IMG/VR virus record: IMGVR_UViG_3300033148_005058
Location: 1,187-65,186 of that record
DNA: 64,000 nucleotides
Source of the DNA: a virus
Taxonomy: Duplodnaviria > Caudoviricetes
Direction: 5' to 3' (one strand)
Each line of letters begins with the position of its first letter. The stretch's first letter is position 1. Both the position numbers and the translations under genes were made by a program. Positions 1 to 64,000 of this stretch are shown piece by piece. The notes beneath the pieces were generated by a model, which did no database searches, was not told where the DNA came from, and saw only the letters and a list, made by a program, of their open reading frames with translations.

Positions 1-741
1 GGTGACCCTGCGGCAGGTGTAGCTTATAGTGGGGTTCAGATCAGTGGTGCGCTTGCTCTGACGCTCACTGTTCCTGAGCCTCAACGTGTAACTGCACGTG
101 GGGATGACCGACCATATCATACGTTCCAGCTACCACCTACAGAGAACCCCACGGCGGAATTGAGAGTGTCTAAAACGAATCTGGGGGCTATTGCTCTGAT
201 AACCTCTACAGAGTCGTTTGGTTCACTAAAAGGCCGCCGTATTGGGCTGGCAACTGACAAACAGGGTGATGAGGAGACACTTTGTATGTGGGGTTGCCGT
301 GAGGCTATCGACAGTGAGGAAGGAAGTGCTACTTTTGGGCAGAAATGTTGGCAAACATATCTGCTTCTAAGTTGTGAGGCGGCTGTACGCCCTGCAACTA
401 TGGAGGATGCTGCGGTTGGAGAATTTTCCTACTCTATCGTAACAAGTCCTGTAACAACAGATGAATTTGGGGCATCGTTTTCAACTGAGGTAAATGGGTT
501 TACTAAAGCCCCTGTGCTAATGATCGTTACCCAATACAAGTATTGGCTGGATGCCTTTAAGGGAGATGGTGTTGAAACAGAGTTCACACTTACTAAAGGG
601 GCTTATCTACAGGAGGATAGCCTCGTTCAGGTATATGTTGATGGGGTGCTTACAGGGCATACAGAGACTGATGGGGTAGTGACAATTGACGCACCCGACG
701 ATGGTGCAAAGGTTATCATAGAGTACGACTACAAAGACTAG
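1..741 (+). CDS. Major tail (tube) protein, 5'-truncated by the window edge
   Basis: The frame is open from base 1 through the listed ORF 160..741. Beta-rich protein with a C-terminal Ig-like extension, directly upstream of the chaperone and tape measure genes. Confidence 0.65.
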   Translation, partial: GDPAAGVAYSGVQISGALALTLTVPEPQRVTARGDDRPYHTFQLPPTENPTAELRVSKTNLGAIALITSTESFGSLKGRRIGLATDKQGDEETLCMWGCREAIDSEEGSATFGQKCWQTYLLLSCEAAVRPATMEDAAVGEFSYSIVTSPVTTDEFGASFSTEVNGFTKAPVLMIVTQYKYWLDAFKGDGVETEFTLTKGAYLQEDSLVQVYVDGVLTGHTETDGVVTIDAPDDGAKVIIEYDYKD

Positions 742-762
742 CAGTAGATCAGAGGGGGACCC

Positions 763-1170
763 ATGATAACAAAAGAGATAGTGTACAAAGATGATCAGTA
801 CAATGTAACGCTAACCGTGAAGCAGGCAACGGTGTTGGATGGGATGACGCGGAGCGTGTTGATTGCTCAGATGTTTGCTCAGCCTATTGATGAGAATATA
901 ACTGAGGAAAAAGCACGTTTCCGCCGAGTCCTGCTACTCCACACTTATCCAGCCTGTATAGCTGCAACGGACTTTAAGAACGGCAAGGCTAAGAAGAAAC
1001 TTACTGCGGAGATAGCCTCCGAAGACTTCCTTCGGCTTCCTGATTCCCTGGTGTATGAATGGGAAAAAGCCGTATTTGAGCTTAATCCACACTGGGAAGT
1101 GGGAAAGAAACCAACTAAAAAAGAGGAGACGAAGGGGGAAGCAGCAGAGCCAAACGGCGACAAGAGTTAG
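763..1170 (+). CDS. Tail assembly chaperone (gpG-like)
   Basis: 135 aa, between tail tube and tape measure; GGGGGAA slippery candidate near the 3' end. Confidence 0.7.
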   Translation: MITKEIVYKDDQYNVTLTVKQATVLDGMTRSVLIAQMFAQPIDENITEEKARFRRVLLLHTYPACIAATDFKNGKAKKKLTAEIASEDFLRLPDSLVYEWEKAVFELNPHWEVGKKPTKKEETKGEAAEPNGDKS

Positions 1171-1439
1171 ATCAAAAGCTGCTCGTTTGGCTCACGCAGA
1201 AAAAACGCCCCCCAGAGGAGGATCCTCCAAACTGGGACCTTCACAGGGCGAGCATTTCTTGGCGCATATGGACTTTGTTAGAAAGTATGGATTGGAGGTT
1301 TCTACCTGTAAATGGCGGCCTTTTAAATCAACCTGATTGGCTTCTGGAAGATTTAGCTACTATTGCCTGGCGCAGAGGTCGTATAGAGGATATGATGAAA
1401 GGTGCCCTTCCAGGCGTCGCAGTCAGGCGGAGGCAATAA
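763..1439 (+). CDS. Tail assembly chaperone frameshift product (gpGT-like, -1 frameshift near 1134-1140)
   Basis: The -1 frame is open 1119-1439 (..LDQKLLVWL..FLPVNGGLLNQPDWLLEDL..RRRQ*), with no good start at its 5' end. It fills the gap exactly up to the next gene at 1443. Confidence 0.7.
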
Positions 1440-1442
1440 ATT

Positions 1443-1946
1443 GTGCAGCTTACAATCAGCTTACGACCAACTGCATCATCTGCAGGGGCCTTTCGTCGTG
1501 TGTTAGCCCAACCCGCACGTGCAATTGCTGCTTTTGTTGATCGAGATTCTTGGATAGCTTATAGAGTCTACTCAGAATATATCGATGCAATCTTTGAACG
1601 GGAGGGCCAACCACCCTGGAAGACTCTTGTTTTGCCTACGATCCTACATAGGCTCTATTTAGGCTTCCCCCCAGAGCATCCAATCCTCTATCGTACAGGC
1701 TCCTTCAAGGAAAGTCTCCAAGGCAGAGGTATCATAGAAAGTATTAAGCTAGGAAACAATAGCAAAATGCTTCGCTATGGCACCAACGATCCTCGTTTTC
1801 TTTGGTTTCAAGAAGGCACTAGATATATGCCTGCTAGACCAATTGCTCCGACACAAGCTAGATACAAAAAAGCCTTTGGCAGAAACTTAGCCAAAGGTTT
1901 AGGTGCGGCTTTGAATGCTAGAGTACAAGAGGAGTGGGGTAAATAA
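1443..1946 (+). CDS. Virion morphogenesis / tail completion protein (Mu gpG / P2 gpS-like)
   Basis: Motifs PWKTL, PILYRTGSFKESL, YGTN, FQEGTRYMPARP. Confidence 0.6.
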   Translation: MQLTISLRPTASSAGAFRRVLAQPARAIAAFVDRDSWIAYRVYSEYIDAIFEREGQPPWKTLVLPTILHRLYLGFPPEHPILYRTGSFKESLQGRGIIESIKLGNNSKMLRYGTNDPRFLWFQEGTRYMPARPIAPTQARYKKAFGRNLAKGLGAALNARVQEEWGK

Positions 1947-1949
1947 TCC

Positions 1950-4900
1950 ATGGCTGATTATACCACAAGGTATCTCTTTGAAATAGATATTCTGGAAAAG
2001 GATGTCGCTCGCAAGGCCCAAGACATTGCTCGGAAACTTGAAGCTGCTTTGGCCCGAAGTAGTGCTCCTGATGATAAATTGGCAGCAGCACAGCGGCGAC
2101 TTGCATCTGCTTTTGATTTAGCTAATAAAAGTATTACTTCGCAAACTCGTCGTCTTGGTAATTATAGAAAACGGGTAAAGGAGGTAATTGGTCATATACA
2201 AGTCCTAGACAAAGCTGTACAAAATGTGTACCAGAACATGTCTACAGAGGGCGACGATGTTTTTGACTCGCTCACTAAAGGTGCAAGACAAGCCTACGAT
2301 GAAATTGTTGGGCATTCTATCTTACCTGATATGGAAGCCGCAGCAAGCCGCATTTATCAGCGAATATCTGCACAGGGAAATGTAGTTTTCAAATCGGCGA
2401 TCTCCGATGCTGAAAGATTGTTGGCTATTATGCGCGCTCTTGAGCGCGAAACGGCTTCATTAAGGCAGCAGCCACTTTTGCTTACAGGTGGCGCTGGAGC
2501 AGGAGCAGGTGGTACTGGCTGGACAAATGTTGGTGGTGCGGTTGGTGGAGCGCAATGGCAAAAGCCAGTTGAAGATATTAGTGCCGCGATCAAAACACAT
2601 GGACCTGGAATTAACGATTGGCTTAAAGCATTTAATGAAGGCTTGAACAAGGCGTCGCTTCAATGGTTTGGACTTAGACGTTTGGGATATAGTTTGGATT
2701 CTATTGGACAAAGTATGACGCGGACAGGTAATGCGATTTTCCGTGCAATGGCTCAAGCTGGGGAATCCTACTTGGAATTCAATGAAGCTGCCACCCGCGC
2801 TGCTATAGCTATGGAGATGCAGTCTGAGATGCAGGATGTTTTAGAACAAAAAATTCTTGATACTTCTCAGGCATTGGGGTTATTTGCTCCCGAGGAAATA
2901 GCAGAGGGTTTGCGTTTATGGGCTGCGGGCACAGGAGAAGTTGTTCAAACTGAAACTGAACTAAACAATGTCTTGGAGCGCGTTGTAGATCTTCAAAAAT
3001 TAGCCGCTATAAACAGTGAGGATTTGGGTGAACTTACCAAAATTACGGGCGGTATTATGCACGGTTTTGGGATGACATTGGAAGATGTATCTCACATTAT
3101 TGAGGTACTAAACTTCGGTGCAGCTAAAACTAATGCTTCAGTTGTAGATATTGGTCAAACCATAGCTTATGCAGGTCCCTTGGCCCACCAACTTGGAATT
3201 TCATTTGAAGAACTTGTTGCTGTTACAGATCTTTTAGCGGGTGCCAATATAAAAGGAACCCGCGTTGGGCGTGCTTTGAACCAGATGTTTATTCAAATGC
3301 TAAAGCCCACAAAAGATCATAACGATGCTATGAACGAAGCGCTTGGACTTAGCGGCGAATTGAACGATACATGGCAAAAAATGGCCTGGCCTGATGACAA
3401 ATTTATTTCTTTGGCTAATTATATAGACTTTCTGGCTATGACAACCGAAAATATGACTGAAATGGAGCGTAGCGCATTACTAGCTACAATTGCAAGAGCA
3501 ACTGAATTACCAGTTTTAATTACATTAATAGAAAAGCAGATTGATGCCCGCAAAAACAATATAGATGCAATACAAGAGGAAACAAATGCTTTAACTGGAT
3601 CACAAAGTCTCTTTGAACAGATGTGGACTCGGTGGGAAGAAGAAGATGCAAATAGAGCAAAACGAATGCGCGCACGGTGGGATGCAGCCGTCAAAGGTGT
3701 TGGTAAGGCCGTAGTTGAAGCTGGCTTGCCTATAATGGAAGATGCTGTAGATGCTTTATCCAAATTGGCAAAGATAGTGGAAAAATATCCTTGGTTAGCG
3801 AAAGCAGCTTTGGGAGCCGCAGCATTGAATCTTGTTGTAGGTAATTTGGCTCGTGTAGTAGCGCAGTTGGCTCTTTCAATTGCTAACTTTGCGATCATGA
3901 AGACAGCCGTAGCAGCGGCAGGTGCTGCAGGTGCTGCAGGTACTGCAGGTGCTGTGGCTGGGGGAACAGGTGTTGCCGTCGGTGGTGCAGCAGCCGCTGC
4001 AGGTTCGGCAGCGGCAGTTACGGGATTGACAATAGCAGGGGTTGCTGGGGCTGCGTTTATTGTAGTTCGTGAGCTACTTCAAAATCCTACATTAGGGTCC
4101 AGACGACTTCTTGAGGAAAGTCAAGAAGTACAAAACCGATTTAATGAGCTGTTTAGGCCCGGAATAGGGAGACAGGTATACACAGCACGTACAGAGAAAT
4201 CCTTAGAGTTGCTTGAGAAAGTTCTGGGCAAACAAGCAATGTCAATTATGTACTGGGACAAGGAAGGTAGAGCGGACCTTGACAAACTTGTTAATGAAGT
4301 AGCAAAACTTGTAGAGACAGAAAAAGAGATATTTGCTGCACGTCGTATGGGTGGCGTAGAAGAAGGTTGGATACAGGCAGAGCGGGTTACTAAAGTAGGC
4401 GCAGCGGAGTTACACCCACCTGGCGAAGTAAGCCCAGTAAGTGCAGAACAGAAGAAAATAAATGATGAACTTGTAGCCCTTCAGGAAGAGTATGAAGAGA
4501 CAATTCTCCAACTTCGTCTAAAGAGCGATGAAAAGTTTGCTGCGGCGCATACTGCCTGGCTGGACTGGCAAAGTGCTGCCTTAGAAACACATTTACAGAA
4601 AGAAGCTAGTTTAGAGAAGAACTACGCCGATGGAAAAATAAAGCGATTGGCAGCCTATAATCTTAGTGAGCAACAAGCAAAAGAGGATTTTGCAGTCAAA
4701 GAAGCGCAACGGCTCGAAGACTTTAGGCACCAAGAGCAGCAAGCCGAGAAAGATTATCTCCGGCAATTGGAAAAGGATGCTGTGCAACATGCAGAGCGTC
4801 TAGCTAATTTAGCAACTAAGGCACAAGAAGCGGATGAAAAAGCCGCAGATGCCTACCATCGAAAAATGCAGCAACTTGAAGAGGATTATCAGCAAGAACT

Positions 4901-7103
4901 TTTGCAGATGGCTGAGGATTACCAAAAAGCTGTTCAAGAAGCTGCTGAAGAACATGCTGAACGACTTAGCGATCTTGCAGAACAAAATAGACAAGACATT
5001 CTTGATGATGCTAAGCAACACGCCGAACGTCTGGTAGAAATAGAAACCAGCTACTACGAGGCTGTTGAGGATGCTGCGGAACAACATGCTGAACGCATGG
5101 CAGATCGTGCTAAAGGCTTGCAAGATGCTCTGGAAGATGACGCAAAGAGACACGCTGAACGGTTAGCAGACATAGAAACAAGTTATCATGAGGCTGTAGA
5201 AGAGGATGCTGCAAATCACGCGGAACGCCTTGCGGATCTCCGAAAGAACTACGAAGAAGGTATTCTTGACGATGCTGAGAAACATGCTAAACGGTTAGCA
5301 GACCTGGAAGAGAGTTTGCAGGAGACTCTTGAAAAAGACGCAGAACAACATGCGGAACGTCTAGCCAGTTTGAAGGACGATTATCAGAAAAGAGAGGCAC
5401 GCGCGGCAGAGGATCACTTGCGCCGGATGGAGCGCATGGAGCAAGATCATCTTGATCGGATGGATGATCTTATCAGCACCCGTGATGCCCGTGGTCTGCT
5501 CAGAGAAATGCGTGATTATACCAGAAAGCGTGATGAAACTGAGGAAGATTACGAGACAGATAAAGAACGTCGTGAGAAGGATTATGAGGATCGCGTTAAT
5601 GAAGAGAACGAACGTTATGCTAAGGACAAAGAGCGCAGACAGCGAGATTATGAAGATCGAAGACAAGAAGAGATAGAACGTTATGAGGAACAAAAGAAAA
5701 AGCGACGCGAGGATTATGAGGAGCGTGTAAACGAAGAAAACGAACGCGCTGAGAAAATAGCAGCTAAACGACGCAAGGATTATGAAAAGCAAATCCGTGA
5801 GGAGAACGAGCGCTTTGAGGCACAAAAGAAAAAGAGACAAGAAGATTACGAGGAGCGAGTAAGAGAAGAAGAGGAGCGCAGTGCGAAAGAGGCCCAAAAG
5901 CGCCAGGAAGACTACGAAAAGCAAGTTGCTGAGGAAGAAGAGCGCGCTGAAGAAGAAAAGATTGCTCGTGAAGAAGCCTATCAGGAGCAACTTGCTGAGG
6001 AAAAAGCTCATTATGCGGAGCAATTAGCTGAGGAGGAAGCATACTATCTGGAGCGGCGCGAGAAGCGCCAAAAAGAATATACAGCACAACAGCAGGAGGC
6101 AACCGAGAATTACGTCCTTGCTCGCTCTGCAAGGCGTGAGGCTTATGCAAAGCAAATAGCAGATGAAAATGAGCAGTACGCACTTCAGAAAGAAAGACGA
6201 CAGCAAGAATATGCTCTTGAAAGGCAAGACGCAGCCGAAAATTATAGGCTAGCAGCAAACAGACGTGCGGAGAATTTTAAACGTGCTAGGCAACAAGCTG
6301 CGGATGCCTTTACGCGTAAAGAGGAAGACGCTGCTGCTCAATATGAAGCTGCTATGAAAGCTGAGGATACTCGCTATAAAATATCCTATGATAAACGGAA
6401 AGAACAATATGAAGAACAACTAGCTTTGCTCACAGACGAATTAGAAGAGGAAGAACAGGCCGCAAGAGAGGCACATTTAGCTAAACTGAGAAAGCTCGCC
6501 GGTTTCTGGGATGAATTAGAAGGGTCCTATCAAGCGCATTATGATAGGCTTTTGAGAGATGTAAAGGATTTTCTAAGAGACTATCAAGAGATATGGGATG
6601 AGCTCCAGGATCTCGCAGATACGCTCCCAGACTCTCCTGATAGACCCCGACTTGGAGGCGATGAACCTGGTTGGAGACATACAGGCGGATATGCCCTCTT
6701 CGGAAAGTATTGGCTAGGCGAAGCCGGTAAGGAATACGTCCTCAATGCAGATACAGTACGCTCTCTGGAAAGTCGCTTTGGAGTTTTGAATCAAGCCATG
6801 TTTAAAGGGGAGGTATTCCTAAGAGATCCGCGTTGGGTTATAGAGCCTCCAAATGATCCAAGATACCGAATACCTACAGATCCACGTCTAGGCATAGAGC
6901 CTCTATTATTGATGGGATCAAGAACATTTGGAGGGAACTCCAACAGTTCAGTCAACATGCGGATGACCCAGCAGAACGTATGGCACCTGCCTGTGGGTAC
7001 TTCTCAGGAAACTTTAGAGCAGGTTCGAGAAATCGCTTATGCGGCCTCTTATGAAGCTATAACAGCGGCTTCACGCGAAGCCCTAACGAAGCTACCGAGG
7101 TAA
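1950..7103 (+). CDS. Tail tape measure protein
   Basis: 1717 aa, helical. TP901-type core (YAGPLAHQLGISFEE..GTRVGRAL), Ala/Gly hydrophobic segment, 11/22-aa coiled-coil repeats and a C-terminal GG..GEAGKEYV motif. Confidence 0.92.
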   Translation: MADYTTRYLFEIDILEKDVARKAQDIARKLEAALARSSAPDDKLAAAQRRLASAFDLANKSITSQTRRLGNYRKRVKEVIGHIQVLDKAVQNVYQNMSTEGDDVFDSLTKGARQAYDEIVGHSILPDMEAAASRIYQRISAQGNVVFKSAISDAERLLAIMRALERETASLRQQPLLLTGGAGAGAGGTGWTNVGGAVGGAQWQKPVEDISAAIKTHGPGINDWLKAFNEGLNKASLQWFGLRRLGYSLDSIGQSMTRTGNAIFRAMAQAGESYLEFNEAATRAAIAMEMQSEMQDVLEQKILDTSQALGLFAPEEIAEGLRLWAAGTGEVVQTETELNNVLERVVDLQKLAAINSEDLGELTKITGGIMHGFGMTLEDVSHIIEVLNFGAAKTNASVVDIGQTIAYAGPLAHQLGISFEELVAVTDLLAGANIKGTRVGRALNQMFIQMLKPTKDHNDAMNEALGLSGELNDTWQKMAWPDDKFISLANYIDFLAMTTENMTEMERSALLATIARATELPVLITLIEKQIDARKNNIDAIQEETNALTGSQSLFEQMWTRWEEEDANRAKRMRARWDAAVKGVGKAVVEAGLPIMEDAVDALSKLAKIVEKYPWLAKAALGAAALNLVVGNLARVVAQLALSIANFAIMKTAVAAAGAAGAAGTAGAVAGGTGVAVGGAAAAAGSAAAVTGLTIAGVAGAAFIVVRELLQNPTLGSRRLLEESQEVQNRFNELFRPGIGRQVYTARTEKSLELLEKVLGKQAMSIMYWDKEGRADLDKLVNEVAKLVETEKEIFAARRMGGVEEGWIQAERVTKVGAAELHPPGEVSPVSAEQKKINDELVALQEEYEETILQLRLKSDEKFAAAHTAWLDWQSAALETHLQKEASLEKNYADGKIKRLAAYNLSEQQAKEDFAVKEAQRLEDFRHQEQQAEKDYLRQLEKDAVQHAERLANLATKAQEADEKAADAYHRKMQQLEEDYQQELLQMAEDYQKAVQEAAEEHAERLSDLAEQNRQDILDDAKQHAERLVEIETSYYEAVEDAAEQHAERMADRAKGLQDALEDDAKRHAERLADIETSYHEAVEEDAANHAERLADLRKNYEEGILDDAEKHAKRLADLEESLQETLEKDAEQHAERLASLKDDYQKREARAAEDHLRRMERMEQDHLDRMDDLISTRDARGLLREMRDYTRKRDETEEDYETDKERREKDYEDRVNEENERYAKDKERRQRDYEDRRQEEIERYEEQKKKRREDYEERVNEENERAEKIAAKRRKDYEKQIREENERFEAQKKKRQEDYEERVREEEERSAKEAQKRQEDYEKQVAEEEERAEEEKIAREEAYQEQLAEEKAHYAEQLAEEEAYYLERREKRQKEYTAQQQEATENYVLARSARREAYAKQIADENEQYALQKERRQQEYALERQDAAENYRLAANRRAENFKRARQQAADAFTRKEEDAAAQYEAAMKAEDTRYKISYDKRKEQYEEQLALLTDELEEEEQAAREAHLAKLRKLAGFWDELEGSYQAHYDRLLRDVKDFLRDYQEIWDELQDLADTLPDSPDRPRLGGDEPGWRHTGGYALFGKYWLGEAGKEYVLNADTVRSLESRFGVLNQAMFKGEVFLRDPRWVIEPPNDPRYRIPTDPRLGIEPLLLMGSRTFGGNSNSSVNMRMTQQNVWHLPVGTSQETLEQVREIAYAASYEAITAASREALTKLPR
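4780..6060 (+). repeat. 22-codon (66-bp) degenerate tandem repeats within the tape measure gene
   Basis: Recurring (D/E)AxxHAERL units, followed by RxEDYExxxxEENER units. Confidence 0.8.
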
Positions 7104-7111
7104 CGGTTAAT

Positions 7112-7495
7112 ATGGCAACTTATGAATACAAGTTGGATATTGTCTCTTCTGATATGCAAAATGTAGAAGACCTTTTAGGGGTGCCTCCTCGGGGAGTTAC
7201 CTTTGTCTACACCCCCGTAGTTCATACAGGAGGGACAGGTTTAGCCGTTGGAGACGGTTACCCACAGTGTACCTGGACGTTTGAATATATGTCCCGTTCA
7301 ATGCTAACAACGCTACTCGCCTTTCTCGGTACTTCTGCATCGGTTAGCCTGTACATCAACACCCGCCGTCCAGACAATACTTATGCTACCTACTCTGCAG
7401 TAATGCACCGACCGGAGATCCCAGGCGATGCCAGTGCTTTAGTTGGGGGCTGGTCAAATGTTACTGTCAGGTTTACCCATCTGGAGGCAATATAG
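7112..7495 (+). CDS. Putative distal tail protein
   Basis: 127 aa beta-rich protein immediately after the tape measure gene. Confidence 0.5.
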   Translation: MATYEYKLDIVSSDMQNVEDLLGVPPRGVTFVYTPVVHTGGTGLAVGDGYPQCTWTFEYMSRSMLTTLLAFLGTSASVSLYINTRRPDNTYATYSAVMHRPEIPGDASALVGGWSNVTVRFTHLEAI

Positions 7496-7963
7496 ATGGA
7501 TGAGAAGCTTCACTGGAAAACTTCTTGGCGTATTGAAAAATATCTTGTAGGCCAGACTGCTCCCTATGCAGTATCCGAGTTTGATGGAAACTGTGCCCTG
7601 AACCTGGGTATCAATTTATTGTTTGAATTGGCCACAGGAGACAGCGCAGATCATTTTGACAACTCTAATGCAGAAATTGGTGTTGGGGATGACGATACAG
7701 CAGCGGCTGCCGCGCAGCACGGGTTGCAAGCAGAAACTAATAAATTCTATAAAGGAATGGAGGCAGGATATCCCAAAGCTGGGGCGTTTCAGCGCCTCGA
7801 CTTTAGGAGCTCGTTCGATGATGGAGAGGCAGAGTTTGCTTGGGAGGAATTCTGCGTAAGGAACAAAACAGATGGCGTAAATCTCAATCGGAAAGTCTCC
7901 AGTCAAGGTACCAAGCGTTCCGGTCAGATCTGGCTAATTCGCCTCAGAATAGAATTGAGCTAA
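7496..7963 (+). CDS. Virion structural protein
   Basis: IGVGDD..AAAAQ..LQ and F...EA.FAW.E motifs typical of small tail-associated proteins. Confidence 0.55.
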   Translation: MDEKLHWKTSWRIEKYLVGQTAPYAVSEFDGNCALNLGINLLFELATGDSADHFDNSNAEIGVGDDDTAAAAAQHGLQAETNKFYKGMEAGYPKAGAFQRLDFRSSFDDGEAEFAWEEFCVRNKTDGVNLNRKVSSQGTKRSGQIWLIRLRIELS

Positions 7964-7964
7964 C

Positions 7965-10900
7965 ATGGCTTATAACATTCTTGTCCAAGGTGGCTATCCA
8001 CGTTGGGTATTCCGAATGTCTGGCTTTTCAACTACTATCCTACAATCCTTTGCACTTGCTAGCGTCAAAGGGCTTGATTGGGATGGCACTTACCTTTACT
8101 GCGCCTACAGCTATGGAGCAACAGATAAGATAATACGATACAATGGATTCTCAAGCAGCATCAATTCCAGTGTTAATGCCCCTTCTAGTTCACCTAATGG
8201 AGTTGCCTGGACATCAAACAATATCCTTAGTTCTGATAGGATGAATCAAACGCTCTATCAGCATAACGGATTCTCAAGTAGCCTTTTAGACTATATTGCC
8301 GCCCCGGGGGCTATTCCTGCAGGTATTGATGCAGCAGATACTAATACGCTAAGCGTAGATAGCAATGTTAGCTCCCCCAAACATTTTAGACACTATCTTT
8401 TTTCTACCTCTATTATTGATAGCTACACCACTCCAGGACCTTTTCCTACTGGTATAAGTTGGCACGGAAATAATGTAATAAGCGCCGATATGGAGAATGA
8501 TTTAGTCTATGAACATATAGGCTTTTCCAGTAGCATTGCAGGTTCATTTCTTTATCCAGGATCGAGAGATTATAATGGCCCAGCAGGAGTCTGTACAGAA
8601 CCCACAGGACCCCCAGTCAATCCTGACCCCTTTGAGGGAGCTCTAACTTTTGCAGGAGCTCTCTTTGGTAAGAAGACTCGCTATGCAACGCTGGAAGGGA
8701 CACTGACTTTTGTTGGAGATGCTGGCAACACATATCCATGGAATCCAGGAAAACCTTGGGACCCTGGAGATCCTGGTTATGACCCCAGTGATCCAGACAA
8801 ACCTCAATCAAAAGGCGGAACCACCTGGTACAGGTATCCATTGGGTACAATGTCTTTCTATGGGCTATTCGGCTCAGATGAGACAGGGTTCAAAAAAGAG
8901 CTAGAAGGAACTCTTAGGTTATATGGGGTATTGGGAACTAGAAGATCGGATTACACTCCGTCGCCGCCCCCTCCTGACTGGCCGCCAGACCCGCCTCATC
9001 CGCCTGAATCCGGCATTACATTTCGCAGGTCGCGGAGAGGTTATCTGAGCTTTGTAGGGGAATTAGATTCAGAGCAACAATGGCCTAGAGGTAAATTTGA
9101 TAAGGGAACAATTACCGATACTTTCACTATAACTGACACACCAATATCAGGAGGGCCTTCTGGTAGAATAGCACTCTCCCGAGAGCATCCGCACAGGGGG
9201 AAATACTACCTCGCGGTACACAATCCAAAGAAGCTCTTTTGGGGAGAAGTGGATAGCGTTACCCCCGATGTGGATGGAACAGAGATAAAATATATAAACT
9301 CAGGCGGAGATCGGACAGCTTGTTATCATGGCATAACAGTCAAAGTTTATACCAGCGCTGGTGTGTATAAAGGAAAGGTTAGATTGCGCCCCGGCATGGA
9401 TGACACAACTTTACCTGTGGCAGAACAGGATGATCTTGACTGGGCAGTTGGAGACCTATTTGAGATATACGATGTATTCGAGCTGTGGTCCAAATTTCCT
9501 AGAGTTATAGTTGACCCAGGAGATCCTGAAGCACTCATTTGGTATCGCGATTGGGATATTACACCGGCTGATGCAGCAATGCCGATGCAAACCGCACATA
9601 CTAGGTGTGTACCAATTATAGGGCCACCAACCTGTGCTTTTTTAGAGGACGGGACGGCTTCAGTCTACTTTACCGCAAAAGATAGCTACAACATCAATCC
9701 GCTAACACCGCCTGCTTGGTGGTATTGGAGATTTTGGGATAATAGTGTGTTGGGCTGGGACTCTTCTGTTTTAGAAACTCCGGGCTACTTTACCTGGGAT
9801 GCTCCAGGAGTTTACCGTGTAGATTGTCAAGTAGAGACGGGCATACCTACCTGGCTTATGTACCCTGCCTTTCGATATATTCACATATTTGAACGCACAG
9901 GCGAGAACGCACCCTACACAAACTTCAAAGTGGAAAACCTGAGCGGTAGCGTAGCTGAGGGCGGTTGGGTAGCCGAATTTGAAGTCTATACAGACTCTCC
10001 TATAGCCGACTTTCCTGAAGGTGCTCAGGTTATTCTATTCGCAGAGGAGGAATTGGGTGGATTTGATTTCGGGTCTGAGGAGCCTCTCGATTATCGCTCT
10101 GAAGTAAAATATGTTGGATACATTGTAGCAGGTAGTGTGTCTAAGGAACCTGGATCTAGAGTTGTACGCTTTCAAACTGCTGGACTCCAAAGGCTAATGA
10201 AGAATCGAGATAACTTTAGTTTGGCTTTAGATTATGCTGACATAACAACAGCAGACACTTGGGTCAAACAAGATGTACTCTCACCAAACTATGCTTTCAT
10301 GAACTTGCTCTTGTGGAACAGTACACTAATGAGCATTACTGATGTATTCCTGCCTGCTTACTACTATGATACCTGGCCAAGTATTTCACACAAGATCTCA
10401 GAGCACTTAGTAAAATATCAAGATTTTCCCCGAGGAACTCTTTGGAGCCAAATAAATGCCCTTGCCAAAGATGTCTTTGCCCATATCATCGTAGACAGAT
10501 TCGGGAGAGTATCCATTGCAAACGATCCGCAATATACCATTGAGGCGGATATGTGGGCAGATCTCCCTGTGCCCTATACGTTCGGGGCAGAGGATTGGAA
10601 GGCTCCCCTAACATTAGAATTTGTAGACGAGCCAACAACTAGTGTAGTTTGTGTTGAGGGAGTGGCCTACGACGGAGCGACGGCTACACCAGTTATAGGT
10701 TACTACCCGGGTGAATTACCTACATACCGAGGGCGGGTAGAAACGCGGAGCGGCTGCGTCCTCGCGAGCCAAGACGAAGCAGAGTTTCTAGCACAACGCC
10801 TATTCTCGAAGAGAAACAATACTTATCCTGCTGTAACCTTCCAGTGTTTAGGTAACTATAGCTTTCTTGACCTAGTAGACTTTGGCGGAGTCCAGTTAAG

Positions 10901-11060
10901 TTTGGAAGCAGCCAGCACCCGTTACGGATTGGCCTGGGAAGATAAGCGATTTTTTGTTACAGGTATCCATCATGAGGTTGACTTTGAAACGGGCCTTCTG
11001 AGCACCGAGCTCCAACTGGAAGCCTTTGCTACCCTTAGACGGCCTGACAAGGGAACATAA
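7965..11060 (+). CDS. Tail tip/hub protein with an N-terminal 5-repeat beta-propeller and a PKD-like domain
   Basis: 1031 aa. HxGFSSS..P.GI.W repeats, GALTFAG repeats, Pro-rich linkers, a PKD-like WDAPGVYRV segment and a hub-like C-terminus. Confidence 0.6.
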   Translation: MAYNILVQGGYPRWVFRMSGFSTTILQSFALASVKGLDWDGTYLYCAYSYGATDKIIRYNGFSSSINSSVNAPSSSPNGVAWTSNNILSSDRMNQTLYQHNGFSSSLLDYIAAPGAIPAGIDAADTNTLSVDSNVSSPKHFRHYLFSTSIIDSYTTPGPFPTGISWHGNNVISADMENDLVYEHIGFSSSIAGSFLYPGSRDYNGPAGVCTEPTGPPVNPDPFEGALTFAGALFGKKTRYATLEGTLTFVGDAGNTYPWNPGKPWDPGDPGYDPSDPDKPQSKGGTTWYRYPLGTMSFYGLFGSDETGFKKELEGTLRLYGVLGTRRSDYTPSPPPPDWPPDPPHPPESGITFRRSRRGYLSFVGELDSEQQWPRGKFDKGTITDTFTITDTPISGGPSGRIALSREHPHRGKYYLAVHNPKKLFWGEVDSVTPDVDGTEIKYINSGGDRTACYHGITVKVYTSAGVYKGKVRLRPGMDDTTLPVAEQDDLDWAVGDLFEIYDVFELWSKFPRVIVDPGDPEALIWYRDWDITPADAAMPMQTAHTRCVPIIGPPTCAFLEDGTASVYFTAKDSYNINPLTPPAWWYWRFWDNSVLGWDSSVLETPGYFTWDAPGVYRVDCQVETGIPTWLMYPAFRYIHIFERTGENAPYTNFKVENLSGSVAEGGWVAEFEVYTDSPIADFPEGAQVILFAEEELGGFDFGSEEPLDYRSEVKYVGYIVAGSVSKEPGSRVVRFQTAGLQRLMKNRDNFSLALDYADITTADTWVKQDVLSPNYAFMNLLLWNSTLMSITDVFLPAYYYDTWPSISHKISEHLVKYQDFPRGTLWSQINALAKDVFAHIIVDRFGRVSIANDPQYTIEADMWADLPVPYTFGAEDWKAPLTLEFVDEPTTSVVCVEGVAYDGATATPVIGYYPGELPTYRGRVETRSGCVLASQDEAEFLAQRLFSKRNNTYPAVTFQCLGNYSFLDLVDFGGVQLSLEAASTRYGLAWEDKRFFVTGIHHEVDFETGLLSTELQLEAFATLRRPDKGT

Positions 11061-11062
11061 TT

Positions 11063-13006
11063 ATGCCTTCTTTAGTATCCCTAAAAGCTAGGGCAGCACG
11101 TAGTCTAGCAGCATTGTTTGACAATGTAGAGCCTGCGCATCGCTTTGTGCCTGGAACATTGGGAGATGCAATAGGAGTAGTGGATGTACCAGGCAGAACT
11201 GGCTATGCCTATGTTAGATTGCTTGGAGACCCCACTCGAACAGTACGAGCCCGCAATATGGGTGTTCCTTCTGTAGCAGATACTTCTGTTTGGGTGGAGA
11301 TAGTAAGAAGCCCAGGGGATAGGGTGGACTATCGCCTATCATTAGAAACAGATTGGGAACCCCCTGTGCCTGCTGCACACGACACACTCTCTGCTCAGCA
11401 CAGTGACACATTAGCGGCGGGAGTCTCACAAGGCTCAATCGTTGTAGGCAACGGTACTCCCAAGTGGGCAGAGCTTACAATTGGAGCTGCAGATCGCTAT
11501 TTAGGTTCAGACGGTACAGACGCGGCTTGGGCACAAGTGGATCATGCGCAACTGAGCGGCGTGACCTCTGATCAACATCATAACGCTATCACACTTCACG
11601 CAACGCTAGCGGCTAACTTGCTAGGCTTATCTACACAAGAGCTGACCCTAGACAACCAAGACGCCAATCTAATCTTTGCAGGGCCTAATGCCGGAGGGAC
11701 TGCTGCACCTACATTCCGGTCATTGGTTGCTGCCGATATCCCTGCCCACGATATACTGTCTGCTCAGCATGGAGACACACTAGCTGCTGGTGTCTCGCGG
11801 GGGAGCATTATCGTTGGTAACGCAACACCTAAATGGGCGGAATTGACCATTGGAGCTGCAAATACACATCTTGAATCAGATGGTGCAGACATTGCCTGGC
11901 AAGCTAATATCACAATGGCGGATGGAGCTACTATTGGGCAAGCTGCTGGGCCGCTAATTGCATTTGATGACACGAATAACTACCTGGAGATCACAGGCTG
12001 TAACGTCGGCATTGGGACAACGAGGCCGATTACCCTACTACATCTATACGGAGGAGCTGGAGGAGGAGCAACTGCTTGGGTTAATGCTGAATTGGTGATA
12101 GAAGATAATAGTGATGTTGCAATTGAATTAATCTCACCGTCTACATCAAGTGGACAAATTAGATTTTCAGACAATGTAAGCGCTACTGGTTTAATAGCTT
12201 ATCGTCATGGAACTAGTCCATTTATGGACTTTTGGGTAGATGGAACGGAAAAAGTCAGAATTGATGGAAACGGCAACGTCGGCATCGGTGTTACAGATCC
12301 AGATACTAAGTTAGAAGTCTTTGGTTCTACCGGATTAAAGATAAGTTTTGATGCTACAGACAATACTACTTTGGTAACAGATACTAATGGGGATTTAACT
12401 ATTACTCCTAGTGGAGATATGCTCTATCTGGCAGGGAAACTCAATCTTGCGTCAGAAGCTCTACTAGGTTCGCCAGAAGCAGGTACACTTGAGTTTTACA
12501 ATAATAAGTTTTACATAACCAATGAAGCAACGCAAAAAGCAATAGATAGAACTTCCGATGTTGCGATAGAAACGGTAACAGTAACCAATACAACCGTAGA
12601 AACTACACTTTGGACTGCTGAGATGGCGGCAAACAGCTTAGAAGTAGGTAATGTATTCAGGTTTTTAGCAGATGGCATTGTTTCAAGTGCTAGTGCTTCT
12701 GATACCGTCACCATAAGAGTAAGAGTAGGAGGAGATGTCAAAATGACCTTAGTAAGCGAAGCAAAAAAGTTAGAAGACGACCATTGGCATTTAGAAGCCA
12801 ATGCTACACAAAGGACATTAGGGGTATCTGGGAGTAGGGCAATGCACATGGATTTAGTAATTGGAGACTATTCAACTGAGATTATTGCGATTGGGACAAT
12901 AGATACTACAGCTAATATGGATGTTACAGTTACAGCTCAATGGAATGCAGCAAAGGCGGGGAATACGATAAGTTTATACCAGGGATTTATGGGTTTTAGG
13001 AACTAA
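11063..13006 (+). CDS. Tail fiber / receptor-binding protein
   Basis: 647 aa; two GNVGIG-type fiber motifs and an internal ~40-aa duplication (AHDxLSAQHxDTLAAGVS..PKWAELTIGAA). Confidence 0.75.
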   Translation: MPSLVSLKARAARSLAALFDNVEPAHRFVPGTLGDAIGVVDVPGRTGYAYVRLLGDPTRTVRARNMGVPSVADTSVWVEIVRSPGDRVDYRLSLETDWEPPVPAAHDTLSAQHSDTLAAGVSQGSIVVGNGTPKWAELTIGAADRYLGSDGTDAAWAQVDHAQLSGVTSDQHHNAITLHATLAANLLGLSTQELTLDNQDANLIFAGPNAGGTAAPTFRSLVAADIPAHDILSAQHGDTLAAGVSRGSIIVGNATPKWAELTIGAANTHLESDGADIAWQANITMADGATIGQAAGPLIAFDDTNNYLEITGCNVGIGTTRPITLLHLYGGAGGGATAWVNAELVIEDNSDVAIELISPSTSSGQIRFSDNVSATGLIAYRHGTSPFMDFWVDGTEKVRIDGNGNVGIGVTDPDTKLEVFGSTGLKISFDATDNTTLVTDTNGDLTITPSGDMLYLAGKLNLASEALLGSPEAGTLEFYNNKFYITNEATQKAIDRTSDVAIETVTVTNTTVETTLWTAEMAANSLEVGNVFRFLADGIVSSASASDTVTIRVRVGGDVKMTLVSEAKKLEDDHWHLEANATQRTLGVSGSRAMHMDLVIGDYSTEIIAIGTIDTTANMDVTVTAQWNAAKAGNTISLYQGFMGFRN

Positions 13007-13021
13007 GGAAGGGAAATAATT

Positions 13022-13252
13022 ATGGAAATCGACAAAAACGAAAAATACACTTACGAGTCAGATGAAACAAAAGATCCTAAAGACAGAGTGATAGTAAGAA
13101 CAGTTGATGTTCCAACGGAAGAGAGATTTACTATCAATGACCTGGAGGCTAAGATTCTGCGAATTGAGGCCCAAAAGGCTAGTCTTGATGAGGAGATAGC
13201 AAAAATCCAAGAGAAAATAGACGAAGCAACAGTGGCACTAATAACGAAATAA
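13022..13252 (+). CDS. Small coiled-coil protein (possible fiber chaperone)
   Basis: 76 aa with a C-terminal heptad pattern, RBS present. Confidence 0.5.
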   Translation: MEIDKNEKYTYESDETKDPKDRVIVRTVDVPTEERFTINDLEAKILRIEAQKASLDEEIAKIQEKIDEATVALITK

Positions 13253-13296
13253 GCCCGCTTTTAGCGGCATTACAATCAGACATAGGGGGACTAAAA

Positions 13297-13635
13297 GTGG
13301 AAGTCACGTTGACAGCAGGAGAATGGATTTCGATTGCGAATCTCTTTGATAGCGCTCCAGCACCAGTTAGCGCTCGTGCCAGACGCCGACAAGATCGGCT
13401 TTACGATCTGTTATGGGATTGGCGAGAGGAGTTAAAAACAGGTGATACGGATATAGACGTTATGCACGATTTGCCACAAAGTTATGTGCTATTGATGCGT
13501 GGCTACCTTGCTGATCGACCCGCAAGGAAGTATCATCAGGCCGGATGGAAACAGATTGTTCGGCCTTTATTGCTCAAATTGGGTTGGGAAGATTCAGATG
13601 CGGATATTGAAGACGAAGATGAAGATCTAATATAG
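13297..13635 (+). CDS. Hypothetical protein
   Basis: GGGGG RBS and GTG start; 112 aa with an acidic tail. Confidence 0.5.
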   Translation: MEVTLTAGEWISIANLFDSAPAPVSARARRRQDRLYDLLWDWREELKTGDTDIDVMHDLPQSYVLLMRGYLADRPARKYHQAGWKQIVRPLLLKLGWEDSDADIEDEDEDLI

Positions 13636-13655
13636 AGTATAATGGAGAGGCGTAA

Positions 13656-14603
13656 ATGAAACGCTCTTGGGCTATCTTCTGTGGAATCCTTCTGATCCTA
13701 ACGCTCTTTGGGGTTTGGCTCCTGGCCTGGTGGGATTTCTTTGAACCGCCTCAAACAATGGCAGTGCAGGCACAAGCACAAGTGAACACGCTCTGCGCAG
13801 TCAAGCTAGATCCCCCTGTGCCTGGCGTTCGCCTGTGTTGGCAAAATCGCTGCTGGACAACAGATACACAGGGGGGCTGGAAACATGGGATCACAGTAAA
13901 GGAGGGCCAGTGGTATGAGTTCGTTATCGAGAGTGGGGGGCCTATTCACTTTGTAGGAATAAAGGGTCCGAGCAACGCCGTCGTCGGCTTGGTGAATACT
14001 CACAGAGTGCGTTTCAAGTTCAACTCAACACCTAAGGCAGCTTCTGGTCCTTTTATACTTTATGTAGCTTCAGCAGACCCAACAGCAACTTTGGAGCCAA
14101 GTCCCACTTTGACGCCAACCGAGACTAAGCCACCTCCAACAGCAGGACCATCTCCAACAAATACAGTAATTGAGCCGCCGACACCCGATTGGCCCCCTGT
14201 GCCGCATCCACCAGCAACGCTGGATCCAAATGAGCGGCCACCGTGGCTACTGCTACGACAACTTGAGCAGCGCTGTCTGGAGGAGAAGCGCACAAACTTT
14301 CCGAACCTTGATGAAATCGAGGAGTATGCCATATACTGGGCTGCCACCACTCATCGGGGTCAGGTGGCTATATGGGTCAAAGGCTACAGCCCGCTAGGAG
14401 CCAAGAACTGGTTTATCCCTGCGGGGATGCCGGAGACAGGCGTCTTTCATATGCAGTATGAAGGGGATTCGGTGGAGTGTATGGCGTTCTCCAACTTGTT
14501 CGTATTCGAGATTAAGTCCAGCGGGCGAATCTTCGTAGCTCAGTGGGGCGGATATATTCTTGCAGAATGCTATCCAGGGACGGCTTGGGAGGTGCCTAAG
14601 TGA
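13656..14603 (+). CDS. Membrane-anchored protein with a Pro/Thr-rich linker
   Basis: N-terminal transmembrane helix and PTATLEPSPTLTPT linker; overlaps the putative lysin start. Confidence 0.6.
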   Translation: MKRSWAIFCGILLILTLFGVWLLAWWDFFEPPQTMAVQAQAQVNTLCAVKLDPPVPGVRLCWQNRCWTTDTQGGWKHGITVKEGQWYEFVIESGGPIHFVGIKGPSNAVVGLVNTHRVRFKFNSTPKAASGPFILYVASADPTATLEPSPTLTPTETKPPPTAGPSPTNTVIEPPTPDWPPVPHPPATLDPNERPPWLLLRQLEQRCLEEKRTNFPNLDEIEEYAIYWAATTHRGQVAIWVKGYSPLGAKNWFIPAGMPETGVFHMQYEGDSVECMAFSNLFVFEIKSSGRIFVAQWGGYILAECYPGTAWEVPK

Positions 14604-15613
14604 GTAATAGTAAGCTAGCTTTTCAGGCGCAGCAATTCCAAGGGTGGATGAAAACTGTGTTCTTGTCTAGCGGAGCAGAATGGTGCCTTCTGATCGAAGC
14701 GCCTGAAGAGGATCCGTTCGATGGAAACTTGAACGTTTTGGCTAGAGCTCCCTTGCCTGGCGGAGACAGTGAGGAATTTCAGTACATCCTAAAGGGGCGG
14801 CGAGGCGCTGAGGAGTATTTTGAACGTCTAGTAGGGACCTACAATGCCAGGCGGTATGTGAAAGTCTGGCAGGGGCCGAATGAGTCTCCCGTAGGAGAGC
14901 ATACTTTCCGGCTAATGCTTGTAGAATTTACAATTCGATGGACTGAATTGATGCACAAACATGGACTGCAATGTGGCGTAGGGGCTTTCAGTGTTGGCTG
15001 GCCCCATAATGATCCTTCCCATGTTGCTGAATTAGCTCCGATGTTTCTAGACGCTAATTACATTATTGCCCATGAGTATAGTGCTCCAACAATGATGGAT
15101 CGAGCTGGCTATCATTGTTTACGTTATCGGTGGCTGTATGATACGATCAAATCAGTAGCGGGTTTTGATCCTCCTCCGTTGTTGCTAGGAGAAATAGGAA
15201 TAGACGGTGGAGTCGCCCCTATCCACAAAGCTAGAACAGGCTGGAAAACATATTGCCATGGAGATTTTGGGCAATATATAGAGCAACTTAAATGGTATGA
15301 CAGTGAACTTCAAAAAGATCCTTATGTGATTGCAGGATTCATATTTGTTTCAGGGGCTCGGCAGTTGTGGCTTGATTATAACATAGCAGAAGCAAATGCT
15401 ATTGAGCTGGCAAAATATATAAAAGGAACACATCCAGAGCCCCTACCAGAAAATGAGCGGGGAACCCTGCCCTACCTAATTGAAAAATTGCGTTGGTGGC
15501 TCGAAGAAATGCAGCGGGCGTATGAGCAAAAAGACTTAGGTCGTGCAAACAGGCTTCGTTTGTCTATAATTAAATTAGCCTATTATGCTGAAACTGTAGC
15601 AAAGGAGCTTTAA
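14600..15613 (+). CDS. Putative endolysin (TIM-barrel glycoside hydrolase-like)
   Basis: GPNE, HEY, GEIGIDGG and YDSELQKDPYV motifs; lies upstream of two membrane proteins. Confidence 0.55.
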   Translation: MSNSKLAFQAQQFQGWMKTVFLSSGAEWCLLIEAPEEDPFDGNLNVLARAPLPGGDSEEFQYILKGRRGAEEYFERLVGTYNARRYVKVWQGPNESPVGEHTFRLMLVEFTIRWTELMHKHGLQCGVGAFSVGWPHNDPSHVAELAPMFLDANYIIAHEYSAPTMMDRAGYHCLRYRWLYDTIKSVAGFDPPPLLLGEIGIDGGVAPIHKARTGWKTYCHGDFGQYIEQLKWYDSELQKDPYVIAGFIFVSGARQLWLDYNIAEANAIELAKYIKGTHPEPLPENERGTLPYLIEKLRWWLEEMQRAYEQKDLGRANRLRLSIIKLAYYAETVAKEL

Positions 15614-15617
15614 TATC

Positions 15618-16019
15618 ATGGCAGACTCAGATCCGCTTCGCATTAGCAATGGTGCTCATGGTACAAAACTGATTATCAAAACAGCAATGCACGTAGAGCA
15701 TATCCTAACGTCTCTGAAGGAACTGCGGACGCAAAGTAGGGAGGATCATGATTTGCTGATACGCTTGGAACAATCCTATATTACACAGGCGGAACAATGG
15801 GACGAGATCAAACTACGCCTCGGCTCAAGAGCTGGCAATGAAGAATTGCAACGAGCTTTTGAAGCGATAGCAGAGCTTACAAAGTTGGTTAAAACAAATA
15901 CTGAGAGTATACAAGATAACCGCAAAACAATTTGGAAGTATGTGGCAACAGCGTCTGGCAGCGTGGTAGGCGTTACTGCCGTTGTTGCCAAAATTGGAAG
16001 TGCAGTTGGTTGGTGGTAG
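15618..16019 (+). CDS. Coiled-coil protein with C-terminal TM helix (holin/XhlA-like)
   Basis: Coiled coil followed by a hydrophobic C-terminus, in the lysis module. Confidence 0.5.
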   Translation: MADSDPLRISNGAHGTKLIIKTAMHVEHILTSLKELRTQSREDHDLLIRLEQSYITQAEQWDEIKLRLGSRAGNEELQRAFEAIAELTKLVKTNTESIQDNRKTIWKYVATASGSVVGVTAVVAKIGSAVGWW

Positions 16020-16052
16020 AGGGGGACTGTTAGTATAGATAGGAGGATTGAG

Positions 16053-16328
16053 ATGGAAGACTTTATGGTGTTTGGCGTTGCAGGGTCTCTAGTCGTAAAA
16101 CGAGTTGTGAACTGGCTAAAGAGGCTTGGGTTGTCTACAACTAAGGCGCTCTTTGCGGCGTTCATCGTTGCTATTGTACTTCTAGGCTGCAATGAGCTTG
16201 CTGCAATGTATCCTGCATTTCTAGTCTGGTATGAGCGTGTGTGGAACGTTCTGTTCTATGCACTCGTCGCGGCAGAGATCTACGACACTCAAAAAGGTGT
16301 CGGAGTAACGGGATATAAATGGTGGTAG
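16053..16328 (+). CDS. Putative holin
   Basis: 91 aa with 2-3 TM segments, strong AGGAGG RBS; last gene of the late operon. Confidence 0.6.
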   Translation: MEDFMVFGVAGSLVVKRVVNWLKRLGLSTTKALFAAFIVAIVLLGCNELAAMYPAFLVWYERVWNVLFYALVAAEIYDTQKGVGVTGYKWW

Positions 16329-16334
16329 GAGTAC

Positions 16335-16431
16335 GCAGGGTTTACCAAACCCTGTTTGCTTGCGGTAAGATAAAGTCCCCCCATCTTGCCGCGTAAGAGA
16401 GGGGAGAGTTATGAGCTCTCTCCTTTCTTCG
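16335..16431. terminator. Hairpins between convergent late and replication operons (likely bidirectional terminator)
   Basis: CAGGGTTT-acc-AAACCCTG and an imperfect GGGGAGAG..CTCTCTCC stem between convergent stop codons. Confidence 0.55.
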
Positions 16432-16432
16432 A

Positions 16433-18091
16433 TTAAAGAAATGATAGTGAATCTTGTAAATTCTCAAAAAACTGCCCCCTAAGAATTGTCTCAACCATGG
16501 TGCTTTTTGATGAGACAATTTTCTCTACCAAATCATCTACTGTATGAGGGCAATGCAGTGATGTTATCAGGCATTGATGCTCTTGCCCAAAACGGTCAAC
16601 CCGTCCAATAGCTTGCTGTTGCACTGTATGGCTGTAATGCTTCTCTATAAAAACTACCTGATGTGAAGCTGTTAGTGTAATAGACTCACCTCCTGCTTGT
16701 ACAGTAGAAACAACGACCTGAATCTTGCTTGCCTGAAAATCTTCAACAACCTGATAACGTTCCTCTGGAGGTTGTCCTCCAAGGATAACCTCGCAAGTAA
16801 TGCCTATTTTATTAAGGCGTCGTTGTAGACAAAGCACCGTAGCTCTGAAGAGGGCAAAGAAGACAAACTGTTCCCCTGGTGCGTTTTCAACCAGGTCTAC
16901 AGCAGCATCTAGCTTAGATGAATAATCGTTTTTTTGTAGTGTAGCTGTGGTGCTGATGATTTGTCTCAGACGCACAATTTGTGCTCCCACATCAAAGACT
17001 TCTATTTCTTCGCCACTTTCTAGCGTAGCATACATTTTCTTTGCCATTGTTTTATACATCCGAGCCTGAGCAGGCTTAAGTTGCAAGGGGATAACTTTGT
17101 TCTGTGGAGGCAATGTGGAACGGTAACCCTCTTTATCTCTATGTAGGAGCACAGGGGCTATTTCTCTTTGCAATAATTCTACATTCCGAACTGGCTTAGC
17201 TCTGTTGATCTTTACATATCCATTCATATCCAAGTAGGAATTAACATACATACCGTAGAAGCGCCGGTATGAGGGATACTGCTTGGGATATAGCAAATGT
17301 AGCAGAGCCCACAAATCTGCGGGTTCGTTAGAGATAGGTGACGCTGTTAGCATTACAATCCGTTGAGTAAGAAGCCCATTAACATGCTTCCAAACTTGCG
17401 TTTTATGGTTTTTGAGACGATGCGCTTCATCTGCTACAACCCAATGCCAGACGTATTGCTGTAACTGGGGCATTAACCGGACCAACTCCCAGTTGATAAT
17501 TAGAAAGCCATTGATCTCTTTATAACGCTGCATGGTCTCTTGTCTGGTAGCTGCTTCAACTACGGTTCGATGTTGCCCTGGAAACCATTTTTCAACTTCA
17601 TCTTTCCACCACCATTTTGCAGAGTTAGTGCAGATGACTAAGATTCGTTGATGATTCTTAGATAGCTCAATTGCCTCAAGCACCTGTGCAGTTTTACCCA
17701 TACCTACGTCATCTGCAAGGATACAGCGCTTGTTTTTAAGAATGAAGTTTACACCAACTTGCTGAAAGGCTCTCAATCGCTTGTCTATTCCAGGCACTTG
17801 GATATTATCTAACTTGGTTAAGGCAACACTTTTCTGTTCTCGAACAAGAAGATCCTCATACCATGTTTGAACATCTGTACTAAGAAGCACGTTAGATGGG
17901 ATGTCTCGCAGTAATAATTCTAGCAGGCGTGGCTCTCTAGGCAACCATAGTATATCCTCGTCTAGTTTTGCACCTTGAAGGTATCTTAGGAAAAAGCCCA
18001 AGTGCTGTGGGATCTCGCCTGTTATCCTAAGTTTTAGAGAAGATCGGGGTGTAGGACGAGCCACCGAAATATAAACATCACTTTGAGGCAT
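16433..18091 (-). CDS. SNF2-family (SF2) helicase
   Basis: ILADDVGMGKT, DEAH, LTASP and QAIGRVDRFGQ motifs. Confidence 0.92.
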   Translation of the reverse strand: MPQSDVYISVARPTPRSSLKLRITGEIPQHLGFFLRYLQGAKLDEDILWLPREPRLLELLLRDIPSNVLLSTDVQTWYEDLLVREQKSVALTKLDNIQVPGIDKRLRAFQQVGVNFILKNKRCILADDVGMGKTAQVLEAIELSKNHQRILVICTNSAKWWWKDEVEKWFPGQHRTVVEAATRQETMQRYKEINGFLIINWELVRLMPQLQQYVWHWVVADEAHRLKNHKTQVWKHVNGLLTQRIVMLTASPISNEPADLWALLHLLYPKQYPSYRRFYGMYVNSYLDMNGYVKINRAKPVRNVELLQREIAPVLLHRDKEGYRSTLPPQNKVIPLQLKPAQARMYKTMAKKMYATLESGEEIEVFDVGAQIVRLRQIISTTATLQKNDYSSKLDAAVDLVENAPGEQFVFFALFRATVLCLQRRLNKIGITCEVILGGQPPEERYQVVEDFQASKIQVVVSTVQAGGESITLTASHQVVFIEKHYSHTVQQQAIGRVDRFGQEHQCLITSLHCPHTVDDLVEKIVSSKSTMVETILRGQFFENLQDSLSFL

Positions 18092-18500
18092 CTGATCTCT
18101 TCTCTCTATATCGCCTATAGGGTCTTGCCGCTCTTTGTTTGATTAAATAGCGTAGACCGTGTTTCATAGCGTCTTTAGCATGACGATCAAATCCCTCCAT
18201 CCGCGTGAGAGTTATACCTGTTCGTTGTGCAGGAGACTGTGCTATGCAAGCAAGTCCAGCGTCTTCTGCTAAATATTGGATAACTCCGATGACTTGCACT
18301 GCTGGAAAAGAACTTCCAATCTGATGTCGAGCTGCCCCAGCGCGCAGATTGAAAGATTCATAAAGCACAATATCGGGTGTGTACTTTAGTAAAAGACCTT
18401 TAACATAACTCCACATATGAAAAGAACCGCCTACAATGTTGCCATCAGCAAGGAAACACCATCCTGTTGTCTTGCCAGGGTCAAATACCAGTAGCCTCAT
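18078..18500 (-). CDS. RuvC-like Holliday junction resolvase
   Basis: LLVFDPGKTTGW, VLYESF and HAKDA RNase H-fold catalytic pattern. Confidence 0.75.
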   Translation of the reverse strand: MRLLVFDPGKTTGWCFLADGNIVGGSFHMWSYVKGLLLKYTPDIVLYESFNLRAGAARHQIGSSFPAVQVIGVIQYLAEDAGLACIAQSPAQRTGITLTRMEGFDRHAKDAMKHGLRYLIKQRAARPYRRYREKRSDASK

Positions 18501-18709
18501 TTCGCATCGAGATAAACATGGTTATGACGTGCTCGGATGGATGCTTCCTCGATTAGATATTTTGAAGCAACCGGTACAAGAATCTTCAAGGGATCCAGAA
18601 GCTCAACCTCCCTGTGCCTGCACCAACTATAGACAGTTGCAATGTGAATAGATAATAACCTAGCTGCCTCGTTTGGTGTAAGGTAATTTTTACCCTCATG
18701 CTTGAGCAT
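18497..18709 (-). CDS. HTH DNA-binding protein (excisionase/MerR-like)
   Basis: YLTPNEAARLLSIHIATVYSWC; start re-assigned to the ATG at 18709. Confidence 0.7.
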   Translation of the reverse strand: MLKHEGKNYLTPNEAARLLSIHIATVYSWCRHREVELLDPLKILVPVASKYLIEEASIRARHNHVYLDAK

Positions 18710-18711
18710 AA

Positions 18712-19083
18712 TTACTTCTCCTTCTCCATTGATGCCACCAGTTCTGCAATTGCAATGAGTGCTTCTTCGATTGTATGGTAACAATCTAAATAAATACTAT
18801 CTAAAGTTATCCACCAGAGTATTTGATTGCCTGGTGTATCTTTCATTCGTTGGATACCGACTTGTGGGGGTAGCTCGCGTATTGCTTTACCTATCGCGGC
18901 ATTGGGACGGAGGCGCTCGATCTCTGCAGTGAGTTCGTCAATATCGGTATTGTGAGTATGGGTAAGGCTCTCGGCATCTCCTGATGGAATAAAGAATCCC
19001 ACCACTCCCCCGAGGGCATTCCTAATGCGCTTTTCCCTAACAGTCGATATGCTTTTCTCTATTCGCCATCGCCTATCCACCAC
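18712..19083 (-). CDS. Hypothetical protein (LRPxAxxG paralog family)
   Basis: GGAGG RBS; shares ERLRPNAAIGKAIRELP with the ORFs at 20429 and 31674. Confidence 0.55.
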   Translation of the reverse strand: MVDRRWRIEKSISTVREKRIRNALGGVVGFFIPSGDAESLTHTHNTDIDELTAEIERLRPNAAIGKAIRELPPQVGIQRMKDTPGNQILWWITLDSIYLDCYHTIEEALIAIAELVASMEKEK

Positions 19084-19246
19084 AGGACACCTCCTCGATT
19101 CATTTGTCTACTCACACTGCTCCTCCTCTCATTGTAGAATGTACGGCTTCAAATCCTTCTTGGAGTAAGACATTGCCCACTTCAGCATCCACGCCTGCCG
19201 ATTGTATTGCCATCTATCAGACACTCTTGCTCAGCACGCGGCTGCA

Positions 19247-20392
19247 TTACCTCTCCCACCAGCTCTGGCGCTGCTCTTCCGCGACCTTACCCACCACGGT
19301 GATGTTGTCCACCTTCTCCACCATCCGCAGTGTTTCGGCGGGAAGACCGTAGAGCAAGTCCGGGCTATGTGTGGTGACGAAAAGTTGGGAACGCTCGCTA
19401 ATCTCCAGGAGCACATCACATAGGACGCCCAATGCTCTGGGATGGACAGTCAGTTCCGGTTCTTCAATGGCCAACAGAGAGCGCGGGGGGAATTGGTACA
19501 AAGCCGTGAGGAAACCGAGAAGTCGCAACGTGCCGTCGGACTCTTGGGTCAGCGGGAAGGCCGGCCCCCCTTGTCCGTGGTGTAGGCGGGTCACAAGGTA
19601 TCCCCCCACTTGAGCCACGGATATGTCGCTGATTCCCTCTACTGCTAGGGAAAGCGCATCGAGCAAAGCGTCAAAGGCCGGACGAGTCTGCTTTCCTCTC
19701 TTCATGCTTTTGAGGGCACTGGCCAGGTTCTGGGCGCGTTCGTCCAGGGGATAAGGGTTGGCAGGCTTTTGTGGTTCACGCAGGAGATTGGGATAAATGG
19801 TATAGAATCCCATATCGTGGATCAAGCGCTGGATGCTTCTTGCAAGGGGAGGAAAAGCCCGAGGCAGGAAGAGGATGAGTTGTTGCTCCGGGCCGACCAT
19901 TTCCCTTTTTTCCTTTTTCCTGTGCCTGTAGGATTCTTGCTCCGGATGTTGCTCGTCATAAGGCGGTTGTACCCAGCGTCCATTCTTGATCTCGTAGCCG
20001 AATGGCTTTCCCTCGCGCGTGCCGGCATATTCCTCCCACTTGACCTTGTACTCTCCTCGCCTGACGCTCCCTAGAGTGAAAGCATACCGCGCCTCGTCCC
20101 CACGAATACGGAAGCAGAGTTCGATGTATATGTCGTAAGGTCTCCCCTTAGATGACCACCGGCGCAGAGCGCTCATCCCGTGACGGTTGAGGATGGCGTT
20201 CTCCAATCCTAGCCTTAAAGTGTCACGCACAAAGCGCAGTACATCAATGATGTTGCTCTTGCCTGCACCGTTCGGCCCGACCAGTACCGTCAAAGGGCCA
20301 AAATCCAACGTCATCGTTTCGATACTGCGATAGTTTCTGACGTGAAGATGGGTGAGTATACTCCGCTCTCTTTTTTCTCGTTCCTCTTTCAT
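19247..20392 (-). CDS. ABC-type AAA ATPase (AAA_21/AbiEii-like), possibly C-terminally truncated
   Basis: VRNYRSI, Walker A GPNGAGKS, signature SDGT, Walker B AIEEPE, TTHSP. Confidence 0.85.
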   Translation of the reverse strand: MKEEREKRERSILTHLHVRNYRSIETMTLDFGPLTVLVGPNGAGKSNIIDVLRFVRDTLRLGLENAILNRHGMSALRRWSSKGRPYDIYIELCFRIRGDEARYAFTLGSVRRGEYKVKWEEYAGTREGKPFGYEIKNGRWVQPPYDEQHPEQESYRHRKKEKREMVGPEQQLILFLPRAFPPLARSIQRLIHDMGFYTIYPNLLREPQKPANPYPLDERAQNLASALKSMKRGKQTRPAFDALLDALSLAVEGISDISVAQVGGYLVTRLHHGQGGPAFPLTQESDGTLRLLGFLTALYQFPPRSLLAIEEPELTVHPRALGVLCDVLLEISERSQLFVTTHSPDLLYGLPAETLRMVEKVDNITVVGKVAEEQRQSWWER

Positions 20393-20428
20393 GAGCTACT
20401 CCTTTGCTCTTTGGGTCGCCCACCCCAA

Positions 20429-20785
20429 TTATGCCTCTCCACCTCCATCGTGCAACCGTCCACCACCGGACACCTCCTCGATCAATCCGGCGTCACACAG
20501 GGGCTCGTCTATCGTTGGTTTCCAGTTGCATATCTCAGCCGCATCATCTTCATAGTAAATGTCGGAAACGCCCCAGCCTAGCCTCTCAAACCCTTCTTCC
20601 GGCCCCGATTCGGACACCATCTTGTAGCCAACTACCAGGCATGGTCCGCCATCGGCCTCCTGGTGCCAAGCCTGGTCCCCCAGCTTGCGCACGGCTGCGC
20701 CTATCGCAGCGTCGGGGCGGAGGATTTTAATCTCGCGCATGGCCCTTGTTAGAATGCGCTCTAGCCCTTGGCGCTTGCAGTCCAT
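20429..20785 (-). CDS. Hypothetical protein (LRPxAxxG paralog family)
   Basis: LRPDAAIGAAVRKL motif. Confidence 0.5.
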   Translation of the reverse strand: MDCKRQGLERILTRAMREIKILRPDAAIGAAVRKLGDQAWHQEADGGPCLVVGYKMVSESGPEEGFERLGWGVSDIYYEDDAAEICNWKPTIDEPLCDAGLIEEVSGGGRLHDGGGEA

Positions 20786-20849
20786 CGTATGGTATCGCTC
20801 TTTCAGGCGTGCCTGTTCCGCACGCGGGCGCCCGGCTTGAGTCTATCGG

Positions 20850-21176
20850 TCACGACTCTTCCTCCACCAGCGCCTCCAGGGCGTCGGCAATGGCGGCTGC
20901 CTGTTCTCTTTCACCAGCAGGAAAAACGTTGTCATTTGCTATTTTCTGCTGTTCTCGCACATCATTCTCTGTCGGCGGCCAGTGTCCCACGTAGGCTGCG
21001 CACAGCGCCTCCAGTTTCTCGTTCCGGGCGCGCAGTCGCGCCACGATGCTGACAAGGCGCTTGTTTTCGGCATGTGCTATTGCGCGATCCTCACAACAGC
21101 CATCTATGCCCGCACGTAACCGCGCGTTGTCTGCATGCAGCCACTCCAGCTCTGCCAACCGTTCGTCACTGATCAT
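20850..21176 (-). CDS. Hypothetical coiled-coil protein
   Basis: MISDERLAELE N-terminus, GGAGG RBS. Confidence 0.55.
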   Translation of the reverse strand: MISDERLAELEWLHADNARLRAGIDGCCEDRAIAHAENKRLVSIVARLRARNEKLEALCAAYVGHWPPTENDVREQQKIANDNVFPAGEREQAAAIADALEALVEEES

Positions 21177-21486
21177 CGGACACCTCCTCGATCACTCTCA
21201 AAAGCGGCGCGGTTGAAACCCTACCGTCTCGATACATAAAGCTGCCTAGCTCAACTAGCTCTTTCGCCGCCTCCAGCAGCTTATCGAACCGCGCCTGGAG
21301 ATCGGGAGAATCTTGTTGAGGAGCATTAACTGCATCTAGTATTTTTGTTGCAAGTTTTTGAGCGATAGAGGTACGGGTACCATCGCGCCAAATAATATAG
21401 TGGGAATAGGCGTCAGCGTCATAACGTAACAATGCTCTTATTTCGTGCATATCTACGAGTGAGTTTCCGAACCTTGTTAGCTTCAT
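21166..21486 (-). CDS. Hypothetical protein
   Basis: AGGAG RBS; overlaps the polymerase 3' end. Confidence 0.5.
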   Translation of the reverse strand: MKLTRFGNSLVDMHEIRALLRYDADAYSHYIIWRDGTRTSIAQKLATKILDAVNAPQQDSPDLQARFDKLLEAAKELVELGSFMYRDGRVSTAPLLRVIEEVSDDQ

Positions 21487-23875
21487 TTTTATCTCCTACT
21501 AAATAAGTTATCATGTCTTTTTTGTCATACGTATAGCCAATTTCGATGTCCACAGCCGCTGTGAAATCGCTACCAAGAATAGTTGTACCTGCGTCCAGCA
21601 TCTCTTTAGAAATAAGACTTGCAACTTTATCAAGATGTTCTTTAGGAAACTCTACCAATAATGAGTCATGTGTAGGAAACAGAACTGCACCTCCATAGCG
21701 CTTTATCCACGCATTGGTTTTAATTAGGCTGAGTAGGCACAAGTCTGAGCTAGTCCCCTGTATAGGCATATTTATTGCTTGCCGCTTTATTTCTGGCCAC
21801 AGTTTTGCAAGTATTAGGGGGAAGCGTCTGCGTCGTCCTGTAGGCGTTGTGACATACTGTCTTGTCTTGACAAGGCTGTACTGTTCCTGCATCCATTCAT
21901 CGACGCCTAGCAGATTTATGACCAGGTCATGAATCCGCTTGGCTTCAGCATAAGAAACGCCTAATGCAGCAGCAATGCTGGGTGTCCCTCGTCCAAAAGC
22001 GACACCAAAATTGATCCCTTTGATTCCTACCCTATGCTTTGCGGAATCGTATTTATCACCATAAACATGCTCACCCACAAAGTTGTGAGGGTCCCCACCT
22101 GCTCGGAATAAATCCAAGAGTCCCTTGGATTGCGCCAATGCCGCCAATACCCTCAGTTCAGATGCTTTGTAATCGATAGTGAGAAGAACATTACCTTCCT
22201 CCGGCACCACCAAACTTCTGACCGGCCCAGTACGTGTAAGATTCATGATATTTGGTTGGCTACTGGCCAGCCGTCCTGTAACAGTGCCGAACAACTTCAA
22301 ACCTGGATGGACCCTGCCGTCTGATTCGGGATAGAGATTTTTAAGGTAGGTTCTGACAAGTTGATGGGCTTTTTTGTATTCTAGCATAGCGGTAGCGAAT
22401 TCGCTGCAAGGATAAATCGGTTGTGCCAAGCGCTCCATTTGACCCTTCGCAGTGGTTTTGTCTTTACGCCCATAAGGTACAGCAACGGGCTCAGTCTGTT
22501 CTTTAGGTAATGGCCTCGACTTCGAAAAGGGTGGCGCTTTGTAAATATCGTATAGAATATGCGCAACTTGTTTTGGCGAGTTTGGGTTGAACTCTGGAAG
22601 CTCAACAAGTGCTTGCATCTTAGCCCTTAGCGTAATTAGTGTCTGTTCTGCTTCAGCTTGAACATTCTTCAAGCGTTCCAGGTCGATCTTGACGCCTCTG
22701 ACAGACATATCTACTAGCGCATTGGTTCCTGGAATAAGCAGGTTGGTATAGAGCCGTTCGAGATCTTCCTCCGCCGCTATCTGTGGACGAAAGAGCTGGT
22801 GCAAGTCATAACCATAAGCTACGTCTCTTGCATTGTACTCCCATAAAGTTTCCTCTGGAATCAAAGAGTAGGAGCTATGTGCTTTGGAGATCCACTGTTT
22901 GATGTTAGCTTCCCAATCAGGCACCCTGAGAAACTTCATAGCCAATTGCTTCAGATCATGCGTGCCCAGACGCTCATCAAGAACATAATGCTCTAAGATT
23001 GTATCCTCTGAAATATAGGGATATGCTTGATACTGTGTGATCAGACGAGCGGCATCAAATTGAGCATTGTGACCGCCCCACTTTAGAGTTGGTGTGGCAC
23101 AGGCGCGTCGCAAAGCTGCGCGTACATCGGCATGGTCAAGCACTGCTTTAGGAAGCACCACTACATAATCTGATCCACATGTAAAAGCAATACTAAGAAC
23201 GTCAGTATCTAGGATATTGAGATTGCTAGTCTCGATGTCAAAATATACAAATGGTTGCTTTTTCAGCCAGGTCAGGAAACGTACTGCGCCCTCCGTAGAC
23301 AAAACAGAGTAGTTGCTAAAGGCTGGAGCAAGCTCCAACCTAGGCCCGCCATCCCGGAGCGCTTCCTCCAGATCATCTGCAAAGTCTGGCCAGTTACCTG
23401 GATGATATAAAATAGACGCTGGATGGTACACCGGAAACACGATGAAATCTTTCCACTGCAACGGTCGTCCATGTACTTTTGTAATTCCTTGTGTGCCAAG
23501 TCCAAGACCTTTCATAGCAGAGTTTCCAAGAGCTATGATAAGCTCAACACCACGCTCCCTAAATTCTTCTTCCAGAGTAGCACTACAGATAGCAAGCGCC
23601 TTCGTATCTGCAGCGTTATTCTTAGAGAACTGGCATTTGCAGGCATTGGTATAGTAGAACTCTGATGGCCTTTGTCCACAGGCGCGAATCGCCGCCCGTA
23701 AGAGTTGCCCACTTTGCCCCACAAAGGGCTGGCCTCGACGAACTTCAGTATTGCCTGGAGCTTCACCTAGAAAAGCTATCTTTGCCTCTGCCGGTCCAGA
23801 GGGAGGCACATACCTCCCTCTGGAACGCAAAGGGCATGTACCGCATTTTTGCATAGAAAATCTTCTTATACCCAC
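21419..23875 (-). CDS. polA: Family A DNA polymerase with N-terminal uracil-DNA glycosylase (family 4-like) domain and 3'-5' exonuclease
   Basis: UDG: CxxC, GEAPG, PFVG, YHPA. Exonuclease: DIET, HNAQFD, YNARD. Polymerase: TGRLAS, DYKASELR, KGINFG, HDS. Confidence 0.93.
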   Translation of the reverse strand: MGIRRFSMQKCGTCPLRSRGRYVPPSGPAEAKIAFLGEAPGNTEVRRGQPFVGQSGQLLRAAIRACGQRPSEFYYTNACKCQFSKNNAADTKALAICSATLEEEFRERGVELIIALGNSAMKGLGLGTQGITKVHGRPLQWKDFIVFPVYHPASILYHPGNWPDFADDLEEALRDGGPRLELAPAFSNYSVLSTEGAVRFLTWLKKQPFVYFDIETSNLNILDTDVLSIAFTCGSDYVVVLPKAVLDHADVRAALRRACATPTLKWGGHNAQFDAARLITQYQAYPYISEDTILEHYVLDERLGTHDLKQLAMKFLRVPDWEANIKQWISKAHSSYSLIPEETLWEYNARDVAYGYDLHQLFRPQIAAEEDLERLYTNLLIPGTNALVDMSVRGVKIDLERLKNVQAEAEQTLITLRAKMQALVELPEFNPNSPKQVAHILYDIYKAPPFSKSRPLPKEQTEPVAVPYGRKDKTTAKGQMERLAQPIYPCSEFATAMLEYKKAHQLVRTYLKNLYPESDGRVHPGLKLFGTVTGRLASSQPNIMNLTRTGPVRSLVVPEEGNVLLTIDYKASELRVLAALAQSKGLLDLFRAGGDPHNFVGEHVYGDKYDSAKHRVGIKGINFGVAFGRGTPSIAAALGVSYAEAKRIHDLVINLLGVDEWMQEQYSLVKTRQYVTTPTGRRRRFPLILAKLWPEIKRQAINMPIQGTSSDLCLLSLIKTNAWIKRYGGAVLFPTHDSLLVEFPKEHLDKVASLISKEMLDAGTTILGSDFTAAVDIEIGYTYDKKDMITYLVGDKNEANKVRKLTRRYARNKSIVTL

Positions 23876-23881
23876 TTCATG

Positions 23882-24304
23882 TTATGAGGATCGCCGCAAT
23901 GATAGACGCCGCTTTGTTTTGGTTTTAGGCTCCGGCTCAGGCTCAGGCTCAGACGGGGCTTCCGCCTCAGTTGCTACAACAGCGGGAGTCTTCAATTTGC
24001 GCCAGGCCAGCCACATACAAGCCTGTACCAAAACATTTGTAATTGCAGCCTCTTGATCTTCCTTCTCCGCACCGATCTGACGAAGAACCCCCAGTACCTT
24101 AGCGGTCTGCTTGGATAGTTCGTGCGCAAAAGATGCGTCTCCGAAAGGATAGTCATGCCAAACAGGCTGGTCCTTTGGAGCCCCCTCAATGATAGCAGCA
24201 ATTACTGTGGTAGCGCGTTCAAGCTCCTGCTTACATGCGGTTCGGAACTGCTCTGTGCGTGTCTCAATAACACGCTGCTCATCTGCAAACAATGCACTTG
24301 TCAT
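23882..24304 (-). CDS. Hypothetical protein
   Basis: 140 aa, translationally coupled to the primase gene; EP repeat and basic tail. Confidence 0.55.
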   Translation of the reverse strand: MTSALFADEQRVIETRTEQFRTACKQELERATTVIAAIIEGAPKDQPVWHDYPFGDASFAHELSKQTAKVLGVLRQIGAEKEDQEAAITNVLVQACMWLAWRKLKTPAVVATEAEAPSEPEPEPEPKTKTKRRLSLRRSS

Positions 24305-26883
24305 TTCTTTGTCTCCTTTTCGCTTTCAGGGACTTGACCATTGTAGCCCATGAAAGTTATAGTCTGTTGAAAGATGTCCAGTTTCTCTGGTACATCCATC
24401 CCCAGCTCAAAACACGTTGCTATCCGAACGCCGTACATTCTATGACTACCACCTCCTCCTCTTATCGCTTTTTGTTTTGGCCCCCATACATAATGCCCTT
24501 CGCCAGGGATGTTCCGAGATAACTCTCTCAACTGTCTCTTCACTGCGGCGCTAGCTATTACTGGCTCTTTACGCATTAGTCGATCTTTGCGCCACCACTT
24601 CAAAGCAGTTGTTAGATGAAACCAAAGAATGCCATCATCATAATCCAGTGTATAGACAAACTGTGAGCTGGCCTTTTGAGCCTCATTGATAACATCCTCA
24701 ATAAAGCGATCTAGCAAAACGTAACCTCGTTGCATATTATTGTTGTCCTGTACTTCTTTTAACGGGGCAAAGATATGTTCAACGGATACAGGCTTTGTTT
24801 CGATTTCTTGAGTATTCATAAAGGCTTCGTAGGATCTTAGGCCGAATAGGACAGTAGCCAGATTCCGGCGCATTCGCTCCTCTAGTACAAAATCTATTGC
24901 AGTATTGATTTCATGCAATGCCTTTTTCCAATTTGTTACAATTTTCTCTTTGTCTAACGTTAGTGTATATTGTATGTAAGGTGCAGCAAATTGAGCCAGA
25001 GGCAGCGATGTTAGAGCCATAAACGCTTCATACGCTGCAGTACCTGCTATGATAGTCTGCGGAGTCATACCGATAATAATAGAGCGTCGTTGCACAGCGG
25101 GGTCAGAAATAACGTCCTCACCGCTCAGGATAAGTGGTGCAGTCAAAGCATAATCCACTGTTGTCTGGGTAGGTTTACCCCTGGAATCATGCCCTACATC
25201 ATACGCCAGCAATAAAGTACGAAGTAGAGCTCTCCAGGCAACATCGCCCAGGGTAGAGCGTCGGAACTCAGCAAGGCTGAGTGGGATAGCATTAGTAGCA
25301 GCCAGCAGGGACATCAAAACAAAAGGGGTCGTGCTACAATCCTCCGAATGTACAGGTTCTGTGTAGCCTATCAGGGGCATAAACACCGCTTCCAATGTAG
25401 ATGTCTTTCCTGCTCCAGTAGTCCCATAAAGAATCAAGTGCGGAAAAGCTATGCGTGCTGCATTGAGAATTGGCTTATATGGTGTAGCCATAAACCAACC
25501 AAGCATAGGCCAAATAACACCTGGCGCATTTATCTTCGCTATATTGCTATGCACAGCCTCAAGAAACTCTATAGTATAGCCTTCAGGGTAGGCAATAGTT
25601 GGATTAGCTCTGCCTGTTGGGGCATAAACAATGGGTGCTGAATATATATCAAAAGTCTCCGTTGCACTCATAGTATATTCCGGTGCAACCCAATACTCTC
25701 CATGCCTGCCTAGTACAGAAGAAGCCAAGGCTTTAGGGCTGCCCATATCGCGCCATTTTTTCATTAAAAAGGGCAGCAAAAATCTAACTTCTGCATCATT
25801 TCCTAGCCATTGCCAAGCGGCTCTTCCTAAGTACCGTAACAATGAATTCATCCCGGCAAAGGCACTTTTAGGAAGTTGTATTCCTTCCCATGTATGGCCA
25901 CTGGCGCATATGCGCCCTAGAAACGTATCCTCTGTCGTCCCCTCCAAAAGGCGCTGAGGCTCAAAAATAAAGGTAGAAACTACATGTTGACCCTTTTTGC
26001 CTATACCGACTACTTTATAAACATCGCCATCTTGTGTAAAGCAACTTGCCGGATCCTGCGCTGCTTTCCGCGTTTGCTTTTTTGCCCGTAGCTTTTCCAA
26101 AGTACGCTCAAGATAACCGTTGCCCTCTTCTCGCGACTTTTTGCCAACTGCATGTTCAGCCCAGATAGCTTTGAGAGCATAGTCAGACATCTGCAAAGCG
26201 GTTAGTTCTGTACCGACTTGCCAGTCTACGCCTGAACGGGTGCGATCTTTGGTGTTAGGCCCTGGTTCCCCTGTGAGGATACTTCGCCGAGTAACATCTG
26301 TAATCTGTGTCGCCTTTATAATATCGTTTATATCATAACGCAGATCCGGTCTATCACGGATTACCCGGCACAGAGGGTATGGTTCTACTTTGACGTTGTA
26401 GGTACCGGGAAGCCGCATTACACGCGCGGGATCCCCAACATGACCACCGCCAAGAGTCTCACCAACTAAGCGGACAATTTCGCAACCTTTTGCTGCTGCT
26501 ACGGGCTCTTGCAAAAGCCAGTAAGCATGATAACCGTGGCCCGAATCGACGATATATGAGGGGGGCAGCACCAAAAGATCGGCGGCAGCTAAGGCAGCCT
26601 CTTTATTTCCGGCAAAGTCTTTAGCATCTAAATCTACCCAGATAGTTGTTATATAAGCTACACTTGCAGCAACACCAGAGCGATTTTTCCGTGGGGCCAC
26701 ACCAAAAAAGCAATGTTCCGCTGTGCCTACCTCGCTCGCAGCCTCCAATAATTTTAAAGGATCGCGAAAGAATAACTGGCGGCCTGTTTTTGGTTTTGTA
26801 CGAGTGACCAAGCAGAGTTCTACCCACTCAGTTGGTTTGATGTTGCCAAAGATAGCCAAGAGCAGTCCACGATCATCAAGCAT
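24301..26883 (-). CDS. Primase-helicase (RepB-type AEP primase plus C-terminal P-loop helicase)
   Basis: WVDLD, DSGHGYHAYW, DPARVMRLPGTYN; C-terminal YGTTGAGKTS. Confidence 0.85.
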   Translation of the reverse strand: MLDDRGLLLAIFGNIKPTEWVELCLVTRTKPKTGRQLFFRDPLKLLEAASEVGTAEHCFFGVAPRKNRSGVAASVAYITTIWVDLDAKDFAGNKEAALAAADLLVLPPSYIVDSGHGYHAYWLLQEPVAAAKGCEIVRLVGETLGGGHVGDPARVMRLPGTYNVKVEPYPLCRVIRDRPDLRYDINDIIKATQITDVTRRSILTGEPGPNTKDRTRSGVDWQVGTELTALQMSDYALKAIWAEHAVGKKSREEGNGYLERTLEKLRAKKQTRKAAQDPASCFTQDGDVYKVVGIGKKGQHVVSTFIFEPQRLLEGTTEDTFLGRICASGHTWEGIQLPKSAFAGMNSLLRYLGRAAWQWLGNDAEVRFLLPFLMKKWRDMGSPKALASSVLGRHGEYWVAPEYTMSATETFDIYSAPIVYAPTGRANPTIAYPEGYTIEFLEAVHSNIAKINAPGVIWPMLGWFMATPYKPILNAARIAFPHLILYGTTGAGKTSTLEAVFMPLIGYTEPVHSEDCSTTPFVLMSLLAATNAIPLSLAEFRRSTLGDVAWRALLRTLLLAYDVGHDSRGKPTQTTVDYALTAPLILSGEDVISDPAVQRRSIIIGMTPQTIIAGTAAYEAFMALTSLPLAQFAAPYIQYTLTLDKEKIVTNWKKALHEINTAIDFVLEERMRRNLATVLFGLRSYEAFMNTQEIETKPVSVEHIFAPLKEVQDNNNMQRGYVLLDRFIEDVINEAQKASSQFVYTLDYDDGILWFHLTTALKWWRKDRLMRKEPVIASAAVKRQLRELSRNIPGEGHYVWGPKQKAIRGGGGSHRMYGVRIATCFELGMDVPEKLDIFQQTITFMGYNGQVPESEKETKK

Positions 26884-26963
26884 TTTCTAGCTCCACTCTT
26901 GGATGAGGAGCAACCTGAGAAGAAACTCCCAGGTTGCTCTGTAGTTAGGATCGTGGACTCGAA

Positions 26964-27353
26964 CTACTCTTCTGAACCCATCGGGAGTACCTGGTCTACA
27001 CGACTGGTTGTCTCCCCCTTATACTCATCTTCTACCACCACTAAAGTGGCCTCAATTCCTAACAGATCCGTAGGCTCGAACTCAATTTCCCCGCTAAGGT
27101 CATCCTCTGAGTAGCCCAGAGCTTGCAGCATCTTCTTAAGATTCCATAGAGCTTGCGGTTGCAGCGAGGTATTGTAGAAAGCCTTTCTGCCCATGAACTC
27201 TTCTGGAGACACTACTGTGAAAACCCAGGCAATATAGGCATTTCCACTCTGGGAGATCTTCTGTTCACACTGGGATACTGCTCCCCGATAATATCCCGGA
27301 GGTAGCGGGGTAGCTTTGGTTTCAACACCTGTAAGGTTTACTGAGATAGGCAT
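26964..27353 (-). CDS. DUF669-like single-stranded DNA-binding protein
   Basis: PLPPGYY..SQSGN.YI.W.F..LWNLK pattern; adjacent to the AAA_24 gene. Confidence 0.7.
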   Translation of the reverse strand: MPISVNLTGVETKATPLPPGYYRGAVSQCEQKISQSGNAYIAWVFTVVSPEEFMGRKAFYNTSLQPQALWNLKKMLQALGYSEDDLSGEIEFEPTDLLGIEATLVVVEDEYKGETTSRVDQVLPMGSEE

Positions 27354-27371
27354 TTGTAACTCCTTCTAAGA

Positions 27372-28190
27372 CTAAGACTTGGCTGATTTCGACGCTAATC
27401 GAGCTTTCTCTATTTCCTCAGCCTCCTTTCTAAGTTCCTCTAATGGGCGTCCTAGAATGGCGCGGCCATAGAGTATGTGCATGTGGGGTTTCTCTAACAT
27501 ATCGGGGAGTCGAAACGTCGAACGATTTTTAGCCGCTTTACCCCCAAGTGGCTCTAATTGCAACACGCGCATCTTCTCCTTGATTTTCTTTTTTGCTTTC
27601 AAGTAGCCTACTATGTCGAACAAACCCCCCACCTCTCTAGATAGTTTATTAGAGAGTCCTGGGCGTATCACAAACATTCCGGTGAATTCATCCTTTCTAA
27701 TATCTACCATAGCGGTAGCTAGGAAATTCACTGGAGCGGCTTGTAGCATTGCAAGAGCTAAACGCATCCTAAAAGTGCCATGACCCCAATCTCGTTGTGA
27801 GGGTACATAAGGATCTTCCTTGTCAGTACGCTCTGGATCGACCATGCGGGTTCTCATTACCTGATTGTAAGAAGCTGTCAGGCCATCCCAGATAACGGTC
27901 TTATATTCCCCTGGATGGGCTTTTACATATCTACTGACGTTCTCTATGTCGTCGATAGTTTTAATAGGGACTACTTCAATGTCTCGGTCTGAAATACTCA
28001 TTGTGCCCATATCAGAGTCACAAAACAGGAAAGGACACAATTCTGGTACATCTGCAACACCCCCCATCAGGTATGTTTTCCCGGCCCCTGTAGGGCCGTA
28101 GACAAGTAGCCTAAAGTATTTCATATTATAGTCTGTGCCTACAATTGTTAAGGGCTTAACTTTCTTGATTGGGCCTAACGCTGGGGTCAT
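27372..28190 (-). CDS. AAA_24 / Sak4-like ATPase (recombinase)
   Basis: LVYGPTGAGKT, VIWDGLT, FDIVGYL, AKNR. Confidence 0.8.
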   Translation of the reverse strand: MTPALGPIKKVKPLTIVGTDYNMKYFRLLVYGPTGAGKTYLMGGVADVPELCPFLFCDSDMGTMSISDRDIEVVPIKTIDDIENVSRYVKAHPGEYKTVIWDGLTASYNQVMRTRMVDPERTDKEDPYVPSQRDWGHGTFRMRLALAMLQAAPVNFLATAMVDIRKDEFTGMFVIRPGLSNKLSREVGGLFDIVGYLKAKKKIKEKMRVLQLEPLGGKAAKNRSTFRLPDMLEKPHMHILYGRAILGRPLEELRKEAEEIEKARLASKSAKS

Positions 28191-28380
28191 TTGTCTTTCT
28201 CCCTACTTCATATTGTCTCAAGGTGCCACTGAGCAACCCCGCTTCTTTCAAAAGAGTATCAATTCGTGAGGCAATCCTAGTTGCTTCAGAGGTTGTTCCA
28301 AGACGCCCCGTGTCGCACAGTTTGAGCAATCTAGTACGCGCCCCGCGAATCTCTTGCTCTAGGGTTAAGATGCCTTTCAT
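28156..28380 (-). CDS. Hypothetical protein
   Basis: 74 aa with GAGGGGAG RBS. Confidence 0.45.
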   Translation of the reverse strand: MKGILTLEQEIRGARTRLLKLCDTGRLGTTSEATRIASRIDTLLKEAGLLSGTLRQYEVGRKTNDPSVRPNQES

Positions 28381-28704
28381 GCAATTTCTCCCCTCAAAAT
28401 TGAAAACTTCTCTAGGATGCCCTTAGCGGCGTTTTGTCTGCAAAAGGTATAGCTATATAGGCTTTGAGGCCCTTGAACTGAACACCCTCCAAAAATGCCT
28501 GCCAGTCTTATCGTTATTGTATAGTACTTTATGGTTTAGAATGAAATAACAATGCAAATCTGGTTTACTGATTACGGCGCTAAACACTCTCTCAAAGAGC
28601 CTTACAGAGCCCTACAGCGCCGTTTGTACCCCTACTTGACATGTTATACGTACTTATTATCGGTAAAGTAAAACAGTCTATAGAGTGCAATCGCTATCTG
28701 TAGT

Positions 28705-28917
28705 TTACTCTTCATTGTCGTCCTCTTCAGTCTCTTTGAGCTTCTCATACTCTGAGAGTGCGGCCTGTAGGACACCCCTCAGCAGGTTACCAGGTTCAAA
28801 AGTCTCCACCATCTCACGTGGCAACTGCATTTTTGCTCGTGAAATACCGTGCCTACCACCATAGCTATACTCACTATTGCTTACTGTAATCTCAAATGTA
28901 ACATAAAGCGTTTCCAT
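28705..28917 (-). CDS. Hypothetical protein
   Basis: 70 aa with GAGG RBS. Confidence 0.5.
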   Translation of the reverse strand: METLYVTFEITVSNSEYSYGGRHGISRAKMQLPREMVETFEPGNLLRGVLQAALSEYEKLKETEEDDNEE

Positions 28918-28919
28918 TG

Positions 28920-29480
28920 TTAGTCCTCCTCACCATGAAGTATTCCTAGTATATCATTTATGTACTGAAGAGGCTCTTGAAGCTGCTGCAACTTTTCCCA
29001 TTTAGTTCGTTGCCATTGAAATATCTTATCTAAATCTGGACTAATATAACAAGTTTCTACTTGTAGGGCCGCCTCGTGTAGTTCCTCTTCGGCTAGCTTG
29101 ATGGGGGTCATAATATACTTCTGGATATAGGCTTCGATGGCTGCAAGTTTTTGGTCATCAGAAGGTTCCGGAGAAGCTGTAGTAGAGTCTAAATCCTCTT
29201 GTGGGCCTCTTATGAAATGTGCATATTCTATAATACTTTTCTCAAAACGTTCTCTACTTTCACCCTCCAACCTGATAGGATATGCCTCCCATACGAGGCG
29301 AACAAGGGAATCTATCCAGGCAAAAGCCTCCTTTCAACAAGCGTTCCATGTTTCCCCAGCGATAACGTCGTTATCATTGGCGGCCTTGGCTAAACGAACG
29401 AGACTGAGATATTCCGATTTAGCTAAAGTAATAATAACATCGTCTTCAGGGCTATCAACAGTTTCTCCAATTACTTGCAT
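28920..29480 (-). pseudogene. Hypothetical gene with one in-frame TGA (29334-29336), or two adjacent in-frame ORFs
   Basis: The ATG at 29480 (AGGAG RBS) reads MQVIGE..TWNAC*KEAFAWIDSL.. continuously into the listed ORF 28920..29270. Confidence 0.45.
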
Positions 29481-29481
29481 T

Positions 29482-29715
29482 TTACTTTCTCCTTTCTTCG
29501 TCTGATTCGGGGGGTTTTAAGCCGTAGGCTCCCACAAAGTCGCCGCTCTGTATCATTTCCTCTCCAGTGTGCATATTGACAACTATGAATACTTGCCTGC
29601 CACATTGGCACCTTCCAACGGGATTTGCCCACGACGCTACTTGTGTGACCGTTACTACAGCGCCACACGTAGGACAAACTACGTCCTTACTGCGAGGACA
29701 AAACACGCTACCCAT
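29482..29715 (-). CDS. Small zinc-ribbon protein
   Basis: CPTCG..CQCG; start re-assigned to the ATG at 29715. Confidence 0.5.
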   Translation of the reverse strand: MGSVFCPRSKDVVCPTCGAVVTVTQVASWANPVGRCQCGRQVFIVVNMHTGEEMIQSGDFVGAYGLKPPESDEERRK

Positions 29716-30868
29716 TTTGTCTCCTTCTTTTTCGCGCGGTACGTTTGCATTCTTTACACCACGATTGCAAGCCATCTTTTGAACGCCGATCCTTAGCAAA
29801 AGCCTCCAATGGTTTCCATTCGCCACAGTAACGGCAAATCTTTTCCTGCACCGGCGAAGGCATAGATTCCCTCTTGTGATAGTTGGCTTTCAATAGAGGC
29901 TCCGGACTGAAGCCACTTGCAATCATTGCGCAAGGTGTTCTAAATGAGCAAGTCTTGCAGGACCACCAGTTGGGTGAAGGTACAATTGGCGTCAGTGGAT
30001 CGATCATCTCACCAACTGTGGCCATAAAACGCTGCCCAAAGGTTTGCATTGCTTGAGGCTGTCGTTTGATTCGCGCTCGCCTGAAAAATGGGTTTTCTTG
30101 CTCGGCCAAGCGCTTTAGGATACTTTGGTAGTCAGCTTCTGGTAGATTGTACTTTGCGATCTCTGCTTTGTAAACTTCATAAGTAGTACGGATACTTTTT
30201 GCCTTGGAAAGAGCACCACTCTTGAGCACTTTAGGAATTGTTGGTACCTTCTTCAACAAAAAGTTATAAACAGTGCCAATGGGCCTAGTATCCTCGAAGC
30301 GAGGATCTATCTGAGCAGCCCACTGGTAAGAAACACACTGTTCATCTATAAACAGTAAACTAAAATCGGGGTAGGTACTCACTGTTTTGTGCTCCAAAAG
30401 CCAGTATGCTCCATCATCCCACTTGCAGAGACCATCTGCCTTTCCCTCGTAGAACACATGTTTTCCTGGAAAGACAGGCAAAGGGAATCGAAACGGAATC
30501 TCTGTACCTAAAGGAGTAAACTTGTCGTGCTTAGGTGCCCACTGCAAATAATGCAGGAGCATTCCCTCTGTCAACTGCGCCATTGCAAAAATATCTTCCC
30601 ATCTTTCAGGCGGGAGATCCTGCTCCTGTAAATCAACTAAGGCATCTGCAAGCCAAGTCTTGAAAATTTTTATCGTCGCCTCAGCATTGAAAGGGTCGTC
30701 TGGATCATAGTAACGGCCCATAGCAACGTGCATCCCTGTGCCGCTCCACAGGTGCTTGTTAGGCCATTTTGGAGTGAGATTGCGACGGAGAGGCGATGTG
30801 AAGTACCAGAGCTGTCGGCAGCTCTTGTAGCAACGCATATCGGAAATATGTATCGGATATTGTTTCAC
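29708..30868 (-). CDS. Cas4/RecB-like PD-(D/E)XK exonuclease with C-terminal zinc-finger
   Basis: GKADGL..LEHKT, CKTCSFRTPC and C-terminal CRYC..WCKEC. Confidence 0.8.
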   Translation of the reverse strand: MKQYPIHISDMRCYKSCRQLWYFTSPLRRNLTPKWPNKHLWSGTGMHVAMGRYYDPDDPFNAEATIKIFKTWLADALVDLQEQDLPPERWEDIFAMAQLTEGMLLHYLQWAPKHDKFTPLGTEIPFRFPLPVFPGKHVFYEGKADGLCKWDDGAYWLLEHKTVSTYPDFSLLFIDEQCVSYQWAAQIDPRFEDTRPIGTVYNFLLKKVPTIPKVLKSGALSKAKSIRTTYEVYKAEIAKYNLPEADYQSILKRLAEQENPFFRRARIKRQPQAMQTFGQRFMATVGEMIDPLTPIVPSPNWWSCKTCSFRTPCAMIASGFSPEPLLKANYHKRESMPSPVQEKICRYCGEWKPLEAFAKDRRSKDGLQSWCKECKRTARKRRRQNG

Positions 30869-30891
30869 AGTCCCCCCAAAATCCTGCTTCT

Positions 30892-30920
30892 ATTATACAA
30901 CACAATTCGAGAAATTGCAA
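30892..30920 (-). promoter_or_regulatory. Sigma70-type promoter
   Basis: TTGCAA-N17-TATAAT on the minus strand upstream of the nuclease gene. Confidence 0.65.
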
Positions 30921-30921
30921 G

Positions 30922-31209
30922 CTATTTGCCTTTGGTACTTTTAAATAGCTTCTCCAAATCTCTACCTAACTCCTCGCCTGCATGGGTACAGATCGTGTAA
31001 TAGAACTTGCGCCCAATCTCGACACGCTCACATAGTTTGGCATCGCAGAGCTTCTGCAAATGGCGACGAATAGAGACCACTTCTTTAGGAGACCAAAGAA
31101 AATTATCTGCTACCTCCTGTGCTGTCATAGGGCTATCGTCGCGTAGCATATCCAGAATTGCCACCCGTATTGATGAACCCAGTGCTTTACACCTCATTGT
31201 TACTGTCAT
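30922..31209 (-). CDS. ArsR-family winged-HTH regulator
   Basis: KALGSSIRVAILDML..IRRHLQKLCDAKL..GRKFYY. Confidence 0.75.
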   Translation of the reverse strand: MTVTMRCKALGSSIRVAILDMLRDDSPMTAQEVADNFLWSPKEVVSIRRHLQKLCDAKLCERVEIGRKFYYTICTHAGEELGRDLEKLFKSTKGK

Positions 31210-31353
31210 TTTTTCTCCCGCCACGTAGAATATAATCGTCTATCGTCGTACCGTTAGTATCGGTAGGCCCCATTATTTTAGCGAGCCATGCAACGAGAAA
31301 CCAAGGTCCTACAGTAAAAGCTAAAGCGAGCAGTATTGAAAGAGCGTCATCCA

Positions 31354-31560
31354 TCACGCATGTTCCACTTCTACGCGGACATATGCTGGAATTGGCAAAC
31401 CATCTACACTATGCCAGTTAGCCTCAGCAATATGTGCTTGCTCTTCAAATAGTATCACCGCCAGGCCATAGAAATAACCCTCTACCAGGTGTACAAACCA
31501 GCCGGGGCCATCTTTCCAGGGTAATACCTTTATAATCTTACCCCTTGGAACTATAAACAT
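31354..31560 (-). CDS. Hypothetical protein
   Basis: GGAGG RBS; 68 aa. Confidence 0.45.
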   Translation of the reverse strand: MFIVPRGKIIKVLPWKDGPGWFVHLVEGYFYGLAVILFEEQAHIAEANWHSVDGLPIPAYVRVEVEHA

Positions 31561-31673
31561 GTTATCCTCCCCAAATGCGAATAGCAGTTATAAGTACATA
31601 GACGCAGACAGCGAATAGAGCACACAAGCTGAAAATTGCAACGCAACCGGAATTTTCATGCGATCCTTCTAAT

Positions 31674-31985
31674 TTAGAACTCATATGCAACCTCATACAT
31701 ACACCCTATGGAGCTAAGAGCCTCCTCTGGAGTATCGTACCAACCTAAATAAGCTCCGCCCTGAATCATCATCCATTGCTCCTGGCCACATATACCCCCG
31801 CGCTGCAAAGCAGTGTTCCAAGGTATCCTCCGCACCGCAGCGCCTAGCTTAGCATCGGGCCGGAGGGCAGCCATTTCGACTAGCAGGAGCTCTATTATCT
31901 TTCCAGCCTCTGGCCATACCCCTCCCCAACTTTTGTACATATCCAATGATGTCTGTATTTCTGCCAGTTGCTTGTCTGTTATCAT
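31674..31985 (-). CDS. Hypothetical protein (LRPxAxxG paralog family)
   Basis: MITDKQLAEI.. and LRPDAKLGAAVRRIP. Confidence 0.55.
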   Translation of the reverse strand: MITDKQLAEIQTSLDMYKSWGGVWPEAGKIIELLLVEMAALRPDAKLGAAVRRIPWNTALQRGGICGQEQWMMIQGGAYLGWYDTPEEALSSIGCMYEVAYEF

Positions 31986-32245
31986 TAGATACCTCTTGGA
32001 CAAATACAATCGAATCGAGTAAGTAGCTCATATCTAGCCGCGTCTGCTCCTGATCGCTCAAAGCCGTCGTTTTCCCAGGAAAACTCCGCAGCAGCTTCAG
32101 CAAGGCCCAAATATATATTCAAGTCCTCTGCATCAGCTTGGAATGCTCTCCACTGAAAAATGAAAGCACGCTCCCAAGCAAGCCTATCAATTGGCTCTGG
32201 GTCTGGCGGGGCAATGGGAAGGCTAGGACACGATTTTGTCAGCAT
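31985..32245 (-). CDS. Hypothetical protein
   Basis: AGGAG RBS; TAATG coupling to the next gene. Confidence 0.45.
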   Translation of the reverse strand: MLTKSCPSLPIAPPDPEPIDRLAWERAFIFQWRAFQADAEDLNIYLGLAEAAAEFSWENDGFERSGADAARYELLTRFDCICPRGI

Positions 32246-32486
32246 TGTCGATCTCCTTATAGTTTTGTCGGCTTTGAAGCCATTTCATATATCTCAAGCC
32301 GCCCTCAGTGTAGACCTTGACTACCGTACCCGTCCATACCGGACAATGACAAGAGGGGCACCGACCGGGGCCGTAGCTGAATAACTCTTCAACTTTAGGC
32401 TCTTGCGGTTGGTGGTAACCACAATAAGGGCATTGCAGTATCTTGGCGCGTACTTCCCTAGTTTCTTTCCCAGCGGGTCGGATCAT
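32223..32486 (-). CDS. Zinc-ribbon protein
   Basis: CPYC..CPSC. Confidence 0.5.
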   Translation of the reverse strand: MIRPAGKETREVRAKILQCPYCGYHQPQEPKVEELFSYGPGRCPSCHCPVWTGTVVKVYTEGGLRYMKWLQSRQNYKEIDNADKIVS

Positions 32487-32639
32487 GCGGTACCTCCTTT
32501 GCTTCCCTCCTGGGAGTGTGGAGATGGGCTTTAGAAACGGAGCTCTCCAGTCTTAAGGGCCTGCAATAGAATACACAGCATCGTACCTAAAAGGGCGAGG
32601 AATACTCCCCATAGGATCTCAATTCTTCTGCTTCTGTCC

Positions 32640-33074
32640 TTATTCATTGATCTCCTCTTTCACGAGCTTAAAGATGGTGCCATATGGAAGGCTTTCTACT
32701 CTCTCATACTTTGGAGGGGGCTTAGGAACCAGGCGCTCAGGCGCAACAAGTCCTCTACGTGCTATTTCAGCATTAATTAGGTTGAGCCACTCTTTACAGT
32801 CCAACGCGTGATCCCACGCTTGCATCATTTCAGCTTCGGCACAGTCTCTAGCCATGTCACCGCGAGGCCCAAATACGGGATCGAAGTAAAACATGGTCAT
32901 CTCACGCACCTCACAGACCCGCCTGTCTAGCGTTCTGGCGATGTTCAAGAGATGCAGATCGTTTAGATCCTTGACGGCTACGCGGTGGCCGTTGATGTCG
33001 TTCCAAACAGGCCCCTTGTAGTCAAGGGCTGCTTCAGGCTCATGCGGCTCAAAGGTGATGGTTATTTTTGACAT
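32640..33074 (-). CDS. Hypothetical protein
   Basis: Start re-assigned to MSKIT.., embedded in the ATTATGTCAA motif. Confidence 0.5.
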   Translation of the reverse strand: MSKITITFEPHEPEAALDYKGPVWNDINGHRVAVKDLNDLHLLNIARTLDRRVCEVREMTMFYFDPVFGPRGDMARDCAEAEMMQAWDHALDCKEWLNLINAEIARRGLVAPERLVPKPPPKYERVESLPYGTIFKLVKEEINE

Positions 33075-33220
33075 AATCCTCGTTCCAGTAATCTGATCAA
33101 CCATGAAACAAAACGGGTAATCCAAGACATTTCAAAGTAGAGCTTCCCAGGGATATATATGTCTTCACCAACGCACTTGGCCCATTCCTGATCCGTCTTT
33201 TCACCTGTCATTGCATACCT

Positions 33221-33748
33221 CTACAAATCTTTCTCGGCTGCTTCTACAAAATGTGGGGTCATTTTACCCTCCTCAACGAATGGCCTCTTGCGGTCCTTGC
33301 TCACGGGACGCATCTTGGGCCACCGCCCTCCTATAACCAGCTCTTTCCGTAAGAGTTCAACCCGCTTTTCAGCATGGGCAGCGTCTTTAGCCCATACAAT
33401 ACCGTTCAGAACTCTCCAAATGTGCCATGTAGCTCCGTTCGGGGGCCAACAAGCCCGCTTCCTAGTGAGCCGTAGCCCTTCAACCTCATCATAGTAGATA
33501 TGGGTTCGGCAAACATCGCAGCTTCCATCCCGCCTCATCTGAACATAAAATGGGTTAAGTCCTTCTTGCACCTTCTTCAGCATCTTGCTGCCGTCTATTA
33601 TCAGCTTCACTACTGGAAGCGGGTTACCTATAACCATGGCTACTTTCTCTGCCAGGTCTCGGGTAGAGAAGCCGCCCACAACCCTAATATCCTTGTCGCC
33701 AGGAGCGGTGTACCCTGGCCCTCCAATTACAACATACACAGTCTCCAT
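33221..33748 (-). CDS. Hypothetical protein
   Basis: GGAGG RBS; VYVV..VVGGFSTRDLAE N-terminal motif common in small phage proteins. Confidence 0.55.
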   Translation of the reverse strand: METVYVVIGGPGYTAPGDKDIRVVGGFSTRDLAEKVAMVIGNPLPVVKLIIDGSKMLKKVQEGLNPFYVQMRRDGSCDVCRTHIYYDEVEGLRLTRKRACWPPNGATWHIWRVLNGIVWAKDAAHAEKRVELLRKELVIGGRWPKMRPVSKDRKRPFVEEGKMTPHFVEAAEKDL

Positions 33749-33790
33749 GTTCCCTCCTACGACGATATAGTCGTCTCATTGTCTATCTAC

Positions 33791-34057
33791 CTATTCGAGT
33801 TGCGTATCGGAGATCATAAAACATTGGAGATAGTCATCACAGTGATAACAGACTACACCGGCCTCCCAGTCAATAGTCCTGAACAAGAGATGGAAGCTAC
33901 GCCCAAGACAGGTTTGTTCTGATGAAGCTAGAGCTGGGACAGCTACAGGTGTTGGCTCTGCTTGCGCTGCCCTTGGAGCGCTACAGCGCCCTAAAGCTCC
34001 GCCGGAAGCAAAGCCCACTAGCACTGATCCTACGAGTACCGCAGAACGAATGTCCAT
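33791..34057 (-). CDS. Small exported/membrane protein
   Basis: N-terminal hydrophobic signal-like segment; Cys-containing C-terminus. Confidence 0.5.
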   Translation of the reverse strand: MDIRSAVLVGSVLVGFASGGALGRCSAPRAAQAEPTPVAVPALASSEQTCLGRSFHLLFRTIDWEAGVVCYHCDDYLQCFMISDTQLE

Positions 34058-34069
34058 CTATCTCCTTTC

Positions 34070-34396
34070 CTAGAGAATAACCGTCGGACACATGTCCGGG
34101 GTAAAAGTGACACCACCTTCTGCCGTGAAGCTAGCAGAGTGAGCAGGTTGCAACCAAATATACCCCGCCTCATCATCAGGGATCAAATACAGCCATGCGC
34201 CACGGTGCCCAATAGCTTTGCCGCGTATTTTACACACGGGGGTCTCCAATGGGACCAGACGTATCTGTCGCGCCCATCCTCGTCGTATTGGAAACTGCCT
34301 CGCCATTGACTTTGTAAGACGCCGCCTTGTATTTTCTGTTACAATCCATGCCTCGCATAGCTTAATCTGCATTCTTACCTTCTCTATTTCGTTCAT
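34070..34396 (-). CDS. Hypothetical protein
   Basis: 3' part of the listed ORF 34070..34597; start uncertain. Confidence 0.35.
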   Translation of the reverse strand: MNEIEKVRMQIKLCEAWIVTENTRRRLTKSMARQFPIRRGWARQIRLVPLETPVCKIRGKAIGHRGAWLYLIPDDEAGYIWLQPAHSASFTAEGGVTFTPDMCPTVIL

Positions 34397-34715
34397 AGTA
34401 CCAGACTTTGGGGGTAGACCGAACAGCTTTACGCTCCCCCGCGTGCCGCATATCGGCAGCCTCTTTTTTGGCTTTCCAAACGTCAAATGCTCGCTTACGC
34501 CTAGCATCTGCTGGGTGGGCACAGGGGCAATTCTCGCGATACTTACAATGTTCGGGCCGCAACAGAACATGTGCTGTCCCCCTCCCGTGTACCTCAACCA
34601 TACAGCTCCCTGTGCAGCCCTCTGGGATGTCTAACTCGTCGGGGCAACAGCCAGATGCACAAAACATTGCATTCTTTTCAAATAGCTCACATACCCGGGG
34701 GTTGCTTTTTGCCAC
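34362..34715 (-). CDS. Cys-rich hypothetical protein
   Basis: Nine Cys in 117 aa; GGGGAG RBS. Confidence 0.4.
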   Translation of the reverse strand: MAKSNPRVCELFEKNAMFCASGCCPDELDIPEGCTGSCMVEVHGRGTAHVLLRPEHCKYRENCPCAHPADARRKRAFDVWKAKKEAADMRHAGERKAVRSTPKVWYYERNREGKNAD

Positions 34716-34832
34716 TGTACTAACTCCCTGAGAGCTTTGAGTTTGAAGCGGACAAGAGCGCGGAGATCACTTGCCCGCTTCGGGGCAGGATACCTATTCA
34801 GTTTTCAATAAAATCTCCGCGTGACCTCAGCT

Positions 34833-35501
34833 TCAGAAAGGGATACTCTCTCTCTGTTGCTCAAGTTTCTCGGCTTTCTCGATACGCCGGACGGCACTCT
34901 TATAGTAATGCGGGTCTATTTCTACCCCCACAAACTTGCGCCCTGTCTGTATACAAGCGACTCCTGTACTCCCAGATCCCATGTATGGGTCAAGTATTGT
35001 ATCACCATACTCAGTGTAGTTTAGAACGATTGTTCTCAGTAAAGCAATAGGCTTTTGAGTGGGATGTACGCGCTTTTCTCTATGCTCAGAGCCTTTCATT
35101 GCACCCATCCAGCGGTGTCGAATGATCCTTGCTGCCTTGCCTTTGTTGGTCCAAATCAACTCGCAGTCTGAATTATCATTGAATCCAAAAGGCCGTTTGC
35201 TTTCAAGGCCATCGAGTTTATCCCAAACAATCCAAGCACCTGAATGCGGCAATCTTTGGCAATACCAGTTAGCACCAAAAAGCACCACCCGCTCGAAAGC
35301 TAACCAAGGTGTTGGGTCAAAAGGTTCATCATCACCTATGATAGCAGGGAAGTCGTTGGATTCTGCTAATCTGCCGCGCTTGCGACTTTTATAAGCTGTT
35401 TTTAGGCTTATTCCATAAGGCGGGTCTGTGATGACTGCATCAATTCCCTCAGCTATTAAGGGTAGCAGTTCCAGACAGTCTCCTATAAAGAGATCAGCCA
35501 T
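34833..35501 (-). CDS. DNA N6-adenine/N4-cytosine methyltransferase (beta class)
   Basis: GDCL, TDPPYG, HPTQKP, DPYMGSGSTG; start re-assigned to MADLF. Confidence 0.9.
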   Translation of the reverse strand: MADLFIGDCLELLPLIAEGIDAVITDPPYGISLKTAYKSRKRGRLAESNDFPAIIGDDEPFDPTPWLAFERVVLFGANWYCQRLPHSGAWIVWDKLDGLESKRPFGFNDNSDCELIWTNKGKAARIIRHRWMGAMKGSEHREKRVHPTQKPIALLRTIVLNYTEYGDTILDPYMGSGSTGVACIQTGRKFVGVEIDPHYYKSAVRRIEKAEKLEQQRESIPF

Positions 35502-35919
35502 CTTTTTGTTCCTGCTTTGCTTTGCATGTATCCAAAGCCTCATTCAGCATTTCTGTAAGCACATCTATGGTAATCTCTCGCTTATGGGGGTCCCATTCGT
35601 AGTCTTGTACCATTGCCCGAACACTTTTTATCTTCTGAGCTCGATAGCAGATTGAGCCGTTGACTTTTACAGACACTTGCCGGTCTGCTAAGCGTTCGGC
35701 ACGTTTCTGCAGGAGCATATCCAGGTCGGTAACGTGTATCCAGAGTTTGGGGCGTCCATTCGGATTATTAAGGGCTAGACGTTTGGTGGCGAGTAGCTTG
35801 CCTGTGCGGATATATTGCCTAATCTGCATAGAGCTGATCCCGCTATACGCAGACGCATTTCGCACGTCCATGCACTCCTCAGCATCTCGTTCCACCGTTA
35901 CAGTATACTTGTCACTCAT
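35494..35919 (-). CDS. HTH DNA-binding protein
   Basis: MDVRNASAYSGISSMQIRQYIRTGKL, excisionase-like HTH. Confidence 0.6.
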   Translation of the reverse strand: MSDKYTVTVERDAEECMDVRNASAYSGISSMQIRQYIRTGKLLATKRLALNNPNGRPKLWIHVTDLDMLLQKRAERLADRQVSVKVNGSICYRAQKIKSVRAMVQDYEWDPHKREITIDVLTEMLNEALDTCKAKQEQKDG

Positions 35920-36023
35920 TTCTTTCTCCTTATATGAAGTTGCGCAGCTATTATTAGCTGCTATTGACTTTGCATAGTAGGCACATTATCTACTAGCAAT
36001 GGGATATGTGGCTCAGTACGGTT

Positions 36024-36052
36024 ATTATATCACAAATCACTAATCAATGCAA
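36024..36052 (-). promoter_or_regulatory. Sigma70-type promoter with extended -10
   Basis: TTGCAT-N17-TATAAT with TG at -15/-14. Confidence 0.65.
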
Positions 36053-36063
36053 GTAGCTAAAGG

Positions 36064-36324
36064 CTAGTTTGTAGACATAATGTTACGTTCCAGCATATTT
36101 GAGCGAGTTCGCAGTTCCATAATAGCCTCTCGCTGTTTGCAGACTCTAACATCCAGGTCCTTATAGAGCTTTGCCAAAAGCCGGATTGACATTAGCGCCG
36201 ATTCAAATAGTACAGTCATCTCATCCAGAGTCTTCGTGTGCTGGTTGGTTTTGTTCTCAATTTCCGCAATCCAGTTAAAGGTACTTTGATCACTCACGAT
36301 ATTTGTCCTTGTGCATTTCGTCAT
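36064..36324 (-). CDS. Hypothetical coiled-coil protein
   Basis: Listed ORF; start uncertain. Confidence 0.4.
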   Translation of the reverse strand: MTKCTRTNIVSDQSTFNWIAEIENKTNQHTKTLDEMTVLFESALMSIRLLAKLYKDLDVRVCKQREAIMELRTRSNMLERNIMSTN

Positions 36325-36441
36325 CGGTTAAGCAGGCTATGCCCGCCAGTGCCAGTATAATAACTAATAGAATACCTCGGCAAGTCCAAACTACGTAAAT
36401 TGCACCTAGTAAAAAGATAACTCCCAATGCTTTCTTTACCA

Positions 36442-36768
36442 TCAATCTGCACACTTTTCATAAGCAGCTTGAAGCGCGAGATGCGTTTCTGGATGGTCCA
36501 GAGAATACGCTGCTATAATACTTTGATCAGATTCATGCCACGGTAAGGAGATAGCTAAGTAAGCCTCTATTTTGGCTACACAATCTTTGAGAGTCTTAGC
36601 CCTAGCAATACGACTGCCTGTATGTACATGGTCCAAGCACCACCAACCGCCCAACTTGTAGACTGCAAAGTGCGTTGCATAAATCCTGGCAGGCATAGGC
36701 TCCTTGGTAACTTTGTTGTCTTTGACCATAGACCGCCAAATCGTTCCCTTGATAGGTTTTAGGCTCAT
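36442..36768 (-). CDS. Hypothetical protein, paralog of the upstream gene
   Basis: ARIYA.HFAVYK..LDH..TG..LKDCVAKIEA shared with 36765..37475. Confidence 0.6.
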   Translation of the reverse strand: MSLKPIKGTIWRSMVKDNKVTKEPMPARIYATHFAVYKLGGWWCLDHVHTGSRIARAKTLKDCVAKIEAYLAISLPWHESDQSIIAAYSLDHPETHLALQAAYEKCAD

Positions 36769-37475
36769 GTTTCCACCTCGATAATCTTGTGCGCCACTGC
36801 CCAGCGCATTAGCGATTTTAGAGCACTACCATTGAGAGGATGTCCCATTTTGGTGAACCGTATCTCTTGCAGCGGCGCTGCCATAATCTCATCATAGGCT
36901 TCTTGAGCGGATCGGTAGCAATTAACCTGCTCCTCAACAAGGTCAAGGCGGATGCGTTCCTCAATCATCTGTTTGGTAATTTTGTGAAAGTGATCTTGCT
37001 CCCACAAAGTGCGAAAGGCACAGGCATAGGGGCAATAGCTATTGTGATATTCTAGTGCAGAGGCCAGTGTCCCGTAAGCCGCCGGCTCTTTAGGCTTTGG
37101 TTCTGGCCTAGGTTTGTATGGCACAACAGTTCGTAGCGCTGCTCTATATTCCTGTACCAGTTCCGTGAGTGATGAGAATAGTTCCGTCCACTTAGCTGGG
37201 TCAGGTTCTGACCAAGGCAGGTTTAGCTGCAGCAACGCCTCGATTTTAGCAACGCAGTCCTTTAGCCTCTTACCAGTAGCCATGTTCAAGCCAGTCGGTA
37301 TGTGATCCAGTCGGTAGTGTGTATTGCTGTACTTTCCAACCTTGTACACCGCAAAGTATTTTGCGTAGATTCTTGCTTCTTGCGTTATTGTATAGCTGTC
37401 CGGTGTGTCAGGCGGGTCGCTATAGTACCTTGACATTTTACGCTCGAAGGTTCCGTAGGTATGTTTGAGTGTCAT
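36765..37475 (-). CDS. Hypothetical protein, paralog of the downstream gene
   Basis: Start re-assigned to MTLKHT; shared domain plus a C-terminal extension. Confidence 0.6.
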   Translation of the reverse strand: MTLKHTYGTFERKMSRYYSDPPDTPDSYTITQEARIYAKYFAVYKVGKYSNTHYRLDHIPTGLNMATGKRLKDCVAKIEALLQLNLPWSEPDPAKWTELFSSLTELVQEYRAALRTVVPYKPRPEPKPKEPAAYGTLASALEYHNSYCPYACAFRTLWEQDHFHKITKQMIEERIRLDLVEEQVNCYRSAQEAYDEIMAAPLQEIRFTKMGHPLNGSALKSLMRWAVAHKIIEVET

Positions 37476-37482
37476 AATTTCC

Positions 37483-37899
37483 CTATTCCCAAGGTGCCTC
37501 AATATATTCTTGTGAGTTATATACAATTCTCGCTGCCAATTTGTTCCACAACGACTCCAGTGCTTTGTACAGCCCTCTCTCTGGTATATCTCCCTCTGTA
37601 CATTGATACAAAAAGCAGGCAAGAGATTTTAGCACCTGCACAGGGGGTTTGGTGGAAAATGCGTAGGTTTTGTACGGTGCGATGCGGGAGATCCACCCAT
37701 AACGCTGGGCAAATGCCGCGTGATTCAACTTGGTCATAGCATGTGCCAAATACATAAGCCCCTCTTCATAATCGTTATCTAAGAGCGACGGTTCGCGCAT
37801 ACTCTGATGCTGCATTATATGCTGCTTTGCCCAAGGATTGTCAAAAATGTACGATACAATCGTACCGATTGTATCCGCCTCTACTATAAAACAGCTCAT
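37483..37899 (-). CDS. Conserved phage early protein
   Basis: MSCFIV..N..A...RY..LKSLACFLYQC.E pattern recognised from phage/plasmid hypothetical proteins. Confidence 0.6.
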   Translation of the reverse strand: MSCFIVEADTIGTIVSYIFDNPWAKQHIMQHQSMREPSLLDNDYEEGLMYLAHAMTKLNHAAFAQRYGWISRIAPYKTYAFSTKPPVQVLKSLACFLYQCTEGDIPERGLYKALESLWNKLAARIVYNSQEYIEAPWE

Positions 37900-37910
37900 T
37901 TGTAAACTCC

Positions 37911-38144
37911 TTAATCCAAGTTCGCCAATGCCTCTTTGAGAACGCGCCAGGGGCAGAACTCCTTGTGATTCTGGGGATTTTGAAGCCAGGTAATAATTTC
38001 ATCTAAACAGGTGTATTTGTCCTGTTCTGGCCGGGACCAACAATATGGACAAACCCATTTCCCCATTTCGCTTTTATGACGTGGCGTGTAGTGACTAAGC
38101 TCTTCGGCGGCGTCGATAACATCTTGACGTATAGACTTTGGCAT
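37911..38144 (-). CDS. Small zinc-binding hypothetical protein
   Basis: CPYC..H...CP; GGAGG RBS before MPKS. Confidence 0.5.
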   Translation of the reverse strand: MPKSIRQDVIDAAEELSHYTPRHKSEMGKWVCPYCWSRPEQDKYTCLDEIITWLQNPQNHKEFCPWRVLKEALANLD

Positions 38145-38145
38145 G

Positions 38146-38337
38146 TTACCTCCATGTCTCAAGGCTAGGGGTTAATATCCATTTCTCAATGCTAACAATA
38201 GCCCAAAACAACAGCGACTTAGCTATGTCTCCCGCGTTCTTTGCTAGTTCCGGTGATGTGCAGATTTCTATAACACCCATAGAAGTAGCAGAATCTGCAC
38301 TCCACCCATAAACTAGCTAAGCATATTGCGTTGACAT
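38146..38337 (-). pseudogene. 63-codon gene with in-frame TAG at codon 7
   Basis: MSTQYA*LVYGWSADSATSMGVIEICTSPELAK..IEKWILTPSLETWR; exactly fills the gap between neighbours. Confidence 0.6.
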
Positions 38338-38694
38338 TTACCACCCTCTCTTTTTTTTGGAGAGAAAATCAGCGGCTACTGTTTCGGCAGCAATCCACAC
38401 AACCTGATTCTTGAATTGGATGTCTGACTCACAAGCAGCACCCCGAGAGTACGCTACTACTAGCAGCAACGGACTTCGGTAATCTAAATACCGTGCTGTA
38501 TTGCATAGAATGTACCAAAGCTCATCCGTGTATTTCTCGTAAAGTGTGGCTGTCTCGTTATAGTATGTCAATCCAGGGAACCCGGTAATAGCACCATGTA
38601 TCACCAAATCGCTAAGACAACCAGTATCGTCGTTGTCATCCTGCGGTCCCAAAGTCTCGACAAGCCACTCTTTAAACGTTGCATACTCAGGCAT
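38338..38694 (-). CDS. Conserved acidic phage early protein
   Basis: DL..HG...G..GLTYY.ET..LYEKY..E.W and KN..VW.AAE pattern. Confidence 0.55.
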   Translation of the reverse strand: MPEYATFKEWLVETLGPQDDNDDTGCLSDLVIHGAITGFPGLTYYNETATLYEKYTDELWYILCNTARYLDYRSPLLLVVAYSRGAACESDIQFKNQVVWIAAETVAADFLSKKKRGW

Positions 38695-38695
38695 T

Positions 38696-38893
38696 TTATT
38701 CTTCTCCTCTTGCAGTCTTCGATAGCTGGGATATAACTTCATTACGCACTTTGTTAATTACACGTAGCTGTTCTTTTGCCCACGTTCGGCTCACCTGACG
38801 TGCGCCTTCCTGGGACCATAACAGCAACTCTGCATGTGCTTTCCACAGGTGGTCGGAGGCTTTTTGCAAACGTAGTGTACTTTGTGTTGACAT
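38696..38893 (-). CDS. Small helical hypothetical protein
   Basis: MST start within the TTATGTCAA motif. Confidence 0.5.
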   Translation of the reverse strand: MSTQSTLRLQKASDHLWKAHAELLLWSQEGARQVSRTWAKEQLRVINKVRNEVISQLSKTARGEE

Positions 38894-38895
38894 AA

Positions 38896-39153
38896 TTACA
38901 CTTTCTGCCAGGTTTTGGCTTTAATACTCTTTCTCACGTAACAACGCACTTGTGACTTTGTCCTCTTCAGGCGTATTATATCCACAATTGCCCGTGCCCG
39001 TATTAGCGGGCAATCGAGGATAACGGCCATCCCATCTAAGCGTTCTGGCTCTGCGTTGACTGTCTCCCCCACCACAGGCCCTACGACCCAGGTGCCGAGA
39101 AACCTGTTCTCGTGTGTGGCAAGATCGGCCACGTTGACTGCATACGTAATCAT
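38896..39153 (-). CDS. Hypothetical protein
   Basis: TAATG-coupled start, GGAG RBS. Confidence 0.5.
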   Translation of the reverse strand: MITYAVNVADLATHENRFLGTWVVGPVVGETVNAEPERLDGMAVILDCPLIRARAIVDIIRLKRTKSQVRCYVRKSIKAKTWQKV

Positions 39154-39440
39154 TATGTCAACTCCTGCATATTCATCAGTTTTACCTGTAGCTCTTCCGC
39201 TTCAAACAGGTTAGTCGCGTTTTGGCTAATACACGAGTGTACCTCTGTCAAGCAATCCTGTACCCTTTCCACTAATCTATCGGCTTCCTCAATATGCTCT
39301 ACACGAATGTTAGGTACGTGTATTCGATACTGAGCCAGCTCTGCTCCAGCTTTATCTAGCCAGTGTGCCACGCTTGCCAGCCTAGCTAGCTGCTTCTTTT
39401 GCGCTGTAATATATAAACTATTCCCATATATTTCTCGCAC
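39153..39440 (-). CDS. Small helical hypothetical protein
   Basis: Coupled to neighbours; ends ELT* through the motif. Confidence 0.5.
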   Translation of the reverse strand: MREIYGNSLYITAQKKQLARLASVAHWLDKAGAELAQYRIHVPNIRVEHIEEADRLVERVQDCLTEVHSCISQNATNLFEAEELQVKLMNMQELT

Positions 39441-39652
39441 TATGTCAACTCCCGTACTTCCAATGTTTCTGGGCGCCCTGCATTATCAAGTGCCAGCTTT
39501 GCAGCATATCTTGGTGGCATGTCATTGTCGTACCATGCTCTATATGGACAATCAGGCAGCTCATCAAGATAGAGCCCTGTATGGTAGGTGACCCACATCT
39601 CAACGCAAACCCGCCAGGCACGAAAGTTGGCATACATTTCATTGTTCAGCAT
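39440..39652 (-). CDS. Hypothetical protein
   Basis: G..LDELPD.PYR.WY..DM.P..AA pattern; AAGGAG RBS. Confidence 0.55.
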   Translation of the reverse strand: MLNNEMYANFRAWRVCVEMWVTYHTGLYLDELPDCPYRAWYDNDMPPRYAAKLALDNAGRPETLEVRELT

Positions 39653-39729
39653 AGCGCTCCTTCATGTTGGCATAATTGCTACAGCCTATGCCACAACAGG
39701 GTTGTGGCATAGGTCTAGTGACTACGTCG

Positions 39730-39918
39730 TTACTTGCGATACAGTGTCAGATTCAAAGAGCGCCCGTCAATTTTAGTTGCGCCGCCAGTTGTGGCAATGA
39801 CAAGCGTTTTGCCGGAGGCGGAAGGCGTGACTTGGACTTTTTCCTCGTCGGTTTCGATCCTGATGACAAGTGTGGTCCCATCCATTTCAGTCTTAATATT
39901 CTCCCTGTTGCTGATCAT
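39730..39918 (-). CDS. Small conserved beta-rich protein
   Basis: LVIRI..PSASGKTLVIATTGG motif. Confidence 0.6.
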   Translation of the reverse strand: MISNRENIKTEMDGTTLVIRIETDEEKVQVTPSASGKTLVIATTGGATKIDGRSLNLTLYRK

Positions 39919-39954
39919 GCCTCTCCCTTCATAGGACTAATGAATTGTGCGAAT

Positions 39955-40022
39955 AGCATAGCACGACTTCGCTCGCGATACATCGGCCATTATGCTTAAC
40001 TTGCGCTAGGCATAATGGCCTA
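39955..40022 (-). promoter_or_regulatory. Leftward promoter copy 1 (extended -10 plus 24-bp-spaced boxes)
   Basis: Boxes at 39983 and 40007; TG-C-TATGCT on the minus strand at 39955-39963. Confidence 0.6.
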
Positions 40023-40036
40023 GAACATGTGTTTTA

Positions 40037-40273
40037 TTATTCTAAAAGCGCCTCCCTTATTTCGTCTCTGTTGACTTTGGCAAAGTCGATACTCTCTCCG
40101 AGTACTCGGTCAAGCATGGCTACAAACTGCTCTAGCCAGCCCTCCCATTCGATGGTGCTTCGCCAGACTATACCTTTCCCCTCATTATAGGTGCTTTCAT
40201 CATTTGACAACCAAAGGAATGTGCACCATGTATCCCAGTTTGTCCAACCGTTGTATGTTTCATCTGTTGACAT
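40037..40273 (-). CDS. Conserved phage early protein (YNGWTNW-type)
   Basis: YNGWTNWDTW...LWLSNDE..Y motif. Confidence 0.6.
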   Translation of the reverse strand: MSTDETYNGWTNWDTWCTFLWLSNDESTYNEGKGIVWRSTIEWEGWLEQFVAMLDRVLGESIDFAKVNRDEIREALLE

Positions 40274-40282
40274 AATGCTCCT

Positions 40283-40516
40283 TTACTCTGTAGCTATAGG
40301 TGTTACTTGTGCATTACACTTAAGGCTATATGCGGCACGTGCGGCCACCTCGGTGACAGTATAGCCCAGTTGAGTAATGCCATACTTTGGGGCAAGATTC
40401 TGCAGCCAATTCTTGGCCCAGGCTATAACAAAGTCCTTTTGTGCCGCCGGTCGATCAATGAGGAACTGCCACTTGTGGCGGTTCGACTTCCTATAGTATG
40501 CTGTTATTACACGCAT
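40283..40516 (-). CDS. Hypothetical protein
   Basis: Start re-assigned to MRVIT. Confidence 0.45.
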   Translation of the reverse strand: MRVITAYYRKSNRHKWQFLIDRPAAQKDFVIAWAKNWLQNLAPKYGITQLGYTVTEVAARAAYSLKCNAQVTPIATE

Positions 40517-40517
40517 G

Positions 40518-40736
40518 TTACATGCCCCTTCGACTGTAGGGAACACCCTCCGTAATACGGCGGTGCATTCCCTCCTTAAACTGTTTAAGGATAGCTGCGC
40601 CGGTGCAAGAATACCAGCAGGTTAAACCGCTAGGGAAGGTTTGCTCTGGGTGTGCTTTGGCATATTTTACACCGGCGATATACTTTTGCAGCGACACCTT
40701 GCGACCTTCTGACAAGGTGACATAACGACTTGACAT
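40518..40736 (-). CDS. Hypothetical protein
   Basis: AAGGAG RBS; MSS start within the motif. Confidence 0.55.
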   Translation of the reverse strand: MSSRYVTLSEGRKVSLQKYIAGVKYAKAHPEQTFPSGLTCWYSCTGAAILKQFKEGMHRRITEGVPYSRRGM

Positions 40737-40745
40737 AATACTCCT

Positions 40746-40926
40746 TTATTTTTGGGCACTCGGTAGCTTTGCCATGGAGGGTACCAGCCCATCCATGACT
40801 GCGATAGCGCTTATATTCTCGGCACTTTGGGCACTATTCTTCTCCATCCAATACCTGCAACAGTTTTGTGCCGCAAGTATGGCACCGTCCACAATGTCTT
40901 ATATGCTTGCCACTAGAATCAAGCAT
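40746..40926 (-). pseudogene. Zinc-ribbon gene with in-frame TAG (40834-40836)
   Basis: MLDSSGKHIRHCGRCHTCGTKLLQVLDGEE*CPKCREYKRYRSHGW; GGGAG RBS; 3' end uncertain. Confidence 0.55.
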
Positions 40927-41233
40927 AATGGTACTCCCTTGTATCTGTTGGTGGCCCTATGTGGACCGTTACCCAAGTCTCCACTAAGAATGTATCTTCG
41001 CAGTCGTCATACTTTTGCCGTTTGAGAAAAGCCCAGCCGATAGGACGGGCAATAGCGCCTTCGTCAATATAGACTTTGCCGATACACCGTCCGTATTCGC
41101 CCAAAAAGGACGCATAGACTTCACCTAGAGTATAGCAGTTACTCTTGAAAGGATCATCACCCCCATAACGATACCCTTCTGTTCTGTTGACATAATCTAC
41201 TTGAACCCATAGTGCCGCATCCTGCCCTTCCAT
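40919..41233 (-). CDS. Hypothetical protein
   Basis: EYGRCIGKVYID..IGW.F.KR..Y.D..ETWV pattern; AGGAG RBS. Confidence 0.55.
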   Translation of the reverse strand: MEGQDAALWVQVDYVNRTEGYRYGGDDPFKSNCYTLGEVYASFLGEYGRCIGKVYIDEGAIARPIGWAFLKRQKYDDCEDTFLVETWVTVHIGPPTDTREYHYA

Positions 41234-41307
41234 TGTACCTTCTCCTTTATATTGACATAATCTCCACATGCTTGGCTATAATTCCCATTATAGCCAAGGT
41301 CTGAAGA

Positions 41308-41568
41308 CTATGACTGCTTAAACTTCTCAAACATATCAAGTTGGCCCTCAAGAAACGCAGCTATTTCACGCGCGGATACTCTGTACCATCTAGGCCAGTA
41401 AAAGTCTTCAGCTCCGTGCTCACTGGCAATTTCTCGCAAAGCATAGCCGCCATAACAAGAGACGAAGTCTAAGTTAATATGGCCCACCGCGTAAGATTCT
41501 GAAGGGCGGCCTAGTGCCTCGTTCAGATTGGCCGTCAACTTTCGCAGATATGCTCTCGTGATTCTCAT
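41308..41568 (-). CDS. Hypothetical protein
   Basis: MRIT...L....LN..YGGY.L pattern; GGAG RBS. Confidence 0.55.
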   Translation of the reverse strand: MRITRAYLRKLTANLNEALGRPSESYAVGHINLDFVSCYGGYALREIASEHGAEDFYWPRWYRVSAREIAAFLEGQLDMFEKFKQS

Positions 41569-41611
41569 GATACCTTCTCCCCTCTGTATTTGTATGCTTA
41601 ACTCTGATTAT

Positions 41612-41695
41612 AGACTACCATAGAATAGCGATTAGCACATCGGCATTTTGGCCTATTCTGGTCTAGGCATTTTGGCCTATATCCTACTAGGCATA
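41612..41695 (-). promoter_or_regulatory. Leftward promoter copy 2
   Basis: Boxes at 41640, 41664 and 41688 (partial); TG-G-TAGTCT at the same spacing as copies 1 and 3. Confidence 0.55.
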
Positions 41696-41699
41696 TATA

Positions 41700-42480
41700 C
41701 TTAGACTTCTGGATAATTATGTAAAGCCCCGACTTGGCTTTTTTTCGCAAAACTATCAAGACTAGCAAAACTGAACAGGCTATAACGCAGGGAAGGACCG
41801 GCAAAAGTGTAGATTATTGCGTTATTTTGTGGCCTAACAGTGTAAAATAGGCTGTTGTACTGTGACACGTTATGTCAAGACGTTTTTCGCATAGTAAAAC
41901 AGCGACAAACTGGTGGACAGGCGATATAATAAGGTAAAACGGGCTAGGTGTAATTTTATTTCATTATTTGATTATTTTATTTCTAGAATATAGAAACGAG
42001 CGAAACTGGAGTTTGGCGGATTTTTGCTCCTTCGCCAATAATCGGTCAAGTTGGGCACATACGCGCTGGGATGTGCTCTATATTCTAAGAATAAAATAAT
42101 AAAATAATCAAATATATTTATATATACAAGGTTCCTTTCTTGTCTTCGTGCCTTCGTTTGCTGTTTTCTCGACGATAAAAACAGCCCGATATTTGATTAT
42201 TTGATTTTCTTGCAATTGTTGACTATGTTCGTCAACAATACAAAGACTATATACATAAAATGCTATTCTTGAGTAACCTTGTCAACATTTGAAAAAAAAT
42301 CAAATAATCACTTTGAACCCTATCTATACTTGTCATGACTATTCCATTGTTGTTGACTGCCAGCTATAACAAGGCTATTGCAGTTTATTGAACAAATAAT
42401 TGTAACAATCGAAAAGTCGTTACAAAGCGGGCAGTTTACTTGACTACAACCGCCCGCTTATGCTTTGATTGTGGTATACT
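41700..42480. other. AT-rich non-coding region with inverted repeats (candidate origin or genome end)
   Basis: ATTTGATTATTTTATTTCTAGAATATAGA (~41966) has an imperfect inverted copy at ~42077-42113; further ATTTGATTAT units; no credible ORF. Confidence 0.5.
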
Positions 42481-42484
42481 TTGA

Positions 42485-42709
42485 CTAGAATGCTAGTGGC
42501 ACACGTTGATAAACTGACGTTACTTGAGGCACGTATCGCCGACATCCCCAAACTTCAAGGTATTCACCTTCCCCGACTTTGACAAATAAACTGCCGAAAG
42601 TGTCAAAGTCCTCAGACTTGACATAATTCTTCATAATATAGTCTATTTCTTGTGAATCCGTGACAAGAGCATACTCTGGCCCAAAGGTTGACGCTTTACG
42701 ACTTGACAT
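42485..42709 (-). CDS. Hypothetical protein
   Basis: MSS start within the motif, GGGAG RBS. Confidence 0.55.
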   Translation of the reverse strand: MSSRKASTFGPEYALVTDSQEIDYIMKNYVKSEDFDTFGSLFVKVGEGEYLEVWGCRRYVPQVTSVYQRVPLAF

Positions 42710-42711
42710 AA

Positions 42712-42990
42712 TTACTCCCTTTTGATACGTGCTATCCCTAGCGCGTCAAGTGAAGCATCACAAGACGCGCCGAGAAGGTGCTTCTCCGCTTGACGTAACG
42801 ACTCATAAGCTTGCCCTAGATCGCGCTCTATGCTGGGATATGCGGTCATTATGGTACAGAGTGTCACTTCGAAGTCTTGGACAGCATCCAGCATGGCATA
42901 TAATTTATGGTTTACGTCGGACAATATGGGATTGTAAGGTATGCGGCTGTTAACTCCACGCGCCCAACGCAAAGCTTCCTCGGTTGACAT
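42712..42990 (-). CDS. Small helical hypothetical protein
   Basis: GGAGCATTATGTCAAC start context. Confidence 0.55.
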   Translation of the reverse strand: MSTEEALRWARGVNSRIPYNPILSDVNHKLYAMLDAVQDFEVTLCTIMTAYPSIERDLGQAYESLRQAEKHLLGASCDASLDALGIARIKRE

Positions 42991-42999
42991 AATGCTCCC

Positions 43000-43332
43000 T
43001 TATATTATGGTAAGATAGCCTGTTTCCTCTAGTGTAGCCTTATCCTCTTCTGATAGCTCAACATCCTCTGTAACAGGCTCAACAATGATGGCATAGTTTG
43101 GCCCACCGTAGCCCTCTTTGGGTTCCAAGTCCAGCCTACCGTCACGTCTTATATGCCCACTAGCAGTGTAGCCATTGCGTTGTCGGTCGATGTCGAACGT
43201 TTGTTCTAGTATATCTTGCTTATCCCATATCGCAAGATACTCTGCTTCACTTTTCGTTTTGCACAGTATAGACGAGTGTGGCATATATCCAGGCATCGAC
43301 GTATGGCACACCCAAAGTCTCCGAGTTGACAT
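43000..43332 (-). CDS. Hypothetical protein
   Basis: GGAGCATTATGTCAAC start context; MPGYMP motif. Confidence 0.55.
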   Translation of the reverse strand: MSTRRLWVCHTSMPGYMPHSSILCKTKSEAEYLAIWDKQDILEQTFDIDRQRNGYTASGHIRRDGRLDLEPKEGYGGPNYAIIVEPVTEDVELSEEDKATLEETGYLTII

Positions 43333-43362
43333 AATGCTCCTTTACGGTTTATGTTTGTACCC

Positions 43363-43408
43363 TGGCCTAGCATGGTAAACTTTGGGACACGCTTACCATG
43401 CTAGGCCA
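43363..43408. repeat. Perfect 16-bp inverted repeat (hairpin)
   Basis: TGGCCTAGCATGGTAA..TTACCATGCTAGGCCA. Confidence 0.75.
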
Positions 43409-43427
43409 AAGGCGTAACTTGACATAA

Positions 43428-43613
43428 CTATATGTGCTTGCTGTCTGTCTGTTCGAGATACGGCTCTAGTAACTCTAGCACGCCGAAGAGTATTCTATGA
43501 AGGGCTCGTATTGCGTCAATGTCGGCAGGCTCCACGTCAGCCAGTTCCAATTCATGACGCGCCTTGTGAATAGCATAGCGTGCAGCAATTAGATGTTTTT
43601 CCTGTACTAACAC
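43428..43613 (-). CDS. Small helical hypothetical protein
   Basis: AGGAG RBS and GTG start. Confidence 0.5.
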   Translation of the reverse strand: MLVQEKHLIAARYAIHKARHELELADVEPADIDAIRALHRILFGVLELLEPYLEQTDSKHI

Positions 43614-43634
43614 GATTCTCCTTCTACAGTATGA

Positions 43635-43799
43635 CTATAACACGTCAAGTAGGTTGTTAATTGCCCATATCCGTATAGCTGCTTCAATTTTGTCGGCTCC
43701 CGTTGTAGCAAAGTCATACTCGAATGAATAGCGCTCCAAAGCGTCATATAGGACAATGCGCAAGGCCACTATCGTATGCCCAGCATATATTGTTGACAT
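43635..43799 (-). CDS. 54-aa hypothetical protein (below the ORF-track cutoff)
   Basis: GGAGCATTATGTCAAC start; MSTIYAGHTIVALRIVLYDALERY..LLDVL*. Confidence 0.5.
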   Translation of the reverse strand: MSTIYAGHTIVALRIVLYDALERYSFEYDFATTGADKIEAAIRIWAINNLLDVL

Positions 43800-43838
43800 A
43801 ATGCTCCCTTCGTGTTACGCTTCTTGTGCTAATTCCTC

Positions 43839-44054
43839 TTATGCCCAGCAAGGTTTATCTTTGCGCAAACGTGCACACTCTGCGTTAATCATTGCACCCA
43901 TCGCCACATCAATGTCAACAAGCATTGCTTGCCATCTTTGCATAACAAGCGCTTCCGGTCCAGCATATTCACGTATGCTCCCCTGCAATTCCTGCTCCGC
44001 GTCTTGTAGTTTGCCCTGCGCACGTTGTAGGTAGTATAATTGCCCCGCCTTCAT
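43839..44054 (-). CDS. Small helical hypothetical protein, first gene of the leftward arm
   Basis: GGAGGAG RBS. Confidence 0.55.
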   Translation of the reverse strand: MKAGQLYYLQRAQGKLQDAEQELQGSIREYAGPEALVMQRWQAMLVDIDVAMGAMINAECARLRKDKPCWA

Positions 44055-44148
44055 GATTCTCCTCCCGTTATGTCAAATAAGGTTTGTGTCCCAATTATGT
44101 CAACGTGCTAGGTCCGCACGATTGTTTGTTATTGCCTATGGCGACATC

Positions 44149-44240
44149 AGCATAGCACACGTTGTGTGTTTTCGTATCGGCCAAATGGCGTATTTGTGTC
44201 TAGGCAGTTTGGCCTATCCCTATCTAGGCATAATGGCCTA
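44149..44240 (-). promoter_or_regulatory. Leftward promoter copy 3
   Basis: Boxes at 44177, 44201 and 44225; TG-C-TATGCT on the minus strand at 44149-44157. Confidence 0.6.
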
Positions 44241-44488
44241 TGACATTTGTTCTATTTACATAATGCTTCGCTTTGCAACTGGCTGCAATATAATGATATA
44301 GGCTAGCTGTAATTGTCTCGCAGGCTAGAAAACTGCAAAGTAAAGAAAGAAATAGTGGGTGGGCTCTGTAGATGATGTGGCCTTCCTATTTTAAACTCGC
44401 CCTACTTTTTGGTCGCATACATTTTTAGTAACGGTTTCGCCCACTGAGCCGAGTTTGCTACGGTTTACTGGAGCGCAAAAGGCCAACC

Positions 44489-44517
44489 TTGCGTTCTCTG
44501 AACAGATGTGCTATACT
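44489..44517 (+). promoter_or_regulatory. Rightward sigma70-type promoter, probably giving a leaderless mRNA
   Basis: TTGCGT-N17-TATACT with TG extension; ATG 7 nt downstream at 44524. Confidence 0.6.
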
Positions 44518-44523
44518 GAGGGT

Positions 44524-45108
44524 ATGGAAATAGAAGTACTCGATGCCATAGATACAAAAGCGCTTCCCAGCGTTCTTGCTCAGCATGAGCTAGAGATTCG
44601 CGAGATGCTTTGCTCCGGTTGGACCCCAATTAGGGTACATCGTTTCCTCAAAGCGGTGCGCTCGGTTGAGGTGCCTCTACAGGACATCAGTGATTACCTC
44701 GGTAGCATCCCCAAGGCCGAACTTCTCGACTTTACAGCGCTACAGAAACGCTACAACCAGATCAACATCCAGGTAGATGCTATGGGTGAACTAGCCCGCT
44801 TACTTCGACTAACGTCCGACAGGCTAGGTGCTGCTTTGATGATAGAGGAGGCCAGCGGAACACGTCTGGCCTACGTAGATACCGTTACGGCAAGCTATTG
44901 GAAGATGCTGAGTGAGTATGTAGAGATACAGCAGTCAATAGGTGAGCTTCCTTCTACGAAGGGTAGCAACCCCCCTGTGCAACCTGGGGCTGCCGCTCAA
45001 CTGCTTGGAGGGAAGCCTTTGCCTTCTTTGCGTTCTTTGTTGCTTGAGGTTAAGTATGGACCTGACAACCAAAGACCTCCAACTAATCCGAGAGGCTCTA
45101 CTACGTAA
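44524..45108 (+). CDS. Putative terminase small subunit
   Basis: HTH-like N-terminus and helical body; overlaps the terminase large subunit start. Confidence 0.55.
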   Translation: MEIEVLDAIDTKALPSVLAQHELEIREMLCSGWTPIRVHRFLKAVRSVEVPLQDISDYLGSIPKAELLDFTALQKRYNQINIQVDAMGELARLLRLTSDRLGAALMIEEASGTRLAYVDTVTASYWKMLSEYVEIQQSIGELPSTKGSNPPVQPGAAAQLLGGKPLPSLRSLLLEVKYGPDNQRPPTNPRGSTT

Positions 45109-46921
45109 CTTCTCCCTAACGGATCTGGAAAAGTCGGGGCGCTTAGACGATCCCCCTACTCAGGAGTTATGGAAACAGTTGGCAGAGATCGACCTTGAGT
45201 TCTTTGCTGGCTTCTACTTGCCCAATCACTTCGATTGCGCCCCCGCCCCTTTGCACAAAGAGACCTACCGAACTATGGAGCAGGCAATTAGTTCACCAGG
45301 CAAGATAAACAATGCCTTAGTATGGCCTAGAGGCTTTGGAAAGACTACTACTACAACGTTAGCGCTCCCCCTCTGGTGTATTTGCTTCAGAAAGCGCCGG
45401 TTTATCCCCATTATATCCGACTCACATACGCAGGCCAAGCAACAGTTGGCCACCATCAAAGACGAGATAGAACATAATGATCGTATCAAAGAGGATTTTG
45501 GAGAGCTTCAAGGGGCGAAGTGGCAAGAGGACGATATTACCACAGCTAACAGGGTGAAATTGATAGCCCTGGGTGCGCGTATGAAGATTCGAGGGCGCAA
45601 GTTTCTGCAGTACCGCCCCGACTTGATCATTGTAGACGACTCCGAGAACCTGGAAGGGGTACAATCCGCTACCAGAAGAGAAGCCCACCGCAAATGGTTC
45701 TGGCGCTCAGTTATGAACGCCGGTTGGTCTGATACCAAAGTGTTTGTAGTGGGCAACTTTTTGCACTTCGATTGCTTGCTACAACATTTGGTAGACAACC
45801 CTATGTTCCACTCACGTGTGTATCAGGCAGTACCAGCTTGGGCAGAGCGTGAGGACTTGTGGGAGCATTGGCGTGGGTTAGTTACTAACCTGACAGACAA
45901 AAACAAGGAGAAGACTGCCTATGCCTACTTCTTGGCCCATAAAGAGGAGATGCTCAAAGGCGCGGTCTCCGCCTGGCCGGAGGCATTTAGTTACTACGAC
46001 TTAATGCTCACGCGGGTAGCTGGGGGTGAAGCGGCATTTGCTACTGAGCTACAAAACGAGCCTGTAGACCCCAAGAGTAGGTTGTTCAAAAAGTGGGAGA
46101 CTTTCCGCATGGAATACCGGTCAGCTTCCGCTGGCCTGGCGGAGGGAATCTGGCTAATACCCTCGAATGGGCAGGTGGCAGTGCCACTTAGCGCTTGCAC
46201 AATTTTCGGCTTCACAGACCCTAGCATGGGCGGCTCAGTACAGTCAGATTACTCGGCTATTACACTAATTGCCAAGGCACCTACTAGGCAGATGTTTGCA
46301 ATTGTTTCTGACATCGAACGCAGACCACCAGATCGCCTGATCAATGCGCAGAATAAATGGGCCAAAGAGTATCCCATTGCCCGCTGGCGGATTGAGAAGA
46401 ATGCTTTCCAGGCGCTTTTTGCTACAGAGTCCGCCCGCCGGTCGATGGAAGAGGGCGTTTACCTGCCTGTAGAGCCCTACAACCAGCTTTCTAACAAGCA
46501 AATGCGGATCAATTCTCTACAGCCCGATTTGGAGAACGGCTACTTGATGATCCTGGAGAATGGCCAGTCATTGCTCAAGAAAGAGCTTAGAGAGTGGCCC
46601 ATGGGAGCCTATGATGATGGCCTGGATTCCCTGGAAGGCTGCCGAACGCTTGCTAAGAGCTTTGAATCACAGATCTCGACGGAACTAATCCAGGCTAAAG
46701 CACATGAGTTTGCGCCCAATCAGGCACCTGGAGCAGATATACGCATTCCACTAGGTACAGATCCTTTTGCCAAGTATGATAAGATGGCCGATAAGACAAT
46801 TTATGACTTGCAAGTAGCTGCTGCCAGGAAACAGGCAACAGCAGAAGGGAGGGACCCAGATGTAGCACAGGAGGAAATACCTGTACCGGTAGAGATATTT
46901 GTTCCGATGATGTTCGCATAA
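45056..46921 (+). CDS. terL: Terminase large subunit
   Basis: Walker A PRGFGKTT, Walker B LIIVDD, nuclease FTDPS..DYSA..DDGLDSL; start re-assigned to MDLTTK. Confidence 0.93.
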   Translation: MDLTTKDLQLIREALLRNFSLTDLEKSGRLDDPPTQELWKQLAEIDLEFFAGFYLPNHFDCAPAPLHKETYRTMEQAISSPGKINNALVWPRGFGKTTTTTLALPLWCICFRKRRFIPIISDSHTQAKQQLATIKDEIEHNDRIKEDFGELQGAKWQEDDITTANRVKLIALGARMKIRGRKFLQYRPDLIIVDDSENLEGVQSATRREAHRKWFWRSVMNAGWSDTKVFVVGNFLHFDCLLQHLVDNPMFHSRVYQAVPAWAEREDLWEHWRGLVTNLTDKNKEKTAYAYFLAHKEEMLKGAVSAWPEAFSYYDLMLTRVAGGEAAFATELQNEPVDPKSRLFKKWETFRMEYRSASAGLAEGIWLIPSNGQVAVPLSACTIFGFTDPSMGGSVQSDYSAITLIAKAPTRQMFAIVSDIERRPPDRLINAQNKWAKEYPIARWRIEKNAFQALFATESARRSMEEGVYLPVEPYNQLSNKQMRINSLQPDLENGYLMILENGQSLLKKELREWPMGAYDDGLDSLEGCRTLAKSFESQISTELIQAKAHEFAPNQAPGADIRIPLGTDPFAKYDKMADKTIYDLQVAAARKQATAEGRDPDVAQEEIPVPVEIFVPMMFA

Positions 46922-46937
46922 AGGGAGGGGGACCCCT

Positions 46938-48758
46938 ATGAAACACGATCCGATACCGATTATTATTCCGACATTCAATGCTGTACACCATCTCAAGCGA
47001 TGTATTTCTACTCTGACACAACGCACTCTCAGGGACTACCATGTTTATGTGGCAGATGATTGCTCTCCTCAAACTGCGCTGCAAGAGTATCTGAACGATA
47101 TTTCCGCCCTCGCTAATATCACGGTGTTCAAAGCGCGGACGCGGAAGGGCTACGCAGAGATTAACAACTGGGCAATAGCACAAATACCCCCCTCGGAGTA
47201 CCTCTGCTTGCTGAACTCAGACATCGAACCGCTGGAGGGGTGGCTGACCGCTATGGCAGAGGAGTTAGACACTGACTCGAAGGTAGGGATTGTAGGAGCC
47301 CGCCTACTTTACCCAGATACAAAGGGCGCGCCCCACCAACTAACGATCCAGCACGCGGGGGTGGCTCGAACCGCAGATAATCTACCCTACCATCCTTTCC
47401 GGGGGCAGCCTGTCGATTACGAACCGGCGGCTCGACGACGAGAGATCAACGCAGTTACATTTGCGTGTGCGCTTATTCGACGTAGTTTGTGGGATCAGCA
47501 GGGTGGACTCGACGAGGGCTACGCCGGCGGTAACTTCGAGGACGTGGACTTTTGCTGGCGTGCTAGAGATGCGGGCTGGAAGGTCATTTATCAGCCCAAG
47601 GCTACCTTGTACCACTACGAACACGGTTCTGGGACTGAATGGGTTGAGAAGCATTCTTACACAAACAGCATCCGGCTACGCAAAACGTTTGCCGGTTTGG
47701 GGAGCGATGAACACTTGTTCAATCTGTCGCCGACGATGTCAGATGGGAGCCCTGTACCAGGTGTCGAAATAGAAGAAGAAGAAGAAGAGGAAAAGATAGA
47801 AGTAGAAGAGCCCGCGCAACCTCCGGAAGACGCATTAGACTCCCCTGTGCAGCCTACGACAGCGTCTCTAAAGTTTGCTCTCTCTGTAATCATTCCTGTA
47901 TATAACCGTCGAGAGCATCTTTATCTGTGCCTGTGCGCTTTGGAGCGGTGCCTGGATCACTACAAGAAGCCCTTAGAGGTCATTGTAGTAGATGACGGTT
48001 CCACTGACGATCCACTAGGTGTGATGCTGGAGTTCCAAGATCGCTTTGATTTGCAATATAGGTGGCAACCACATCATGGTTATAGAGCATCCTTGGCGTA
48101 TAATCGAGGGTGCGCTATAGCGCGTGGAGAGGCTTTCTTGCTTTTGGGTTCTGATATTTTACTAGAAGCCCCTTCGCTGGTACACCTGATGAATCTGCAC
48201 GCGGCTAACCCTGATGCGCTTATTGCAGGACAGTACGACTGGCTGCATCCTATGCAAATCCACCCGTATGACGTTTATTCTAATTGGGAGGCAATTGTAG
48301 AGGAAACTTTGCCCCCTACCCCTTTTGGACGAAGACTCAAAGGGATTATTGGGACAGATCCACGATTTTTAGAGCGCCCAGAACTGTTCGAGGGCGCTCC
48401 GCAAGCGCAATATGCAGCTCAACTATTTGCTGATGTTTTGATGTTTCCCAAACACGTCTACAATGCTCTTGGAGGCTTCGATGAGACGATGGTTACACAC
48501 GGGGGGCAGGACTGCGAATTGAGTATCAGGTGTCAACAGGCAGGCTACCCAGCGATTTTTACAAAGCTAGTACACGGCTACCATATCTATCATGACAGGG
48601 ATCAAAAAGCGCACCGCAAAACGCTAGCGGAGAATGTTTTGTATATAATGACCAAGCACGACCTTGCTGCGGTAGGACTTCAAGTGCAGGGTACAGGCGA
48701 GGATATTTTTATTGCACCTAGTTATAGAGGAGGACCAGAGAAACATGCCAAAGCATAA
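46938..48758 (+). CDS. Double-domain GT2 glycosyltransferase
   Basis: IIIPTFN/ADDCS/LNSD/FEDVDFC, then VIIPVYN/VDDGS/GGFDE; poly-Glu linker. Confidence 0.9.
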   Translation: MKHDPIPIIIPTFNAVHHLKRCISTLTQRTLRDYHVYVADDCSPQTALQEYLNDISALANITVFKARTRKGYAEINNWAIAQIPPSEYLCLLNSDIEPLEGWLTAMAEELDTDSKVGIVGARLLYPDTKGAPHQLTIQHAGVARTADNLPYHPFRGQPVDYEPAARRREINAVTFACALIRRSLWDQQGGLDEGYAGGNFEDVDFCWRARDAGWKVIYQPKATLYHYEHGSGTEWVEKHSYTNSIRLRKTFAGLGSDEHLFNLSPTMSDGSPVPGVEIEEEEEEEKIEVEEPAQPPEDALDSPVQPTTASLKFALSVIIPVYNRREHLYLCLCALERCLDHYKKPLEVIVVDDGSTDDPLGVMLEFQDRFDLQYRWQPHHGYRASLAYNRGCAIARGEAFLLLGSDILLEAPSLVHLMNLHAANPDALIAGQYDWLHPMQIHPYDVYSNWEAIVEETLPPTPFGRRLKGIIGTDPRFLERPELFEGAPQAQYAAQLFADVLMFPKHVYNALGGFDETMVTHGGQDCELSIRCQQAGYPAIFTKLVHGYHIYHDRDQKAHRKTLAENVLYIMTKHDLAAVGLQVQGTGEDIFIAPSYRGGPEKHAKA

Positions 48759-49506
48759 GCACATTAGTGTAGTGATGGCGGTGCATAATCGCATAGAACA
48801 TGTCCACAACGCGTTGCAGGCATGGTCGCAGCAGACCCGCAGGGACTTTACGTTAGTGGTTGCAGACGATGCGAGTACGGAACCCATTAGGGAACTAGCA
48901 CTTCAATATAGTCGCAGTTTCCATGTCAGACATGTGTACTCAGGCGGCGTTTTGCCTCTCGGAGTCGCTGCTAACCTAAACGTGGGTACTAAATCGGTTC
49001 CAAAGGCCACTACCCACATTTGGTATACCGATGGAGATATTCTCTTTGCGCCAGACGCTATTGAGAATGCCTACAAACACATTAAGCGGTATTCCAAACG
49101 GGTCCTTGCTGGCCGCTATGATTGGATACCCGCCTCTGGAGATCGCTCTAATGCTAGTCCTGACCACCGTTTGGGGGTGCATGGCAAGACGTGGTTCAAT
49201 GGGAGGCTTCTAAAGTCTTGCAGGGCCGTTTTGGGGGCTAATATCATTATTCCCATACAGGCTTGGCATGATATTGGCGGGTGGGATGAGCATATTCCGG
49301 GAGCTAATGCCGATGATTGCGATTTCGGATGGAGCCTGACGGATGCAGGATACCACCTGCTGACCTGCAATGATATTACCGGATTCCATCAATGGCACCC
49401 CCGAAATGAGATAGAATTAGCCCGCTACAAAGAATCCATGCCCTACATTTTCCGTAAGCATGGGCAAGCTGTTCCGGCACAATATAGGAAATATGACCAT
49501 GCCTAG
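48745..49506 (+). CDS. GT2 glycosyltransferase
   Basis: VVMAVHNR, ADDAS, TDGD, GGWDE, HQWH. Confidence 0.88.
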   Translation: MPKHKHISVVMAVHNRIEHVHNALQAWSQQTRRDFTLVVADDASTEPIRELALQYSRSFHVRHVYSGGVLPLGVAANLNVGTKSVPKATTHIWYTDGDILFAPDAIENAYKHIKRYSKRVLAGRYDWIPASGDRSNASPDHRLGVHGKTWFNGRLLKSCRAVLGANIIIPIQAWHDIGGWDEHIPGANADDCDFGWSLTDAGYHLLTCNDITGFHQWHPRNEIELARYKESMPYIFRKHGQAVPAQYRKYDHA

Positions 49507-50506
49507 AGTGCTCTACGATGGAACTGAGGTAGAAGCCTCTGAGCCCCGCCTGTGGCCCATTGAGTGGATCAACTTCAGGTGCCATCCCTGTACTGATTGG
49601 GAAGGTGTTTATAAATACCTGGATGGGCGTCTGGAAGAGAAGCCTATTCTTCTCTGCAAGCACTGTCTGGTTGTTTTAGATGGGTGGCATAGATTAGCCA
49701 GTTGGTGGCGAGAAGGCCGCCGGTACGTTCCGGTTCAATTAACTGACACCCACCTGGGAGGCTCTCACGATGAGTGTCACATCAATGAGGTGCCTTGGAT
49801 GTCTACGTTACAACCTTGGGCAAGTCTCGACTGTGTATCAGGAAGTTATTTGGAAGACGATTTTCAACATCCTCTCTTTGCGGCGGAGGCAGCAACGATT
49901 AGAGGGTTAGGTCCTCCCAGGCTACCCCCTTTGCGCTTGTGGGAGCATGTTAGGGCAACCCTGTTTCTTGGAGTGCTTCAAGGACGACAGGTACTAGATG
50001 TAGGCACCCGTGAGAGTCTATTGCCCGGCTACTTAGCTAGTAAGGGTGCTTCTGTAACAGCAATTGACCTAGATACGCAGCAGATCAGGGAGGCCCCAGG
50101 AGTAGTTGTTCAACAAGCCGATGCTACAAAACTACCCTTTGAAGATAACAGCTTCGACATTGTTATCAGCACAGCCTGCATTAAGCATATCCCAGAAGAC
50201 ACATTAGCAGTCTCTGAAATGCTACGGGTACTGAAGCCTCATCGTTTGCTAGCGCTGACGTTTGATTTCGGGCAGAAGTATGAAGAGCTTCCAAGCCTTT
50301 CTACGGGGAGGCGTGTTTACGACAAGGAGGCTATTTATCGCCAGCTAATTGACCCATTCCAGGGGCAGGCAGCCCTTTGCAGGCCAGCTAACTTTGATCG
50401 CAGTAATTGGGATGATTGGCCTATTAAAGTACAGTCACCTGCTACTTTTGCACGAGGAGTAAATATCCAAACCGCCTTTGTTTTATTACGAAAGGATCAG
50501 CAGTGA
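49493..50506 (+). CDS. ParB-like N-terminal domain fused to a class I SAM methyltransferase
   Basis: VLDGWHRL; VLDVG, DATKLPFEDNSFD, EMLRVLKP. Confidence 0.8.
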   Translation: MTMPRVLYDGTEVEASEPRLWPIEWINFRCHPCTDWEGVYKYLDGRLEEKPILLCKHCLVVLDGWHRLASWWREGRRYVPVQLTDTHLGGSHDECHINEVPWMSTLQPWASLDCVSGSYLEDDFQHPLFAAEAATIRGLGPPRLPPLRLWEHVRATLFLGVLQGRQVLDVGTRESLLPGYLASKGASVTAIDLDTQQIREAPGVVVQQADATKLPFEDNSFDIVISTACIKHIPEDTLAVSEMLRVLKPHRLLALTFDFGQKYEELPSLSTGRRVYDKEAIYRQLIDPFQGQAALCRPANFDRSNWDDWPIKVQSPATFARGVNIQTAFVLLRKDQQ

Positions 50507-51546
50507 AAATAGCCTTTGTTTACAATGCAGGGCGTCCTTCTGCCTTCAAGGGGAAGACATATGAAATGGCAGATAGTGGAGGCTCTGAGGGTTCTGCGGT
50601 AAACTACGCATTTGCCTTGGTCTCTTTAGGGCATGAAGTGCATATGTACACCCCTGGAACTTCTCCAGTGACTTACAGGGGGGTAGAGTGGAGAGATATC
50701 CAGACTCGCGCGCGCTTTGAGGAAAAGTATGATGCAGCCATTGCTATACGCTTTCCTCTTGCCCTTCGGGGCATGGCTGCTAAAGTCAAGGCACTATACT
50801 GTTGCGATCCAGCAGTGTCTATACTCCCTGCCTATATAGACTCCGGCGATGTCCACTTAGTCATTACTATCAGTGAGCATCAGACACAGCGATTCCGAAA
50901 GTTATATGCAATTTCAGAGGAGATGTTTCTGATAAGCAATGCAGGAGTAGTATGGGCAGATTACGACCGCTCCAATGTCGTTAAGAGACGAGGGAGATGT
51001 ATTTATTGTAGTGTCCCTCAGCGAGGGTTACGGGCATTAGAAGGTATCTGGCCACTAATCCGTCAACAAGTCCCTTGGGCTACATTGCACGTTACAGGTG
51101 ATATGGAGCTGTGGGGAATCCAAAACGACCCTCGGATCGAAGATCTCTGTAGACGAATGGAGGAGCTTGCCGGGGTAACAATGCTGGGGTTACTTTCTAG
51201 GGAGGAACTGATCCAAGAGCAGCTACAGAGTCAGGTTATGCTACTCCCAGGGAATCCAATATCGCCTGAGATGTGCTGCATGGCTGCTATGGAATGTGCT
51301 GCTGCGCGCAACGCGCTTCTTGTGACAGATTTGTATGCGCTACCTGAGAGAGTAATAGGAGGTCATACAGGATATATCGTCCCAAGGGGAGCTAACTGGC
51401 ATCGAAGGTACGCTGCGACAGCGGTGCAGCTTCTGATGAGCCTGGACTTATCTGTGATGCAGTATTGGGCACGCGCTGTAGAGCGAGAGCACGATTATGG
51501 GGTGCTGGCCCAACAATGGGTAAGACGATTGGAGGAACTATTGTGA
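50503..51546 (+). CDS. GT4 (GT-B) glycosyltransferase
   Basis: GGSEG, YCSVPQRGL, EMCCMAAME, ALPE. Confidence 0.85.
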   Translation: MKIAFVYNAGRPSAFKGKTYEMADSGGSEGSAVNYAFALVSLGHEVHMYTPGTSPVTYRGVEWRDIQTRARFEEKYDAAIAIRFPLALRGMAAKVKALYCCDPAVSILPAYIDSGDVHLVITISEHQTQRFRKLYAISEEMFLISNAGVVWADYDRSNVVKRRGRCIYCSVPQRGLRALEGIWPLIRQQVPWATLHVTGDMELWGIQNDPRIEDLCRRMEELAGVTMLGLLSREELIQEQLQSQVMLLPGNPISPEMCCMAAMECAAARNALLVTDLYALPERVIGGHTGYIVPRGANWHRRYAATAVQLLMSLDLSVMQYWARAVEREHDYGVLAQQWVRRLEELL

Positions 51547-52109
51547 CACTTCCGCAGGTATATCCACAGGCGAAACTGGCGTATCGAGAGAACATCGCTT
51601 TCGGACAAAACGTTATTATTGATGACTTTGTGTTCATCGTCAGTCGAAGATTGACTCGCCTGGGAGACTTTGTTCACATCGCATCCTTTGCCTCCATCAC
51701 CGGAGGGGGAGAGTGTAATATAGGAGCCTACTCCACGCTTTCTAGCGGGGCAAGGATATTTACCGGCACAGAGGATATTTCGGGCGACAGCCTTCTTGGA
51801 GCAGCTATTCCGGAGCCGTTTCGCGTTGCTATTCGCTCGCGGGTAGAGATCGGGAAGCATTGTATGGTGGGGGCTAACTCAGTTATCCTTCCAGGAGTAG
51901 TTATCCCTGATGGTACCGTAGTTGGTGCAATGTCTCTTGTATTGCAGAACACCACGCTGGAACCCTGGAGTATCTATGCAGGGTGCCCAGTAAGGAAACT
52001 GCGAAAGCGGCCCAAGGAACGCATACTAGAGTTGGAAGCTGCCTTTGTCCGAGAGCAGCACCGGAAGAGAATGTGGGAAACATCTACTCCGAGGCCGGAG
52101 AAATCATGA
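51543..52109 (+). CDS. Hexapeptide-repeat sugar N/O-acetyltransferase (VioB-like)
   Basis: IIDDFVFI..LGDFVHIA, VGANSVILPGV, IYAGCP. Confidence 0.85.
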   Translation: MTLPQVYPQAKLAYRENIAFGQNVIIDDFVFIVSRRLTRLGDFVHIASFASITGGGECNIGAYSTLSSGARIFTGTEDISGDSLLGAAIPEPFRVAIRSRVEIGKHCMVGANSVILPGVVIPDGTVVGAMSLVLQNTTLEPWSIYAGCPVRKLRKRPKERILELEAAFVREQHRKRMWETSTPRPEKS

Positions 52110-53302
52110 AGAAACTGGCAATCTTCGGAGGGCCACCAGCGTTTAAAGAGCCAAAGCACGTGGGGCGTCCTAACATGGCTGACTCAAAGAAGATACTTCA
52201 TCGCTTTAAGGAAGTTCTCGATAGTCACTGGCTTACCAACAATGGAAGACAAGTACAGCAATTGGAGGCTCGGATTTGCGCTGCGTTGGATATACCTTGG
52301 TGCGTAGCTGTAGCCAATGGGACATTAGGTTTAGAGATAGCGGCGGGAGCTTTGATGCCTGTCCTTGGAGAGGTTATTATGCCCTCGTTCACCTTCATAG
52401 CGACGCCTAATGCACTTGCTTGGCGTGGATACACACCTATTTTTGCAGATATTGATCCTGATACGCATGTTTTGGATCCCAAGGATGTAGAACGCAAGAT
52501 CACGGACCACACAGTTGGCATACTTGGGGTGCATCTTTGGGGCACCCCCTGTGCCCCTGGACAACTTGCAACAATAGCTGCAAAATACAGATTAGCTTTA
52601 TTCTTTGATGCAGCACACGCTTTTCGTTGTGGCCCTCCATGGGAGCGTATTGGCCATTATGGAAATTGTGAGGTATTCTCCTTCCATGCTACCAAGTTTT
52701 TCAATTCTATTGAAGGTGGCGCTCTAGTAACGTCTAGTACAGCTTTAGCGGCGCGTTTTAGAAGAATGCGGAACTTTGGCTTTTTGGGCGATGGAACACA
52801 TACAACTTCTGAACTGGGTATCAATGCTAAAATGAGTGAGTTTCACGCTGCCGTTGGTTTGTTAAACATTGAAGAGATGCCAAGAATTATTACACATAAT
52901 ATCCAGAATTATGAACTTTATAGAGAAGGGCTTGACAGCCCTCTTATTTGGTGGTATCCTATACGTAACGATAGCAATTTCCAGTATGTTGTTATGAAAG
53001 TGCTTGGGGACGATCTTTCAGCGGATATGCTTGTAAAGGTGCTTCAAGCGGAGAATATCCTCGCTCGAAGGTACTTTTCACCCCCTTGTCACAAAATGGA
53101 TCCATATAATAAGCGTCTGTGGGATCTTCCAGTAACGGAGGAGGTTGCTTATAGAACGGTTGTTTTGCCCACTGGTTTGGCTATGAGTCAAGAGGACGTT
53201 AGTAAAGTTTGCGATGTGATTAGATATTGTTTTGCTCATATCGAGGAGGTAAATAAGGCAGATGGAAAAGAAAAAGTATCCTTGCCCTGGAAGCGGGATT
53301 AG
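52106..53302 (+). CDS. DegT/DnrJ/EryC1/StrS PLP sugar aminotransferase (DesI/VioA-like C4-aminotransferase)
   Basis: LAIFGGPPAF..VGRPN, GVHLWG, FDAAHA and the PLP lysine motif SFHATK. Confidence 0.92.
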   Translation: MKKLAIFGGPPAFKEPKHVGRPNMADSKKILHRFKEVLDSHWLTNNGRQVQQLEARICAALDIPWCVAVANGTLGLEIAAGALMPVLGEVIMPSFTFIATPNALAWRGYTPIFADIDPDTHVLDPKDVERKITDHTVGILGVHLWGTPCAPGQLATIAAKYRLALFFDAAHAFRCGPPWERIGHYGNCEVFSFHATKFFNSIEGGALVTSSTALAARFRRMRNFGFLGDGTHTTSELGINAKMSEFHAAVGLLNIEEMPRIITHNIQNYELYREGLDSPLIWWYPIRNDSNFQYVVMKVLGDDLSADMLVKVLQAENILARRYFSPPCHKMDPYNKRLWDLPVTEEVAYRTVVLPTGLAMSQEDVSKVCDVIRYCFAHIEEVNKADGKEKVSLPWKRD

Positions 53303-53389
53303 AAGTGGCGGTGCAGGTCGAAAAGCGGGACGCGGTAAGGGCAAAGGTCCTCGCGGCGTACCAATCGGGAAGAAATAGGAGGAAATGTT

Positions 53390-54211
53390 ATGGAGAGCTC
53401 TTTCAGTATGGAGGGATCTCTAGCTACTAGGATAGCTAGGGCAGTGCAGATTCTGGGGCCTAGATTCTTGTGGAAGGTTCGTAACCTACCCAACATGTGT
53501 CGTGGGTGGCGCGTTGTAATCACCCGGGTGTTCAACCTCTCAGGCATTATTGGGCGGCTGTACATCCGTGTGCAAAAGGCAAATGGAGACCTTATTGACT
53601 ACGGCCTTGTAAGTCTTCGCGTTGTGACCACCGCGTTCGTCGATCTCATGGTGGATCAGCTCATTGCAGAATCATCCGTCTGGGGAGATTTCAAGTATCA
53701 CGACTCTGGTATTGGCACAACTAGTGCTGCCATTGGTGATACTGATATAGAAACTACCGATGGTGAGGCTAGAGCTGTGGGTACCCAAGTGGAGAATGCT
53801 CATAATATCTATGAGAGCGTTGGAACTATTGCGTATACTTCTACTAAAGCAATCACTGAGCACGGTCTGTTCAATGCCTCTACTGGGGTTACACTACTGG
53901 ACCGCCACACGTTTAGTGCGGTCAATGTGGAAAATGGTGACAGCATTAAACTTGGTGCCCTCGCAGCGTAATCTGCGATGGAAAACCCTCTCTGATCAAA
54001 TCGAACCCTGAGAAGGCAACGAACTGGAAGCGAAAGCACCAGAAGAGACTGAGCGAGAGGGGAGCCGACCGGGAAACCGAGGCTCGTGCAACAGTCCGAA
54101 CTTTGGGGAAAAGGAACCCAAAGAGATAAGCAGAAATGGCTTATCCAGCGCAAAGCGCTAGTAACAAATTGCGAGTTCACCTATAGACTAACTTGTACGC
54201 CAGGAGGCTGA
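53390..54211 (+). CDS. Virion structural protein, two exons (53390-53946 and 54172-54211)
   Basis: AITEHGLFNA motif; splicing restores the expected C-terminus ..NVENGDSIEFTYRLTCTPGG*. Confidence 0.8.
53947..54171 (+). ncRNA. Group I self-splicing intron, 225 nt, no ORF
   Basis: Exon ends in U paired U.G in P1 (GCAU/GUGC); P10 CGAGUU/AACUUG; P3 CCCUCUC/GAGAGGG; P7 GACUG/CAGUC; P8 and P9 hairpins; terminal G. Confidence 0.88.
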
Positions 54212-54214
54212 GAG

Positions 54215-54703
54215 ATGAAAATTGTCAAAGTAAGAATTCGGCGGGGTGGCGTAGGAGAGGATATGATGGTCTATCCCGCTCCTTACAATGCCCAAGAAGT
54301 AGACCGTTCTGGAGTAGGCCCCTGTGGAATCAATGGGACAGGGGCGTATTCTGGTGGTATTGGTAGAGGACAGGATCACGAGTTTTGTCTGATCCTTCTG
54401 GATGATGAGGTGGCTGATCGCTATCTTGAGAGTCCGGACATGGAAGAGGTATCTGCTGCTGTAGCTGATTCCCTGATGGAGGAGTGGCGTCTCGATAACG
54501 ATGAGTCAGAGGAGGTTGTAACAGATCCGGCAAGGCTTCAAGCTATTGTGGCGAAACAGGGGGCTGGAATAGCTCTCTCGCAAGAAGACCTAGATGCCTT
54601 AGACCCAGAGAAACCTACCAGAGGGATCAATAAGCGCTTGCAGCCGATGAGTGTACTTGTTGCTAAAACGGGTAAGACACTCAGTCCTGTGGGAGTAAAG
54701 TAA
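54215..54703 (+). CDS. Hypothetical protein
   Basis: 162 aa, GGAGG RBS within exon 2 of the upstream gene. Confidence 0.6.
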   Translation: MKIVKVRIRRGGVGEDMMVYPAPYNAQEVDRSGVGPCGINGTGAYSGGIGRGQDHEFCLILLDDEVADRYLESPDMEEVSAAVADSLMEEWRLDNDESEEVVTDPARLQAIVAKQGAGIALSQEDLDALDPEKPTRGINKRLQPMSVLVAKTGKTLSPVGVK

Positions 54704-54707
54704 ATTA

Positions 54708-55292
54708 GTGGCCCAGGTTTGTATCTCCGTAGCAACAAAGGGACATATGCACGCGGCCACCGTTGAGTGGTTGCTGCGTGCATTCGTCCAACTTGCTCCC
54801 GATGTGATCGTGCATATTGTAAGGGATCCTAATCCTCTACAACACGCCCGCTGTGAGCAGGTAAGGCGTTTTTTGGCCACAGGTTGCTCTCACATCTTTT
54901 TACTAGATTCCGATTGTGTACCACAAGATAGGACTATTCAGAAACTACTAGCGCATCAGCAGTTGATTGTAGCAGCCCCCCATCCTACGATAAAGGGTAA
55001 CGAGATGGGCTTAATGGTGCTAGATCGCGATGATAAAGGTGCCTATGTACAACATCGACCGCTAATGGGAATGCAGGGGCCTAATGTTGTAGTCGGTTGC
55101 GCAGGAATGTTGATCCATAGAGCTGTGTTCGATATTATCCACGATCCCTGGTTTAGATGTCTGTACGATGAACTTGGATTCATAGTTTGCACTGAGGATT
55201 TTGATTTTTGCAACCGAGCTCACGCTGCAGGCATAGATGTTTGGGCTGATTGTGACCTAGTACAGCAACATTGGGTTGAGGTGCCTATTTAA
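54708..55292 (+). CDS. GT-A fold glycosyltransferase
   Basis: IFLLDSD, GCAGMLIHRAVF, TEDFDFC. Confidence 0.8.
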   Translation: MAQVCISVATKGHMHAATVEWLLRAFVQLAPDVIVHIVRDPNPLQHARCEQVRRFLATGCSHIFLLDSDCVPQDRTIQKLLAHQQLIVAAPHPTIKGNEMGLMVLDRDDKGAYVQHRPLMGMQGPNVVVGCAGMLIHRAVFDIIHDPWFRCLYDELGFIVCTEDFDFCNRAHAAGIDVWADCDLVQQHWVEVPI

Positions 55293-55294
55293 CT

Positions 55295-56380
55295 ATGGCA
55301 CACAATGTTATTAGTGTAGATTACCAGTTAGATAAGCACTATAAACATATAGGCTTTTCAGCCTCCATCAGTAGTAGCTATGCCAGTCCAGGAGCCTATC
55401 CTGTGGGTATCTCCTGGGACGGTACAAACGTTATTAGCACAGACATTGATTCACTTAAACATTACAAACATGAGGGCTTTTCAGCTTCGGTCAATAGTAG
55501 CTATGCCTACCCAGGTCTTCAGTCACAAGGGATCTCCTGGGATGGCACAAATGTTATTAGTGCAGCTTATACTTCAAACAAGCACTATAAGCATGTAGGC
55601 TTTTCGGCTTCTGTCAATAGCAGCTATACCAGTCCCAGTCTCCAACCGAGAGGCATCACCTGGGATGGCGCAAACGTTATTTGTACAGATGACTACGAAG
55701 ATAGGCATTACAAGCACAACGGCTTTTCGAGTTCTATTAGCTCTAGCTATGCCAGCCCGTGGAATAGATCTCTGGGTATTACCTGGGATAACACAAACGT
55801 CCTCAGTGCAGACGATGGCGCCGATAAACATTATAAACATATTGGCTTTTCAGCTTCTATGGATAGTAGTTATGCAACGGGCACCGCCAAACCTTCAGAT
55901 CTCTCCTGGGATGGAAGATATGGTCCAATCTCCCAGGCAGTGGCAGGCGCGCTTACATTTGCCGGGAAATTACACAAAAAATTATCGCCAACTCTTACTG
56001 GAGCTCTTACATTTGCTAGTTCTCTAACTAAGCAGGTTAAGCGCGTTCTTGTGGGTCAAGCGATTCCCTACTGTATATTACGATTTCGAGATATTGCTCT
56101 TGTAAACTTTAGGGGGGCAGTGGCTCCTGCAGGGTCCCTATCAAAACGAACTAAATTTCACAAAACACTCACAGGTAATTTAGTGCCGATGAGTACACTT
56201 ATACTTCCTAAGATGGCTTTTACCAGTTTTATTAGTAACTTGACTACAGCAGGAACTTTGCAGAAGAAGTATCAGACAGTCCTTGCAGGTGCTTTAGCTC
56301 CAAGTGGTGTTTTGCTTCACTCAGGACAGGTACCTGTTTATAGGCATCCAACGATGCGACAGCGAATACGCAGAGGGTAG
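55295..56380 (+). CDS. Virion protein with five 41-aa repeats (beta-propeller) and GALT repeats
   Basis: Five NVIS..KHYKHxGFSAS..SY..P..GIxWDG units at 123-bp period; paralogous to the N-terminus of 7965..11060. Confidence 0.7.
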   Translation: MAHNVISVDYQLDKHYKHIGFSASISSSYASPGAYPVGISWDGTNVISTDIDSLKHYKHEGFSASVNSSYAYPGLQSQGISWDGTNVISAAYTSNKHYKHVGFSASVNSSYTSPSLQPRGITWDGANVICTDDYEDRHYKHNGFSSSISSSYASPWNRSLGITWDNTNVLSADDGADKHYKHIGFSASMDSSYATGTAKPSDLSWDGRYGPISQAVAGALTFAGKLHKKLSPTLTGALTFASSLTKQVKRVLVGQAIPYCILRFRDIALVNFRGAVAPAGSLSKRTKFHKTLTGNLVPMSTLILPKMAFTSFISNLTTAGTLQKKYQTVLAGALAPSGVLLHSGQVPVYRHPTMRQRIRRG

Positions 56381-56389
56381 GAGGATATA

Positions 56390-56830
56390 ATGACAGTAAC
56401 GCCGACCAGACAAGAGGCTGGCTTAGTGCAGCTTATAGATAATAATGACCATGATGTCTTGGGTGAGGTACAGGATACTCCCACGACCAATACGGTACTT
56501 GCCCGATTAAAGGCTATTGTAGACGGTCTATCTTCGGTAGTTATATCCGATGTTACACCCCCAAGCACAGGGGGTTCGGGTAAGGCAACGTTGGCTGTTT
56601 TGAATGTCAAACAGGCACTTGCTGCCGTGAGCACTCCCATGAAGTCTGGGGTAACCATAATGGCTCCTGCTACTAACGCTGGAGACGTTGCTGTATTTAG
56701 AAATGCAGCAGATACCGAGGGTTACTTACTGGCTGCTGGTGGAGCTCCTTTGTTCTACGAGCAGGACGATCTAGCCAACATTCTTGTGTCAGGGGCTAAA
56801 AACGACGTAGTCCATTTCATTTGGAGTTAG
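56390..56830 (+). CDS. Hypothetical virion protein
   Basis: 146 aa, jelly-roll-like C-terminus; precedes the portal gene. Confidence 0.5.
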   Translation: MTVTPTRQEAGLVQLIDNNDHDVLGEVQDTPTTNTVLARLKAIVDGLSSVVISDVTPPSTGGSGKATLAVLNVKQALAAVSTPMKSGVTIMAPATNAGDVAVFRNAADTEGYLLAAGGAPLFYEQDDLANILVSGAKNDVVHFIWS

Positions 56831-56836
56831 CAATTC

Positions 56837-58234
56837 ATGACTGACCAGAAACAACCTGGATGGCTCAATCGTTTGGTTGCTAAGGTAAAGAAGACCTTTC
56901 GTCCAGCCGTTCCAGCACCTAAGAATACATCGACATCAGGTGTAACTAATGCTTCTGTAGGTACGCTAAAGTCGGCTTTTTTCAATGTCAAATCGAAACG
57001 TGCAGCAATTTATTCTGACGCTGAAGAGATGGATGCTACTGTAGACGAAGTTGCTACAGCGCTGGATATTCTAGCAGACAATTCAGTGAATTCTGAGGAT
57101 GGCACTAGAGGAGCCTTTCGAGTTATTTTCCAAAAAGGCGAGACGCCCATTGTGGAGCAAGTTATAAAAAGGACCAGGTGGCGCGAGAAAGCCTATGCTA
57201 TTGCACGTGATACTCTTTTATATGGGGATACGTTCCTACAATATGTTATAGATCGAGATCTTCGGATCGTTCGCCTGATGTATATGCCTCCAAAATCTAT
57301 GATACGAAATGAGGATCAGTTTGGTTTGCTTTTAGAGGGGAAGGATGAGGGTAAAGCTGCTTTTGAGCAATATCAACCTGGGACGAACCAACGTATTGCC
57401 TGGTGGTACCCCTGGCAGATAGAACATATTCGCTGGAATCGCAGTGGTGCGCGTGTATATGGGCGTTCCTTACTCTATACAGCACGGACTGCCTGGAAGA
57501 AATGGCAGGCAATGGAAGAGGCATTGGTTATCAACTGGCTGACCAGAGCCTTTGCACGGCTATTATTTATTCTCGATGTTACTGGAAAAACGCCTAAAGA
57601 AGCTGAAGCATATATCAAAGCCTTTGCCAGATCTTTGACTACTAGGAACATTGCCTCTGGAGTGAAGGGCGACGAAGCCCTATCAGTGGTGAAGGACATT
57701 TATATTGGCCGAGCAATGCACGATATGGGTGGGCGGCTTTATCCAGGGCAGACGGATGTTAAGGTATTAGACACGTCCAATTCAGGCTTTTTGAACTTGA
57801 ATCCTATTGAATACTACCAGAACAAAGTGCTTACGTCCTTACGAGTGCCTAAAGCACATCTAGGCTTGGAGCGGGACATCAATGCTAAAGCAACGCTACA
57901 ACAACAAGATAGGCGTTTTTTGAGGATTCTCCGTAGGATCCAGGCAATGCTCAGTGAATCTATCGATCACACGATTAAACTCCAATTAGCCTTACTGGGT
58001 ATCGATCCTGATAGCGTTGAATACACGATTATGTGGCCTACGCCTAGCTGGGCGGATATGTTGGATGAAAGTGCTGCTACAAAGAACTTTGCTGAAGCAG
58101 ATGAAAAGTTGCTGGCCTGGGGCCTAGTAGATTCAGAATATGTTCAAACTAAGCATTTAGGAATGTCTGCAGTAGAAATTGATAGGATAAAGGCTACACC
58201 AAAACAAGAGGTGCCGCCAGAAGGAGAAAAATAA
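56837..58234 (+). CDS. Portal protein (T4 gp20-like)
   Basis: EVATALDILAD, LYGD.F, MEEALVI..LTRA..R..F.LDV, EYYQNK..LRVP, QD.RF. Confidence 0.88.
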   Translation: MTDQKQPGWLNRLVAKVKKTFRPAVPAPKNTSTSGVTNASVGTLKSAFFNVKSKRAAIYSDAEEMDATVDEVATALDILADNSVNSEDGTRGAFRVIFQKGETPIVEQVIKRTRWREKAYAIARDTLLYGDTFLQYVIDRDLRIVRLMYMPPKSMIRNEDQFGLLLEGKDEGKAAFEQYQPGTNQRIAWWYPWQIEHIRWNRSGARVYGRSLLYTARTAWKKWQAMEEALVINWLTRAFARLLFILDVTGKTPKEAEAYIKAFARSLTTRNIASGVKGDEALSVVKDIYIGRAMHDMGGRLYPGQTDVKVLDTSNSGFLNLNPIEYYQNKVLTSLRVPKAHLGLERDINAKATLQQQDRRFLRILRRIQAMLSESIDHTIKLQLALLGIDPDSVEYTIMWPTPSWADMLDESAATKNFAEADEKLLAWGLVDSEYVQTKHLGMSAVEIDRIKATPKQEVPPEGEK

Positions 58235-58235
58235 A

Positions 58236-59609
58236 ATGCCATTTAGAAAAAATACTACACCCAGACGACTTGCAGGTAAGAACATCCCTCAGAAATATAT
58301 CAACCAGTTCATTGCAGTATTCAACAGCGTCTATAAAAAGACGAAGGATGAAGGAGCTGCCTACCGGCAGGCTTATGGTGTTATGAACAAGTCGTTGTAT
58401 AAGGATGGATACCGTAAGGGTAGAGATGGTAAATGGAGTAAGTCGCATGAAGCATTAGAGAGTCTACCCGACTACTCAGCAACTATGGGCCAACCGATTA
58501 CTTGGACAGAGGAACTAACCCTGGACAAAGCACTAAGAGAGGGCTTCCATTTTGAGGGCGTTGCCCTTATTGATAACTCCGTTAGCCAACTTGGAACAGG
58601 CTGGGAAAGGTATTATTCACCGGAATTCAATGACCGTTGTATGGAAAACACTAATAAGTTTATGGACTTGGGCCACACAGTAACGATGTACAATACCCAC
58701 GGAAGTGCAATGGGCTCTATGTTCGGCGCTTCGACTAAGAATCCCATTGGAAAGGTACAAGGAGAACTATGGAGAGATGGCCCTGAGATCAAGTATCATG
58801 GATTTATCTCGGCCACGGCGGAGGGGCAAGATGTTATTCGCCTTCTATTTGATACAGTTATGGGTGAATCGTCTGTCCGCATGGCAGAAGTCCAAAGTAT
58901 TTTACACAGTCTTAGCGACGGTGATGCTGATGGAGATGAGGAAGGAGAGGATTATGGATACATAGAAGAGATGCAGTCTGCTCGCCTAGCCGGTATTGAC
59001 CTCTGTGATCATGCTGGCATAACAGGCGCGGGGCTTGTAAAGATTCTTGAAGAGTCTATGACATTTGCACTACCAGAATTAACCAGTGAGGAGGAAGACA
59101 TTGTGGAGATCAAATGGGAGGAATTGACCCTTGAAGAGTTGCTGGAAAATCGCAAGGACTTGCTAGACGACCATGTAGCTACTATGCTGGAGACGGTAAC
59201 TGTTCAGCAAGAAGCAACTCAAGCGGAGCTCGATGCGGCTAAAGTGGAGCTTGAAACGGCACAGGCGAAGATTGTCGCATTGAAAGAGGCTCCAGAGACA
59301 AATGAGGAAGATGCAGCGCGAATTGCATCCCTAGAACTCGATCTTGCAATCGAGCAGGCCGCGCAGATTGGGGTAGGGCGGGAGATTGCTGCGGCACTAA
59401 AGGAGGGTGTCACTACAATAGAAGACATTCCTAAAGTATTGGCAGCAGTGCGTGAGGAAGCCTTTATGCGCGCTTTGGCAGGTCAAAATAGGCCAGGCAT
59501 CGCAAAAGGGCAGGCGGCGTTTGAAGAGGATGATGCTGCTACAGAGGATAGTGATACAGAAGAGGCCCAGTACACAACTGAGCAGCTTTTGCTCATGCAC
59601 CTGGCTTAG
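58236..59609 (+). CDS. ChaB-like domain + prohead protease + scaffold
   Basis: N-terminal F..VFNS.Y....DE..A...AY; central protease-like region; acidic coiled-coil C-terminus; between portal and capsid. Confidence 0.65.
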   Translation: MPFRKNTTPRRLAGKNIPQKYINQFIAVFNSVYKKTKDEGAAYRQAYGVMNKSLYKDGYRKGRDGKWSKSHEALESLPDYSATMGQPITWTEELTLDKALREGFHFEGVALIDNSVSQLGTGWERYYSPEFNDRCMENTNKFMDLGHTVTMYNTHGSAMGSMFGASTKNPIGKVQGELWRDGPEIKYHGFISATAEGQDVIRLLFDTVMGESSVRMAEVQSILHSLSDGDADGDEEGEDYGYIEEMQSARLAGIDLCDHAGITGAGLVKILEESMTFALPELTSEEEDIVEIKWEELTLEELLENRKDLLDDHVATMLETVTVQQEATQAELDAAKVELETAQAKIVALKEAPETNEEDAARIASLELDLAIEQAAQIGVGREIAAALKEGVTTIEDIPKVLAAVREEAFMRALAGQNRPGIAKGQAAFEEDDAATEDSDTEEAQYTTEQLLLMHLA

Positions 59610-59645
59610 CAGATTCTGAAACGTGTATTATACTAAGGAGGTATT

Positions 59646-60848
59646 GTGGTGAATAAAGGTTTTGTACCTGATATGCAAGTGTTGGATCCAGGAGCAGCCT
59701 ATTCTGACTTTCTAAAAGGTAGGCGAGCTTATCTGGATGCTCTCGTAAGCAAGTGGGAATGGTTCTTGGGCTCAGGTACCAAGAAAAATCCTATGGAAGC
59801 CATACCACAGAAGCTATGGGAGCCTATGGCAATTCTGTTTGAGAATCAGAGCGTTATCAGTTCGGGGAGCCGTGTCCTTGAACAGACAATGACAACGGAC
59901 GTGACCTTGCCGGTCAAGTATGCTTTGCCAATTGTCCGTAAGGTTTTCCCGCAATTGATCCTGGCAAAGATCGCATCTATCCAGCCGATGCCCCTAACTT
60001 CGGGTGGAGTAATGCAGATTTTCTATCAGGATTTCAAACGCGAGGATGTTAGTCCAGAGACTAGCTTAACGGCTATGGACTCGGATTACGCCTTCAAGGG
60101 TGAGAACGAAGTTCCAAACCGCGTAAAGATGGAGATTACTAAGGAAACAGTTACCGCCACCAAGGACATCTTGGGTGCAAGCTGGTCCACTGAGGTTCAG
60201 GAGGATGCTCAGGGAGCTCTGAACGTTGATGTGGAGTCCGAGCTAGTCTCTAACTGTGCAGAAGAGATCCTTAGAGAGCTTGAATACCGTAGCCTTCGAG
60301 AGATCTTGAACGGCGCAGGCGCGGGCAATGTGAACTGGAGTTCTACAGTTGGTACAGGGCATACAAATAGGGAGTGGTATGAGACACTCCATCATGCCTT
60401 TATTGATGCTGAAAGTTTAATTTATGCACAGCGGTATCGAAATGCTGACTGGATCATCGGTGGCCGTACTCTTATTAGTTACGCGATGAAATCAGCAACT
60501 TGGAAACCTGCTGAGAAAATGTCACCGCCAGGGCCTCGCTCAATATCTGGGGTGGAGTTTGTAGGACGTGTCGAGGGCTTCTGGGATATTTACATGACCC
60601 CTTATATCCCTGCTGCACGAGGGATTATGGGTTGTTACCCCCGAAGCACTCTTGATACGGGCTACGTATTCGCTCCTTATATTCCATTGGCCCCTATGCC
60701 TTTGATCTACGCAGAGTTCAAAGGCCCATCGGATGCGACAATGCCTGGTGCTTATGTGAATACGGACAAGTGGTCCAGAAACGTTCGCACCCGCAATGCC
60801 AAGAAGATGGTTGTTTCTGAACTGTATTCAACAATCACAATTACTTAA
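59646..60848 (+). CDS. Major capsid protein (T4 gp23-like)
   Basis: LPIVRKVFPQL..SIQPM, WS.E..ED, EILRE, GYVFAPYIPL. Confidence 0.9.
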   Translation: MVNKGFVPDMQVLDPGAAYSDFLKGRRAYLDALVSKWEWFLGSGTKKNPMEAIPQKLWEPMAILFENQSVISSGSRVLEQTMTTDVTLPVKYALPIVRKVFPQLILAKIASIQPMPLTSGGVMQIFYQDFKREDVSPETSLTAMDSDYAFKGENEVPNRVKMEITKETVTATKDILGASWSTEVQEDAQGALNVDVESELVSNCAEEILRELEYRSLREILNGAGAGNVNWSSTVGTGHTNREWYETLHHAFIDAESLIYAQRYRNADWIIGGRTLISYAMKSATWKPAEKMSPPGPRSISGVEFVGRVEGFWDIYMTPYIPAARGIMGCYPRSTLDTGYVFAPYIPLAPMPLIYAEFKGPSDATMPGAYVNTDKWSRNVRTRNAKKMVVSELYSTITIT

Positions 60849-60874
60849 TCGTATCTGCTAAGGGGGACTTTAAG

Positions 60875-62740
60875 ATGCGAGTACGTAATCGAACAGGCGT
60901 TACGCAGATAGCGCCGAAAGGCAGCTTCCTCCCTCCGGGTATCTGGTTAGATGTCCCGGAGGAGGTAAGCTATGCCGATGCTGTATGGTTACACACACAG
61001 CGAATGGCCGATATTGCAGATATTCAAGATACAGAAGATCTCCTATGGAAGTCTCCAAGGGGGACATATCTGTATTGGCTAAGCCCTTTTAGTATGGGAG
61101 ATGGTTACGCGACTGCTGCTGAGAACCTGATACATGCTCTAAAAGGACAAGGGTGTCAAATAGAGATCCATCAATGCTGGTTTTTAACAACAGAGGGGCT
61201 CAGAACAGAAACAATAGAGATGCTACGTAAGCCCGCAACGGAATTGTATAGGGTAGGCTTGTGTATGGCTACGCCTGGCGAGTTCAAAAAGTTGCCAACA
61301 CCCTATAGAATTGGACTGACAATGTATGAGTCAGATAATCCCTTAATAAATCTACCAGAGTGGAAGCATGACTGTGGGGATGTTGATTTGCTAGTAGTTC
61401 CCTGCCAGTATTGTAAGGACGTTTTTGAGCAATTTGTAAAAGTACCGGTCAAGGTATCACCCTTGGCTATCAATCCACTTTACCATACAGCACGTAGGCG
61501 CGAGCCTAAAGACACATTTACTTTTATTACCTTTGGGACTTTATCTGGCCGGAAGGCTCCTTTGGAAACGCTAGAGGCGTTCAAGAAAGCCTTTCCATTG
61601 GCGCAATATCCTAATGTACGATTCGAGTTCAAAACTCGTTTGGGCTATTTCGGTTGGGGCCAAAACCAACTTCCAGACCTAGATGATCCCCGGGTGAGCA
61701 TTATCAGCGCAGATTGGTATTCCCAACAGATGCTTGACTGGATGCACAATGCGGATGCTATGGTATTTGCATCTAAAGGGGAAGGATTTGGAATGCCTCC
61801 TAGAGAGGCCATCGCTACAGGCTTGCCGACAATTCTATCAGAACACACAGGGTTGATTCCAATGTGTGATTCACAATACACTTACCCTATTCCAGTTGGC
61901 AAGGTTGAGGATTCTCCGTTGGGCGGCAACTGGTATCTGCCTGATTGGGACGCTCTTATTGAAACTATGCGTTGGGTGTATAGCCATCGAGAAGAAGCCT
62001 ATCAAAAAGGGCATCTCGCAGCAAAGTGGTTTGCAAGAGAACATGGGCCGGAAGTAGTAGGCCAGCATTTGCTTGATATTATCGAAGATATAGATCCTAA
62101 AGATTCAGCCGTTCGGCGTAATAGACAGCCTACTGCGCCGAAGCAAACTGTTGCTGACCATAAAGAGTTTTTTGATTGGCTAAGTAGCCTAGTTCCTCCA
62201 TCTAGCACTATCTGGGTTATGGGTGTAGGCGAGGGACTCCTTTACAAGGAATTGATACATCGAGGTTATGTTGTTGTAGGAGTAATACCTCCGGAAGATG
62301 AAAGCCGTGCGCGAAATAAACTTTTGAGTAGGGGAGTTGATACTCCGCAATTGCTTATTTGTCCCAAAGGGCTGCTTGACCCCCCTGTGCTCCGGCGGGC
62401 TAAAATGGCAATGCCTGCCGCTTGTGTTAGTATGGGTGTGCTACAACGGTTAGGAAACAGAGAGATCGTTCAAAGGATAAACAACCAACTAGGAGTTACT
62501 ACTCAGGTACTTTTCTCTGTCCCTTCGGTGTATTATCCCACATTCTATGAAGAGGGATCTCGCCTATTGCAGCATAGGAACTGGATGGACATTTTGGATA
62601 CTTTATCTTGTTCTTTGGATTCTTACGGTAAAGATGGTAGATTCCTGCGAGGCCGGGTATACAAGACAAGGTTAGCTAAAGGTGTTGCCCAGCGCCGTCA
62701 AGGTAGAGTTCTTCAAGGCGTATGGCACCCGAATAATTAG
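60875..62740 (+). CDS. GT4 glycosyltransferase fused to a degenerate methyltransferase-like domain
   Basis: DGYA, GRKA, SKGEGFGMPPREA.ATGLP; C-terminal VMGVGEG Rossmann-like segment. Confidence 0.85.
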   Translation: MRVRNRTGVTQIAPKGSFLPPGIWLDVPEEVSYADAVWLHTQRMADIADIQDTEDLLWKSPRGTYLYWLSPFSMGDGYATAAENLIHALKGQGCQIEIHQCWFLTTEGLRTETIEMLRKPATELYRVGLCMATPGEFKKLPTPYRIGLTMYESDNPLINLPEWKHDCGDVDLLVVPCQYCKDVFEQFVKVPVKVSPLAINPLYHTARRREPKDTFTFITFGTLSGRKAPLETLEAFKKAFPLAQYPNVRFEFKTRLGYFGWGQNQLPDLDDPRVSIISADWYSQQMLDWMHNADAMVFASKGEGFGMPPREAIATGLPTILSEHTGLIPMCDSQYTYPIPVGKVEDSPLGGNWYLPDWDALIETMRWVYSHREEAYQKGHLAAKWFAREHGPEVVGQHLLDIIEDIDPKDSAVRRNRQPTAPKQTVADHKEFFDWLSSLVPPSSTIWVMGVGEGLLYKELIHRGYVVVGVIPPEDESRARNKLLSRGVDTPQLLICPKGLLDPPVLRRAKMAMPAACVSMGVLQRLGNREIVQRINNQLGVTTQVLFSVPSVYYPTFYEEGSRLLQHRNWMDILDTLSCSLDSYGKDGRFLRGRVYKTRLAKGVAQRRQGRVLQGVWHPNN

Positions 62741-62748
62741 GAAATGCA

Positions 62749-63300
62749 ATGCTAGCAGAAGATCTCAGTTTGCACATTTTGGCCAAGAATGAAGAAGCTC
62801 TTTTGCCTCGGTTGTTAGAGCGGATGGACCCTTATGTCAGTGATATTGTTATTACCGACACAGGCTCTACAGATACTACTATTGCTTTAGCATTGGCTGC
62901 AGGTGCTCGGATATGCCAAACCACACTGGAGAGAGGCTTTGGGGAGGCCAGAAATGTCGGATTGAGTAGGGTTACTCTCCCATGGGTAATTCAAGTAGAT
63001 GCGGATGAGTGGCCGTCAGATGAGCTGCTACAGTGGCTTACTGGCTGGGTTCCCAATGCTGTTGTAGGAGGCGTTTGGATCCGTAGGCACAACTTGGTCG
63101 GTGGAAAAGCTATCGGGGAGCGTACCTTTGAGTGGCATCCGAGAATTTTCCGCAGTGGTTACAGATTTGTAGGGCTGCTGCATGAACACCCTGAAGCTCC
63201 TTATGAAACATTTGTGAGGGCTCCGGAAGAATGTCTCCTACTACACTACAAAACAGTAGTGCGGCAGGAACGGCAGAACGCTTTCTACGCTACGTTTTAA
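62749..63300 (+). CDS. GT2 glycosyltransferase
   Basis: AKNEE, DTGSTD, ARN, DADE, LHE. Confidence 0.88.
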   Translation: MLAEDLSLHILAKNEEALLPRLLERMDPYVSDIVITDTGSTDTTIALALAAGARICQTTLERGFGEARNVGLSRVTLPWVIQVDADEWPSDELLQWLTGWVPNAVVGGVWIRRHNLVGGKAIGERTFEWHPRIFRSGYRFVGLLHEHPEAPYETFVRAPEECLLLHYKTVVRQERQNAFYATF

Positions 63301-63313
63301 ATAGGAGGGCGTC

Positions 63314-64000
63314 GTGTTGCTAACGACGATCCGTACAGCGATAACAACAGACCGGATCACGACTGAAACAATTGCTACGGAGCGGCTTGATCGGATGATT
63401 GCAACTGCTGTAAGGGAGTATTCTCGATATGCCCCTATAATCGACTCAACTTTTATAACTACTGTTGCTGACCAAACTGAGTATAATTTAGAAGCCCTAA
63501 ACTGTCTGTGGGTACTGAGTTGTCTTTGGTGGCCTGTTGGACAGCTCTTTGCAGAATTACACGCTGGGGCGGAGCAGGTATATATTTTGAATAAGCCATC
63601 ACGCTATCATATGCCCTCAGAGCGTATTATTGACAATATCAATCAAAGTGCCCATATTCATGCGATGCAAGGTTTCTGGGAACAACGCAATCAGACATTG
63701 GTCATTTCCCCAGCGCCTACAACCGCTGCAACGGACAATCTTGAAATAACTTACGCTGCGCTACATGTGTTGAACGCTGATGAAACTGGCTATGATACTA
63801 TTCCAGATGAAGATTTAGATATTCTCGCGGATCTGGCAACTGCTAATTACCTTCAAGCCCGTATGAGTGAAATTGCTCTGGAAGCTGACTATGCAGAAGG
63901 GCTACAAAAATTGACTGTGCATTACGTGCCAGGCAATCTAAGAGAGACAATTAAAGTACTTCGACAAGGTGTCAAAGAAAAGTATGGTGGAACAGGAGTA
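63314..64000 (+). CDS. Putative head-tail adaptor, 3'-truncated by the window edge
   Basis: AGGAGG RBS, GTG start, frame open to the end of the window; AVREYSRYAP motif. Confidence 0.55.
   Translation, partial: MLLTTIRTAITTDRITTETIATERLDRMIATAVREYSRYAPIIDSTFITTVADQTEYNLEALNCLWVLSCLWWPVGQLFAELHAGAEQVYILNKPSRYHMPSERIIDNINQSAHIHAMQGFWEQRNQTLVISPAPTTAATDNLEITYAALHVLNADETGYDTIPDEDLDILADLATANYLQARMSEIALEADYAEGLQKLTVHYVPGNLRETIKVLRQGVKEKYGGTGV

Follow-up and report, generated by a model that had tools for sequence, protein, structure and literature searches.

Location and number of the repeated word

The window analysed here, the whole 64-kb stretch to which all positions refer, comprises bases 1187-65186 of a 65,186-bp record of an uncultured phage with terminal repeats and a G+C content of 44-52%. 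The segment from 38887 to 44103 (5.2 kb), at the head of the leftward early operons, holds 15 of the 16 exact copies of a nine-letter word, TTATGTCAA, and the outlier lies at 33068. Twelve copies are on the minus strand and four on the plus strand. Eight of them coincide with a start codon, two lie inside ORFs, two are intergenic in sense orientation and four are inverted, two of these in the leader of the first gene. The sites, together with an inverted one-mismatch copy, are as follows.

33068-33076, minus strand: outlying copy; its ATG starts gene 32640-33074 (MSK...)
38887-38895, minus strand: ATG starts gene 38696-38893; directly after the TAA stop of gene 38896-39153
39153-39161, plus strand: inverted copy, sense strand GGAGTTGACATAATG; TAA is the stop codon of gene 39153-39440 and shares bases with the ATG of gene 38896-39153
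39440-39448, plus strand: inverted one-mismatch copy, sense strand GGAGTTGACATAGTG; TAG is the stop codon of gene 39440-39652 and shares bases with the GTG start codon of gene 39153-39440
40267-40275, minus strand: ATG starts gene 40037-40273 (DUF7249, MSTDE...)
40730-40738, minus strand: ATG starts gene 40518-40736; a one-mismatch copy (40717) sits 13 nt downstream
41187-41195, minus strand: inside gene 40919-41233, as GAT TAT GTC AAC (D-Y-V-N)
41252-41260, minus strand: intergenic, 9 nt upstream of the AAGGAG SD of gene 40919-41233
41870-41878, plus strand: inverted, non-coding, at the edge of an AT-rich non-coding region
42618-42626, minus strand: inside gene 42485-42709, as AAT TAT GTC AAG (N-Y-V-K)
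42703-42711, minus strand: ATG starts gene 42485-42709 (DUF6839)
42984-42992, minus strand: ATG starts gene 42712-42990
43326-43334, minus strand: ATG starts gene 43000-43332
43419-43427, minus strand: intergenic, directly after the TAG stop of gene 43428-43613, then the strong hairpin 43363-43408
43793-43801, minus strand: ATG starts gene 43635-43799
44068-44076, plus strand: inverted copy A2, non-coding, in the first early gene's leader, with its end 2 nt before the SD GGGAGGAG (gene 43839-44054)
44095-44103, plus strand: inverted copy A1, non-coding, in the same leader, 27 bp from A2, a small hairpin immediately before it

The excess of the word in the early genes is real. Shuffled windows contained 0.73 copies on average and four at most, and none of 100 attained 16; the full record has the identical 16 copies and no additional one, and a genome-wide k-mer count found no similar density elsewhere in it. 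A word count over the window reproduced the 16 exact copies of a previous sequence-only reading, with all coordinates identical. Its placements also held, namely the eight copies on same-strand start codons, the two in-ORF copies, the five outside genes (41252, 41870, 43419, 44068 and 44095) and the two inverted copies that supply stop codons and ELT* ends (39153 and the variant at 39440). The start that it gave for gene 40919 did not, as this gene starts at 41233 rather than 41269. It had listed three one-mismatch copies; there are actually 16 in the window, a genome-wide number close to chance (exact and one-mismatch copies together 32, against 16.3 expected), and seven of the 16 fall in 38.5-44.3 kb. 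The site spectrum in the region is sharp (16 exact copies against seven with one mismatch). The variant at 44255 is part of a promoter-upstream element that is also present in a relative, L011.

A purine occupies position -1 in all 16 copies, and the full 16-mer GGAGCATTATGTCAAC occurs four times (40267, 42984, 43326 and 43793). GGAG stands upstream mainly at the start-codon copies, as ribosome-binding site, and once at copy 41252, which opens a mini-ORF of three codons (M-S-I-stop) and is preceded by an 11-bp hairpin. Copy 43419 opens a mini-ORF of ten codons. The hexamer TTGACA occurs 50 times in the window and is followed by TAA in 16 cases.

Comparison with relatives and with homologous genes

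Relatives with a 77-82% identical terminase (TerL) keep the early promoters and have only one to four copies of the word, with four in the complete 67.7-kb genome G001. The array is carried by one genome only, to which run X1 contributes near-identical fragments; copy 42984 is unchanged in a contig of this run that is about 94% alike. The array, whose conservation among related phages was a check put forward in the sequence-only reading, is absent from relatives of the same architecture. L011 does have the same 11-mer (GTTATGTCAAG) as at 41870, in the equivalent AT-rich non-coding region.

Comparison of homologous genes revealed that the word is imposed on coding DNA at the nucleotide level. 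Gene 32640 has an extra TCA codon compared with its G001 homologue, which begins ATGAAAATT (MKIT). Gene 40037 likewise has an extra TCA after the ATG; most of its DUF7249 homologues (39 loci) begin M-T/A/S-D, and none of the 39 has an ATGTCAA start. The two in-ORF copies arose by codon choice. The L011 homologues use different codons: N-Y-V at 42618 is kept there and written AAC TAC GTG instead of AAT TAT GTC, and AAC TAT CTC AAC stands at the place of copy 41187. The L011 homologues of genes 42485-42709 and 43000-43332 begin ATGCAAACG and ATGCCAAAG, respectively.

The leader and the early promoters

Copies A1 and A2 are located between a conserved early promoter and the first SD, in a leader that shares a second short repeat with the strongest hairpin nearby. 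These features are listed below.

44149-44256, minus strand: predicted leftward early promoter P1, with TAGGCC...GCCTAG boxes and an extended -10, TGcTATGCT (44157-44149)
43363-43408, minus strand: hairpin with perfect 16-bp arms between genes 43428-43613 and 43000-43332; its loop has GTGTCCCAA (43382-43390)
44086-44094, plus strand: second GTGTCCCAA, between A1 and A2; the leader RNA reads UUGGGACAC, complementary to the loop of hairpin 43363-43408

Further copies of the promoter are found at 41639-41695 (P2) and 39981-40038 (P3), and all three probably act as promoters. P1 is conserved in L009 and L011, whose leaders keep the promoter and have neither the A1 nor the A2 site. The hairpin has a folding energy of -40.6 kcal/mol (z -7.1), and none of 200 shuffles folded equally well. 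The two exact copies of GTGTCCCAA are the only ones in 64 kb and have opposite orientations.

A possible DNA site for control of the early operons

Our favoured reading, held with a little less than even confidence, is that RTTATGTCAA is a double-strand DNA site, private to this phage lineage, at which a factor made by the phage controls the early operons in the manner of a stoperator; the sequence-only reading had offered operator or stoperator sites as an alternative. A sequence-specific factor, made by the phage after infection, would read the word as double-stranded DNA and single out the three leftward early operons (44.1 to 38.7 kb) for common regulation, of which shut-off is the most likely form. 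RNA polymerase would be blocked by bound sites every ~350 bp and by the two that separate the promoter from the first ribosome-binding site, as it is by the stoperators of cluster A mycobacteriophages. In a sense copy the ATG of the word serves as start codon and forces the M-S-T/S/K N-termini, while in an inverted copy its TAA serves as stop codon and forces the ELT* ends. Because the early region is almost without intergenic space, the sites may have been threaded into gene boundaries through the word's own codons.

Double-stranded DNA as the substrate is favoured by the fact that the core is kept in every context, and the four exact inverted copies and the 39440 variant argue against a signal that acts on RNA only. 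The register of the sense copies counts against a DNA binder, which needs none: eight of 12 are in exact start-codon register at normal SD spacing, and two inverted junction copies lie exactly between SD and start codon, an arrangement that looks translational. The sharp site spectrum of the region also counts against this reading, as does the presence of the array in a single genome. No candidate binder was found among the 48 of 85 listed ORFs scanned against Pfam and/or PHROGs. The sole regulator-like match was a weak winged-helix at 30922-31224 (25.7 bits, cut-off 27), which is also present in G001, a genome with no array. In its Atlas model, the first gene's product forms a helical hairpin rather than a known DNA-binding fold.

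A close parallel is offered by the cluster A mycobacteriophages, whose stoperators and operators (L5 gp71 type) are described in extracts from PMC6550527 and PMC9283540. There, too, a short asymmetric word is present in multiple copies, most of them at gene boundaries and with one prevailing orientation relative to transcription, and some at the early promoter or leader. Specificity is private to the lineage and varies between related phages (PMC6550527, in the extract), which the lineage-private array fits. According to the same extracts, stoperators are longer (13-14 bp against 9-10 bp) and are spread as 20-30 copies genome-wide, whereas the phage word has 16 within 5.2 kb of early genes. 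The orientation bias of the phage word is looser, a quarter of its copies being inverted (12:4). Unlike stoperators, half of the copies are in start-codon register. As no integrase or repressor family turned up in the 48 ORFs, the phage looks virulent, unlike the stoperator phages. The core of the phage word has TGTCAA, the reverse of a -35 hexamer, as does the L5 consensus. Copies of the word as promoters, or as -35 decoys as the sequence-only reading had suggested, were rejected, since a -10 element is missing at the proper spacing from the copies.

Alternative explanations

Less probable, but a serious possibility, is that UUAUGUCAA serves the early mRNAs as a tag for control of translation, analogous to the start-associated sequences of cluster K mycobacteriophages described below. 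Its reader would be either a protein, RNA-binding or nucleolytic, or the mirror-image copies (UUGACAUAA) on the same transcripts. In the latter version, the unstructured leader of the first operon would pair through its two anti-tags with the tagged start regions and throttle translation, a circuit of the c4 antisense type that needs no sRNA gene of its own. Eight of the 16 copies supply the start codon at a fixed SD spacing (GGAG-N5-ATG), all 12 sense copies include an ATG, and two inverted copies occupy the SD-to-start spacer. A1 and A2 lie in a stretch predicted to be unpaired, and A1, taken together with its flanks, is complementary over 11 nt to ATTATGTCAAC, a sequence present in six copies. 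Outside the loop of the strongest local hairpin, GTGTCCCAA occurs in the window only in the leader, where it is complementary to that loop; the flank similarity of the two copies was attained by only 23 of 2000 shuffles, and the order of the blocks is compatible with antiparallel pairing. For a predicted duplex with the leader, the hairpin window ranks first of ~550 (-34.6; mean -17.4, sd 4.6), although duplex scores are not independent evidence because tag/anti-tag complementarity follows from the inverted copies themselves. Against an RNA signal, no anti-tag is in a stable hairpin loop (folds at 41870, 39153, 39440 and the leader have z -1.0 to +0.8), the one-mismatch variants show no G:U-tolerant pattern, anti-tags within the start regions of two genes (39153 and 39440) are awkward, and the relatives do without both tags and anti-tags. 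No Rfam family reached its gathering score, the best matches (E up to 5) being unrelated and far below cut-offs.

Several known systems resemble the phage word in part. The c4 antisense RNA of phages P1 and P7 (immI) acts through short complementary boxes that share a transcript with the target and cover ribosome-binding regions, and its two regulator boxes are adjacent, as are A1 and A2. Unlike c4, the phage has no predicted structured RNA, no Rfam C4 match and many targets instead of one. T4 RegA and RegB control early translation-initiation regions, and a signal shared by many early-gene starts would similarly permit joint shut-off; their signals act on RNA only, whereas the phage word has four exact inverted copies, and no RegA- or RegB-like family was found among the 48 proteins scanned. 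The start-associated sequences (SAS) of cluster K mycobacteriophages, as far as extracts from PMC3203893 and PMC12699233 describe them, are asymmetric repeats of 11-19 copies, confined to non-structural genes and placed at the ATG starts of unrelated families, with rare inverted or in-ORF copies; their function was still unproven in print in the 2025 paper. According to these extracts, SAS precede the start by 3-7 bp and include the SD, whereas the phage word covers the start codon and four bases beyond it; different subclusters have conserved SAS, whereas the array is absent from relatives; and no genome has more than one inverted SAS copy, against four of 16 here.

It is improbable that the junction cassette TAA-RGGAG-CATT-ATG-TCA-AC provides short homology for the swap, insertion or loss of early gene cassettes, perhaps helped by the Sak4 annealase and the exonuclease, Sak4-like and exonuclease genes being found in the phage. 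The early region is hypervariable, with 13 of 17 ORFs between 38696 and 44054 lacking a G001 homologue; a junction cassette of ~20 nt is common to four or five starts, and the orphan tags with mini-ORFs (41252 and 43419) resemble relics. In one X1 contig (depth 2.4), similarity ends at 40283, right upstream of AAGGAGCATTATGTCAAC, and beyond it a different upstream gene ends in TAA before the same cassette. This break says little, as mosaic joints of phages sit at gene boundaries anyway. Moreover, a homology of 9 to 20 nt is very short for such an exchange, the in-ORF copies made by synonymous choice and the two leader copies are no cassette joints, and equally mosaic relatives do without the word. 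The PeSL cassettes of T4-type phages (PMC2839356 and PMC4122927), to which such a linker was likened, also place a repeated motif where the small early ORFs of a hypervariable region adjoin. They are composite units of ~50-70 bp that combine a promoter with a stem-loop, whereas the phage word has no -10 element and most of its copies have no stem-loop.

Slightly less probable again is the absence of any dedicated function, with a favoured start context (ATG TCA AC, M-S-T) spread by duplication or drift and the other copies due to chance or hitch-hiking. M-S-T N-termini are frequent in G001 too (8 of 123 crude start calls), with varied codons; three are ATGTCAAC. In the eight start copies, by contrast, serine is always TCA and TT always precedes the ATG, the tagged genes are not paralogues of one another, and six exact copies are inverted or in-ORF within 5 kb, against <0.1 expected by chance.

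Least probable, and in our view very unlikely, is the main proposal of the sequence-only reading, that host XerD binds the word as half-sites and covers the early DNA, whether for SMC eviction, for end protection or for Xer-driven shuffling of cassettes. The background facts behind it agree with the literature: in the dif sequences printed in the available extracts, the XerD arms of both Burkholderia mallei chromosomes and, by prediction, of Frankia alni have the 9-mer as their core, arms that may differ from the host's own, and XerD away from dif is cited as an SMC unloader in an extract of PMC12322038. The 11-nt arm TTATGTCAAGT of the predicted F. alni dif is matched by four copies (40730, 42618, 42703 and 43419), and TTATGTCAAAT, present in B. 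mallei dif, by one (44068). Coating itself found no support, and the operator alternative is preferred. Unlike dif, the phage word has neither XerC arm nor central region and sits on phage start codons; the outer arm positions 10-11 vary (seven of 16 copies have T at position 11), and the array is missing from relatives of the same architecture. In other viral contigs, the 9-mer is found in pairs no more often than a reversed control word. The phage G+C differs from the ~68% of the taxa printed with C at arm position 7, which may also speak against XerD, and a constitutive host roadblock at 15 early-gene sites from the first minute would presumably hinder the phage's own early transcription. 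As the sequence-only reading had noted, no canonical XerC arm lies at 6-bp spacing: a TAA end occurs there in none of the 16 copies, the three printed XerC arms are matched at 2-7 of 11 positions, and where TAA does stand at 7-bp spacing, in four cases, it is the stop codon of the upstream gene.

Distribution of the Word in the Phage Genome

The 65,186-bp virus record ends in direct terminal repeats, and its genes diverge from a point at about 44.05–44.9 kb. The rightward arm carries the terminase, glycosyltransferase and structural genes. The leftward arm starts with some 17 small ORFs that belong to no known family, beyond which lie genes for a DNA methyltransferase, an exonuclease, a Sak4-like annealase, a primase, a family A DNA polymerase and a helicase. 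No tRNA genes were found in the phage. None of the 48 ORFs (of 85) that were scanned with Pfam and/or PHROGs matched an integrase or repressor family, and the phage therefore looks virulent.

The 9-mer TTATGTCAA occurs as 16 exact copies in the window (0.73 in shuffles, shuffle maximum 4), and the bases of the record outside the window hold no further copy. All 16 lie in the leftward non-structural arm, 15 of them within 38887–44103, the 5.2 kb with which the leftward operons begin. The excess in the early region claimed by the sequence-only reading was thus borne out, the genome-wide k-mer count returning the same 16 copies for the whole record and none elsewhere. Twelve copies are in the sense orientation (minus strand) and four are inverted, reading TTGACATAA; 14 of the 16 are intergenic or sit at a gene boundary, the two in the first operon's leader included.

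Exact copies of the word, one inverted variant and the leftward promoter-like units
33068, 38887, 40267, 40730, 42703, 42984, 43326, 43793 (−): start-codon tags (n = 8), the word supplying the ATG of the gene
41187 (−): tag inside an ORF (D-Y-V-N)
42618 (−): tag inside an ORF (N-Y-V-K)
41252, 43419 (−): intergenic tags opening mini-ORFs
39153 (+): inverted tag, the TAA of TTGACATAA being a stop codon that overlaps the next ATG
41870 (+): inverted tag between genes
44095, 44068 (+): inverted pair with 27-bp spacing, both in the first gene's leader
39440 (+): inverted copy with one mismatch, arranged as at 39153 but with TAG and GTG
44149–44256, 41639–41695, 39981–40038 (leftward): three copies of a promoter-like unit, TAGGCC-N5-GCCTAG boxes plus an extended −10 (TGcTATGCT)

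The start-codon tags force the N-termini MST, MSS or MSK on the eight proteins. The base before the word is a purine in all 16 copies, and an upstream GGAG is found mainly at the start-codon copies. Copies with one mismatch are at about chance level genome-wide, 7 of 16 falling in the early region. At 41717–41750 (+), one such copy (TTATGTAAA) runs straight into a hairpin resembling a terminator, with a T-run on the same strand, and this site may yield a short RNA transcribed rightward, antisense to the early operon.

The Word Is Imposed on Unrelated Genes

All-against-all blastp among 18 early proteins gave no match better than an E-value of 0.04, so the tagged proteins are unrelated and paralogy of the tagged genes is ruled out. 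The product of gene 32640 begins M-S-K-I-T, and its homologue in G001, a relative with a complete genome of 67.7 kb, begins M-K-I-T. Gene 40037 (DUF7249) encodes M-S-T-D, and most homologues start M-T/A/S-D; an ATGTCAA start was present in none of the 39 homologous loci examined (39 of 40; L395, a locus whose match begins at base 1, was left out). Gene 42485 spells the conserved N-Y-V as AAT TAT GTC, and its homologue in the relative L011 spells it AAC TAC GTG; the L011 homologues of genes 42485 and 43000 have other start sequences. At the level of sequence comparison, unrelated genes have been made to carry the word through an added codon or a synonymous choice. Crude start calls over the whole G001 record also give M-S-T N-termini frequently (8 of 123), with varied Ser/Thr codons, and the tag may have grown out of an already favoured start context.

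The Array in Relatives and in Metagenomes

TerL is 77–82% identical in five viral contigs, each with one to four copies of the word and no array; G001 has four copies, three in its early region. The array is thus not kept in these relatives. For 13 of the 17 early ORFs there is no G001 homologue. Megablast against cultured phages gave no match, the best tblastn match of TerL was 38% identical, and a metagenome scan for relatives added no new long one. The leftward promoter-like unit is conserved in L009 and L011, both relatives, and the leaders of relatives are without the TTGACATAA pair, so the array is regarded as a lineage-private addition on a shared regulatory frame.

In a sediment DNA run, small contigs were about 94–100% alike, with the tags at 40267, 42703 and 42984 unchanged; in one of them similarity is lost at 40283, directly upstream of the junction cassette. 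This run, the one DNA run concerned (no RNA holder was listed), held a 0.06 share of the words, and its six small contigs cover 6 of 30 bins.

The exact 15-mer GGAGCATTATGTCAA was found in 94 IMG/VR stretches, with a single match each among the matches listed. Pairs of TTGACATAA 10–40 nt apart occurred in at least 116 stretches, some contigs holding 5–12 copies. The control word, the reversed motif, behaved alike (119 stretches, similar copy distribution), so multi-copy arrays in other contigs are background rather than evidence, and a widespread site for a universal host factor was rejected. One further viral locus, L171, has a primase-like domain in common with this phage.

A DNA Site or an RNA Tag

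This genome is an unusually clean case: an exact word that includes the start codon is imposed on unrelated genes and also appears inverted, including the leader pair. That combination makes the question of DNA site versus RNA tag directly testable, and either outcome would show how a virulent phage labels a group of host-takeover genes to be controlled together.

That the word stands exact in either direction, and in coding, intergenic and leader positions alike, suggests that a specific factor reads it as duplex DNA. We tentatively favour, as a real possibility, a DNA binder that blocks early transcription: the factor would be specific and phage-made, it would recognise the double-stranded word, and the bound sites would act in a stoperator-like manner. 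The word gives ATG in one direction and TAA in the other and the region has hardly any spacers, and it is therefore writable onto gene boundaries at little coding cost. Several points weigh against a DNA binder. None was found among the 48 of 85 ORFs scanned, the search of the early and phage-specific proteins with Pfam and PHROGs returning only DUFs; the start-codon register is tighter than a DNA site would require; sense copies outnumber inverted ones by just 12:4; and the array is in one genome only. For the protein encoded by the first gene, the Atlas model shows a helical hairpin.

The array resembles the cluster A stoperator/operator system in its early-operon confinement, its pair of sites behind the promoter and its lineage-private specificity. 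Cluster A stoperators are described (PMC6550527, PMC9283540) as an asymmetric site of 13–14 bp with 20–30 copies across the whole genome, lying mostly in one orientation relative to transcription, within the short gaps that separate genes, and also at the early promoter. The core here is 9–10 bp, and 15 of the 16 copies are inside 5.2 kb; set against the stoperator pattern, 12 of 16 are sense and four inverted, 14 are at boundaries or intergenic, and two are in the leader. Stoperator phages are temperate and carry a cognate immunity repressor, whereas the 48 of 85 ORFs scanned here contain no repressor or integrase family. That a protein binds the sites and that elongation is blocked according to their orientation also belongs to the stoperator system.

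The main rival is that the tags may act on RNA. By prediction the anti-tags of the leader, its inverted copies, are unpaired; they mirror 11 nt of the commonest tag. The one other GTGTCCCAA of the window also stands in the leader and is complementary to the loop of the very stable hairpin adjoining tag 43419; the leader and hairpin blocks are collinear for antiparallel pairing, the hairpin window ranks first for predicted duplex energy with the leader, and the similarity of the leader and hairpin flanks was equalled in 23 of 2000 shuffles. In an antisense version, the first operon's leader would expose two mirror tags and a box complementary to the loop of a strong intergenic hairpin, its pairing with the tagged start regions of 8–10 early genes would tune or shut translation as one regulon, and through the inverted copies 39153 and 39440 two more start regions would join the pairing network. 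However, there is no structured RNA or Rfam match, the folds around the anti-tags are not significant, and the complementarity of tag and anti-tag is not independent of the inverted copies. That the early operons regulate themselves by antisense pairing, the leader controlling early-gene translation without a dedicated sRNA gene, seems unlikely. An action on RNA would echo the antisense system of the c4 RNA of phage P1, in which a structured small RNA pairs through its loops with the ribosome-binding region of its target; complementary boxes do exist here, but with no Rfam match and no significant fold.

The array also resembles the start-associated sequences (SAS) of cluster K mycobacteriophages, which are asymmetric, number 11–19 copies and lie in non-structural genes at ATG starts of unrelated families; here 8 of 16 copies are at the ATG starts of unrelated proteins. 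SAS have been known since 2011 and were, as of a 2025 paper, still without a proven reader (PMC3203893, PMC12699233). SAS lie 3–7 bp upstream of the start, contain the core of the ribosome-binding site (consensus GGGATAGGAGCCC) and are conserved across related phages, whereas the word here has a different sequence, overlaps the start and codons 2–3, and has only one to four copies in relatives. SAS and stoperators are the closest known kinds, and the array fits neither definition in full.

A Xer site, proposed by the sequence-only reading, fares less well. The likeness to a XerD arm stands, since the 9-mer is the core of the printed arms (Frankia alni, predicted, and the dif of Burkholderia mallei) and the full 11-mer arm is matched in 5 of 16 copies. 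A dif-like site was rejected: no copy of 16 has a XerC arm across a 6-bp central region, arm positions 10–11 vary, and the printed arms may not be those of the host. Host XerD bound on early genes from the start would also be expected to work against the phage. The array warns against taking every TTATGTNAA for a Xer site. The alternative of a sigma −35 element was likewise dropped because no −10 element lies 16–18 bp beyond the word: of the 50 TTGACA hexamers in the window 16 are followed by TAA, and a −10 hexamer matching four of six positions with A2 and T6 accompanies 2 of the 16 copies, both on the antisense strand. A PeSL mobile regulatory cassette (early promoter plus stem-loop flanking ORFs, at indel endpoints between close relatives) was rejected for want of the promoter geometry, the endpoint evidence being one possible endpoint (40283) in a single contig.

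Other Elements of the Genome

A weak winged-helix protein (30922–31224), also in G001, is a candidate binder of the palindromic promoter boxes. The hairpin at 43363–43408 has perfect 16-bp arms, which include the half-box GGCCTAG of those boxes, and no U-tract (−40.6 kcal/mol, z −7.1); possible roles are RNase III-type processing or the binding of a protein to the palindrome. At 41880–42480 the early region has a 600-bp AT-rich non-coding stretch with inverted repeats of 44 and 47 nt, the equivalent in L011 being built from inverted AATGGAATAA triplets, and this stretch may be a replication origin.

The nearest Atlas clusters for the family A DNA polymerase (21419–23875) are viral and carry a uracil-DNA-glycosylase-superfamily domain in 90–99% of members. 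The matches of the methyltransferase to species genomes were only 43–47% identical over about 80 residues, in MAGs of Acidobacteriota, Limnocylindria and Brocadiaceae, and at that length and identity they are not usable as a pointer to the host. A phage-borne 381-aa AAA_21/SMC_N-type ATPase (19247–20392) resembles the ATPases of defence systems and has no homologue in G001.

A second word, GCACAGGGG, occurs genome-wide in 13 copies against 0.54 expected (e.g., at 509, 11361, 17149, 34519, 44972 and 62382). The 8-mer CACAGGGG has 17 copies, and at 13 of them the local genes have the C-rich strand as their sense strand. This second word could be a Chi-like, nick-site or modification word, and it is also carried by the relatives L009, L011, L012 and L013.

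Follow-up and report, generated by a model that had tools for sequence, protein, structure and literature searches.

The interval 53947..54171 is best explained overall as a group I intron without an open reading frame (ORF) that interrupts a phage gene and is predicted to splice, a reading to which we assign a probability of about 0.9. It lies in a window of 64,000 nucleotides, the whole stretch of DNA that was analysed, which covers the greater part of the genome, about 65 kb in size, of a siphovirus-like phage. The assignment to group I is drawn from the C-termini of homologous proteins, from covariation in helices P3, P4, P6, P8, P9 and P9.1, and from homology to an intron of the mycobacteriophage BAKA. 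From the same analysis we infer that the window's copy splices without the help of a protein.

The interrupted gene and its exon junction

The host gene is situated within a run of sugar-modification genes that encode glycosyltransferases, a methyltransferase, a hexapeptide transferase and a DegT aminotransferase (51983-53302), between the terminase and portal genes (Table 1). In relatives the gene adjoins portal, head-tail adaptor, tail protein, terminase or endolysin genes. The 162-amino acid ORF on the 3′ side of the intron is kept, in synteny, in intronless relatives and is an ordinary gene. The host protein belongs to no Pfam or PHROG family, and comparison with PDB sequences gave no relative and only a chance-level hit (E 0.79). 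Two leads, both below threshold, point towards fibres: the podophage fibre protein family PF23140 was matched by 3 of 51 members (best E 0.023), and the Atlas cluster nearest to the host protein carries the automatic name 'tail fiber protein family' (0.98). The preliminary description had called this a virion structural gene. Its place in a morphogenesis module and the fibre-like leads speak for that label and the missing family assignment against it; a virion structural role would be plausible.

The ORF listed for this gene, 53390..53971, encodes 193 amino acids and has the C-terminus ..VENGDSIKLGALAA (..GDSIKLGALAA). Excision of 53947-54171 fuses GDSI to EFTYRLTCTPGG*, and joining 53390-53946 to 54172-54211 by script gave a protein of 198 amino acids with the C-terminus VENGDSIEFTYRLTCTPGG, the C-terminal stretch of which reads GDSIEFTYRLTCTPGG. 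The gene is thus broken 12 codons short of its stop, and the stop of the joined frame lies 3 nt upstream of an ATG at 54215. The last base of exon 1 is T53946 and the last base of the insert is G54171. To place the junction we scanned every combination in which the exon ends in U and the insert in G, up to 6 nt from the proposed ends. Among these nearby pairs, the U(-1)/G(omega) pair 53946/54171 alone yielded the sequence of the homologs. Other in-frame U/G joins either deleted a conserved Glu or added Lys-Leu, and both changes were seen in 0 homologs. The coordinates of the intron, the AT|C join and the spacing of the stop from the next gene had been given exactly in the preliminary description.

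Of 1722 candidates from a search with the host protein, 1428 qualified as relatives at E<=0.001, and among the matches listed the relatives are named 'hypothetical protein' in every source. It had been suggested beforehand that homologs ending in KLGALAA rather than in xFTYxLT would refute an intron, and the tails of the homologs speak against that refutation. Of the best 120 of the 1428 homologs, 114 carry tails of the ..GDSI(E/Q)(F/Y)TYxLTxxxGG type (112 by motif and 2 variants). The other six, the window's own protein among them, end in KLGALAA, NLCALAA or NFGALAA, which is the 5′ end of the insert in translation. These six belong to alleles 57-78% identical to the window's protein, P0007, P0009, P0050 and P0081 being the other intron-bearing alleles. 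At the DNA level, the insertion codon is intact in 23 of 24 related loci of IMG/VR; the sole interrupted locus, L001, has a 226-nt insert in the same place. No fusion of the host protein into a longer form was found, in a search that counts as weak evidence. No match was obtained with the host protein by tblastn against 50,697 cultured phage records, or with the intron by blastn against cultured phages.

The residues encoded by exon 2 are identical to those of seven uninterrupted homologs at 8-11 of 12 positions. Between the window and L001, exon 2 is identical at 35 of 40 nt, the differences amounting to four synonymous changes and one conservative change (Leu to Ile) in 12 codons, while exon 1 DNA is identical at 388 of 557 positions (70%). 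Protein-level selection on exon 2 is indicated by these sequences. The same comparison bears on the alternative that the insert is a dead intron or some other non-splicing insertion, with the 193-amino acid KLGALAA protein as the product and exon 2 decaying. We consider this very improbable, although the lack of an Rfam hit (see below) speaks for it, as does a search for RNA sequencing runs over 53000-55000 that listed none. Exon 2 is still in frame with the substitution pattern just described, the stop is still 3 nt before the next gene, none of the core helices is disrupted, and between its 5′ end and P7′ the insert matches the L001 copy at 153 of 154 bases. The insertion moreover persists across alleles with 57-78% protein identity. 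An AlphaFold model of the uninterrupted homolog P0005 (alignment of 51 sequences, mean pLDDT 79) places residues 185-194 in the final strand of a domain rich in beta structure, and on this model the truncated read-through protein would be without its final beta-strand.

It is hardly credible that the insert stays in the RNA and is crossed in translation, by ribosome hopping or bypassing. An in-frame stop soon past the break and a frame that resumes downstream fit such an event, and nothing else points to it. The gap is 225 nt, compared with about 50 nt for the classical phage bypass, that of T4 gene 60. The core of the insert, moreover, is of the group I type and covaries, and the insert is homologous to an intron described as removed at the RNA level (PMC3706429). 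Two further candidates were rejected: an intein, because the insert has in-frame stops, and a group II intron, because the insert is far too short and contains a group I core.

Fold of the intron and covariation among its relatives

The elements of the predicted fold are collected in Table 1. Folding of the stretch beats 200 of 200 shuffles (z = -4.9). The core elements follow the order P3-P4-P5-P6-P7-P3′-P8-P7′, which is the P3/P7 pseudoknot of group I introns. Within P7, G54047-C54096 is the presumed guanosine-binding pair, and together with G54045 and the bulged A54046 it conforms to what we take to be the textbook form of this helix. The interval between P3′ and P7′ holds a single hairpin, P8, and therefore no P7.1 or P7.2; by inspection a P5abc extension is also absent. 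P4 has 3 bp in the window's copy compared with 4 in most relatives. The architecture is, by inspection, the same as that of the Rfam model RF00028 (Intron_gpI). The P1 with its U.G pair, the 6-bp P10, P2, P3, P7, P8, the three hairpins of the P9 region and the terminal G named in the preliminary description were all present.

Table 1. Positions in the window of the interrupted gene, the elements of its intron and four landmark genes
Feature	Position	Strand	Remarks
Tape measure protein	1950-7103
Large terminase	44942-46921
Exon 1	53390..53946	+	codons 1-185 and 2 bases of the Ile-186 codon; last base U
P1 hairpin	53943-53948/53953-53958	+	6-bp helix, present in MFE fold; splice-site wobble U53946.G53955
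Intron	53947..54171	+	predicted group I, 225 nt, no ORF; phase 2, Ile codon split AT|C
Internal guide sequence	53949-53958	+	carries the P10 strand
P10	53949-53954/54172-54177	+	6 bp, 5 Watson-Crick and 1 G.U, read off the sequence; partner is first six bases of exon 2
P2 hairpin TCGCAG/CTGCGA	53959-53966 with 53973-53978 and 53980-53981	+	within 53959..53981
P3 5′ strand CCCTCTC	53986..53992	+	partner 54055-54061; 6/7 pairs changed on both sides
P4	54001-54003/54020-54022	+	3 bp, encloses P5; pairs covary
P5	54007-54009/54014-54016	+	loop GAGA; columns less well aligned, 78% paired
P6	54024-54027/54039-54042	+	92.8% of cells paired; 4/4 pairs changed on both sides
P6a	54030-31/54036-37	+	GAAA loop
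P7 5′ strand G(A)GACTG	54045..54051	+	G54045, bulged A54046; 54047-51 enter helix; partner 54092-54097
P3 3′ strand GAGAGGG	54055..54061	+	from covariation alignment
P8	54062-54066/54081-54085	+	91.4% of cells paired; 5/5 pairs changed on both sides
P8a	54070-72/54077-79	+	extends P8; GAAA loop
P7 3′ strand CAGTCC	54092..54097	+	from sequence and alignment
P9 hairpin CTTTGGG/CCCAAAG	54101-07/54117-23	+	86.3% paired; 6/7 pairs changed on both sides
P9.1 hairpin GATAAGC/GCTTATC	54125-31/54139-45	+	83.8% paired; 6/7 pairs changed on both sides
P9.2 hairpin AGCGC/GCGCT	54147-51/54155-59	+	compensatory differences between window and L001
3′ tail AGTAACAAATTG	54160..54171	+	terminal G is omega G, 54171
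Exon 2	54172..54211	+	last base of the Ile codon, EFTYRLTCTPGG, stop
Portal	56837-58234
Major head protein	59646-60848

The covariance-model search that had been proposed as a check came back empty. RF00028 gave no hit in the whole window at the gathering threshold, no hit at E<=10 on 53800-54300 (501 nt) or 53935-54185 (251 nt), and no group I hit on the related loci L025, L027, L028 and L001. As controls, the BAKA intron scored 28.6 bits (model positions 1-253) and the intron that LUZ24 has in its DNA polymerase gene scored 40.8, against a gathering score of 50; the window's copy scores below both. Splicing of the LUZ24 intron in vivo is reported as confirmed (PMC10914365), and splicing of the BAKA intron is discussed below. 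As two experimentally spliced phage introns also fall under the threshold, the miss is not decisive; RF00028 is insensitive to compact phage introns.

In the P9 region, which lies 3′ of P7′, identity between the window and L001 falls to 56 of 71 positions, and the differences in P9.1 as well as P9.2 are compensatory. A 19-nt core around P7 and P3′ is present in other genes too. An exact search for this core in a metagenome scan gave 6 loci, and the pattern proved too strict to add diversity: L031, L033 and L034 were discarded as purine-rich chance matches, and the remaining three were two L001-type copies and one copy of a reductase-hosted intron. A looser search, with a two-block pattern (P7-J7/3 ... 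J8/7-P7′), recovered 79 IMG/VR loci, 68 of them distinct. A partner for P3 was sought up to 200 nt upstream and was found in 54 of 69 rows, the window included. Most of the 15 rows without one have an endonuclease ORF upstream of P7, and one of them, L058, is probably a chance match within a structural gene.

Forty-five of the 54 cores with a P3 partner were aligned with MAFFT; L041, L044, L057, L080, L084 and L111 were left out for a weak or distant P3, and L053, L094 and L112 as duplicates or near-duplicates. In this alignment 91.9% of 1302 cells pair, compared with 36.6-44.1% when the partners are slid by 1-3 columns. Both sides have changed in 22 of the 29 pairs, and the covariation score was reached by 0 of 500 shuffles. 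By helix, the fraction of cells paired is 98.7% for P3, where complementarity served as a selection filter, 78.2% for P4 (P6 and P8 are given in Table 1), and 100% for P7, which never varies and is invariant in 45 of 45 cores by design of the search pattern. Independent tests are therefore provided only by P4, P6, P8, P9 and P9.1.

The last two of these helices were assessed in a separate set of 3′ domains, for which the loop motif AGAAAT(G/T) and a TAACA tail were required; it comprised 23 family sequences and BAKA, with L044 dropped as a mis-cut row. Across the 24 sequences, 85.1% of cells in P9 and P9.1 pair, compared with 21.5-44.8% when slid, and 12 of 14 pairs have changed on both sides. 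The P9.1 loop, AGAAATG in the window, is conserved and common to BAKA, and all 24 of the aligned 3′ domains have TAACA unchanged, this motif having been a requirement for their inclusion. A hairpin at the position of P9.2 folds in 24 of 24 relatives, each taken singly. A covariance model of the core, R1, scored the window's intron at 98.9 bits as the sole strong hit in the window, which is itself in the seed. The L001 copy, from outside the seed, obtained the same score, and the other hit in the window was weak (E 0.14). The covariation of the helices among the relatives therefore indicates that the predicted structure of the window's intron is more than chance.

The genes that host this family were surveyed by comparing 127 flanking ORFs of 64 family loci with PHROGs. 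A major head protein was on the flank at 16 of the 64 loci and a ribonucleotide reductase at 10, followed by portal (2-3), major tail protein (2), RtcB ligase (1) and glycosyltransferase (1). The expectation that phage group I introns would mostly sit in DNA metabolism, terminase or lysin genes thus fails for this family. A nuclease, mostly of phrog_5046, was on the flank at 29 of the 64 loci, and in many family members a phrog_5046 endonuclease ORF lies upstream of P7; endonuclease ORFs of this kind are typical of mobile group I introns.

The relatives in ribonucleotide reductase genes obey the U(-1)/G(omega) rule, and their predicted removal restores NPC(G/A/S)E. In these genes the codon for the catalytic Cys is split, and the introns are predicted to be 175-206 nt long, for example 189 nt in L025 and 185 nt in L027, with NPCGE or NPCAE restored. 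At 225 nt the window's intron is therefore small but not at the low end of its own family, and its earlier placement close to the smallest known ribozymes of the class was overstated.

A practical consequence concerns annotation. Gene callers truncate the host protein, and the 193-amino acid KLGALAA forms are present in the collection. As RF00028 misses the intron and a simple core pattern recovers 79 IMG/VR loci, a dedicated covariance model would correct many phage gene calls.

Predicted splicing and neighbouring selfish elements

Excision of the intron would proceed by the established chemistry of group I introns. In P1, the guide sequence would hold the last bases of exon 1, the U.G pair lying at the splice site, and a free guanosine bound in P7 would attack 3′ of U53946. 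P10 would then align exon 2 on the guide while G54171 occupies the guanosine site, and the exons would be ligated. Ligation would restore the Ile codon together with the last 12 codons, which encode the final beta-strand. The P2 loop, CGTAAT, contains an in-frame TAA (53969-53971), and in unspliced RNA this stop would halt ribosomes 8 codons into the intron.

An alternative is that the group I intron is spliced only with a cofactor protein from the phage or its host, or only under certain conditions, so that it limits or times production of the host protein, the gating that the preliminary description had proposed. This is compatible with a P4 of 3 bp and with the compactness of the intron, which has few peripheral elements, and one report mentions phage group I introns whose splicing depends on conditions (PMC10914365). 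We nevertheless consider it unlikely. The intron is absent from 114 of the 120 best homologs, as judged from the protein tail, and from 23 of 24 loci, and with most alleles intronless the gene would seem to need no such control. Loops of the GNRA type, which usually stabilise such cores, are present as GAGA in L5 and as GAAA in L6a and L8. No maturase-like ORF was found within or adjoining the intron. Most likely, the intron is a phenotypically near-neutral selfish element and not a dedicated regulator, since it contains no endonuclease gene. It may have been inherited, or may have been gained by recombination or by homing in trans.

With 225 nt and no ORF, the intron encodes no homing endonuclease of its own. 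In agreement with the preliminary description, none of the 77 window ORFs scanned, each at least 70 amino acids long, matched a homing-endonuclease family. What comes closest to such an enzyme is a PD-(D/E)XK exonuclease with a C-terminal zinc domain, encoded at 29711-30868, 23 kb away.

Endonuclease genes were found at the 3′ end of the same host gene in other genomes. The intronless loci L002-L004 contain an ORF of 189 amino acids on the opposite strand (2104-2673 of L002, minus strand), 16 nt past the stop of the host gene and at a distance of about 55 nt from where the intron is inserted. Its product matched phrog_5046 (E 7.7e-18), which is the family encoded inside many introns of the window's intron family, and Pfam LAGLIDADG_3 with a score below the cut-off (E 0.001). 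No intron core was found near the L002-L004 endonuclease. A further locus, L020, has a different endonuclease, of the HNH type, directly 3′ of the gene. Taken together, these sequences suggest that the 3′ end of the host gene is a hotspot for selfish elements.

The endonuclease-bearing allele differs from the window's at synonymous positions around the insertion site (GATTCGAT|CGAGTAC compared with GACAGCAT|CGAGTTC). If the endonuclease cuts at or near GACAGCAT|CGAGTTC, the ORF-less intron could be mobilised in trans during co-infection, by collaborative homing; the intron could also shield its carrier by splitting the target. That the 3′ end of the gene is contested by selfish elements in this manner, whether through homing in trans or through protection of the target, is a tentative reading to which we give little weight.

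Comparison with known phage introns

The closest counterpart among introns that splice is found in mycobacteriophage BAKA, where an ORF-less insertion of 265 nt in a minor tail gene is reported to be spliced on the evidence of RT-PCR (PMC3706429, Pope et al. 2013). It occupies 28,186-28,450 of JF937090; its exon 1 ends in U and the intron in G, and it lies in a late gene and is described as absent from related phages (PMC3706429). The same report assigns a group I intron with no ORF to the minor tail protein gene of Optimus, as in BAKA (PMC3706429). Searched with R1, BAKA gave a match over the whole core that was modest in strength (19.8 bits, E 2e-4, with filters off on 2.5 kb).

The two introns agree in many details. 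In both, P1 contains a U.G pair, the intron ends in G, the 6-bp P10 adjoins the P1 strand on its 5′ side, the loop of P2 includes CGTAA, GAAAACC leads into P3 and the core elements come in the same order. The P9.1 loop GCAGAAATGAC is common to them, as is AGTAACAAAnnG at the 3′ end. They differ in length (265 compared with 225 nt), chiefly because the P8 region is longer in BAKA, and in P7 and J8/7, which read CAGACTA../..ATAGTCGG in BAKA and GAGACTG../..ACAGTCC in the window. The host genes and the phage lineages are unrelated. The splicing that is backed by RT-PCR is that of BAKA (PMC3706429), whereas splicing of the window's intron is predicted. From the features that they share, the window's intron is thus the smaller of two related introns, the larger of which splices in vivo.

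Group I introns of capsid and tail genes are already in print (PMC3706429). The present case extends the list of late phage genes that contain a group I intron with no ORF, with BAKA and LittleE, which has an intron in a capsid gene, as precedents in that report (PMC3706429). It is a clean further example of a large phage intron family that had already been exemplified, and it introduces no new mechanism. LittleE and the endonuclease-bearing members of the family are the same kind of element, likewise in structural genes, but the window's copy differs from those family members in having no ORF. An ORF-less intron is also part of the case described in PMC3984707 (2014) and of that of psbA and F-CphI in S-PM2 (PMC6083498), and the free-standing endonuclease gene of L002-L004, from a family that introns encode elsewhere, is a further point of likeness. 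Compared with both, the present arrangement differs in that the endonuclease and the intron sit in separate genomes.

Endonucleases beside intronless host-gene alleles

The predicted intron of the window carries an in-frame stop in its P2 loop, eight codons into the intron, and it is this stop that terminates the mis-called ORF. According to Hausner et al. 2014 (PMC3984707), group I introns located in protein genes commonly have such an early in-frame stop.

In three relatives of the split host gene that lack the intron (L002–L004), a free-standing endonuclease ORF, identical in all three, was found 16 nt downstream of the stop of the intronless allele. It matches phrog_5046, an endonuclease family encoded inside many introns of the family described below, and contains an LDGDG motif; its match to Pfam LAGLIDADG_3 (E 0.001) was under the cut-off. 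A different endonuclease, of the HNH type, occupies the same relative position in a further relative, L020.

Coordinates of features in the window and in related IMG/VR loci
Feature	Locus	Position	Strand	Details
In-frame stop	Window	53969-53971		
Sugar-modification gene set	Window	46938-55292, 60875-63300		
Repeat ORF	Window	55295-56380		361 aa
ATPase	Window	19250-20392	minus	381 aa; Pfam AAA_21 ('putative AbiEii toxin' type), E 2.4e-32
Free-standing endonuclease	L002	2104-2673	minus	189 aa; phrog_5046, E 7.7e-18
HNH endonuclease	L020	1917-2510		
Intron-family cores	L072	601-644, 844-886		

Other genes of the window

The morphogenesis region of the window contains a large set of sugar-modification genes. 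Several glycosyltransferases, a methyltransferase, a hexapeptide transferase and a DegT-family aminotransferase lie between terminase and portal, and two further glycosyltransferases lie downstream of the major head gene. This set suggests glycan modification of the virion or of the host surface. The repeat ORF comprises approximately five tandem repeats of about 36 aa each, with the unit ..KHYKHxGFSASxxSSYxxPxxxxxGISWDGTNVIS.., and was assigned to no family apart from one weak PHROG match. The ATPase is encoded within the phage replication module.

The intron family and its reductase-hosted members

IMG/VR was searched with a two-block core pattern, P7-J7/3 followed by J8/7-P7′. The search yielded 79 loci (L036–L114), 68 of them distinct, which represent a single family of group I introns from uncultured phages. 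Rfam RF00028 gave no match on any of four related loci scanned. Host genes, from 64 loci, included major head (16), ribonucleotide reductase (10), portal (2–3) and major tail (2) genes. One locus, L072, contains two cores on the same strand with a spacing of 243 nt and an endonuclease ORF upstream; these cores may represent tandem introns.

Members in ribonucleotide reductase genes (L040, L075, L077, L088, L096 and L097) split the codon for the Cys within the active-site motif NPC(G/A/S)E. The predicted introns have P1 formed by AUCCGU/GCGGAU, no P2 and a single 3′ hairpin, and are only 175–206 nt long. If spliced, they would rank with the smallest group I introns known in nature.
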